Positions 1-30,938 of a DNA stretch of 30,938 nucleotides are shown here, one piece after another. The notes beneath the pieces were generated by a model, which was not told the origin of the DNA, searched no databases, and saw only the letters and a program-made list of their open reading frames with translations. This stretch comes from Coxiellaceae bacterium. Its GTDB lineage: Bacteria > Pseudomonadota > Gammaproteobacteria > Coxiellales > Coxiellaceae. The translations under genes were made by a program, and so were the position numbers. The first letter of the stretch is position 1; the number at the start of each line of letters is the position of its first letter. Location of the stretch: assembly GCA_041746415.1 (NCBI GenBank), contig JBGTHB010000062.1, positions 1 through 30,938 of the forward strand, read 5' to 3'.

Positions 1-474
1 GCCCACAGCAAAACGCCAATCAAAGCGCAATGCCACATAACACATGGTACCAATCAACGAAACAATAATGGCTAAAATACCATTGGTCATCAGTGTCTTG
101 CCGACCTGCGGGCCAATATAACTGAGCGAACCCACCTTAGCACCTGGTATAGCTGCAATTAAATCATGCTTTAATTTATCTTGCGATTCATTGGTGTGCG
201 GCCCCACCCGAATTGAAAAATCTTTAGCACTATAAGCCTGAACCACAGCCTGTGTGAAACCTGCTTGTTGTAATGATTGACGAATAACACCTGCATTTGT
301 GGGTTGCGCATAAGTCACTTCAACTTGCGTACCACCCGTAAAATCCAAGCCCAAATTTAAATGAAAAATAGCTAACGATAAAATTGAACCAATAATGATA
401 ATCGATGAAAAAATCGCCGCCCATTTGCGCTGGCGCATAAAAGGAATTTTGGTGTTAGATTTAAAAAACTCCAT
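1..474 (-). CDS. secF: Protein-export membrane protein SecF; N-terminal 158 codons, the gene continues past the window start
   Basis: A minus-strand ATG at 474..472 sits 1 bp after the secD stop. The translation begins MEFFKSNTKIPFMRQRKWAAIFSSIIIIGS...GLDFTGG, which matches the SecF N-terminus and first periplasmic region. The secD-secF adjacency is conserved. Confidence 0.85.
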   Translation of the reverse strand, partial: MEFFKSNTKIPFMRQRKWAAIFSSIIIIGSILSLAIFHLNLGLDFTGGTQVEVTYAQPTNAGVIRQSLQQAGFTQAVVQAYSAKDFSIRVGPHTNESQDKLKHDLIAAIPGAKVGSLSYIGPQVGKTLMTNGILAIIVSLIGTMCYVALRFDWRFAVG

Positions 475-475
475 G

Positions 476-2362
476 TTATTTTCCCTGCTCAGCATTGGGT
501 AAACGAATACCAATGGATAATTGTTTTACTTGACGATTACCATAAATTAAATTGACGATGCCACGGGTAAAGAATATCGCTGTCATCATCGAAGTAATTA
601 AACCAATAATTAATGTCACCGCAAAGCCTTGCACTGGTCCTGAACCCAACACTAATAACACCGTCGCCACAATTAATGTTGTAACGTTCGCATCCACAAT
701 GGTTGAAAACGCACGCTCATAACCGGCATAAATGGCCGCTTGGGGCGACATGCCGTTACGTAATTCTTCACGAATACGCTCATTGATTAACACATTGGCA
801 TCAACGGCCATACCCACCGTCAGCACTATACCCGCGATAGAAGGTAACGTCAGTGTTGCCCCCAATAATGATAAAATCGCAATAATAAACACAATATTTA
901 ATATCAATGCCACATCAGCGACTACGCCAAACAAGCGATAATAAAATAACATAAATAATATAACCATCAATGAACCAATTTCAGTTGATAGCACACCCAT
1001 GTGAATATTTTCTTTACCCAAACTTGGGCCGACCACACGTTCTTGCACAAAACTTACTGGTGCTGGATAAGCACCAGAGCGCAGTAAAAGTGCTAAATTT
1101 TGAGCGTACTGTGATGATTCTAAATTCGTAATTTGAAAGCGCGCACCTAAAGCTTCTTGAATGTTGGCCACATTAATTACGCGTTCAGATTGTTTTTGTC
1201 GTTCAATCACTTTGCCATTTTCTAAACTTTTAATAGTGTTTGTTTCAATATAAACAACAGCCAACGGTTTATTGACATTTTGCGCGGTAATTTTATTAAA
1301 CTGTGACACATCACTACCACCCACTTGCACCGATACCGCAGGACGACCATCTTCACCAATAATGCTTGAAGCGTTGGTGATGTCACTGCCTTTTAAAATT
1401 ACTTGGTTTTTAAGCAATACCGGACCATTGTCTGTTTGAAATAACTGATCACCAAACGGCACCACGCCCGTTTTTGCCGCGGCATTCGCGTCGCCTTCGG
1501 TATCAACTAATTGCAAACGAATCGTTGCCACTTTACCAATAATGTTTTTAGCGCGCGCTGTGTCTTGGATGCCCGGCAAATCCACACTAATGTGATCCGC
1601 ACCTTGTTGTTGGATAACTGGTTCGCCCACACCGAGTTCATTAACCCGTTTACGCAGAATAAATAAGTTTTGATCAATAGCGTATTCACGCATTTTTTGT
1701 AAATTTTCTGCAGACACTTCACCCACAATTACGGGTTCGCCATTTTGCGTTTTAGCGGTGAAGGTATAATTAGGAAATCGCTGCGCCAAAAAAGCCAGCG
1801 CTTTTTGCTGGTTGTCTGTTTTTTCAAAGCCAATCACTACGCCTTTAGTGCCAAGGTTGTCTAAATGTCGATAGCGAATTTCTGCCGTACGCAATTCACG
1901 ACCAAAGGATTGAATATCGCTTTGCTGATCGTGTTCAACTAACGCGGCGCTGTTTACATATAACAAAAAATGAATACCACCACGCAAGTCCAAACCCAGG
2001 TTCATTGGTTTAGCGCCTATGGCTTCTAACCAAGCGGGTGTTTTTGAAGCGAGATTAAGCGCTACCGAGTAATCCGGGCCTAATACTGCTTGAATCACAT
2101 CTTGCGCTTTTAATTGCTCTTCGGTATCCGCAAAACGCACCAGCGCAATTTGTTTTTGTGCCGTTACAGAAAGAAACGAAATATTTTGCTGCTGCAAGGT
2201 TGAAGTAACTTTTTGGATTACAGCCGCTGCAATTGGCGCACCATTTTTATTGGAAAGCTGAATCGCTGGATCCGAACCAAATAAATTAGGCAACGCATAA
2301 ATAACACCGATCACAATCAGCACAATCATTAATACATAGCGCCAAGGTGAATAGCGATTCAC
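476..2362 (-). CDS. secD: Protein-export membrane protein SecD
   Basis: The 628-aa ORF starts MNRYSPWRYVLMIVLIVIGVIYALPNLFG. It shows the SecD periplasmic domain and a C-terminal cluster of TM helices, and lies in the yajC-secD-secF operon context. Confidence 0.95.
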   Translation of the reverse strand: MNRYSPWRYVLMIVLIVIGVIYALPNLFGSDPAIQLSNKNGAPIAAAVIQKVTSTLQQQNISFLSVTAQKQIALVRFADTEEQLKAQDVIQAVLGPDYSVALNLASKTPAWLEAIGAKPMNLGLDLRGGIHFLLYVNSAALVEHDQQSDIQSFGRELRTAEIRYRHLDNLGTKGVVIGFEKTDNQQKALAFLAQRFPNYTFTAKTQNGEPVIVGEVSAENLQKMREYAIDQNLFILRKRVNELGVGEPVIQQQGADHISVDLPGIQDTARAKNIIGKVATIRLQLVDTEGDANAAAKTGVVPFGDQLFQTDNGPVLLKNQVILKGSDITNASSIIGEDGRPAVSVQVGGSDVSQFNKITAQNVNKPLAVVYIETNTIKSLENGKVIERQKQSERVINVANIQEALGARFQITNLESSQYAQNLALLLRSGAYPAPVSFVQERVVGPSLGKENIHMGVLSTEIGSLMVILFMLFYYRLFGVVADVALILNIVFIIAILSLLGATLTLPSIAGIVLTVGMAVDANVLINERIREELRNGMSPQAAIYAGYERAFSTIVDANVTTLIVATVLLVLGSGPVQGFAVTLIIGLITSMMTAIFFTRGIVNLIYGNRQVKQLSIGIRLPNAEQGK

Positions 2363-2374
2363 AACGACTCCTTG

Positions 2375-2731
2375 TTAATTAGCAGCGTCCATAGTGCCTT
2401 TTGGTAATACCGAAGCAATCGAGCTTTTTTGAATGGTGATTTCTGTATCTTTACTAATACGCACCACTAAAAAATTATCCCGTAAACGTGTAATTTTAGC
2501 CACAATACCGCCGGCCGTTAAAATTTCATCACCCACAGTTAATTTTTCTAATAATTGTTTTTGTTGTTTAGCGCGTTTTGATTGCGGACGGATCAAAACA
2601 AAATAAAAAAATACAATAATTAATAATGGTAACAGGAACATAGACCATGGACTGGATGGATGCGCTGCTGCTGTGCCCGTTGCAGGTGCTGCAAAAGCTG
2701 TGCCAACCCCAAGTAAACTTAATAATGACAT
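2375..2731 (-). CDS. yajC: Preprotein translocase subunit YajC
   Basis: The 118-aa ORF has a single TM (LLPLLIIVFFYFVLIRPQ) followed by QSKRAKQQKQLLEKLTVGDEILTAGGIVAKI, which is the YajC signature. It lies between tgt and secD, the conserved order. Confidence 0.9.
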   Translation of the reverse strand: MSLLSLLGVGTAFAAPATGTAAAHPSSPWSMFLLPLLIIVFFYFVLIRPQSKRAKQQKQLLEKLTVGDEILTAGGIVAKITRLRDNFLVVRISKDTEITIQKSSIASVLPKGTMDAAN

Positions 2732-2732
2732 A

Positions 2733-5084
<2,352 letters not shown>

Positions 5085-5140
5085 AGCGTATTTAGCTATT
5101 TTTTATAGTTAAGTGTTGCACTAAATGAAACAAACTGTTT

Positions 5141-5181
5141 CCCTAACAACTGTTTATGCCTAACTTGTTTTTTTGTTAGGG
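5141..5181 (+). promoter_or_regulatory. Nested inverted repeats built from CCTAAC/GTTAGG units upstream of the SPFH gene. They could form alternative hairpins, an operator, or a terminator for the MFS gene.
   Basis: ccctaacaa (5141-5149) pairs with ttgttaggg (5173-5181). cctaac (5159-5164) pairs with gttagg (5175-5180) across a T-rich loop. A further ttagg follows. A GGAGA ribosome-binding site lies at 5201-5205. Confidence 0.35.
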
Positions 5182-5212
5182 TTAGGACTAACCGCACCAC
5201 AGGAGAAATTTT

Positions 5213-6793
5213 ATGCGAAAAGCAGACGAACCAGCAGTATCAGCAGGCTATCAATTACTTGAAGAAACGGGCCAGGCAAGTGCGCCACGCGAAGAAAAAA
5301 GTGCGTCCTTGCAAAAATCTCAACCCATTTCACATAAAGTAGACTTTTTAAAACCTAATGTGCTTTCACGAGATCATTTTGCTACATTTGTAAATACTTC
5401 TGGATTACGAACTGACACAAGCAAAGCAACTTACTCATTCTTATCAACTTTATACTGGCTAGCTGGCTGCGGAGCCTGTTGCTTTCAAGTTTTACGTGAC
5501 AATGGCCCAACACAAGTAACTTTAGGACGAGACTGGAGAAATAATGTGTATGCTGATACTAGCCCAGTAACACGAATGCTTTCGTGCTTAACTCCCATTA
5601 CTGACCAGTTCGATTTCTCAGACTTTACACGAGTTAATAGTAATATTCACCATCTCTCAAAAGATGATATTCATCTAGTTCATGTTCCGCCAGGAAAATA
5701 CGGTAAAGCAATTATTGATAACAAACCCTTGTTACTGACTGCAAGTGATGATGGGGGTTATCATGCTTTTAAAACAGCGAATTTCCGCTTTGAAGGATTA
5801 GAAGATACCAATACAGATGTTATTCATGTTGGTAATGCGTATGTAATCAATGTCAAACGTGGTTTTGCTGTAGTTGGCAACGCACCAAACGCTGAAAACG
5901 AAAATGAGAAATTCTTTATATTACGTGAAGGTTTTTATACACTCCGATCAGATGTTGTTAAATTGAATAAAACGCCAGTAAAAACAACACTCATCCAAAA
6001 AGCACAAACATTGAAAGTATCTACTTTCGAGCCAATTGAGTTGGACGTATCTATTTCATTAGCTTACAAAATTGCCCTTGATAAGGCTTTAACGAAATTT
6101 GACTACACCAATTTACAAGACGAAATCACTTTTTTTGTTGAACAACATGTGCAAACTGCAGTTTCAGCAATTATCCGTGATTTAAAATATACCGAATTAA
6201 TGAGCTTTCAAGCCGCTAAATCTGGTGAAACGTTAACTAGAGGAAGCATAGCAGTTAACCCTGCACCAGCAAGATCACAAGAAGAAAAAGGTCAAGCTAA
6301 TAGCCAGCATACTTCTTCGAGTCCTTTTGAAAACATCAGCGCCCAAATAAAATCAAAACTTGAAAATGCATTTAGAGATCATGGAGTTGATGTAGATGGT
6401 TTTCGCATAGCGGATGTCAAAGTAAGCGATCCACGTTTACGAGAAAAATTTCAAGGACAAAACGAACAAGTGGTTGAGCGACGAGCTGCTTTGTCAGCCG
6501 CTACAGTTGAACGCGAAACAACCGTAACTAAAGCAAGCGCAGACGCTGATAAAATGCGTATCGCTGCTGAAGGATATGCACAATCTGAAGCGATTCGCGC
6601 ACAAGCAGACCGTGATGCAATGTTGGTGCGTGATGAGGCAATGAAAGGAGCATCATCTGCCGCCATTCGACAAGCTTTATTTGGTGCAGCACGAGATGCC
6701 TTGCCACACGGTGCCACGGTTATTATCAGTGATGGTAAAGGGATAGTAGACGGAGTTGCCGCATCTCTGCTAGGCATGAGAAATCAGCAATAA
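5213..6793 (+). CDS. SPFH/band-7 (flotillin/stomatin-like) domain protein with an N-terminal extension of about 220 aa
   Basis: The region from about aa 225 to 430 follows the SPFH pattern (FFILREGFYTL...KTTLIQKAQTLKVSTFEPIELDVSISLAYKIA...). The C-terminus is a flotillin/HflK-like Ala/Glu/Arg-rich coiled coil (RRAALSAATVERETTVTKASADADKMRIAAEGYAQSEAIRAQADRDAMLVRDEA). The ATG at 5213 has an AGGAGA ribosome-binding site. The gene looks visibly GC-richer than its neighbours. Confidence 0.7.
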   Translation: MRKADEPAVSAGYQLLEETGQASAPREEKSASLQKSQPISHKVDFLKPNVLSRDHFATFVNTSGLRTDTSKATYSFLSTLYWLAGCGACCFQVLRDNGPTQVTLGRDWRNNVYADTSPVTRMLSCLTPITDQFDFSDFTRVNSNIHHLSKDDIHLVHVPPGKYGKAIIDNKPLLLTASDDGGYHAFKTANFRFEGLEDTNTDVIHVGNAYVINVKRGFAVVGNAPNAENENEKFFILREGFYTLRSDVVKLNKTPVKTTLIQKAQTLKVSTFEPIELDVSISLAYKIALDKALTKFDYTNLQDEITFFVEQHVQTAVSAIIRDLKYTELMSFQAAKSGETLTRGSIAVNPAPARSQEEKGQANSQHTSSSPFENISAQIKSKLENAFRDHGVDVDGFRIADVKVSDPRLREKFQGQNEQVVERRAALSAATVERETTVTKASADADKMRIAAEGYAQSEAIRAQADRDAMLVRDEAMKGASSAAIRQALFGAARDALPHGATVIISDGKGIVDGVAASLLGMRNQQ

Positions 6794-6816
6794 TAATTTT
6801 TAGCAGTAGCTTATTA

Positions 6817-6839
6817 TTGGCCAGCTCAAAGCTGGCCAA
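6817..6839 (+). terminator. GC-rich hairpin downstream of the SPFH gene; candidate intrinsic terminator with a weak U-tract
   Basis: ttggccagc (6817-6825), loop tcaaa, then gctggccaa (6831-6839) form a perfect 9-bp stem. The downstream sequence aactaattgaaaatt is A/T-rich but not a clean T-run. Confidence 0.45.
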
Positions 6840-6880
6840 ACTAATTGAAAATTCCCACTCAAACGCGCACAATCGCGCCC

Positions 6881-7948
6881 ATGCGTGACAAAACAAAAGT
6901 GATAGTCGGACTTTCTGGCGGCGTTGATTCTGCTGTCAGTGCTTTATTGCTGCAACAGCAGGGTTTTGCTGTGTCCGCTATGTTTATGCAAAACTGGCAG
7001 GCGGAACGGGATGATCCTTACTGCACCGCCGAGCAAGATTTAACCGACGCGCGTGCGGTGTGCGATGATCTTGGCATTGAACTCAGTGTCGTCAATTTCA
7101 GCCAACAATATTGGGATCAAGTATTTCAATATTGTTTAGATGAATACGCCAAAGGTCGCACGCCTAACCCAGATATTTGGTGCAACAGTGAAATTAAATT
7201 CAAAGTGTTTATGCAACACGCGATGCAACACGGCGCTGATTTTTTAGCCACTGGGCATTATGCGCGCGTTAGAAAAAATAAGGATAAATATGAACTGTTG
7301 CGTGGTTTAGATAGCAAAAAAGATCAAAGTTATTTTTTGCATGCGTTAAATCAGCAGCAACTAGCGCATTCTATTTTTCCACTCGGTGAGTTAGAAAAAA
7401 CTGTCGTGCGCCAACTTGCCAGCCAAAACCATTTCATTAATCACAACAAAAAAGACAGCACCGGTATTTGTTTTATTGGCGAGCGTAAATTTAAAGATTT
7501 TTTAAGTCAGTTTATTTTAGCTAAACCCGGCAATATGGAAACGCCCGATGGCAAAATCGTTGGCAAACACGATGGCGTGATGTTTTACACCATTGGCCAA
7601 CGCAAAGGTTTAAATATTGGTGGTCGACGTGAAGCAGACGAAAAGCCATGGTACGTGATTGATAAAGATGTAAAACGCAATGTGTTGATTGTCGGCCAAG
7701 GCCACGACCATCCATTATTATATTCCGCTGCACTCACGTGTGAAAATGTGCACTGGATAAGCGGTGTTGCCCCTGCCCTGCCCTTGCAATGCACGGCCAA
7801 AATTCGTTACCACCAAGATGACCAAGCATGTGTCGTTAACGCCCAACACCAAGTTGAATTCGCTGTGGCGCAACGCGCTATTGCACCAGGACAATCCATC
7901 GTATTTTACCAACATGAAATTTGCCTCGGTGGAGGCATCATAAAATAA
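6881..7948 (+). CDS. mnmA: tRNA-specific 2-thiouridylase MnmA
   Basis: The PP-loop [15 protein letters not shown] is present, along with motifs NPDIWCN and GICFIGER. An alternative TTG start at 6845 adds 12 codons. Confidence 0.93.
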
Positions 7949-7949
7949 T

Positions 7950-10900
7950 ATGTTAAAAACACCTCAATTTACTGACCAAGATCACGAAATCATTTGGGAT
8001 AATTTACCCGGTAGCAGTCTCGCCTTCGCTATCCACGAACTCGCTTCACAGCAAAAAAAACCGTGGCTGGTGATCACACCCGATATATTAACAGCAGAAC
8101 AACTGATACGTGAGTTGCGTTTTTTAAGCGAACAGCATTACGCTGTTACTCGTTTACCCGATTGGGAAACACTGCCGTTCGATCATTTTTCACCGCATGA
8201 AGATATTATTTCCGATCGTTTGCGCACCTTGTATCAATTACCACAAATGGCTAATGGTGTTATCGTGGCAGCCATTACCACGCTAATGCATCGCTTGTTA
8301 CCACAAACATTTTTACAACAACACACGTTAATGCTTAAAACCGGCCAATCATTGCAGTTTGAGCAGTATAAACGCAACCTGGTTGATAACGGTTATCGGC
8401 ATAGCGCGCAAGTATTATCGCACGGTGAATTTGCTTATCGTGGTGCAATTTTAGATATTTTCCCCATGGGCTTAAATCATCCCCTGCGCATTGAGTTGTT
8501 TGATAACGAAATTGAAAGCATTCGCCACTTTGATATCGAAACCCAACGCTCAACAGAAAAAATCGACCGCATCGAATTACTGCCTGCGCGTGAATACCCA
8601 TTAGATGAAAACGGTATCACGCATTTTCGTCAGCATTGGCGCGAGCAGTTTAGTGGTAACCCACTCAATGCGCCGCTGTATCAACAAATCAGTAATGGCA
8701 TACCTGCCAATGGCAGTGAATATTATTTAGCGTTGTTTTTTGATAAGCTAGCCACAATTTTCGATTACTTACCCACAAACACAGCACTTATATTTGCCGA
8801 TGATCCCAAAGACAATGCAGCACAATTTAGCGCCGAAGCCAAAGAACGGTATCAACAACTCAGTGGCGACATCCAACGCCCTATTCTGCCGCCAGCACAA
8901 ATTTATTTATCATTAACGGATTTTTTTACTCACGCCAAAACATTTTCACAAGTTAAGTTATTTACAAAAAAAGTAGCGCGTACACAACAACAAGCGGACA
9001 TCAGTCTGCTACCAGATATTAAAATTGCTGCTCAAAGCGGTGCGCGTTTTAATAAACTGAAAACATTTATTGCTGAGCACCCTTATAAAATTATTTTGTG
9101 TGCTGAATCCAACGGCCGTCGCGAAACTTTACTTGATTTGCTTCATGCAGAGGAACTTTTTCCCGCGCAACATGACACATTCACCGCAGCACTTAATGCT
9201 GAACAACCTCTTAATATTGTGGTTGCACCATTTGATAAAGGCTTTATTGCGCATCACGCCAACATCACTTTAATTTGTGAAGGTGATTTACTTGGCGAAC
9301 GCGTACAACAACGACGATTACGCAGCTCAACTGCAGCTATTGATCCTGATGCCATAATTCGTAACCTCAATGAACTCACCGTCGGCGCAGCAATAGTGCA
9401 TTTGCAACACGGTATTGGTCGCTATTTAGGTTTGGAAACGATAACCACCAGCGATATGGTTGCTGATTACATTAGTTTAGGCTACGCCGATAAAGCAAAA
9501 ATTTATGTGCCGGTTAGCTCGCTAAATTTAATTTCACGCTATACCGGTGTCGACAGCGAGCATGCGCCGATTAGTAAATTGGGCAGCAAAAAATGGGATC
9601 GTGAAAAACACAAGGCCTTTGAAAAAATTCGTGATACCGCAGTGGAACTGCTCGAACTGTATGCTCAACGTGAAGCAACCGCTGGTTTTGCATTCAGTAA
9701 ACCGAATGTCGATTATTTTCAATTTGCGCAAAGTTTTGCATTTGAAACCACACCCGATCAGCAACGTGCGATTGATGACGTATTTCAAGACATGCAACGC
9801 CAGCGCTGCATGGATAGATTAGTCTGTGGCGATGTTGGATTTGGCAAAACAGAAGTCGCCATGCGCGCGGCATTTCTTGCTGTTCAAAATAATAAACAAG
9901 TTGCAATGTTAGTGCCCACCACGTTGCTCGCCACGCAACATGGCCAAACTTTTAAAGATCGCTTTGCTGATTTTCCGGTAAAAATCGCCGTAATGTCGCG
10001 CGGTAACAGCGCTAAAGAAGCCGCAGAAATTCGTCAACAACTGGCTAATGGCAAGATTGATATCATCATTGGGACACATGGATTATTAGGCGACAGCATT
10101 CAATTTAAAAATCTAGGGTTATTGATTGTGGATGAGGAACACCGTTTCGGCGTCCATCAAAAAGATCGCATTAAAAAACTCAGCGTTAATACCGATGCGC
10201 TAACCTTAACTGCCACACCTATTCCACGTACGTTAAGTTTTGCTCTCGCTGGTACGCGTGATCTTTCTATTATTAGCACGCCGCCACCAAAACGACGTTC
10301 AATTAAAACGTTTATTCATGAAAGCAGTAACAGTTTAATTCGTGAAGCCTTATTACGTGAAATTTTACGTGGCGGCCAAGTATATTTTTTGCATAACAAA
10401 GTGGAAACTATCCAAACCACAGCACATAAACTCCGTGAAATGTTGCCTGAAGCACGCGTGATCGTAGGTCATGGTCAAATGAATGAGCGTGAACTGGAAC
10501 GCGTCATGAGTGATTTCTATCATCAAAAATATAATGTATTAGTGGCTACCACTATAATTGAATCGGGCATTGACGTGCCAACTGCCAACACCATAATTAT
10601 TGATCGAGCAGATAAATTCGGTTTAGCACAACTGCATCAATTGCGCGGTCGAGTGGGTCGTTCACATCACCAAGCTTATGCTTATTTGCTCACGCCACCG
10701 TGGAAAGTTATTACTTCAGATGCCAAAAAAAGACTTGAAGCCTTCGAGCAATTAGGTGATTTGGGTATTGGTTTTAGTTTAGCGACACATGATCTAGAGA
10801 TACGCGGCGCCGGTGAACTGCTGGGGGACGAACAAAGTGGTCATATGCAAACAATTGGTTTTTCACTTTATATGGAATTACTAAGTGAAGCGGTAAAATC

Positions 10901-11381
10901 ATTAAAACTAGGCAAAACACCGCAATTAGAAGCAGCTGAACAAATGGATATTGAAATTAAACTGGGCGTTTCTTCATTGTTTCCTGAAACCTACATCAAT
11001 GATATTGCATTACGTTTAACTCTTTATAAGCGCTTGGCCAGCTGTGAAAACGATCATGAAATACAACAATTCAAAAGTGAATTGATCGATCGTTTTGGCT
11101 TACTACCAGAGCCGGCGCAACATTTATTTAGCATCGCAAAAATAAAATGTCGCGCCAAAAAAATCGGACTGCGAAAAATTGAATTAACTAAAGATTTTGG
11201 CTATTTGCATTTCACTAAAAACCCCAATATGGACCCGATAAACTTGATTAAACTCATTCAGTCGCAACCCAATATCTATAAACTACAAGGCCCGGAAGTG
11301 TTACGCGTTATCAACAAAAACCAAACGGCTGATGAGAAATTTAATTTTCTCAACAAACTTCTAAATAAACTCACTGCGTAA
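7950..11381 (+). CDS. mfd: Transcription-repair coupling factor Mfd
   Basis: The 1143-aa protein has a UvrB-homology N-terminus. Its superfamily-2 helicase core carries Walker A (GDVGFGKTEVAMRAAF) and a DEEH box (LLIVDEEHRFGV). The TRG region and C-terminal domain are present. Confidence 0.95.
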   Translation: MLKTPQFTDQDHEIIWDNLPGSSLAFAIHELASQQKKPWLVITPDILTAEQLIRELRFLSEQHYAVTRLPDWETLPFDHFSPHEDIISDRLRTLYQLPQMANGVIVAAITTLMHRLLPQTFLQQHTLMLKTGQSLQFEQYKRNLVDNGYRHSAQVLSHGEFAYRGAILDIFPMGLNHPLRIELFDNEIESIRHFDIETQRSTEKIDRIELLPAREYPLDENGITHFRQHWREQFSGNPLNAPLYQQISNGIPANGSEYYLALFFDKLATIFDYLPTNTALIFADDPKDNAAQFSAEAKERYQQLSGDIQRPILPPAQIYLSLTDFFTHAKTFSQVKLFTKKVARTQQQADISLLPDIKIAAQSGARFNKLKTFIAEHPYKIILCAESNGRRETLLDLLHAEELFPAQHDTFTAALNAEQPLNIVVAPFDKGFIAHHANITLICEGDLLGERVQQRRLRSSTAAIDPDAIIRNLNELTVGAAIVHLQHGIGRYLGLETITTSDMVADYISLGYADKAKIYVPVSSLNLISRYTGVDSEHAPISKLGSKKWDREKHKAFEKIRDTAVELLELYAQREATAGFAFSKPNVDYFQFAQSFAFETTPDQQRAIDDVFQDMQRQRCMDRLVCGDVGFGKTEVAMRAAFLAVQNNKQVAMLVPTTLLATQHGQTFKDRFADFPVKIAVMSRGNSAKEAAEIRQQLANGKIDIIIGTHGLLGDSIQFKNLGLLIVDEEHRFGVHQKDRIKKLSVNTDALTLTATPIPRTLSFALAGTRDLSIISTPPPKRRSIKTFIHESSNSLIREALLREILRGGQVYFLHNKVETIQTTAHKLREMLPEARVIVGHGQMNERELERVMSDFYHQKYNVLVATTIIESGIDVPTANTIIIDRADKFGLAQLHQLRGRVGRSHHQAYAYLLTPPWKVITSDAKKRLEAFEQLGDLGIGFSLATHDLEIRGAGELLGDEQSGHMQTIGFSLYMELLSEAVKSLKLGKTPQLEAAEQMDIEIKLGVSSLFPETYINDIALRLTLYKRLASCENDHEIQQFKSELIDRFGLLPEPAQHLFSIAKIKCRAKKIGLRKIELTKDFGYLHFTKNPNMDPINLIKLIQSQPNIYKLQGPEVLRVINKNQTADEKFNFLNKLLNKLTA

Positions 11382-11398
11382 GCACACGTGAAAGGTGA

Positions 11399-11470
11399 GT
11401 CATGGCGAGCGAGGTACGAGCGTCGCCATCCATATGCCGATGTTTTTAGCAGCACTCATACATGGATCAC
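11399..11470 (+). repeat. Copy 1 of a ~70-bp tandem direct repeat containing a hairpin followed by a T-run
   Basis: gtcatggcgagcgaggtacgagcgtcgccatccatatgccgatgttttt recurs almost identically at 11541. It carries a 7-bp stem, atggcga paired with tcgccat. It sits just 3' of the mfd stop, so it may act as the mfd terminator. Confidence 0.75.
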
Positions 11471-11507
11471 GACGCTCGATGACTCACTCGTGATGACAGA
11501 AAAAGAA
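11458..11507 (+). repeat. Member of a ~45-50 bp intergenic repeat family with consensus catggatcac[g/t]acgc...cgtgatgaca[g/c]aaaaag
   Basis: Here the element reads atggatcacgacgctcgatgactcactcgtgatgacagaaaaag. It contains a 7-bp inverted repeat, atcacga paired with tcgtgat. Related copies lie at 25951 and 29853. Confidence 0.6.
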
Positions 11508-11540
11508 TTGCACACGCACGTATCGTCAGAAAAAAATCTT

Positions 11541-11612
11541 GTCATGGCGAGCGAGGTACGAGCGTCGCCATCCATATGCCGATGTTTTTTAGTAGCACCT
11601 ATACATAGATTG
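11541..11612 (+). repeat. Copy 2 of the tandem direct repeat, 142 bp downstream of copy 1
   Basis: Near-identical to 11399-11455, with one extra T and agc changed to agt. The following ~15 bp are also similar (catacatggatca versus ctatacatagatt). Confidence 0.75.
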
Positions 11613-11739
11613 TTACGCGTGTTGTACGCACTCTCAATTCTAAATAAATTTATTCAAAACAAAACCACGATTTATTCTGCTTAAATTACAAACAAATCCC
11701 TGTATTGTCACTAAAAAAAATAATCTGCAAAATCACGCC

Positions 11740-12258
11740 ATGCAAAAAATCTTGTTTACGATTGATGAAGTTAAGCATGACGAAAAATTCACGCATACCG
11801 TGAATAGTTTTATTTTATGCGCTGGGGAAAAATCAATGCAGCTATGGTCGGATAATAAAGCCATGACACTTAATAATGGTGACACCATTCGCTATCAGCA
11901 ATATTTTCTTACTGTGCACATTATTAATGAACGCAATCAAGCAGTGACGCAACAAAAACTAAATTGGCTAAGTCCACTGCAAACCGATTTAAATCACCAA
12001 ACTCGACAATTAAGCCATCCCTTTTCTCATACAGCGACAGATCCATTCGATCCCCTTGCCTTTTTAGCGCCAGCAACTCAAGCGCCGGATATTTTCTCGC
12101 CGGCAATTTCGCTTGCACATGAGCCTGTGTCTTATCGTGCACCGGAGGCCATACAAAAAGCCACCGAATACGCTAACAAACCTAAGCTGCTTGAGCGTAT
12201 CAAACAAACCAGTAAAAAAATTTGGCGAACCACCAAGCCCGGAGTAAATCAATGGTGA
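11740..12258 (+). CDS. Hypothetical Pro-rich protein immediately upstream of tssJ; possible degenerate FHA-like N-terminus
   Basis: The 172-aa ORF has a C-terminal half rich in Pro, Ala and Ser. The N-terminal ~60 aa end in LNNGDTIRYQQYFLTV, which weakly resembles the last strands of an FHA domain. The GR/SxxH FHA signatures are absent, so this is only a guess. It overlaps the tssJ start by 7 bp. Confidence 0.4.
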   Translation: MQKILFTIDEVKHDEKFTHTVNSFILCAGEKSMQLWSDNKAMTLNNGDTIRYQQYFLTVHIINERNQAVTQQKLNWLSPLQTDLNHQTRQLSHPFSHTATDPFDPLAFLAPATQAPDIFSPAISLAHEPVSYRAPEAIQKATEYANKPKLLERIKQTSKKIWRTTKPGVNQW

Positions 12259-12701
12259 AATTATGGCAGACACTGCTGCTGACATTATTGCTATGTGCAT
12301 GTTCGCACGGTGCAAGACAAGCGAATTTAGCCGTAACCACAGCGCACTATCTTAATCCTGATGTGTCTGGTCGGCCTGCACCGATAGTAGTATCAATTTA
12401 TCAACTTAAATTTGCCAATCGTTTTAGTCAAACAGATTACCAACAATTAAATGATAACGCCGCCAACCTTCTAGGCGATAATTTAATTGACCGACAAGAT
12501 ATTGAAATTAGACCAGGCGAACACCGCACGGTTCATATTGATCTTGCCCAAGACACAGAATTTATCGGTTTAGTCGCTCATTATCGTAATATTAATGCAG
12601 CAAAATGGCGTGCGGTTATAAGCGCCCCGCCCAAAACAAGCGCTCTTAATTTAAATATCGAGCTTGAAGCGCAAGCGCTAAGCGTTGAACGAGTACGATA
12701 A
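12252..12701 (+). CDS. tssJ: Type VI secretion outer-membrane lipoprotein TssJ
   Basis: The start was moved to MVKLWQTLLLTLLLCACS, which carries a lipobox (LCAC|S); a GGAG ribosome-binding site lies 7 nt upstream. The SciN/VasD-family motif PIVVSIYQLK is present. The gene lies upstream of tssK-tssL-tssM. Confidence 0.8.
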   Translation: MVKLWQTLLLTLLLCACSHGARQANLAVTTAHYLNPDVSGRPAPIVVSIYQLKFANRFSQTDYQQLNDNAANLLGDNLIDRQDIEIRPGEHRTVHIDLAQDTEFIGLVAHYRNINAAKWRAVISAPPKTSALNLNIELEAQALSVERVR

Positions 12702-12748
12702 TAACGATAAAAATAATGTGTAAATTTAAAAAAGTTGCGGAACTATAA

Positions 12749-14050
12749 ATGCAAAGTAATCGAGTCAACTGGGCTGAAGGGTTGTTTCTAAAACCTCAAC
12801 ACTTTCAACAACAAGAACGCTACTTTGAATATTCCATTACACAAAAATATCACCAACTCGGTGATCATTTGTGGGGAATCAAGACGCTGTCTTTTAATCA
12901 AGAACTATTGCAACAAGGTAAATTGGCTTTAGACTCAGCAAGCGGCTTTTTTGCCGATGGAACGGGCTTTAATTTTCCAAATTGCGATTGCAGCCCAGAT
13001 GCCATCACCATCCCAAATAATACTAAAAACCAAATAGTTTACCTTGCTTTGCCGGTAATCAAACATAATGAATACCATCAACGCTACTCCCACGCCCACC
13101 TCAACCTACTCGATCAATCCACCAACGATTTTGATTGTGATGATATAGAAATAGCAAAAATTAAACCCATACTAAAACTTTCAAGCCACGAGCTAGACAA
13201 TTATCTGGTTATTCCACTAGCTAAAATTACAGAATGTCGCACTGATAACAGCATTCAACTTGATTCAAATTTTATTCCAACAGCCATTCAAACTCAGGCC
13301 TTTGCAAAGTTAGCCCAAATGGCAGTTGAAATATTGGAGTTGCTCAATCATCGCTCGCATGCTTTATCGCAACGCCTAACCGACGTAGAACAGTCAGCTA
13401 CTGCTGAAATCACTGACTTCATGCTGCTGCAATTAGTGAATCGCTATGAAGCAGTATTTTTCGATTTAACGAATACTGCTGTTTTACACCCGCGGCAATT
13501 GTATCAAGCGTTAATACAATTGCTCAGTGAGCTAAGCACATTTACAAATGACAAACGTCGCGTCGCAAACATGTGTGTTTATAATCATCAAGATCTTGCC
13601 ACCACTTTTATGCCCTTAATGCACCAGCTACGTCATGAACTCAGTACTGTATTGGTTCAATCTGCCGTAGCAATAACACTTGAACCACGCGGTGCTGGCA
13701 TCTTTGTCGGCATTATAAATGAAAAAAGTTTACTAGATGATTGTCACTTTATATTAGCAATTAGCGCAGATATACCTAGCGAAACATTACGTAAAACATT
13801 GCCATCGCAAATAAAAATCGCCCCTGTTGAACAACTGCACAATTTAGTAATGCGTTCTTTACCTGGTATTGAAATTGAAAATTTAGCTATTGCACCCAGA
13901 CAAATTCCCTATCACAGCAATTTTTTATATTTTCAAATTAATAAACAACACTCACTATGGCAATCGTTGCCACAATCTGCCGCATTGGCTTTACATTTAA
14001 CGGGATTGTTACCTGGATTGAAACTGGAATTATGGGCAGTACGAGGATGA
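12749..14050 (+). CDS. tssK: Type VI secretion baseplate protein TssK
   Basis: The N-terminus MQSNRVNWAEGLFLKPQHFQQQERY matches the canonical TssK N-terminus. The length is 433 aa. Confidence 0.9.
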   Translation: MQSNRVNWAEGLFLKPQHFQQQERYFEYSITQKYHQLGDHLWGIKTLSFNQELLQQGKLALDSASGFFADGTGFNFPNCDCSPDAITIPNNTKNQIVYLALPVIKHNEYHQRYSHAHLNLLDQSTNDFDCDDIEIAKIKPILKLSSHELDNYLVIPLAKITECRTDNSIQLDSNFIPTAIQTQAFAKLAQMAVEILELLNHRSHALSQRLTDVEQSATAEITDFMLLQLVNRYEAVFFDLTNTAVLHPRQLYQALIQLLSELSTFTNDKRRVANMCVYNHQDLATTFMPLMHQLRHELSTVLVQSAVAITLEPRGAGIFVGIINEKSLLDDCHFILAISADIPSETLRKTLPSQIKIAPVEQLHNLVMRSLPGIEIENLAIAPRQIPYHSNFLYFQINKQHSLWQSLPQSAALALHLTGLLPGLKLELWAVRG

Positions 14051-14787
14051 AGCATCAACACCACAATCCCTATCTGGCATGCACCCAAACGGTTATCACC
14101 TTATTATTGCAAGTTAAGCATCAAGCTCAGCAACCCGATTATCAAAAATTGCACGCTCAATTTATTAATGAGATCCAGCAAGTAGAAATTTATTTGCGCC
14201 AACAAGGAGTGAGCGAACGTCAGGCATTGTCTACCCGCTACTGCTTATGTGCAGTTACTGATGAGGCCATATTATCGACTAATTGGGGCGTACAATGCGG
14301 CTGGTCACAACAAACCTTATTGAGCTTGTTCCATCAAGAAACCTGGGGCGGTGAGCGCTTTTATTTAATCTTAGAAAATGCACTGAAAAACATGCGCGAT
14401 AACCTTGATTTTATCGAATTACTGTATGTTTTATTAAGCCTGGGCTTTGAAGGTAAATTTTATAATAAAGAAGCCGTTGTCCGCGAACAAATTCGTAACC
14501 GCTTATTCTACGCCATACGCCATGCCCGCGGTAAAGTGACCAGACAACTTTCAACACACGCTTATGATCCCGAACCATTTATGTTGCATCACCAAAACCG
14601 TCGCTCACTCAAAAAATTTGCTTACGTTTGTTTATCTCTATTTTTACTCATCAATCTCAGTTATAACTTGAGGTTAAATCACGTTGCCGATCCACTAACC
14701 CAACAATTAGCGCAATTAGCCCAAATTTCACCAGTAACCGTTTTTAGCCAATTTACCGACATTAAACGTACAAGGCCAAACTCATGA
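14047..14787 (+). CDS. tssL: Type VI secretion membrane protein TssL (DotU family)
   Basis: DotU core motifs are present: STRYCLCAVTDEAIL, LLSLFHQETWGGERFY and IELLYVLLSLGFEGKFYN, with a single C-terminal TM. The start was moved to the ATG at 14047, which overlaps the tssK stop (ATGA). Confidence 0.9.
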   Translation: MKHQHHNPYLACTQTVITLLLQVKHQAQQPDYQKLHAQFINEIQQVEIYLRQQGVSERQALSTRYCLCAVTDEAILSTNWGVQCGWSQQTLLSLFHQETWGGERFYLILENALKNMRDNLDFIELLYVLLSLGFEGKFYNKEAVVREQIRNRLFYAIRHARGKVTRQLSTHAYDPEPFMLHHQNRRSLKKFAYVCLSLFLLINLSYNLRLNHVADPLTQQLAQLAQISPVTVFSQFTDIKRTRPNS

Positions 14788-17700
14788 GACGTTACTGGGA
14801 TATCATTAAGCAGTTTTGCACTCATGTCGTCAGCATGATTAAACAATCCACTAAAAAAATATGGACAATTAGCCAACGCTACTACACCAAACAGAAATTA
14901 TTTGTTAGCGAAAAACGTCAATTTACTTCACTTCACAAACAACCCTGGTATTTTGTTTTAGGTGAATCACAGTCTGGACGTAGCCAATTAATCGCCCACA
15001 GCGGTTTTCACAGTGAAGCAAATCATTTGTTGAGTAAAGCTTGTGAATTTTACAAAGCGCTTTTTCCTCGTTTAAGTTGGGATTTTAATGCCAATACCTG
15101 CTTTATCACTAACAAAGACGAAACTTTTTTTGAAGATGAAGCCAACATCAAACCTTGGTTAAAAACCCTGGCGAGGCACCGCCGCCAACAACCATTAAAC
15201 GGCGTTATTATGACGATTGATATCAATGAGTGGTTGTATCAAGATAAATCTCAACAGCAGCGATTAATTCAACGTTACGCTAAATTGTTGATTCGTTTAA
15301 GTCAGCAATTAAAAGAACAAATACCGGTTTATTTGGTCTGGACTAAAATGGACAGACTAATTGGTTTTAATGAATTTTTCCATGAACTGTCTCGCGAAGA
15401 GCTGGAGCAAATTTGGGGTCTCACTTTTCCAATTACAAAAATTACTGATCTCACGTTGCTACGACAGTTTCTACATCAAGAATACCCTAAGTTAGTGCAA
15501 CGATTACAAGAACGTGTTATTCATCTATTAGACAGTGAAAAATCAGCCGCGGCTCGCGAATTAATTTATGCTTTCCCGCAACAAATTCAATTATTAGCGC
15601 AACCCATTGCTGATTTTATCCACCAGCTGATTAGCGCGCTGCCGCAGTTTAATTTGATTCATTTACGGGGATTTTATTTTACTAGCGCCTCCCAAACGGG
15701 CCAACAGCATAATTTGCTATTGCACAGCATTGCCAATGAATTTTCACTGGTGCCGATTGCACCGACTGTTTCAACGCTCAATCAAGAATGTTATTTTATT
15801 CGCAATTTATTCGAACAACTCATTTATCCTGAAAGCAGAATAATGGGATTCAGCCATCAAACTCGTAAACGCAAGCAGTACACTTATCAAAGCGCGTGGC
15901 TAGTTATTCCGCTATTATTAATATACGGTATTTGGCAAACAGCAATCAGCTACCACTATGAAATCCATTACTTAACTGCTCTTAAATCAAAGATTGCCTA
16001 CTATAAGCACTTACGCAATAATTTGGATTTTCACAATCCCGATATCACCACTACGTTACCGCTGCTACAGCAAGCACATCGTATATTGAACCCAATTCAT
16101 CATTATGCGCATTTTGGCATGAATTTATTGTTTAATTCACATCAATTACGCACTCAAGCAAACAATTTAATGCAAAGAACATTGGCCAGTTTTTTTGTGC
16201 CTCGTATCGCCTTAACACTAGAAAATCAATTACACCATAATAAGATGAACATTAATTTTCGCTATGCGACATTAAAAGGCTATTTGGTTTTTAACCCACA
16301 AAACCAAGCACCTACCAATAATCTAATTGCACCAATGAAAATTTATTGGGCGCAACACTTTAAAGGCAAACCGAATACGTTGTTAGCGCTTAATTATTAC
16401 CTCAATCAAGCGGTACTGTTTCCTCAAACCGCCTTACCGATTGATCACGATCTGGTTAGTCAAAATCGCGATCTGTTACAGCAAGTGATTCCGTCTCAAC
16501 GAGCCTATGTATTATTGCAATTTGAAAGCCGCGCTAGTGCACTCAACGATATTAATTTTGCGCAATTGACTGGCAGCGCTATTGACAGTGTTTTTGTCAA
16601 CAGCACCACATTACCAAAAATTCCTGCGTTTTATACCCTAGCTGGTTTCCAACATATCTTTTCATATCAACTGAACAATATTGCTAATGAAGTAGCCAAC
16701 GATAATCACGAAATTGGCTTAAGCAGCGTAACCTATGGTTCACCTTCTGCAACAGATATTAAAGATCAAGTTAAAACACAATATAGCCAAGATTACCTAA
16801 ATCAATGGGACAACGCGCTTAAGGCGCTTGACGTCAAGTCTTTTGACACTTATGACAATGCGGAAAAAATCTTAACGCTGTTAGGCAGCAATCAATCGCC
16901 TTTATTTCATGTGTTGAACATTGTTAAGCGTAATACCACAACCATTGACGATGACAGCATCCAAGTGAAGCAACATTTTTACGCCTTGAATCATTTTTAC
17001 GACCATTCTCAAGCTGAAAAATTGAGCGCTAGTTTCACTGCCATCAAAACCTATTTGCAAACTATCCAAAATCAAAATGATCCTAATAAAGCTGCCTTTG
17101 ATGCTGCTAAACAGTATTTTATGGGCGCCAAAAATCCAATTTATCAATTACAGCAATTAGCCAAAGATGCACCTGCTCCAGCTAAACGTTGGCTAGAAAC
17201 CATTGCCGATAACACGCTGGCATTAATTTTCGCGCACGCGCGCGATTATATTAATGCGCAATGGCAAAAGGACATCATTCTTCCATACGGCAACGAGGTG
17301 ATGGGGCACTATCCTATTAACATTCACGCTGTAGCGCAGCTCGATCTTAATACCTTCCAAACACTTTTTGCACCAAAAGGTAAATTGGATCAATTTTTTG
17401 TGCAGTTCATCCAACCCTTTGTCAATTCAGACGGGCCAAATTGGCAATATTACCAACGTGAAAATGGTTCTATTGAATTATCTACTGCTACGCTGGTTTT
17501 ATTTGAGCGCGCTAAACGCATTCAAAACGATTTCTTTAATAACACATCAGGCACGCCAAGTCTGGAATTAACAATTGAGCCACGCTTGCTTGATACTAAT
17601 TTAATGCGCTTTAATTTAGCTATTGGTAATCAAAATTTAGCGTACGCTCACGGTCCGCGCCAAAGCCTTGCCCTACATTGGCCACTGGGTATATTGAATC

Positions 17701-17945
17701 AAAGCGTAACGCTTTCCATGATAGATTTTAATCATAACCCCGATGAATTCCACAGCAGCGGTCCCTGGTCATTGTTTAAATTATTTGATCGAGGACAGTG
17801 GCAACCGGGCAACAACCCAAATAATTACAACTTAATACTTTATTTTAACCACCGTGTTGTAGAGCTAACCATCAACAGCACATTGCCTTTAGCTACATTG
17901 AAATTAACTGATCTCGAACATTTTAACTTGGTGAGTACTTTATGA
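14784..17945 (+). CDS. tssM: Type VI secretion membrane protein TssM (IcmF-like); atypical, with no N-terminal TM hairpin and a degenerate Walker A
   Basis: The 1053-aa protein lies 3' of tssL with an ATGA overlap. A P-loop-like segment PWYFVLGESQSGRSQL (nt 14961-14984) is followed by a central TM (WLVIPLLLIYGIWQTAI) and a long periplasmic C-terminal region, which together give IcmF-like architecture. Confidence 0.75.
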   Translation: MRRYWDIIKQFCTHVVSMIKQSTKKIWTISQRYYTKQKLFVSEKRQFTSLHKQPWYFVLGESQSGRSQLIAHSGFHSEANHLLSKACEFYKALFPRLSWDFNANTCFITNKDETFFEDEANIKPWLKTLARHRRQQPLNGVIMTIDINEWLYQDKSQQQRLIQRYAKLLIRLSQQLKEQIPVYLVWTKMDRLIGFNEFFHELSREELEQIWGLTFPITKITDLTLLRQFLHQEYPKLVQRLQERVIHLLDSEKSAAARELIYAFPQQIQLLAQPIADFIHQLISALPQFNLIHLRGFYFTSASQTGQQHNLLLHSIANEFSLVPIAPTVSTLNQECYFIRNLFEQLIYPESRIMGFSHQTRKRKQYTYQSAWLVIPLLLIYGIWQTAISYHYEIHYLTALKSKIAYYKHLRNNLDFHNPDITTTLPLLQQAHRILNPIHHYAHFGMNLLFNSHQLRTQANNLMQRTLASFFVPRIALTLENQLHHNKMNINFRYATLKGYLVFNPQNQAPTNNLIAPMKIYWAQHFKGKPNTLLALNYYLNQAVLFPQTALPIDHDLVSQNRDLLQQVIPSQRAYVLLQFESRASALNDINFAQLTGSAIDSVFVNSTTLPKIPAFYTLAGFQHIFSYQLNNIANEVANDNHEIGLSSVTYGSPSATDIKDQVKTQYSQDYLNQWDNALKALDVKSFDTYDNAEKILTLLGSNQSPLFHVLNIVKRNTTTIDDDSIQVKQHFYALNHFYDHSQAEKLSASFTAIKTYLQTIQNQNDPNKAAFDAAKQYFMGAKNPIYQLQQLAKDAPAPAKRWLETIADNTLALIFAHARDYINAQWQKDIILPYGNEVMGHYPINIHAVAQLDLNTFQTLFAPKGKLDQFFVQFIQPFVNSDGPNWQYYQRENGSIELSTATLVLFERAKRIQNDFFNNTSGTPSLELTIEPRLLDTNLMRFNLAIGNQNLAYAHGPRQSLALHWPLGILNQSVTLSMIDFNHNPDEFHSSGPWSLFKLFDRGQWQPGNNPNNYNLILYFNHRVVELTINSTLPLATLKLTDLEHFNLVSTL

Positions 17946-18928
17946 ATGCAAATGCCGACACATTAAAAACGGCCAATCAAGATATACGCCAATCCCCTAA
18001 TTTGGCCACACTTTATTTTGATACCAAGAGCCAGCGCAATGATGCTAAACGCATGGAGCGTGAAGCGGTGTTAAATGAAACATCACTGCAACTTGCTTTA
18101 CCACTTTGGCAGGCACTTGAATCTCAATGCGACACGATCTTAGCTGAACACAGCAAAGATATTGAAGTGTGCTGCTGGCTAATCGAAGCCCGTGTGCGTA
18201 CCGACGGTATAACTGGTCTTATTACCGCGTGGCAGTATACAACTGATTTACTGCGTACCGTTGGCTTAGCCTGTCAACCTAATAACCCACTGGACTATTT
18301 AGCCAAATTGCATGAAGGTGGCAACACCAATTCGTTAAGCGGTTATTTACGATTCCTACCCATCACCGACAATACTGCTATTAGCGCCAACTTTCAGGCT
18401 TGGCAATATGAGGCCAAGAACAATGATGCTCAGCTTGCCCATGCGCTTACTGCTGCTATCCAGTCTTCGCCTTTGTCGTTCTATCAACAACAGTTACAAT
18501 TTATCGCAACAGCAAAAACCACATTTACCACGTTGTGTGAAGTTGCCCACGCTCTGGATAACAAACAAGCGCCTAGTAAAACGCATTTTTTAGATGCCTT
18601 AAATCAACTTGAACTTATATTCAGCGATATCGTGCAACAGCATTTCCCGCAAACACGAGCTGAAATAAAAACACAAACAAGTCCCCGCCTTGCTTCAAGC
18701 ACAAATTCACCATCCACTACTAGCGCTTTAACACGTGAAACAGCACTGCAACAAATAGAAACGTTGTCGCATTTTTTTGAGCAAACTGAACCGCACTCAC
18801 CTTTAATTTTTTTGCTTAAGCGTTGCGTTGAATGGGGTAAGTTACCCTTACCTAAACTACTTGAACAAATGATTACGGACGACACCACACGTGACAAATT
18901 GTGTAATTTAATCGGCATAAAATTATAA
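17942..18928 (+). CDS. tssA: Type VI secretion protein TssA (ImpA N-terminal domain family)
   Basis: The ImpA_N-like segment SKDIEVCCWLIEARVRTDGITGLITAWQYTTDLL follows the SKDL-V--WL-EA-pattern of that family. The gene overlaps the tssM stop (ATGA) and lies immediately upstream of tssB and tssC. Confidence 0.65.
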   Translation: MNANADTLKTANQDIRQSPNLATLYFDTKSQRNDAKRMEREAVLNETSLQLALPLWQALESQCDTILAEHSKDIEVCCWLIEARVRTDGITGLITAWQYTTDLLRTVGLACQPNNPLDYLAKLHEGGNTNSLSGYLRFLPITDNTAISANFQAWQYEAKNNDAQLAHALTAAIQSSPLSFYQQQLQFIATAKTTFTTLCEVAHALDNKQAPSKTHFLDALNQLELIFSDIVQQHFPQTRAEIKTQTSPRLASSTNSPSTTSALTRETALQQIETLSHFFEQTEPHSPLIFLLKRCVEWGKLPLPKLLEQMITDDTTRDKLCNLIGIKL

Positions 18929-18984
18929 CTACTCAAAAAATAATGAACATAATCTACAAAACGACAATGAACTAGGAGGCCACT

Positions 18985-19506
18985 ATGATCGAAAGCATAC
19001 ATAATAAACTTGAACGCGTACGCAAACCCCGCGTCCACATTAAATATGAAGTGGAAACAAATGATGGGGTAGCGCAGCATGAACTGCCTTTTGTGGTCGG
19101 CGTTATGGGCGATTTCTCAATGGATAACACACAAAACCGTAAACCTTTGCGTGAACGTAAATTTATTGAAATTGATCGCGATAATTTTGATAACGTCATG
19201 CAACGCATGAACCCACAGCTGTCCATCCGCGTAAAAAATGTTTTCACCACAGCAGAACAAGAACTACCGGTAACCTTGTCGTTTGCCTCCCTTGATGATT
19301 TTTCGCCAGAAAACCTCACTGACGCCATACCAATGCTTAAAAAATTAAAAGCGCTGCGACATATGCTGCGTGATTTACTCAGCCAAAGCGATCGTTCACC
19401 ACAACTTGAAGCACTACTTGAACAAGCCCTAAAAGAACCTGAAGTGTTGGCAAAACTCAGTGCTGAACTCAGCAACCAACCTAATTACACTGCGGAGTCT
19501 GTATAA
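18985..19506 (+). CDS. tssB: Type VI secretion sheath small subunit TssB (VipA)
   Basis: The translation KLERVRKPRVHIKYEVETNDGVAQHELPFVVGVMGDFS is the canonical TssB sequence. An AGGAGG ribosome-binding site lies at 18965-18970. Confidence 0.92.
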   Translation: MIESIHNKLERVRKPRVHIKYEVETNDGVAQHELPFVVGVMGDFSMDNTQNRKPLRERKFIEIDRDNFDNVMQRMNPQLSIRVKNVFTTAEQELPVTLSFASLDDFSPENLTDAIPMLKKLKALRHMLRDLLSQSDRSPQLEALLEQALKEPEVLAKLSAELSNQPNYTAESV

Positions 19507-20963
19507 TGAGCACAGTTATTGATAAATCAACCTTATTAAAATCCGAAACAAATATTTTTAATTTAGCGTTACAAGCCAATGATCATAGAGACACCCACAA
19601 AACGACACAGCTTTTAACAGCGTTAGCAAAAAATATAACAGATGGTATGCTCAGTTGGGATAAAAGTGTGATTAATTCCATTAATCGCGCCATTGCGAAA
19701 TTAGATAATCTAATTTCGCAGCAGCTGGCTGAGGTTATGCACCATCCGCGTTTTAGTGCATTGGAAGGTTCATGGCGCGGCATGAATTATTTAGTTAATC
19801 ATTCTGAAACCTCGTCTTTACTTAAAATAAAACTCATGGATGTTAAAAAATCAGAACTACAATTGGATTTTGAACGTGCTTTAGAATTTGACCAAAGCAG
19901 CTTGTTTAAAAAAATATATGAGTCTGAGTTTGGTATGCCAGGCGGCGAACCTTATGGTGTTTTAATTGGTGATTATACTTTTACTCAACATCCACAAGAC
20001 ATTAACCTACTTCAAGGACTAGCCGGTGTTGCTGCCGCCAGTTTTTGTCCCTTCCTATCCAGTGCTGATGCGCAATTATTTGGTTTCAGTGACTGGAGCA
20101 AGTTATCCCAACCACGCGATTTAAAGAAAATTTTTGAAAGCACAGATTACATTAAATGGCGTCAATTTCGTGAAACTGAAGACTCTTGTTTTATTACCTT
20201 AACCCTGCCACGTGTGTTAGCACGTCTTCCTTATGGTGAAGCAACAAAACCAGTTGCTGAGTTTAATTATGAAGAACAACAGCCACATAGTCATGGTTAT
20301 TGTTGGATGAACGCCGCCTATCCGCTTGCTACTAAAATCACGGATGCTTTTGCTAAAACGGGTTGGACAACAGCCATTCGTGGTGCAGAAGGAGGAGGTA
20401 AAGTTGAAGATTTGCCATTGCATATTTTTACTAGCGACGATGGCGATTTAGACGCGCAATGCCCAACGGAAGTTGGCATTACCGATCGGCGCGAAGCCGA
20501 ACTTTCTCAACTGGGTTTTTTACCTTTGTGTCATTATAAAAACACAGACTACGCTGTCTATTTTGGTGCAGAAACGCTGCACAAAGCAAAACAGTATGAT
20601 CGTGTGGATGCTACCGAAAACGCACGTATCGCAGCTCGCCTACCTTATGTATTAGCTACCTCTCGATTTGCACATTATTTAAAAATTATGGCGCGGGATA
20701 AAATCGGTTCATATCAAGAAGCCAGTGACTGTGAAATTTGGCTAAACCATTGGATTTTAAATTTTGTAAACAATAACGCTTCGACTAAGCAAGATTTAAA
20801 AGCGAAGTACCCATTGGCAGATGCCAAAATTGAAGTGAAACCTATTCCAGGAAAGTCCGGGGCATATCACGCTATTGCCTGGCTGCGCCCATGGCTACAA
20901 ATGGAAGAGCTAACGGCTTCATTACGCCTGGTAACAAGCATTCCCAAACGAGGTGGTCAATAG
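19506..20963 (+). CDS. tssC: Type VI secretion sheath large subunit TssC (VipB)
   Basis: The 485-aa protein carries PGGEPYGVLIGDY, LPRVLARLPYG and FAHYLKIMARDKIGSY. It overlaps the tssB stop by 1 nt. Confidence 0.92.
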   Translation: MSTVIDKSTLLKSETNIFNLALQANDHRDTHKTTQLLTALAKNITDGMLSWDKSVINSINRAIAKLDNLISQQLAEVMHHPRFSALEGSWRGMNYLVNHSETSSLLKIKLMDVKKSELQLDFERALEFDQSSLFKKIYESEFGMPGGEPYGVLIGDYTFTQHPQDINLLQGLAGVAAASFCPFLSSADAQLFGFSDWSKLSQPRDLKKIFESTDYIKWRQFRETEDSCFITLTLPRVLARLPYGEATKPVAEFNYEEQQPHSHGYCWMNAAYPLATKITDAFAKTGWTTAIRGAEGGGKVEDLPLHIFTSDDGDLDAQCPTEVGITDRREAELSQLGFLPLCHYKNTDYAVYFGAETLHKAKQYDRVDATENARIAARLPYVLATSRFAHYLKIMARDKIGSYQEASDCEIWLNHWILNFVNNNASTKQDLKAKYPLADAKIEVKPIPGKSGAYHAIAWLRPWLQMEELTASLRLVTSIPKRGGQ

Positions 20964-20968
20964 TCATC

Positions 20969-22054
20969 ATGCCAAGCAGCCATGCGGTCCAAAACCATAA
21001 GCAACGCTGGATTATACTAAAGCTTATTAACCTATGTGATGAAAAAATTCATCAAACGCTTGCGGATATTGAAAATAATGCCAACTGGCAGCAGCTTGCT
21101 GCCAGTTGGCAAGGTTTGCAATGGCTGGTTGACACAACGCAACTGTCTACCAAACAAACCAAAATTAAATTACTCAATATCAAACCCCATGAAGCACTGA
21201 CTGATTTAGCGCTGAGCGATGATTTGACTAACAGTCATTTATACGAATTAATTTATCATCGCGAATTGGATTTTCCAGGTGGCGAACCCTTTGGGATTAT
21301 CATAGCGGATTTTTACAATGAAATTCGCTTGCTGCAATTGCTTGCTTATTTGGCGCAAGAAGCATTAACCATATTGTTAACTTCAACAACCCATCCCGAT
21401 AGCAATGATCATCTCACTTGGTCAGCGTTTGTCTGCGTGAGCTACCCTGCTGTGCGCATCAACACCCAGCTTTTTGTTAGCAGCAGTTATGCAGTCGCTA
21501 TTATTATTGCTTTAACTTTCCAACAAACAGGCTGGTTTTCACAAATCACCGATCATGCAATTAAAGCGCCTTTTATTGAGCCTGCGCATTATGAATTTAT
21601 TGATTCATTTACACCTGATACGAAGGTGTATTTGAGTGACAAACAAACTGATCAGCTAGCAACAAAAGGAGTGATTGGCATCAAATCATTGCATCTCAGT
21701 CATCAATTGGCTTTTTTCCATGCTGTTAGCGCAACACAGCAACAACCGTTAACACATCTTTTATGCGGCTGTCGTTTTGCACATTACTTAAAAGCGATTT
21801 TGCGCAACAAAACCGGTAATTTCACCACCACCGACCAATGCCAGCAATTATTACAAAAATGGTTATTAGGTTATTGCGCACAAAGTTCAGATTTGTCATC
21901 CGATTTAGCAGCACGCTACCCTTTAAAATCCGCTCATGTCACAGTAAAAGCGAACCAAACCAATCGCAGCGAATTTATTTGCCAGTTGTCATTAGTGCCT
22001 CATTGGCAACTTAACCAATTGGAAACCAAACTGCGTATTTTAATTAAGGTATAA
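20969..22054 (+). CDS. Truncated, divergent TssC paralog (TssC-like sheath-domain protein) sitting where hcp usually lies
   Basis: Several segments align with the upstream TssC. SWQGLQWLV matches SWRGMNYLV. FPGGEPFGIIIADFY matches MPGGEPYGVLIGDYTF. CRFAHYLKAILRNKTGNF matches SRFAHYLKIMARDKIGSY. The C-terminus ARYPLKSAHVTVKA matches AKYPLADAKIEVKP. About 100 residues are missing relative to TssC. The start was set at the ATG at 20969, 5 nt after the tssC stop. Confidence 0.7.
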   Translation: MPSSHAVQNHKQRWIILKLINLCDEKIHQTLADIENNANWQQLAASWQGLQWLVDTTQLSTKQTKIKLLNIKPHEALTDLALSDDLTNSHLYELIYHRELDFPGGEPFGIIIADFYNEIRLLQLLAYLAQEALTILLTSTTHPDSNDHLTWSAFVCVSYPAVRINTQLFVSSSYAVAIIIALTFQQTGWFSQITDHAIKAPFIEPAHYEFIDSFTPDTKVYLSDKQTDQLATKGVIGIKSLHLSHQLAFFHAVSATQQQPLTHLLCGCRFAHYLKAILRNKTGNFTTTDQCQQLLQKWLLGYCAQSSDLSSDLAARYPLKSAHVTVKANQTNRSEFICQLSLVPHWQLNQLETKLRILIKV

Positions 22055-22055
22055 T

Positions 22056-22481
22056 ATGACTAATTCAACGCATCAACAATTAATTAACGACATTAAAATA
22101 GCACTTGAAGAGTTACTCAACACACGCAAACACTATTATTTTAATATTAAACGCTGGCCGCTTGTGACCAAATCCATTTTAGGCTATGGCTGTTGTGACT
22201 TTTCTAAAATGATCAATGGTTCGCAACTTACTTTTGCCACTGTGGAATTTGAAATAAAACAAGCAATCGAGCAGTTTGAGCCACGGGTTCAACACGTGTC
22301 GGTGCATATTGAATACAGCGAGCAACAACAGCTTTTCCTTACTATCACGGTTGAATTAAAAAACACGCAAAACATAGCGCTTTATTTACAATCCAATGCT
22401 CTTAACACCGCGCACTCAATAAAATTAAAAGGTCAGGAAAATGCTGCAAACGATTTTGGACTATTATCAAACCGAGCTTGA
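22056..22481 (+). CDS. tssE: Type VI secretion baseplate protein TssE (gp25-like)
   Basis: The 141-aa protein has LEELLNTRK and IKQAIEQFEPRVQHVSV, which correspond to the TssE LLNTR-G and FEPRL motifs. Confidence 0.75.
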   Translation: MTNSTHQQLINDIKIALEELLNTRKHYYFNIKRWPLVTKSILGYGCCDFSKMINGSQLTFATVEFEIKQAIEQFEPRVQHVSVHIEYSEQQQLFLTITVELKNTQNIALYLQSNALNTAHSIKLKGQENAANDFGLLSNRA

Positions 22482-24069
22482 AGCATTGTATGAACAAGCA
22501 CTTTATTTTGCTAAAGCGCATCCACAATACGCCAGCCAACTTGGTATATTGCCTTTTGCCATAAAAAACCCTGAGTTGGAACGCTTATTACAAGGAACCG
22601 CTTTTTTAACAGCGCGCATACAAAAAAAAATAGATGGCGATTTTAAACAAATAAGTCATGTCTTGTTGACAGCAATAATGCCAGCATTGTTACAGCACTC
22701 ACCAGCAGCGGGTATTGCGTGCTATCAACCTAATAGTGACCCCAGCGACAACTTCATCCTAGAGAAATCAACACCTTTTCATGCCACCACTACCACCGGT
22801 GACACAGTAATTTTCACAAACCCACAGCCAGTTCATATCAGCAAAGCTAAAATAAAAAGCACCCTCTATAAAAGAACCACCCACGGGGCGGAGCTGGTTA
22901 TTAAGCTCAGCTGTGTAGATAACAACACTCTGAATTTTTACCTTAATACCAACAATCAATCTGCTCACGCTGTCATAACCGCACTTTTGCAAAGTCGCAT
23001 TAGCACTACTCATCAGCCTCAGGAGCCGCACTTACAGCTTTATGCGTTAGCAGCACAAAATTGCTGGCTTGCTCAACCCGCTAATCTTTTATTTATTTAC
23101 CAAATTATACGTGAATTTTTTCACTACCCTCTTAAAAGACAATTCTTCAGCTTAACTAATCTTTGCGTATACAATGAAGCGGTAGACATTACGTTTTATT
23201 TTAAAAAATTTGATACGCAGTTTGAACGCCTAATCCATACCAATTTATTGCAACTCAATTGCTTCCCGCTTATCAACCAATATTCAACTACATGCGAACC
23301 GATTAAGCTCAATCATGACGTAGCGCAACAAACTATTCAACTTGACAATATCATTGCGATTGAAAATGTGACTGCCTATAAAAATGATGGTGAAATGATT
23401 AATGTTGCGCCGTTGTTGGAAAATCCTTCAAGTGCAACTGAGTTGTGCTATTACGCGCACTACAACACCGAGCTAAATAAAACTCAGCTAAGTTTTAACT
23501 CTAGCCAAGACTATGCGCAAATTGATTTACTGGAAGTGCAAGCCTTAAAAAGCAATCAAGAAGCGATTGAAACCATTTTAAATGATTCAGCAAATCTTGC
23601 TGCTCATGATGAAACTCAACTCGATAGCGCCGTCTTGTGTTGGCAAAGCCAACTCTACCCCGGTAGTTTCAACCAAATTAACCAGCAACATTATTGGCAA
23701 TTAATCGCGTTGTTAAATCAACCACTACAATACGCACCAGCCCATGCGGATGCTGTTTTAAGTCAACTAAAATTATTATTACGCGCACTGCATCCAGCCT
23801 CAGCATCAAAATTCTCCGGCTTAATTGATGACTTATCTCAACTGAGCATTAAATTGATTACGGGTCGATCACGTACAGCTGGCTTTTCGGCCGTGACTTA
23901 CGGTTACGAATTTAATTTACTAGTGGACACTGACGACGGCAATAAGTCGGAATTATCCTTGTTAGGCTTATTACTCTTTCATTATTTACAAGCCACTGTT
24001 GAAATGAACCGCTTTGTTATTTTAATTTTGCGCAACAAACAACATCAGGTATTGCACCAATGGCAATAG
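22441..24069 (+). CDS. tssF: Type VI secretion baseplate protein TssF
   Basis: The N-terminus MLQTILDYYQTELEALYEQALYFAKAHPQYASQLG...ELERLLQGTAFLTARIQKKIDGDF is the canonical TssF N-terminus. The protein is 542 aa and overlaps tssE by 41 nt. Confidence 0.85.
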   Translation: MLQTILDYYQTELEALYEQALYFAKAHPQYASQLGILPFAIKNPELERLLQGTAFLTARIQKKIDGDFKQISHVLLTAIMPALLQHSPAAGIACYQPNSDPSDNFILEKSTPFHATTTTGDTVIFTNPQPVHISKAKIKSTLYKRTTHGAELVIKLSCVDNNTLNFYLNTNNQSAHAVITALLQSRISTTHQPQEPHLQLYALAAQNCWLAQPANLLFIYQIIREFFHYPLKRQFFSLTNLCVYNEAVDITFYFKKFDTQFERLIHTNLLQLNCFPLINQYSTTCEPIKLNHDVAQQTIQLDNIIAIENVTAYKNDGEMINVAPLLENPSSATELCYYAHYNTELNKTQLSFNSSQDYAQIDLLEVQALKSNQEAIETILNDSANLAAHDETQLDSAVLCWQSQLYPGSFNQINQQHYWQLIALLNQPLQYAPAHADAVLSQLKLLLRALHPASASKFSGLIDDLSQLSIKLITGRSRTAGFSAVTYGYEFNLLVDTDDGNKSELSLLGLLLFHYLQATVEMNRFVILILRNKQHQVLHQWQ

Positions 24070-24869
24070 CGGATTTTTTTCATATAGTACATTCCTTGCA
24101 GCTAACCGCCACTAAACCGTTGCAGTTTGCTGCAGCACACTCAACTACCGTGAATTTAAATGACATTGATAAAATCACGGCCACTGCGGACGCGGTGTGC
24201 ATCCACATTAACTTTATGCAACTCTATGGTGTCTCTGGCATCATGCCTAATAACGACTTTGAAAAATTTCATGAATCAGCTCAGCAACGTGCGCCCGCCT
24301 TTGCTCAATTTACTCAACTGTTTCAGAATCACTTAACGCATTTACTCGTTAACGCTTGGCAATGCAATCAACCCACGCTGCAAATTAATCGTCTTAAGCG
24401 CACTCTAACTGAATGTTTTGATCTCAAAGATAACAACCTGGTGCCATACGTAAATTATATTCTGCGGCGACCGATTAGTACGTCCGCACTGCAACAATTG
24501 CTTAGCTCTCATTTAAGTTTGCCAGTGCGCATTAGTGAAAATAGTGGTAAATGGCTTGAAATAAATCAGGCAGAATACACACTGCTTGGTAAATCTTTTA
24601 ATAAGCTCGGTGCCACCAGTATGCTGGGAAAACGATTCTTTTCTCCCAGTGCCGCCGTGGGTATCGCTATTGGCCCATTAGATTACGCTAATTACTGTCA
24701 GCTCATTAAAGGCAAACAGCAACGTGCAGCTATTGAAAAAATGCTAGCGGCAGTGATGGATGCATGCGTTACAGCTCAGATAGCATTGCAATTACCTACA
24801 GCAGCACGTCCACCCTTACTATTAAGCAAAAACAGCCAGTTACAGCTTGGTTTTCATCTGTGGTTTTGA
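24060..24869 (+). CDS. tssG: Type VI secretion baseplate protein TssG (short form)
   Basis: VCIHINFMQLYGVSGIMPNNDFEKF...FAQFTQLFQNHLTHLLVNAWQ matches the TssG core. The protein is 269 aa and overlaps tssF by 10 nt. Confidence 0.7.
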   Translation: MAIADFFHIVHSLQLTATKPLQFAAAHSTTVNLNDIDKITATADAVCIHINFMQLYGVSGIMPNNDFEKFHESAQQRAPAFAQFTQLFQNHLTHLLVNAWQCNQPTLQINRLKRTLTECFDLKDNNLVPYVNYILRRPISTSALQQLLSSHLSLPVRISENSGKWLEINQAEYTLLGKSFNKLGATSMLGKRFFSPSAAVGIAIGPLDYANYCQLIKGKQQRAAIEKMLAAVMDACVTAQIALQLPTAARPPLLLSKNSQLQLGFHLWF

Positions 24870-25810
24870 ACACTAGCAGCTTCAGCGTTAACTTCATCAA
24901 ATTGTTTGCAACTCAAATTAGCTACAAACACGCTCAAAAGTGTGCTCAATAAAATATTCTTATTTTGTAAAATTACTGTCGCCAAAATTAAATTGACTAT
25001 TATGCGTATCGTAAACTGTACTGAATAACGCATTAAACGAGTTTGACCTAATAAAAAACTATCCAATTTTTTAGCTGGCAATAAATATTGTACTGCAAAA
25101 CTAATAGCAGCAAAAAATAGCAGAGTACCTTTAAACTGTTCTAGAAGTGCAAATAGATCTGTTTCCCAGTTTTCACCGCTAAACAGACATGACTCGGGGA
25201 ATGATTGGCAGTGATTAAAACTATTTGCAGCCTGTTCCAACTGGCTGTTGTTATAATCACGTTCTCGCAAATGACAAAGCAGATTGGGCAGGGTTACCTT
25301 ATTTATAAGATAATGGCTGTGGTTATAAACAGCCTTGCCATTATGTAATACAGGATATTTAGGGAAAGCTCCCATATTAGACGAATGAATCATATCGTGC
25401 ACAAACGAAAAATTGCTGTTGCACCAATTAATAATTTCTTCTTGGCTCTTGCCTAAAAAGGCATAATCAGTCTCATGATCTCTTTTAAGTTTAATAAATT
25501 GATCGCATACATCCTTAACCATATTTCTTCTAAAAAATAGTGAAAACCTCTCCTGGCTAAGCTTACCTTTAACACAGGATTGCAAATAGGGAGCGCCAAA
25601 ACCATGTAAGCTCAATATGGCATTTTTAAATTTCGCATCAACGAAAATATGTGCACCAGGTAAAAGATCGAACATAAAACAATTTCTATTTATCTCACAT
25701 TCAGCAAGACGACGCATACCGACAATAAAAGGCTTTAGTACACGCCTTAAATAAGCTCCGTCGGTCCAACTACCGAGGATAGCTTGTATTTCTTCTGACG
25801 ACATTCGCAT
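24854..25810 (-). CDS. Hypothetical protein of unknown function with a hydrophobic C-terminal region (2-3 predicted TM helices); convergent with tssG and overlapping it by 16 bp
   Basis: The 318-aa ORF shows no family signature I can recognise. The last ~90 aa are hydrophobic (LLFFAAISFAVQYLLP...IIVNLILATVILQ...LLSTLLSVFVANL). Confidence 0.5.
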   Translation of the reverse strand: MRMSSEEIQAILGSWTDGAYLRRVLKPFIVGMRRLAECEINRNCFMFDLLPGAHIFVDAKFKNAILSLHGFGAPYLQSCVKGKLSQERFSLFFRRNMVKDVCDQFIKLKRDHETDYAFLGKSQEEIINWCNSNFSFVHDMIHSSNMGAFPKYPVLHNGKAVYNHSHYLINKVTLPNLLCHLRERDYNNSQLEQAANSFNHCQSFPESCLFSGENWETDLFALLEQFKGTLLFFAAISFAVQYLLPAKKLDSFLLGQTRLMRYSVQFTIRIIVNLILATVILQNKNILLSTLLSVFVANLSCKQFDEVNAEAASVQNHR

Positions 25811-25950
25811 TTATCTATCTCCACCGGCGGTATATTGGACCAATATTATATGGATATAGGTTAATAAATTACCATTAACTGAATATTAATAGATGAGATA
25901 TAAATCGAGTTAACCCAAGCGGCTTTTTACAGAGCGACGACGCTTCGGCA

Positions 25951-26028
25951 CGTGGATCACTACGCCCGAGGACTCAGTCGATGACGGCATTGGGTTGTTG
26001 CGACGTTTTCCGTCGTTGCAAGTCCTCG
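25951..26028 (+). repeat. Member of the intergenic repeat family, embedded in a long-range 8-bp stem structure
   Basis: cgtggatcactacgcccgaggactcagtcgatgacgg is related to the elements at 11458 and 29853. cgaggact (25966-25973) pairs with agtcctcg (26021-26028) and encloses an internal hairpin, gacgttttccgtc. The element lies between two minus-strand genes. Confidence 0.55.
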
Positions 26029-26061
26029 AAGCAATCTACACCAACTGCAATGGCAATTACG

Positions 26062-26766
26062 TTATACGCCCTTCACTTTCTGCTTAAACGGTTGCAGCGC
26101 TGCTCGAATGTTGGCGTACAATTGCGGCAACCAGGTCACTTTTTCCCGTGATGGCAGTGGTTTTTGGTAGCGCAAATCATTGGGGGCAATAATCACCTCA
26201 ATATTTTTTATGCCGACTAAATCAGCTAACACGAACAATTGCTGTATATTGGTATCACCAATCGCTATGCAGCCAATCGACAATTTATTGCCGTGAATAA
26301 AAATATCACCGCCTAAATTGGTGCGATGATCCAAAAGAGCATGATAACGATCAAACGCATTCGGATAACTAACGTGCATCGAAAGATCAAAACGGCTCTC
26401 TGGATTTAAACCGATAATGTGATATATCCCTTCTGGCACTTGATCATCCATGCTGTGTAATTTAGGTCCTGGACCACCACTGGCCGCATACACCCGGAAA
26501 TTTTTGATATGGTGCCAACGTGATTGAGTGCTATCGCGTGCCCACAACTCCATTCTTTTTTCGTGCTTAAATACTAATAAAGTAATTTGTTTGGGGGGGT
26601 AATTGACCTGCGCCTTTGCAAAATCTGGCTTTAAACGTGCCTCTGCGTACTTAGAATACTCGTTTACTTTATAATGCAGCACCTGATCATATGTCATTTG
26701 CTTAGCACAAGCGGCCAAGAGTAATGCAACCACAGTGAGAATAAGCAAACGCAGTGTTTTCATCAT
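26062..26766 (-). CDS. L,D-transpeptidase family lipoprotein (YkuD/ErfK-YbiS-YcfS-YnhG domain)
   Basis: The signal peptide has a lipobox (LLAACAKQ). The catalytic motif IFIHGNKLSIGCIAIGD matches the L,D-transpeptidase HG-x(n)-SxGC pattern. Confidence 0.75.
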   Translation of the reverse strand: MMKTLRLLILTVVALLLAACAKQMTYDQVLHYKVNEYSKYAEARLKPDFAKAQVNYPPKQITLLVFKHEKRMELWARDSTQSRWHHIKNFRVYAASGGPGPKLHSMDDQVPEGIYHIIGLNPESRFDLSMHVSYPNAFDRYHALLDHRTNLGGDIFIHGNKLSIGCIAIGDTNIQQLFVLADLVGIKNIEVIIAPNDLRYQKPLPSREKVTWLPQLYANIRAALQPFKQKVKGV

Positions 26767-26920
26767 GTCTGATTCAATCCTTTGTTCAGGGTGCTAACTT
26801 TATTATATCTTTGGCATTATATCCTTGGGAAGTGACGCTTGCCAATTATTTGTTCGCAACTCGCATTTTTAATCACGAATAGTGTATTATCTCCCCCAAT
26901 TAAATCAAAAAGGATTGGCT

Positions 26921-28261
26921 ATGAAATTGTTGCGCTTCACCTTAATCCCATTGCTCCTCATTGTTTTGACTCCACCCTCTGCGATATTAATTTGGTATAC
27001 CAACACCACACTCGGCGGTTCGCTTTACGCCTTGTGGCAACAATTTTTGAGTAACGGGTTTATTTCAACGTTATACCATATTTGGTCACCGGTATTTTTT
27101 GGCTCAGCAAAAGCATGGGGCATTATTTTTATTTTCGCAGCAACACAACTGCTACTAATGCGGTTGGTGCCGGGCAAAAAAGAATATGGCCCAGTTACCC
27201 CTCAAGGCAACACACCGGTTTATAAAGCCAATGGTTTTACTTGTTTTGTGATCACAATTTCATTATTTGTCGTCACCAGTTTTGGCTTACACTGGTACTC
27301 ACCCGCCATTGTCTACAACAATTTTGGCGCAATTTTGGGTGCATTAAATTGTTTTAGTTTGTTGTTTTGTGTTGGTTTATATTTGAAGGGGCGCTTCAAA
27401 CCTTCAACTAGTGATGCTGGCATAACGGGCAATATTCTCTTTGATTACTACTGGGGCACAGAACTTTATCCTCGTGTTCTAGGCTGGGACATCAAACAGT
27501 TTACCAACTCACGCTTTGGCATGATGAGCTGGCCAATTATTATTTTGTCGTTCGCTGCCAAACAAGATCAGTTGTACGGTTTGAGCAATTCTATGTGGGT
27601 CGCGGTGGCCATCATGTTGGTTTATATCGGTAAATTCTTTTTATGGGAAATGGGCTACATGCGCTCACTGGATATCATGCACGACCGCGCTGGTTATTAT
27701 ATTTGCTGGGGTTGTTTAGTCTGGGTGCCTGCGGTTTACACTTCGCCGATTCTATATTTGGTCAATCATCCAATAGAGCTTAACGAACTCAGCGCGTTTT
27801 TAATTTTAATCGCTGGTATTAGCAGCGTACTTATTAATTTCTGGGCGGATAAACAGCGACTGCGAGTGCGCGCCACCAATGGCAACTGCACAGTTTGGCG
27901 CAAACCACCCGTGCTTATTAAGGCCAACTACACCACGGCAACAGGCGAGCAAAAACACAGTTTATTATTAGCTTCAGGTTGGTGGGGCGTGGCGCGGCAT
28001 TTTCATTATGTGCCAGAAATCCTCGGTGCTTTTTTTTGGACGTTACCCGCACTGTTTCATCATTTGTTACCCTGGTTTTATGTTATCTTTTTAACCGTAT
28101 TATTGTTGCATCGCTCACTCCGTGATGAACAACGCTGCCGCTTAAAATACGGCATTTATTGGCAGCAGTATTGTGAGAAAGTGCCGAATCGCTTGCTCCC
28201 AGTGATAATAACCCGTACCTTAAACCAACTGCTCTTTTTCTGGAAATCTTCAGTAAATTAA
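26921..28261 (+). CDS. Sterol reductase, ERG4/ERG24/DHCR7 family (eukaryotic-type delta-7 or delta-14 sterol reductase homolog)
   Basis: This is a polytopic membrane protein. Its C-terminal signature LLASGWWGVARHFHYVPEI...HLLPWFYVIFLTVLLLHRSLRDEQRCRLKYGIYWQQYCEKVPNRLLP aligns residue by residue with the DHCR7 and ERG24 signature (GxWGxxRHxxY...LLxHRxxRDxxRCxxKYGxxWxxYCxxVPYRIxP). The start was moved to MKLLRF, which has an AAGGA ribosome-binding site. Confidence 0.9.
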   Translation: MKLLRFTLIPLLLIVLTPPSAILIWYTNTTLGGSLYALWQQFLSNGFISTLYHIWSPVFFGSAKAWGIIFIFAATQLLLMRLVPGKKEYGPVTPQGNTPVYKANGFTCFVITISLFVVTSFGLHWYSPAIVYNNFGAILGALNCFSLLFCVGLYLKGRFKPSTSDAGITGNILFDYYWGTELYPRVLGWDIKQFTNSRFGMMSWPIIILSFAAKQDQLYGLSNSMWVAVAIMLVYIGKFFLWEMGYMRSLDIMHDRAGYYICWGCLVWVPAVYTSPILYLVNHPIELNELSAFLILIAGISSVLINFWADKQRLRVRATNGNCTVWRKPPVLIKANYTTATGEQKHSLLLASGWWGVARHFHYVPEILGAFFWTLPALFHHLLPWFYVIFLTVLLLHRSLRDEQRCRLKYGIYWQQYCEKVPNRLLPVIITRTLNQLLFFWKSSVN

Positions 28262-28271
28262 AAGGATTGAC

Positions 28272-30938: not shown

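Follow-up and report, generated by a model that had tools for sequence, protein, structure and literature searches.

Consecutive tssC genes are a hallmark of group-5 type VI secretion systems (T6SSs) (PMC5813230; PMC3702570), and in Agrobacterium tumefaciens both TssC homologs are needed and are not redundant (PMC3702570). In the rhizobial clusters of this group, such as the imp locus of A. tumefaciens (Atu4330-4352) and the plasmid-borne cluster of Rhizobium tumorigenes, annotated as tssC-tssC, an ImpC-type and an ImpD-type tssC are consecutive and are followed by a tssE-F-G block. These clusters also have tagJ between impD and tssE, as well as fha, tagF-pppA and ppkA, and a divergent operon of clpV, hcp and vgrG, while tssJ is absent from them. 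On plasmid p4 of Azospirillum argentinense (NZ_CP032325.1) the annotated order is tssB-tssC-tssC-tssE-tssF-tssG without tagJ; tagH, tssK-L-M and tagF are found there on the opposite strand, tssA is separate, and the 7 kb downstream of tssG contain hcp, tssH and vgrG. The H1-T6SS of Pseudomonas aeruginosa (group 3) has a block of tssA-B-C-X-(tagJ)-E-F-G, in which X is hcp1, with clpV1 and vgrG1 after tssG. ClpV is not universal among T6SSs of the canonical type (T6SSi): ClpV-less systems have been published for Campylobacter and for one cluster of Pseudomonas putida. Francisella uses ClpB. In Campylobacter jejuni/coli the cluster is compact, has no ImpD paralog and keeps hcp and vgrG inside.

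The DNA analysed here, called the window below, is a complete contig of 30,938 bp from a fragmented, unannotated NCBI assembly. Eleven intact, co-oriented T6SS genes are packed into positions 12252-24869 in the order tssJ-K-L-M-A-B-C-C'-E-F-G. Their families were called with Pfam and NCBIfam profiles combined with ORF analysis; all eleven exceed the curated Pfam cut-offs, and the profiles agree with the eleven genes named in the original prediction. The features are as follows.

11740..12258, + strand: orf172, 172-aa ORF in the slot of TagH (Fha) upstream of tssJ in relatives; no family match.
12252..12701, + strand: tssJ, outer-membrane lipoprotein of the membrane complex; PF12790 121.5 bits, TIGR03352 126 bits.
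12749..14050, + strand: tssK, baseplate; PF05936 430 bits.
14047..14787, + strand: tssL (DotU), short form without C-terminal extension; PF09850 169 bits; ATGA with tssK at 14047.
14784..17945, + strand: tssM (IcmF-like); PF14331, PF06761, PF21070, PF06744; ATGA with tssL.
17942..18928, + strand: tssA, short, 328 aa; PF06812 (ImpA_N) 48.6 bits; ATGA with tssM.
18985..19506, + strand: tssB, small sheath subunit; PF05591 179 bits, TIGR03358 174 bits.
19506..20963, + strand: tssC (ImpC type), large sheath subunit; VipB 437 bits and VipB_2 143 bits, TIGR03355 650 bits.
20969..22054, + strand: tssC', short ImpD/TssC40 ortholog, 361 aa; PF05943 (VipB) 110 bits and PF18945 (VipB_2) 94 bits.
22056..22481, + strand: tssE, gp25-like baseplate wedge; PF04965 55 bits, TIGR03357 59 bits.
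22441..24069, + strand: tssF, baseplate; PF05947 231 bits, full length.
24060..24869, + strand: tssG, baseplate, short, 269 aa; PF06996 149 bits, TIGR03347 149 bits.
24854..25810, - strand: orf318, convergent, bounds the cluster; no family match, 2-3 C-terminal hydrophobic segments.

The genes are tightly coupled from tssK to tssG, just as had been proposed: besides the ATGA overlaps at the K/L, L/M and M/A junctions, there are overlaps of 1 nt at B/C, 41 nt at E/F and 10 nt at F/G, and gaps of 5 nt at C/C' and 1 nt at C'/E. No frameshifts or internal stops were found in the ORFs of the cluster, and scans for promoters and terminators gave nothing above chance. The 5' end needs a correction. 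The first ORF of the locus as originally delimited, 11740-12258, was rejected as tssJ since it shows no TssJ signal or family match. The TssJ match falls instead in the ORF 12222-12701, with the ATG at 12252, preceded by GGAG, as the likely start; an independent gene call gives a product of 149 aa, whose N-terminus, MVKLWQTLLLTLLLCAC, is a lipobox-like signal. Because tssJ is thus the next ORF, the cluster consists of twelve co-oriented ORFs, eleven of which belong to the T6SS core. What, then, is the twelfth? orf172 overlaps the start of tssJ by 7 nt at its 3' end and is called as a gene in the sequence collection, and neither Pfam nor NCBIfam gives a match to it even at E<=10. Its candidacy as Hcp was dismissed for want of a profile match. 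A TagH profile built from relatives has its best match in the window in orf172, a weak one (E=0.013) whose alignment covers the last FHA strands, 'LNNGDTIRYQQYFLTVHI', and a single-sequence AF2 model of low confidence (pLDDT 47) makes the N-terminal 63 aa all-beta. The ORF is possibly a remnant or a minimal FHA-like protein.

The membrane complex is complete, with TssJ, TssL and TssM above cut-offs (PF12790, PF09850 and four IcmF domains), the sheath pair TssB/TssC is present, and the baseplate proteins TssE, TssF, TssG and TssK as well as TssA are all matched by Pfam/NCBIfam, nearly end to end in the cases of TssK, TssF and TssG. Since every protein fits the canonical Pfam and TIGR Tss models, the earlier view that these are proteins of the T6SSi type can be kept. 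A Francisella-type T6SSii was rejected because canonical models are matched and TssC' is nearer to P. aeruginosa TssC1 (E 2e-30) than to IglB (E 3e-17). Judged from its sequence, the locus is very probably the operon for the structural core of a streamlined, canonical T6SSi from the ImpC/ImpD lineage related to group 5. In such a machine, TssJ, TssL and TssM would form the membrane complex, TssK, TssE, TssF and TssG the baseplate, together with TssA, and TssB and the ImpC-type TssC the contractile sheath, with the shortened ImpD as a second TssC-fold protein, one on which secretion depends in Agrobacterium. For firing, a tube of Hcp and a spike of VgrG/PAAR would be needed, most likely supplied by hcp/vgrG islands that also encode effectors and lie on other contigs; orphan vgrG/hcp/PAAR islands have been described as common (PMC10433429). 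The sheath may be recycled by a ClpV whose gene lies outside this contig or by a different Hsp100, for instance ClpB, or it may not be recycled, in which case the machine would fire for few rounds.

Working secretion is predicted from the genes, and some properties of the proteins count against it. The lengths of most core proteins fall below the 5th percentile of those of their relatives (TssA 328 aa, median of relatives 373; ImpD 361, median 511; TssF 542, median 610; TssG 269, median 371), and TssA, which passed Pfam ImpA_N, reaches 120 bits with TIGR03363, below the equivalog cut-off of 160.85. The baseplate proteins, TssF included, are very divergent, at 20-27% identity to their relatives; a word-based search with TssF gave no relative above 23% identity, and a metagenome scan with it found nothing. 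The short lengths could also reflect decay. Could the locus, lacking every accessory gene, be a relic in a shrinking genome which has lost the genes for tube, spike and ATPase, the other genes shrinking and no longer making up a secretion machine? This is very improbable: none of the eleven ORFs is broken and they are translationally coupled, each protein still fits its family profile, modelling of the short ImpD yields a compact TssC fold with high confidence, and an uncultured gammaproteobacterial locus (L001, JGI 3300022686) keeps the same gene order and a likewise shortened ImpD, 42% identical, which implies long purifying selection.

The second tssC carries most of the argument on the kind of system. 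TssC' scores 208 bits with an ImpD profile versus 125 bits with an ImpC profile, and in an NJ tree it falls inside the ImpD clade in 99/100 bootstraps, apart from the neighbouring tssC, which rules out a recent tandem duplicate of the latter. Profile and tree make TssC' orthologous to ImpD, known as TssC40 in Agrobacterium, which is encoded by the second of the two sheath-like genes in T6SSs of the group-5 type. It lacks positions 1-59 of the ImpD profile, and most of positions 168-279 is replaced by ~48 residues. The 361-aa start was also given by an independent gene call, and the AF2 model (pLDDT 85.7, pTM 0.83) resembles TssC sheath structures at TM 0.71-0.75, the TssC1 structure 5n8n among them. 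This confident compact model and the conservation in L001 exclude a pseudogene fragment. ImpD is 361-368 aa long here and in L001, ~445-490 aa in several relatives, ~460-495 aa in rhizobia and typically ~510 aa. The neighbouring TssC is 73% identical to that of L001 and 57-63% to ImpC of loci that also carry ImpD, including 57% to Rhizobium and 60.5% to Azospirillum p4, its best plasmid match, but at most 48% to the listed matches from other subtypes (Vibrio, Ralstonia, E. coli, Campylobacter), that of Campylobacter being 37.5%. A scan of genome contigs gave 62% as the best TssC match, and a metagenome scan with a TssC alignment had none closer than 62%, L001 being absent, among the matches listed.

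How unusual is this composition? In the block order that the window shares with P. aeruginosa H1, a TssC paralog does stand where H1 has hcp, as was pointed out originally, and ImpD occupies the hcp-equivalent position in most of ~160 related loci. ImpD/TssC40 belongs to a large and widespread lineage, so a second tssC in this slot is no ground for calling the locus non-canonical, and that label was an overstatement. The annotated tssB-tssC-tssC-tssE-tssF-tssG order of Azospirillum p4, without tagJ, is identical to that of the window, and tssJ-K-L-M-A-B-C recurs in four loci of uncultured gammaproteobacteria (L003, L004, L083 and L085), whose TssM is 31-33% identical to that of the window versus 20-26% typical of most other loci; in L003 tssC is separated from the gene of a 444-aa ImpD by three unknown genes and one for a VgrG-PAAR fusion. 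The sister locus L001, whose sequence ends after tssE, retains tssM-A-B-C-C'-E with proteins 35-73% identical and a C' of 368 aa; hence this gene order, and the short ImpD with it, is old and has been maintained. Compared with the rhizobial clusters, the window has tssJ and has neither tagJ, fha, tagF-pppA and ppkA nor the clpV-hcp-vgrG operon. Lack of tssJ marks the rhizobial subset only, because many gammaproteobacterial ImpD-bearing loci carry this gene; TagJ is also missing in several relatives, and of Fha the window holds the weak trace in orf172. On the whole, gene order places the locus in an already classified subtype, an assignment which rests on identities, profiles and the NJ tree of TssC homologs. 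The two-tssC (ImpC/ImpD) kind of T6SS is already known; what is new is a streamlined member of it in an uncultured gammaproteobacterium, distinguished by its short proteins, ImpD above all, the lack of accessory genes and the very divergent baseplate.

That hcp, vgrG and clpV are missing was upheld for the window. Profiles of Hcp, ClpV, VgrG, TagF, PppA and ImpE/TagJ built from relatives gave no match below E=1.3 when all six frames of the whole 30.9-kb contig were searched, with none better than E=1.9 for ClpV (TssH), and none of the ORFs of >=80 aa in the window has a Pfam domain of the missing components; PAAR was not seen there either. Because the window is one contig of a draft assembly, this absence says little about the genome and is weak evidence. 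In 48 of 74 related loci one of the two genes that follow tssG encodes ClpV, which puts the window in the minority. A split arrangement does exist in relatives, since within ~10 kb clpV, hcp and vgrG are all missing from nine of the 57 related loci with good coverage. One could go further and suppose a truly minimal T6SSi, with hcp and vgrG elsewhere and without ClpV, TagJ, Fha and TagF, whose sheath would be recycled by the housekeeping ClpB or not at all and whose shortened ImpD and baseplate proteins would be adaptations of a reduced machine. clpV, tagJ, full-length tagH, tagF and pppA, next to the same genes in most relatives, are indeed all missing from the contig; two relatives with a short ImpD (L040 and L091) have hcp and vgrG and no clpV in ~21 kb, and the ClpV-less systems of Campylobacter and P. 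putida and the use of ClpB in Francisella are precedents. However, the view is limited to 31 kb of the genome, the relatives without a clpV in the neighbourhood are not known to lack it genome-wide, and in P. aeruginosa H1, which has TagJ as well, loss of ClpV1 abolishes secretion. We consider this minimal machine unlikely. If it is true that the genome lacks ClpV, the locus would add a further ClpV-less T6SSi to those of Campylobacter and P. putida.

The streamlined ImpC/ImpD core also offers something of modest value, as ImpD lengths across relatives make up a natural "deletion series": the segments that can be lost, namely the N-terminal ~60 residues and an internal block of ~110 positions, mark what is dispensable for ImpD function. 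A bolder supposition joins three things, a minimal T6SSi of twelve clustered genes and remote hcp/vgrG in a genome without ClpV, TagJ, full-length Fha and TagF, an ImpD with a changed role in the sheath, and a host-associated lineage. The truncated ImpD would then form, for example, a terminal or baseplate-proximal layer, by analogy with the additional sheath paralogs that extracellular contractile injection systems have, and host association is hinted at by a eukaryote-type sterol reductase in the window. All three together are quite unlikely. The reductase itself, noticed already in the original prediction, was recovered as an ERG4/ERG24 homologue with 226 bits. It lies downstream of tssG, where the convergent ORF is followed by a YkuD-domain gene, the reductase gene, genes for a TPR protein and a NAGPA-domain protein, and a tRNA. 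The convergent ORF, orf318, overlaps tssG by 16 nt and has a soluble N-terminal part and hydrophobic 19-mers at 228-246 and 262-280; with no Pfam/NCBIfam match even at E<=10 and no homolog in any related locus, it is at most a candidate member of the T6SS. Those window proteins that were tested form nameless singleton clusters, and an exact look-up of window proteins gave, beyond the contig itself, a 2.6-kb Logan contig (run SRR28170463) as the sole match. As for the lineage, Tgt lends no support to an affiliation with Legionellales, with neither Legionella nor Coxiella among its best 120 matches, and its closest relative with a name, 71% identical, comes from an unclassified marine gammaproteobacterium.

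The T6SS locus of the window is a streamlined, divergent member of a known T6SSi lineage, that of the paired ImpC and ImpD proteins. The original prediction of a locus without hcp, vgrG and clpV, with a TssC paralog taking the place of hcp, is confirmed as an observation, and its interpretation as a non-canonical arrangement holds only in part: the gene order is not new, being already annotated in cultured bacteria. The window is the whole 30,938-bp contig, taken from an NCBI assembly without protein annotation, and is laid out as follows.

Gene order along the window
First in order, minus strand: secD, yajC, tgt
Next, before the T6SS cluster: MFS transporter, SPFH protein, mnmA, mfd
Between mfd and the T6SS ORFs: spacer of 358 bp
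11740-24869: 12 co-oriented ORFs
24854-25810, minus strand: orf318, convergent, bounding the cluster after tssG
Past orf318, minus strand: YkuD-domain gene
26882-28261, plus strand: ERG4/ERG24 sterol-reductase homologue (PF01222, 226 bits)
Last in order: TPR protein, then NAGPA-domain gene (minus strand), then tRNA

According to Pfam and NCBIfam, 11 of the 12 co-oriented ORFs are T6SS core genes, in the order tssJ, K, L, M, A, B, C, a second tssC-like gene, E, F and G. All the genes predicted were found, with tssJ probably starting at 12252 and not at 11740. The TssJ domain sits one frame on from ORF 11740-12258 (orf172), which matches no family at thresholds up to E<=10 and was rejected as tssJ; the likely start is the ATG at 12252, which has GGAG upstream and opens a lipoprotein-like signal, and the identical 149-aa product was called independently on a Logan contig. 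As orf172 occupies the tagH position of many relatives and is the top window match, a weak one (E=0.013, across the last FHA strands), to a TagH profile, there is a hint that it may be a TagH/FHA-like protein. The predicted tightness of the junctions is borne out: ATGA overlaps join K/L, L/M and M/A, further overlaps are of 1 nt (B/C), 41 nt (E/F) and 10 nt (F/G), and the gaps on either side of the second tssC-like gene (C') are of 5 nt (C/C') and 1 nt (C'/E). The window carries, intact and coupled, the full set of membrane-complex, baseplate, TssA and sheath genes together with a TssC-fold protein of ImpD type.

Is this second tssC-like gene a local tandem duplicate of its neighbour? Database relatives of the paralog (P0001) are frequently labelled ImpD. 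Hcp secretion in A. tumefaciens needs both of the TssC homologs Atu4341/ImpC (TssC41) and Atu4340/ImpD (TssC40), which are not redundant (PMC3702570); a review singles out consecutive tssC genes as the mark of group-5 T6SS, and calls the meaning of this pair for the sheath unclear (PMC5813230). Among genomes scanned one per species, 80 loci have a TssC 57-63% identical to that of the window, and when L001, the nearest relative, is added, a second, more divergent tssC directly follows tssC in 68 of the 81, the other 13 being mostly contigs that end after tssC. At least 80 metagenome loci show the same pair. The usual order in relatives is tssA-tssB-impC-impD-(tagJ)-tssE-tssF-tssG-clpV-(hcp), as in Rheinheimera maricola (J-K-L-M-tagF-pppA-A-B-C-impD-impE-E-F-G-clpV-hcp). 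A profile of second copies gives the window paralog 208 bits, and one of first copies gives it 125 bits. In a neighbor-joining tree of TssC homologs rooted on Campylobacter TssC, the ImpC clade is apart from the ImpD clade; the paralog is sister to its counterpart in L001 within the latter (99/100 bootstraps each), and tssC of the window and of L001 are sisters within the former (100/100). The split of the clades indicates an ancient duplication of tssC, and local duplication is ruled out by the grouping of the paralog with ImpD. Judged from these sequence comparisons, the predicted paralog is real and is an ImpD ortholog.

The streamlining is seen in protein length. Most core proteins of the window fall below the 5th percentile of their relatives, and TssL is a short form.

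Protein lengths, window and median of relatives
TssA: 328 aa; 373 aa
ImpC: 485 aa; 497 aa
ImpD: 361 aa; 511 aa
TssE: 141 aa; 163 aa
TssF: 542 aa; 610 aa
TssG: 269 aa; 371 aa
TssM: 1053 aa; about 1180 aa

The window ImpD has no counterpart of profile positions 1-59, and about 48 residues stand in place of 168-279. Its structural model is nevertheless confident and compact (pLDDT 85.7, pTM 0.83), and matches solved T6SS TssC chains at TM 0.71-0.75. Weaker fold matches include extra sheath paralogs of extracellular contractile injection systems, to which ImpD might, speculatively, be likened. An exhaustive HMMER search with it found a single close relative (P0002, 45%); of the other ImpD-like proteins found, many are 390-450 aa long and a few about 350-380 aa. 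For TssF, a word-indexed search gave no relatives above 23% identity, while TssC keeps about 60%.

The predicted lack of hcp, vgrG and clpV was upheld for the contig. Profiles for Hcp, ClpV, VgrG, TagF, PppA and ImpE/TagJ, derived from Pfam-verified genes in related loci, were searched against every stop-to-stop frame of the window in all six frames, and since no match was better than E=1.3, the absence of these genes from the contig is real. The accessory genes tagJ, tagF, pppA, ppkA and full-length tagH are all missing. Of 74 related loci that extend 3 kb or more past tssG, 48 have clpV within two genes after it; in the 57 covered for at least 8 kb upstream and at least 3 kb downstream, clpV is present in 45, hcp in 26 and vgrG in at least 4, and none of the three in 9. 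The window is thus in a minority state, yet not alone. A T6SSi without ClpV has been described in Campylobacter (PMC3428339), whose annotated cluster likewise has none, and a P. putida T6SSi cluster without ClpV has been published; Francisella uses ClpB, and loss of ClpV leaves some activity in V. cholerae and none in P. aeruginosa H1. Orphan vgrG/hcp/PAAR islands have been called common (PMC10433429). The tube, spike and effectors of the window system would most likely be encoded elsewhere, and recycling of its sheath might fall to a ClpV encoded at a distance or to another Hsp100, or might be dispensed with.

Compared with plasmids, window TssC is 60.5% identical to that of an Azospirillum argentinense plasmid and 56.5-57.2% to those of Rhizobium plasmids, each record with two tssC places, while among the Vibrio, Ralstonia, E. 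coli and Campylobacter matches listed identity is 48% or less. Azospirillum p4 shares the window order tssB tssC tssC tssE tssF tssG, but has hcp, tssH and vgrG shortly downstream of tssG. The R. tumorigenes cluster reads vgrG< hcp< tssH< tssA tssB tssC tssC tagJ tssE tssF tssG fha tssK tssL tssM tagF, and a Vibrio europaeus plasmid cluster that is less closely related (TssC 48%) also has a second sheath gene between tssC and tssE. The upstream order tssJ-K-L-M-A-B-C is shared with four related loci (L003, L004, L083 and L085), whose TssM is 31-33% identical to that of the window, against the 20-26% typical of most others. L001, a 7.7-kb JGI contig, runs M-A-B-C-C'-E and ends there (C 73%, C' 42% to the window; C' of 368 aa).

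Some relatives depart from this pattern. In two gammaproteobacterial MAG contigs, L002 (600-5752) and L007 (4948-7575), the gene directly after tssC (60-62% to the window) is a bona fide tssG (PF06996, 321 bits), with clpV coming next in L002; with no impD, tssE or tssF in between, they represent a different rearrangement of the ImpC/ImpD lineage. In the MAG locus L003 (11480-18219), four genes lie between tssC and a 444-aa ImpD, namely a 1163-aa VgrG-PAAR fusion and three of 340-355 aa with function unassigned, the two scanned of which gave no Pfam match; a DUF6931 gene, which adjoins vgrG in other loci, is upstream of its tssJ. In L004 (174-2205), an IS21-type pair (Mu-transposase-like and IstB ATPase) is directly upstream of tssJ.

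As to the lineage, window Tgt is 77-80% identical to proteins from short metagenome contigs, 71% to "marine bacterium B5-7" (an unclassified gammaproteobacterium) and 67-69% to Alteromonadaceae, Colwellia, Cognaticolwellia and Rheinheimera, with no Legionella or Coxiella among its best 120 matches. All 10 window proteins tested are singleton clusters at 90% identity, without names. G+C is even along the window (0.36-0.46), and the T6SS cluster is not set in a compositional island. The ERG4/ERG24 homologue (26882-28261) is a eukaryote-type sterol reductase, unusual in bacteria, neighboured by the YkuD-domain gene and by the TPR protein, which has a weak methyltransferase-like N-terminus; this reductase and the short proteins would be consistent with host association. 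orf318 shares 16 nt with tssG at its 3' end and encodes a protein with a soluble N-terminal part (about 220 aa) and two to three C-terminal hydrophobic segments, which has no homologs in family libraries or related loci. In the spacer between mfd and the T6SS genes, a 49-nt element, GTCATGGCGAGCGAGGTACGAGCGTCGCCATCCATATGCCGATGTTTTT, occurs in two identical copies (11399-11447 and 11541-11589) 142 nt apart, where chance would give none; no further copies at up to 3 mismatches are found in the window. As it overlaps the 98-aa ORF 11388-11684, that ORF is probably spurious. The element contains the palindrome ATGGCGA...TCGCCAT, and could be REP/MITE-like or form a terminator-like hairpin.

Follow-up and report, generated by a model that had tools for sequence, protein, structure and literature searches.

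TssM is usually described as a protein with three transmembrane (TM) helices, with an NTPase that, for at least one model organism, powers or gates T6SS assembly. In the textbook topology two of the three helices are N-terminal (PMC3346141; PMC9972734), and a 2009 survey of IcmF homologues from T6SSs found variable TM counts, with three helices in 63% (PMC2660368). TssM interacts with TssL whether or not it binds or hydrolyzes ATP (PMC3346141; PMC9972734). On secretion the described systems disagree: Hcp secretion by A. tumefaciens requires both Walker motifs (PMC3346141), whereas substitutions in Walker A of E. tarda EvpO, as cited in PMC3346141 and PMC9972734, were without effect. For L. pneumophila IcmF a single TM helix is predicted (317-338), and its Ras-like cytoplasmic domain keeps the Mg2+- and GDP-binding residues (bioRxiv 10.1101/2023.03.22.533729). 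Our literature searches found no explicit description of a single-TM TssM in a T6SS.

Here, we analyzed a stretch of 30,938 nucleotides, referred to as a whole as the window, in which a tssM gene encodes a protein without the N-terminal TM1-TM2 hairpin and with degenerate G-domain motifs (Table 1). This TssM is no error and does not stand alone; it represents natural variation of a known protein. The explanation we favor, and regard as likely, is that a divergent T6SS subtype in an uncultured Legionellales-like gammaproteobacterium has it as its functional TssM, where it would serve as a singly anchored, hydrolysis-dead scaffold.

Table 1. Features of the T6SS locus and of the TssM protein, in window coordinates
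Feature	Coordinates	Strand	Evidence
tssJ lipoprotein	12222..12701	+	Pfam T6SS-SciN
tssK	12749..14050	+	Pfam T6SS_VasE 430 bits
tssL, DotU family, single C-terminal TM	13957..14787	+	Pfam DotU 169 bits
ATGA shared by the tssM start and the tssL stop	14784..14787	+
tssM, hairpin-less variant, 1053 aa	14784..17945	+	TIGR03348 626.7 bits; Pfam IcmF-related_N, IcmF-related, IcmF_helical, IcmF_C
N-terminal basic helix, aa 2-52	14787..14939	+	AlphaFold helix 2-52, pLDDT 60-70
Degenerate Walker A/G1 GESQSGRS, Lys to Arg, aa 60-67	14961..14984	+
Walker B/G3-equivalent strand CFITN, without Asp and DxxG loop	15099..15113	+	MAFFT alignments; AlphaFold strand 106-110
Kept G4-like motif TKMD, aa 187-190	15342..15353	+	D190 invariant in alignment A1, at least 90% conserved in A2
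Sole TM segment, aa 370-392, equivalent to canonical TM3	15891..15959	+	Hydropathy 1.63; inside AlphaFold helix 358-404
Periplasmic region	15960..17942	+	Pfam; sequence match to EAEC TssM periplasmic domain 6IXH/6HS7
IcmF_C (TssJ-binding type) domain	17571-17879	+	Pfam
Short tssA-like gene, ImpA_N only	17942..18928	+
tssB, tssC, tssC paralogue, tssE, tssF, tssG	18985..24869	+

The gene, its operon, and its start

The open reading frame had been taken for tssM from its letters alone, and profile searches bear this out. It scores 626.7 bits on TIGR03348 (TssM), for which the cut-off is 388.15, and all four of its Pfam domains lie in order and above their gathering scores. Its position in the operon agrees with this: tssM stands beside tssL, tssK, and tssJ in a cluster with the gene order J-K-L-M-A-B-C-C'-E-F-G, all 12 genes of which are intact, open, tightly spaced, and translationally coupled. 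Neither hcp nor vgrG nor clpV is present on the 30.9-kb contig, and no Dot/Icm genes were identified among the window ORFs that were scanned. An uncharacterized 318-aa ORF with two hydrophobic segments adjoins tssG (24854-25810, minus strand).

One could suspect a T4BSS-type IcmF, a Dot/Icm accessory that is natively single-TM, instead of a T6SS TssM. The organism is Legionellales-like, the IcmF_IVB profile (973 positions) has its PWY/P-loop near position 25-28 (bioRxiv 10.1101/2023.03.22.533729), and L006 and L007 contain orphan dotU-icmF pairs with a hairpin-less IcmF. We nevertheless regard this identity as extremely improbable, given that the gene lies between tssL and tssA of a full T6SS operon, that the protein reaches 309.7 bits on IcmF_IVB (NF038226; cut-off 1000) against 626.7 on TssM (cut-off 388), and that a neighbor-joining (NJ) tree does not put it inside the T4BSS IcmF clade. 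On IcmF_IVB the window protein (about 310 bits) scores no differently from canonical 3-TM TssMs of Pseudomonas (317 and 304 bits); there is thus no special affinity to the T4BSS family, and the single-TM topology common to the two looks convergent. The proposal that the window clade was the specific source of T4BSS IcmF was rejected for now on the same scores.

The sequence-only reading had also argued from the ATGA overlap with tssL that the tssM start is genuine. That argument stands, because four independent contigs with hairpin-less orthologues (L003, L009, L010, and L011) have the identical 4-nt overlap. The tssM frame contains a stop 7 codons upstream of the ATG, and the DNA ahead of it is wholly taken up, in another frame, by tssL, the true start of which is probably at about 14038-14053. 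An upstream in-frame start or a frameshifted hairpin was considered and rejected when the three frames 5' of 14784 were translated and gave only tssL coding sequence and stop-rich frames. The C-terminal tail of the window TssL is homologous to the end of the TssL of L001, so tssL sequence has been neither lost nor fused, and the TssL of the nearest 3-TM relative, P0002 (34% identity), terminates at a position homologous to the window TssL end.

A technical origin in sequencing, assembly, or gene calling, for example through a frameshift or a missing 5' piece, is left with almost no weight. Two points could be cited for it: a metagenome-assembled genome is the probable source of the contig, and an exact look-up of the window protein in the gene-position index gave no record. 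Against this, tssL is unbroken to the ATGA and has a tail homologous to that of a relative's full-length TssL, no upstream frame encodes hydrophobic helices, and the same tssL/tssM junction recurs in contigs from differing samples and assemblers. Annotators should accordingly be warned that short TssMs starting about 55-65 residues before the P-loop and overlapping tssL are not mis-called starts.

Membrane topology

The TIGR03348 match begins at profile position 100, and therefore about 100 profile positions, which include both N-terminal TM helices, are without a counterpart in the window protein. Kyte-Doolittle hydropathy (19-aa window) has one peak of at least 1.6 (aa 370-392, value 1.63) and reaches no more than 0.32 in aa 1-80, with no hydrophobic segment before the P-loop. 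The N-terminal hairpin is thus absent, as had been proposed from the sequence, and of the canonical set (TM1-TM2 hairpin plus TM3) TM3 alone is present. The single central TM helix and the periplasmic C-terminal region noticed in that first reading are both there, as seen in the hydropathy peak and the Pfam domains. We assigned the TM segment from hydropathy, comparison with homologues, and the AlphaFold helix at 358-404; the Lys and Arg residues that flank it (four before, three after) by themselves leave its orientation undecided. A sequence search of the PDB matched the periplasmic part of EAEC TssM and returned no matching solved structure for the cytoplasmic domain. With a value of 1.63, TM3 is just moderately hydrophobic.

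The protein begins with a predicted helix of net charge +10, with a hydrophobic moment of about 0.5-0.58 in aa 1-25. This helix is homologous to the segment that follows TM2 in 3-TM relatives: its WDIIKQF corresponds to WKAIKQF at aa 83-89 of P0002, which aligns with the window protein from about residue 80 onward. We propose that the first 70-80 codons of tssM, encoding the TM1-loop-TM2 hairpin, were deleted in this lineage. Paired loss of both helices would preserve the topology of what is left, that is, a cytoplasmic N-terminal domain, TM3, and the periplasmic channel with its TssJ-binding region. Anchoring in the inner membrane would then depend on TM3, on the partner TssL, and perhaps on the basic amphipathic N-terminal helix. 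By sequence, the protein has both the C-terminal domain that would bind TssJ and the cytoplasmic domain that would bind TssL, TssK, and TssG.

It is also conceivable that the gene was split, with the hairpin encoded apart in a small protein that acts in trans. Nothing speaks for this directly, although the 318-aa ORF beside tssG has two hydrophobic segments. A six-frame scan found no ORF with at least two such segments on the coding strand in the cluster and no small one beside it, and in gene maps of related hairpin-less clusters no small extra gene recurs next to tssM, which makes a split gene very unlikely.

A degenerate G domain

Where Walker A of canonical TssM has its invariant Lys, the sequence-only reading had placed an Arg, within GESQSGRS at nt 14961-14984, and this is correct in both sequence and position. 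Its codon, CGT, differs from both Lys codons by two substitutions or more, and a single-base error therefore does not account for the Arg. Alignment with MAFFT confirmed the loss of the Lys and brought to light a second loss that had been overlooked, namely that the Walker B motif hhhhDxxG is missing (CFI------TNKDE versus AVLIDTAGR). What remains includes the Ser following the Arg in the P-loop, the TKMD motif, and, in the AlphaFold prediction, the Ras-like (small-GTPase) fold of the cytoplasmic domain.

A G fold retained by prediction, a G1 Lys replaced by Arg, and a deleted G3 DxxG fit a pseudo-GTPase, in which hydrolysis would be lost with or without nucleotide binding. In the explanation we favor, the Ras-like domain keeps its predicted fold and has lost the Walker A Lys and the entire Walker B/G3 DxxG loop. 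Loss of these motifs with the fold kept makes a hydrolysis-dead pseudo-GTPase the most likely state of the domain, and judged from its motifs the domain is probably unable to hydrolyze nucleotide. In that state it would serve only as a platform to which TssL and the baseplate dock. The protein had been described as an NTP-binding-deficient, singly anchored variant; the single anchor holds, but the loss of binding was overstated, because the Ser, TKxD, and the Ras-like fold are kept, and a catalytically dead domain that still binds nucleotide and a non-binding one are for that reason equally likely. An Arg P-loop with its Ser and a conserved TKxD may bind nucleotide, for which reason "pure scaffold" is possibly too strong a term.

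Relatives and described systems

An exhaustive HMMER search was used to place the window protein among its relatives, with counts taken over the 150 best representatives; homologues number about 6,200 in all. The hairpin is lacking in 27 of these best 150 TssM/IcmF representatives and in 11 of the 30 that form the window's own clade (99% bootstrap, NJ tree), so the window TssM is not a one-off. All nine hairpin-less proteins that were tested score above the TssM cut-off, and they match only from profile position 74-104. Ten hairpin-less genes were inspected by gene map or DNA; seven lie in T6SS clusters with the window gene order, and four of those seven have the same 4-nt tssL/tssM overlap. 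The combination of a single TM helix with the order ?-J-K-L-M-A-B-C was found on independent contigs (L003/L004, L005, the P0136 contig, L009, L010, and L011), and Hcp, VgrG, or ClpV adjoin some of the hairpin-less clusters. Speaking against a chance pattern, all 114 homologues from a word-index search have N-terminal hydrophobic segments, and those with a recognizable P-loop pattern all keep the Walker A Lys. A scan of a genome collection with the window protein returned only a distant Massilia TssM and no close relative, and a third homology search, with clade alignment A2, gave the same ids as the first and added nothing.

Within the 30-member clade, GxxxxGK[ST] is found in only six members and DxxG in none, and the G domain is degenerate throughout, 3-TM members included. 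Loss of the hairpin and decay of the motifs were therefore not one linked event. Among the best matches, hairpin-less proteins are more frequent inside the clade (11/30) than outside it (16/113; Fisher P = 0.008, uncorrected for phylogeny), and the low NJ bootstrap values on the window's path inside the clade (6-33%) fit one hairpin loss or many. The hairpin-less TssMs P0121, P0125, P0127, P0136, P0143, and P0218, from uncharacterized metagenomic T6SS clusters, belong to the same clade and have the same gene order as the window; like it they start just past the lost TM2, mostly with a 4-nt tssL overlap, and have degenerate G1 and G3. They are only 25-34% identical, however, and mostly have a Walker A Lys (GKK, GKN, GKS); even the closest relative of the window protein reaches no more than 34% identity. 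The Lys-to-Arg change of the window protein, taken together with its lost Walker B acidic residue, is among the more extreme states.

Alternatively, the T6SS might be non-functional and in decay in a bacterium restricted to a host, with tssM as an early pseudogene still free of stop codons. The contig lacks hcp, vgrG, and clpV, TssM has lost both Walker motifs, TssA (328 aa), TssF (542 aa), and TssG (269 aa) fall short of their profiles or relatives in length, and partial T6SSs have been reported in Legionellales symbionts (bioRxiv 10.64898/2026.04.11.717937). We judge a remnant unlikely all the same, as the 12 genes are all open and translationally coupled, and a stop-free frame of 1053 codons has a chance probability of about 1e-28 at this base composition (39% GC). 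In addition, residues outside the catalytic motifs are still conserved, and clusters with hcp, vgrG, or clpV have kept the hairpin-less design at 25-34% identity, which argues for long-term selection on the architecture.

A functional TssM with one anchor thus remains our preferred reading, and a conserved lineage with a one-TM, motif-less TssM indicates that the hairpin and hydrolysis are not universally required. More tentatively, a T6SS clade of Legionellales-like and other uncultured bacteria might have turned the G domain into a pseudo-GTPase and repeatedly dropped the TM1-TM2 hairpin, a proposal that we put forward as possible but doubtful. If it is true, the hairpin would not be a structural necessity but would act as an accessory module through which nucleotide-driven changes in the cytoplasmic domain reach the membrane complex, and a minimal working TssM would need no more than one TM helix and the periplasmic channel. 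That design is also found in T4BSS IcmF, where it apparently evolved independently. The conserved lineage offers structural work a minimal TssM that occurs in nature and bears on the disagreement between A. tumefaciens and E. tarda over the Walker motifs. Practical impact is modest, because a single-TM IcmF is known from Dot/Icm and variable TM counts were noted in 2009 (PMC2660368).

Compared with canonical TssM (A. tumefaciens ImpL/TssM, EAEC Sci-1, V. fischeri), the window protein belongs to the same HMM family and has the same Pfam set and operon position. It shares TM3, the periplasmic helical and C-terminal domains, and a Ras/GTPase-like cytoplasmic domain with TKxD; unlike canonical TssM, it is without TM1-TM2, has GESQSGRS for GxxxxGK[ST], and has Walker B hhhhDxxG deleted. 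Because A. tumefaciens requires both Walker motifs, there may be contexts in which a TssM without them does not work. EvpO and other TssMs reported to be without functional nucleotide motifs, as cited in PMC3346141 and PMC9972734, are a precedent for T6SS function that does not always depend on TssM Walker A, although EvpO itself carries the motif, which was altered by mutagenesis, whereas in the window TssM the motifs are naturally absent. L. pneumophila IcmF (NF038226) is similar in its single TM helix after a cytoplasmic Ras-like domain, in the position of its gene directly after dotU/tssL, and in having only about 25 residues ahead of the P-loop, and the window organism is itself Legionellales-like. 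Unlike that protein, the window TssM is encoded in a T6SS operon and has lost the Mg2+- and GDP-binding residues.

Anchoring and start codon of TssM

The sequence-only reading had described TssM as an ORF of 1053 aa whose ATG overlaps the tssL stop as ATGA, with one central TM, a periplasmic C-terminal region and no N-terminal hairpin (the TM1-TM2 pair of canonical three-TM TssMs), and this description holds. In a 19-residue hydropathy scan, the sole peak above 1.6 lies at aa 370-392, the maximum ahead of the P-loop is 0.32, and all periplasmic domains are found C-terminally. The match to the curated TssM profile TIGR03348 begins at profile position 100, versus position 1-5 in canonical TssMs. 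The nearest relative from the first search (P0002; 34% identity, 1134 aa, MAG GCA_021773195.1) starts with two segments of strong hydrophobicity, and its P-loop reads GSGGAGKS; the window TssM aligns with it from about residue 80, WDIIKQF pairing with WKAIKQF, and thus begins directly after TM2.

A miscalled start could have hidden an N-terminal extension. The TssM frame is closed by a stop seven codons before the ATG, and no in-frame start restores the N-terminus; the upstream DNA is wholly tssL in the second frame, and the third frame is stop-rich. TssL is homologous to that of the P0002 locus to its final residues (ISPVTVFSQFTDIKRTRPNS vs EPPVTMFSQLLDRSIVPHSFD), so the lost part is exactly the first portion of tssM plus a short intergenic spacer. 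Because tssL fills the upstream DNA, its tail is conserved in this way and the 4-nt ATGA overlap recurs in hairpin-less relatives, the start codon is genuine and the hairpin absence real, and the earlier interpretation of a singly anchored protein was right. No small two-TM ORF able to supply the hairpin in trans occurs in the T6SS cluster.

An AlphaFold2 model of aa 1-405, built with a 43-sequence alignment (mean pLDDT 88.9, pTM 0.81), comprises a long N-terminal helix (aa 2-52, pLDDT 60-70), an alpha/beta core, and a long helix (aa 358-404) holding the TM segment. The N-terminal helix has a net charge of +10, and its first ~25 residues are amphipathic (hydrophobic moment about 0.5-0.58); it may extend along the membrane surface, or TssL may be its packing partner.

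The operon and hairpin-less relatives

The window, an entire NCBI contig of 30,938 bases (GC 41%), carries a compact T6SS operon at 11740-24869 on the + strand, with mnmA and mfd as flanking housekeeping genes. Among named sequences, Mfd is closest to those of Coxiella burnetii (55%) and Legionella micdadei (53%), and a metagenomic protein (64%) is its closest match overall; the contig probably comes from an uncultured, Legionellales-like gammaproteobacterium. ERG4/ERG24-type sterol reductase genes are present in Coxiella and Legionella, and the homologue downstream of the operon fits a Legionellales-like, eukaryote-associated source.

Features of the T6SS operon and its surroundings
Feature	Position	Strand	Remark
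Gene without annotation	11740-12258	+	172 aa, first of cluster
tssJ	12222-12701	+	
tssK	12749-14050	+	
tssL	13957-14787	+	
tssM	14784-17945	+	
Short tssA-like gene	17942-18928	+	
tssB	18985-19506	+	
tssC	19506-20963	+	
Shorter tssC paralogue	20891-22054	+	Pfam VipB and VipB_2
tssE	22056-22481	+	
tssF	22441-24069	+	
tssG	24060-24869	+	
318-aa ORF	24854-25810	-	convergent with tssG, 16-nt overlap at tssG 3' end
Sterol reductase homologue (ERG4/ERG24)	26882-28261	+	eukaryote-like; Pfam, 226 bits

The listed tssL ORF starts within the tssK 3' end with a hydrophobic stretch (13957-14050); its DotU profile match runs from residue 37-38, so the true start is probably an ATG near 14038 or 14053. The 172-aa gene has no Pfam or NCBIfam match; it resembles the gene preceding tssJ in two related clusters, L001 and L005 (BLASTP, weak, E 0.002-0.004; 'NGDTI' motif common), and is possibly a conserved accessory protein. 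The 318-aa ORF lacks a Pfam match and has two hydrophobic segments close to the C-terminal end; it could be an effector/immunity-type membrane protein, or unrelated.

All 114 homologues from a word-index search have N-terminal hydrophobic segments and keep the Walker A lysine wherever the P-loop pattern was found; taken alone, this result would make the window TssM look singular. When 1.84 billion representatives were searched exhaustively with HMMER, 6,188 homologues emerged, and among the best 150 of these, 27 have no hydrophobic segment before the P-loop (at residue 20-94). Ten of these hairpin-less genes were examined by gene map or DNA. T6SS clusters ordered ?-J-K-L-M-A-B-C, with the 4-nt ATGA tssL/tssM overlap, occur at L003/L004 (protein P0143), L009 (P0125) and L010 (P0127); L011 (P0218) shares the overlap in a K-L-M-A-B-C cluster that stops at tssK, where the contig ends. 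The overlap is 14 nt in L005 (P0121; ?-J-K-L-M-A-B-C). The P0136 contig has the window gene order, second tssC included (?-J-K-L-M-A-B-C-C'-E-F-G-ClpV), with a 4-nt gap, and L008 (P0256), a T6SS of more canonical type, has a 146-nt stop-rich gap. Orphan dotU-icmF pairs with overlapping genes are found in L006 (P0170) and L007 (P0176), the latter classed as T4BSS-type because a TrbI/DotG-like gene adjoins it. In all nine hairpin-less proteins scanned, the score is above the TssM cut-off and below that of IcmF_IVB (the T4BSS IcmF profile), and the TIGR03348 match starts at profile position 74-104.

The orphan pairs (L006 7166-11144, L007 7157-11201) encode hairpin-less IcmF-family proteins that pass the TssM cut-off and reach only 420-463 bits with the T4BSS IcmF model; both are probably IcmF proteins associated with T4BSS that have diverged beyond what the curated model recognises. 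The 2.17-Mb L003 contig encodes a T4BSS DotI/IcmL-family protein at 1242-1739, about 8 kb from its T6SS cluster, and the P0143 organism appears to have a Dot/Icm-type system plus this T6SS subtype. None of hcp, vgrG and clpV occurs on the 30.9-kb window contig; such genes lie near several hairpin-less T6SS clusters, adjacent in L003 (hcp), L005 (clpV) and L010 (hcp and vgrG). The second TssC/VipB-like gene directly 3' of tssC has 26% identity to TssC and internal deletions, and additional VipB-like genes are found in L003 (21345-22568, minus strand, 407 aa) and on the P0136 contig (455 aa). Two copies of the sheath large-subunit gene seem to be typical for T6SSs of this subtype, an arrangement of which we know no previous description.

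Motif decay in the G domain and across the clade

The Walker A Lys is indeed Arg (GESQSGRS, nt 14961-14984), and its CGT codon would need two or more base changes to become either of the Lys codons. Overlooked earlier was the absence from the alignment of Walker B/G3 hhhhDxxG (CFI------TNKDE vs consensus AVLIDTAGR); the distal TKxD is kept as TKMD (aa 187-190), and the remainder of the domain is conserved. Since Arg stands in place of the Walker A Lys, and the Walker B Asp has been deleted along with DxxG, nucleotide hydrolysis is, judging from these motifs, very unlikely. Nucleotide may still bind, given that the fold, TKxD and the Ser of the P-loop remain, so that the proposed NTP-binding deficiency was too strong. 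Published work reports that the TssM-TssL interaction is independent of ATP binding or hydrolysis, that Walker A substitutions left secretion unaffected in E. tarda, and that Hcp secretion in A. tumefaciens requires both Walker motifs (PMC3346141, PMC9972734).

A neighbor-joining tree (970 columns downstream of the hairpin, 100 bootstraps) places the window TssM, with 99% support, in a clade that counts 30 representatives, 11 one-TM proteins scattered among 19 with three TMs; its internal nodes are weak and would fit one hairpin loss or many. The G domain is decayed across this clade, three-TM members included: GxxxxGK[ST] is found in 6/30, the GK pair in 23/30 and DxxG in 0/30, with GKK, GKN, GKQ and GKR as common Walker A forms. 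Beyond the clade, SGRS is seen in four TssMs with three TMs (P0153, P0164, P0197, P0240), so the Arg substitution recurs and decay of the motifs does not depend on loss of the hairpin. Hairpin-less forms are commoner within the clade (11/30 vs 16/113 outside, among the best hits; Fisher P = 0.008, in a test that ignores phylogeny). In T4BSS-like hairpin-less proteins G1 and G3 are still canonical, so any link between hairpin and motifs is loose. Within its own clade, which is so far undescribed, a TssM without the hairpin is nothing unusual.

Joint deletion of TM1 and TM2 would be topologically neutral: the G domain would remain cytoplasmic and the C-terminal two-thirds periplasmic, and a one-TM TssM could still assemble the channel with TssJ and offer a docking site to TssL and the baseplate. 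The simplest interpretation is a TssM with a single anchor and a purely scaffolding role, in a T6SS lineage that has given up nucleotide switching.

Comparison with known systems

Curated HMM score, domain set and operon context place the protein in the TssM family, but the textbook three TM helices, Walker A and Walker B are missing, which makes it a variant TssM. In the literature searched, whose coverage is incomplete and which gives a weak negative, we found no description of a one-TM TssM T6SS lineage. Variable TM counts have long been visible in bulk, since three TM helices were found in only 63% of T6SS IcmF homologues (Boyer et al. 2009; PMC2660368). The same one-TM topology has already been described for the L. 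pneumophila T4BSS IcmF, with its TM at 317-338 (bioRxiv 10.1101/2023.03.22.533729), and the IcmF_IVB profile has its P-loop at about position 25-28. The window TssM, at 310 bits, is no nearer to this profile than Pseudomonas TssMs (317 and 304 bits), and its one-TM likeness to T4BSS IcmF therefore looks convergent.

Follow-up and report, generated by a model that had tools for sequence, protein, structure and literature searches.

In models of the T6SS, the sheath is a homopolymer of TssB-TssC. Tandem genes for the large sheath subunit have been described: in Rhizobium, impC and impD are assigned alike to COG3517 (PMC2660368), and in Agrobacterium Hcp secretion depends on both TssC40 and TssC41, a non-redundant pair (PMC3702570). 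Stabilisation is mutual between TssB and TssC41, and a tssC40 deletion mutant continues to accumulate the two proteins (PMC3702570); TssC40 itself is detected as a protein, less consistently than TssC41 in proteomics (PMC8656257). The T6SS2 of the V. europaeus plasmid pVE1, which also carries a second TssC, is classed as subtype i5 (PMC12824646), while Roseobacter TssCL and the double tssC of Tateyamaria are extra TssC-like genes within T6SS clusters, with 34-37% identity within the cluster (PMC9515649). In extracellular contractile injection systems (eCIS), each of Afp2, Afp3 and Afp4 is incorporated into the sheath by polymerisation (PMC12961389). The literature searched offered no explanation of the mechanism by which TssC40, or a second TssC in general, plays its role.

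Tandem tssC genes are routinely shown by NCBI annotation in Rhizobium and Vibrio plasmids; in most papers, the names tssC1 and tssC2 refer to different T6SS clusters and not to tandem copies. An earlier note on the DNA described here had placed the tandem tssC-tssC' arrangement outside the standard T6SS core; for this T6SS lineage it is not unusual, the arrangement being the known impC/impD, or TssC41/TssC40, one (PMC2660368, PMC3702570). The tandem pair has already been annotated and genetically studied, and what is new in this locus is the unusually reduced form of its second member.

The second tssC gene and its neighbourhood

The window, that is, the whole stretch of 30,938 nucleotides of Coxiellaceae DNA that was analysed, carries a T6SS operon (Table 1) in which the second tssC gene, tssC', occupies the slot directly after canonical tssC and before tssE in the tssA-B-C operon, with no tagJ in between. 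Its ATG lies at 20,969, 5 nt after the TAG stop codon of tssC (20,961-20,963), and only 1 nt separates its own stop codon from the ATG of tssE at 22,056. An alternative in-frame ATG at 20,891 would generate a 387-aa product overlapping tssC; the 20,969 start matches both the public gene call (P0001, 361 aa) and the start of the ortholog, and the length of 362 aa given previously includes the stop codon. None of hcp, vgrG and clpV is present on the window contig, so that this T6SS may be incomplete, and two unassigned ORFs of the window have no Pfam match even at relaxed thresholds. A taxonomic comparison based on Tgt led only to "marine bacterium B5-7", an unclassified gammaproteobacterium, at 71% identity.

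Table 1. T6SS genes of the window and mapped regions of TssC'
Feature	Coordinates	Strand	Evidence
tssJ, tssK, tssL, tssM, tssA, upstream of tssB, co-oriented	12222..18928	+	Pfam
tssB, sheath small subunit	18985..19506	+	Pfam T6SS_VipA 7e-53
tssC, canonical sheath large subunit, 485 aa	19506..20963	+	Pfam VipB 5e-131, VipB_2 5e-42; TIGR03355 649.5 bits
tssC' (tssC2), ImpD/TssC40-type second sheath large-subunit paralog, 361 aa	20969..22054	+	ORF, BLASTP, Pfam, AlphaFold, HMMs
TssC' residues 4-57, pair of long helices matching TssC helices 53-78 and 81-99	20978..21139	+	secondary structure of the models, alignments, PMC5807055
TssC' PGGEP loop, residues 103-107	21275..21289	+	alignments
TssC' residues ~140-169, two deletion junctions	21386..21475	+	per-segment residue counts, secondary structure of two models
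TssC' RFAHYLK motif, residues 269-275, long helix of gp25-like C-terminal domain	21773..21793	+	alignments
TssC' residues 319-358, C-terminal beta-hairpin and last strand	21923..22042	+	model strands, alignment, PMC5807055
tssE, gp25-like baseplate subunit and sheath initiator	22056..22481	+	Pfam GPW_gp25 5e-15
tssF, tssG, downstream of tssE	22441..24869	+	Pfam

The similarity between TssC' and the upstream TssC is far above chance, with 26% identity over 426 columns, 20% of them gaps, at an E-value of 1e-32 in BLASTP; the alignment contains all four of the sequence blocks that the earlier note had quoted. Both sheath domains are recognised in TssC', VipB (PF05943) at 1.1e-31 and 110.4 bits, with the match split in two stretches, and VipB_2 (PF18945) at 8.4e-27 and 94 bits, each above the gathering cutoff of 27 bits. 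On the NCBIfam equivalog of canonical TssC (TIGR03355), TssC' reaches 169.9 bits, under the cutoff of 271.5. Coordinates, BLASTP and Pfam are therefore in agreement with the initial description of an intact, strongly diverged TssC paralog lying between tssC and tssE, 5 nt after the former.

The AlphaFold model of TssC' is of moderate confidence (pLDDT 74.4, pTM 0.72), its weak parts being residues 204-220 and 241-246; it matches the TssC1, VipB and IglB sheaths with Foldseek E-values of 2e-18 to 1e-13 and TM scores of 0.60-0.63. These results bear on the idea that the protein might be a tube-like substitute for Hcp, encoded in the hcp slot. The location between tssC and tssE and the lack of hcp on the contig are the only observations in its favour, and the description of this slot as the normal site of hcp applies to other T6SS subtypes (L013, L014) but not to this clade, in which a second tssC is regularly found there. 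TssC' received no assignment to Pfam T6SS_HCP (PF05638) or to NCBIfam Hcp, it carries both VipB domains, and the fold search returned sheath proteins only, with no Hcp-like fold among them; the probability of such a substitution is considered negligible.

Regions retained and lost by TssC'

Mapping onto TssC/VipB structures, as had been proposed, places the model among these sheath proteins, with the core kept and the N-terminus and internal segments lost. The first helix of TssC' (residues 4-36, pLDDT ~93) is the counterpart of S66-M86 of TssC1, which bundles with the C-terminal helix of TssB. Within the PGGEP loop, G104, G105 and P107 are invariant across all aligned TssC and TssC2 sequences, and the RFAHYLK motif is preceded by a Cys that is typical of second copies. 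At the C-terminus, the model displays strands at residues 319-328, 335-344 and 351-358, in the region where the hairpin and terminal strand of TssC form the sheath "handshake" (PMC5807055); this region also harbours PHWQL, a second-copy signature, where canonical TssC has PWLQME. Alignments and model combined indicate that TssC' retains the sheath core, consisting of the TssB-bundling helix, the strands of the middle-layer sheet, the PGGEP loop, and a gp25-like C-terminal domain with its handshake elements.

TssC' is 124 aa shorter than the adjoining TssC. In the BLASTP alignment its residue 16 pairs with TssC residue 59, the first ~58 residues of TssC being without counterpart; only nine TssC' residues align to TssC 1-52, and nothing in TssC' corresponds to helices 10-26 and 30-45 of the TssC model. 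The absence of approximately 60 N-terminal residues had been recognised from the outset, and these residues had been described as those that contact TssB, a description that must be revised, since the TssB-bundling helix is retained and the missing portion corresponds mainly to the ClpV-recognition helix and to helix H1, which packs on the neighbouring protomer (PMC5807055, PMC4239648). TssC' lacks the N-terminal ~52 residues of TssC that hold these two helices. The internal deletion that had also been reported is confirmed by alignments and per-segment counts: the helical insertion at TssC 188-229 has shrunk to 14 residues and the loop at 241-265 to two, and the short helix at 367-376 is missing as well. 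TssC', as judged from alignments and models, is a diverged, N-terminally shortened TssC paralog carrying internal deletions.

Family membership and conservation

The question of whether TssC' arose with the second copies of other bacteria, or through an independent, lineage-specific duplication of tssC whose loss of the N-terminus is convergent with ImpD/TssC40, was approached through profiles, phylogeny and synteny. Plain BLASTP separates the two possibilities poorly, TssC' scoring 126 bits against its own TssC and 134-135 bits against other second copies, a similarity that leaves room for an independent duplication. Profile HMMs, by contrast, argue against it: TssC' attains 243.4 bits with the C2 HMM, built from verified second copies with the window lineage left out, and 144.5 bits with the C1 HMM of canonical TssC, a margin of ~99 bits. 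TssC' also displays several residues specific to second copies, namely GWF, the Cys before RFAHYLK, and the PHWQL-type ending.

In a curated, bootstrapped neighbour-joining (NJ) tree, used in place of an earlier 150-taxon tree that was star-like and carried unreliable "start" labels, the second copies of the window and of the metagenomic locus L001 pair with 99% bootstrap, and this pair joins verified second copies (L003, Vibrio) at 71%, outside the canonical i5 TssCs, which form a separate clade (95-100%). The window TssC falls inside a clade with the canonical copies of Rhizobium, Vibrio, L003 and P0007 (95%), all of which are accompanied by a second copy, while canonical TssCs outside the i5 clade (P0009, P0012, Erwinia) have none. 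The Rhizobiales ImpD clade, on the other hand, does not join the Vibrio and window copies directly and lies nearer to canonical TssCs, which could be read in favour of separate duplications; long-branch effects on this tree cannot be excluded. Because the tree splits these two sets, synteny, co-occurrence and shared residues are the main support for a single origin.

The synteny is consistent. A short second TssC lies directly after tssC in all eight i5-clade loci inspected, the order tssC, second TssC, tssE, in some cases with tagJ before tssE, being found in L001, L003, L005 (the Vibrio europaeus i5 plasmid system), L006 (Rhizobium leguminosarum), L007 and L009; L012 differs in that its second copy, placed likewise right behind tssC, is succeeded by vgrG and not by tssE. 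In three loci outside the i5 clade, the gene after tssC is hcp (L013, L014) or tssK (L004). An alignment scan of genome contigs with TssC' found only the canonical TssC of Erwinia psidii, followed by tssK; a first metagenome scan yielded no match, and a scan with canonical TssC brought up one fragment of 1.9 kb plus a TssC-like ORF that is very divergent and unrelated. With the same slot occupied in every i5-type locus inspected, an independent duplication appears improbable, and TssC' is, on sequence grounds, a member of the "second TssC" paralog family that includes ImpD, TssC40 and the Vibrio i5 second TssC.

Within this family, TssC' is unusual in size. A profile search of 1.84 billion proteins returned mostly proteins of 401-465 aa, and the 103 family-like matches have a median of three residues aligned to TssC 1-52. 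The window copy and one close relative measure 361-368 aa, as opposed to ~430-465 aa elsewhere in the family, and TssC' thereby departs from the typical second TssC with its internal helical insertion and loop; a small number of further short forms (P0112, P0128, P0070, P0113) show comparable internal reductions.

Such a reduced protein could be suspected of being a degenerating duplicate, a functionless pseudogene in the making, given that its length is below that of every canonical TssC, that internal segments have been deleted and that it does not reach the TIGR03355 cutoff. The L001 ortholog, however, is intact, has the same neighbours and shares 42% identity with TssC'; no disruption of the reading frame was found in it. 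Between the window and L001, identity amounts to 73% for TssC, 47% for TssM, 39% for TssA and 36% for TssE. As synonymous sites are saturated, no classical dN/dS ratio was derived and dN was instead compared with that of neighbouring core genes: tssC' has a value of 0.54, higher than TssM (0.48) and lower than TssA (0.61) and TssE (0.67). The evolutionary rate of TssC' is close to that of TssA and TssE, whereas that of canonical TssC is low, and conservation between TssC' and its ortholog is concentrated in the structural core motifs. An intact ortholog with a divergence similar to that of TssM, TssA and TssE indicates purifying selection on tssC' rather than decay. Tight operon coupling and the essential nature of the Agrobacterium homolog point the same way, making degeneration, one of three options raised in the earlier note, highly improbable. 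The gene is functional and encodes a genuine, conserved second sheath paralog of the TssC family; of those options, which also included a regulatory cap, a second sheath component fits best.

Proposed role and comparison with known systems

The best overall explanation, and in our opinion a probable one, is that TssC' is a member of the second-TssC family with a reduced sheath core, acting as a specialised subunit that is not recognised by ClpV and sits at an end of the sheath. TssC' would pair with TssB and enter the sheath lattice via the handshake, as a specialised subunit of low copy number that escapes ClpV recognition. It would most likely be located in a terminal ring, probably the baseplate-proximal one adjoining TssE, where TssB-TssC polymerisation would depend on it for its start or its anchoring. 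A terminal-ring role would account for the fact that the Agrobacterium homolog is essential for Hcp secretion without stabilising TssB, and cannot be replaced by TssC41. The more precise proposal, by analogy with other contractile systems, that the second TssC is a dedicated, ClpV-invisible subunit forming a terminal ring, with the first one on TssE as the most plausible candidate, is a tentative one and may well be wrong. VipA-VipB fusions among the matches of the profile search were also considered as a sign of pairing between the second copy and TssB, and were dropped because their VipB scores look canonical.

The principal alternative is that TssC' functions outside the sheath, as an assembly factor or regulator that binds TssB, TssC or TssA/TssE transiently and then departs from the structure, its task being perhaps to chaperone, to nucleate, to control length or to act as a distal stopper. 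This could explain why TssC40 is essential yet dispensable for the accumulation of TssB and TssC41, and why it is detected less consistently than TssC41; the much faster evolution of second copies compared with canonical TssC (42% versus 73% identity between the window and L001) is also compatible with it. However, the handshake elements and the TssB-bundling helix survive all reductions, as lattice incorporation requires, and a complete sheath core would be superfluous for a pure regulator. Action outside the sheath is thus regarded as unlikely, although less so than the other alternatives discussed above.

If TssC' is indeed a sheath-end subunit, i5-type T6SS sheaths would contain more than one large subunit, as eCIS sheaths do, and the 361-aa form, with its TssB-binding helix, middle-layer sheet and handshake domain, would represent a minimal module for the terminal-ring role. 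The second TssC is present across the whole clade, including Rhizobium, Agrobacterium, Vibrio i5 and many metagenomic lineages, and the naturally minimised TssC', which comes from an uncultured gammaproteobacterium, narrows down the parts that this protein requires for its function.

Among known systems, ImpD/TssC40 (Atu4340, Agrobacterium tumefaciens C58) resembles TssC' in being a VipB+VipB_2 protein encoded directly after canonical tssC, in an operon of the same order as that of the window (tssA-tssB-tssC-tssC2-...-tssE-tssF-tssG), in the absence of the N-terminal ~50 residues of TssC, and in residues specific to second copies. TssC' differs from it in being ~100 aa shorter (361 versus 462-464 aa), without the insertion (TssC 188-229), the loop (241-265) and the helix (367-376), in the lack of tagJ before tssE, and in its phylogenetic position, since it shares ~24-28% identity with Rhizobiales ImpD and groups in the NJ tree with Vibrio-type copies. 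The second TssC of the V. europaeus pVE1 T6SS2 (WP_195877770.1) occupies the same slot (tssB-tssC-tssC2-tssE, no tagJ), and the Vibrio i5 second copies, together with metagenomic L003, are the nearest verified group to TssC' in the tree; unlike TssC', the Vibrio protein has 451 aa and keeps the internal segments, and its locus has hcp upstream of tssB and clpV after tssG, both genes being missing from the window contig. Plasmids of V. tubiashii and V. crassostreae also carry the Vibrio i5 second TssC. Canonical TssC/VipB/IglB proteins (PDB 5n8n, 3j9g, 5urw, 9n4v, 3j9o) have the fold, PGGEP, RFAHYLK and the handshake strands in common with TssC', which differs from them in scoring below the TIGR03355 cutoff and in having neither ClpV-binding nor H1 helices. 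Roseobacter TssCL, unlike TssC', includes fused VipA domains. Lastly, the eCIS (Afp2/Afp3/Afp4; Pvc2/3/4) show that a contractile sheath can consist of several paralogs whose genes lie side by side, and some Afp/Pvc sheath paralogs are restricted to the layers closest to the baseplate; these proteins are distant from TssC' (Foldseek E ~1e-3) and belong to extracellular particles that are not recycled, so that the analogy is a functional one only.

The T6SS cluster and its surroundings

The plus strand of the window carries a type VI secretion (T6SS) cluster in the order tssJ-K-L-M-A-B-C-C2-E-F-G, in which the flagged ORF (tssC', public gene call P0001), beginning with an ATG, is set apart from the tssC stop by 5 nt and from the tssE start by 1 nt. 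An alternative in-frame ATG upstream, at 20891, would overlap tssC, and is supported neither by the public gene call nor by the start of the ortholog. Housekeeping genes lie on both sides of the cluster, and hcp, vgrG, clpV, PAAR and tagJ were not found anywhere on the 30.9-kb contig; either other parts of the genome hold these genes, or the T6SS of the window is incomplete.

Features of the window and, in the last three rows, loci elsewhere that carry sheath-like genes
Feature	Position	Strand
mfd	7950-11381	
172-aa ORF	11740-12258	+
tssJ	12222-12701	+
tssK	12749-14050	+
tssL	13957-14787	+
tssM	14784-17945	+
tssA	17942-18928	+
tssB	18985-19506	+
tssC (485 aa)	19506-20963	+
tssC' (361 aa)	20969-22054	+
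tssE	22056-22481	+
tssF	22441-24069	+
tssG	24060-24869	+
317-aa ORF	24854-25810	-
YkuD-like gene	26062-26766	
ERG4/ERG24 family gene	26882-28261	+
L002, P0003	10001-11314	
L007, T6SS locus	1-9287	
L011, TssC-like ORF	73-954	

The 172-aa ORF adjoins tssJ upstream and overlaps its start; neither Pfam nor NCBIfam matches it, even under relaxed cutoffs, and it may encode a lineage-specific T6SS accessory protein. The 317-aa ORF runs towards tssG on the opposite strand, the two sharing 16 nt at their ends; no family matches it, its C-terminal region is hydrophobic, and its product could be an effector or a membrane protein. Further downstream lies a gene for a protein of the ERG4/ERG24 sterol-reductase family (Pfam 9e-67), eukaryote-like and unusual among bacteria; since genes of this type are known from intracellular Legionellales and Coxiella, its presence hints at a host-associated lifestyle. 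Tgt shares 71% identity with the Tgt of 'marine bacterium B5-7' and 77-80% with proteins from metagenomes; the organism is an uncultured gammaproteobacterium.

A reduced sheath protein

TssC and TssC' align by BLASTP at 26% identity over 426 columns (20% gaps, E 1e-32), and the alignment contains all the sequence blocks quoted in the earlier note. Pfam recognizes two domains in TssC', VipB (1.1e-31, split over two stretches) and VipB_2 (8.4e-27). On TIGR03355, the NCBIfam equivalog model of canonical TssC (cutoff 271.5 bits), TssC' scores only 169.9 bits and the adjoining TssC 649.5 bits. PDB sequence searches return T6SS sheath large subunits only. An AlphaFold2 model of TssC' (pLDDT 74.4, pTM 0.72) matches the TssC1, VipB and IglB sheath structures in Foldseek (E 2e-18 to 1e-13, TM 0.60-0.63), followed by phage and eCIS sheath proteins, with nothing Hcp-like among the matches. 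Since the Pfam, PDB and Foldseek matches are all sheath proteins, assignment to another family, such as Hcp, does not hold.

Comparison of the predicted models of TssC' and TssC through sequence alignments indicates which elements are retained. TssC' keeps two long helices equivalent to TssC 53-99, the first corresponding to TssC1 S66-M86, which forms a bundle with the C-terminal helix of TssB, as well as the middle-layer strands (KIKLL, GIIIADF, ILLTS, FVCVS), the PGGEP loop, and the gp25-like C-terminal domain with its RFAHYLK helix, beta-hairpin and last strand, elements that in sheaths form the handshake (PMC5807055). Missing are TssC helices 10-26 and 30-45, the counterparts of the ClpV-recognition helix and of H1 (PMC4239648, PMC5807055). 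The helical insertion at TssC 188-229 is reduced from 42 to 14 residues and the loop at 241-265 from 25 to 2, and helix 367-376 is absent. The N-terminal loss is the hallmark of the second-TssC family. Specific to the lineage of the window and metagenome locus L001 are the internal losses, although a handful of other short proteins (P0112, P0128, P0070, P0113) show them as well.

Conservation and membership in the second-TssC family

Among 5.8 billion clustered proteins, the sole close relative of TssC' is P0002 (368 aa, 42-44% identity), encoded on metagenome contig L001 in the same order as in the window, tssM-tssA-tssB-tssC-tssC'-tssE. Identities between the two loci are 73% for TssC, 63% for TssB, 47% for TssM, 42% for TssC', 39% for TssA and 36% for TssE; synonymous sites are saturated (pS 0.73-0.81), and dN is 0.54 for TssC', 0.48 for TssM, 0.61 for TssA and 0.67 for TssE. 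Because both ORFs are intact at such a distance, P0002 being free of frameshifts and stops, and conservation is greatest in the core motifs, the degenerating duplicate considered in the earlier note is ruled out, and tssC' is a maintained gene and not a pseudogene.

Nor does the tandem pair, which had been regarded as foreign to the standard core, represent a new T6SS architecture, being known from Rhizobium, Agrobacterium and Vibrio. The impC and impD genes of the Rhizobium leguminosarum imp locus were placed jointly under COG3517 (Boyer et al. 2009, PMC2660368), and a related protein carries the JGI annotation 'ImpD'; the Agrobacterium pair was named TssC41 (Atu4341) and TssC40 (Atu4340) by Lin et al. 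2013 (PMC3702570); and pairs of tssC genes, as well as a TssC-like fusion, have been reported in roseobacters (PMC9515649). With a metagenomic second copy as query, tblastn located the pair in plasmids of Vibrio europaeus, V. tubiashii, V. crassostreae and V. gigantis and in many rhizobial replicons; the Vibrio system is of subtype i5 (PMC12824646). A short second VipB protein directly follows tssC in the window, L001, L003, L005, L006, L007, L009 and L012, while outside this clade tssC is followed by hcp (L013, L014) or tssK (Erwinia, L004).

TssC' scores 243 bits on an HMM made from seven verified second copies, none of them of the window lineage, against 144.5 on one made from seven canonical TssCs (252 against 188 for the L001 ortholog); in leave-one-out controls the second-copy HMM was preferred for all seven of its members except that of L007, where the two tied (392.6 vs 394.4). 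In a bootstrapped neighbor-joining tree, the copies of the window and L001 are sisters with 99% support and group at 71% with the second copies of L003 and Vibrio, together with P0143 and P0151, while canonical copies from the same loci form a separate clade (95-100%). In the alignment, canonical TssCs have a full N-terminus, GW[TC], Ser before RFAHYLK, Ala in the hairpin, PWLQME and WI; as derived characters in common, second copies have lost the N-terminus and carry GWF, Cys before RFAHYLK (4/5, Rhizobium retaining Ser), Cys in the hairpin, P[HQ][FYW]Q[LF] and WL. A single ancient duplication behind all second copies is the most parsimonious reading but is not proven, because the Rhizobiales ImpD clade is not adjacent to the window and Vibrio copies in the tree, and in BLASTP the other second copies match TssC' about as well (134-135 bits) as its own TssC does (126 bits). 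An exhaustive profile search of 1.84 billion representatives gave 2,999 matches, headed by the window-type pair at 753 and 708 bits, with the next score at 227 bits; 99 of the 148 next-ranked matches have at most 465 aa, and the 103 matches of up to 470 aa align a median of 3 residues to TssC 1-52. TssC' is an unusually reduced new member of a known paralog family: the truncated, diverged and intact TssC paralog of the earlier note is confirmed, and the interpretation given there holds in part.

Other sheath-like genes were also encountered. P0003, a 437-aa VipB+VipB_2 protein annotated 'ImpD', is preceded by a PAAR protein and by several ORFs without a family assignment, with no tssB or canonical tssC within 10 kb upstream or 1.6 kb downstream; it is an orphan in an unusual context. 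In metagenomic locus L007, tssM, tssB and canonical tssC are called as several fragments, through either frameshifts or assembly errors, while the second tssC (428 aa) is unbroken, as are tssE-F-G-clpV. Many fusions of VipA (TssB) with a full VipB+VipB_2 (TssC), of 587-772 aa (P0100, P0103, P0118, P0124, P0134, P0157, P0161, P0123, P0163), have scores of canonical strength; they either are genuine sheath subunits in a single chain or result from separate genes called as one, and may be related to the roseobacter 'TssCL' proteins. On the AT-rich metagenome contig L011, a truncated, very divergent ORF is 27% identical to TssC residues 149-348, with no further T6SS genes nearby.

Proposed role and known counterparts

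TssC' is a conserved, operon-coupled second TssC of sheath fold that has lost the ClpV/H1 module but still contains the parts that form the lattice. It probably joins the sheath lattice as a specialised subunit beyond ClpV recognition, likely in small numbers, and most plausibly in a terminal ring beside TssE, the product of the adjoining gene. The chief alternative is that TssC' acts as an assembly factor or regulator and is absent from the finished sheath. In Agrobacterium, Hcp secretion requires TssC41 and TssC40 non-redundantly; TssB and TssC41 bind and stabilise each other, and both still accumulate in a tssC40 deletion mutant; the essential TssC40 is not the stabilising partner of TssB (PMC3702570); TssC40 protein has itself been detected (PMC8656257).

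For a specialised subunit of the lattice, an analogy is offered by the Afp and PVC particles, whose sheaths are built from multiple paralogs. Some of these paralogs are baseplate-proximal. Within T6SS, NCBI annotates two adjoining 'contractile sheath large subunit' genes both in V. europaeus (L005, tssA-hcp-tssB-tssC-tssC2-tssE-F-G-H) and in R. leguminosarum (L006, tssA-tssB-tssC-tssC2-tagJ-tssE). The V. europaeus copy occupies the same tssB-tssC-tssC2-tssE slot as TssC' but has 451 aa instead of 361, whereas that of R. leguminosarum has 462 aa and is separated from tssE by tagJ, which the window lacks.
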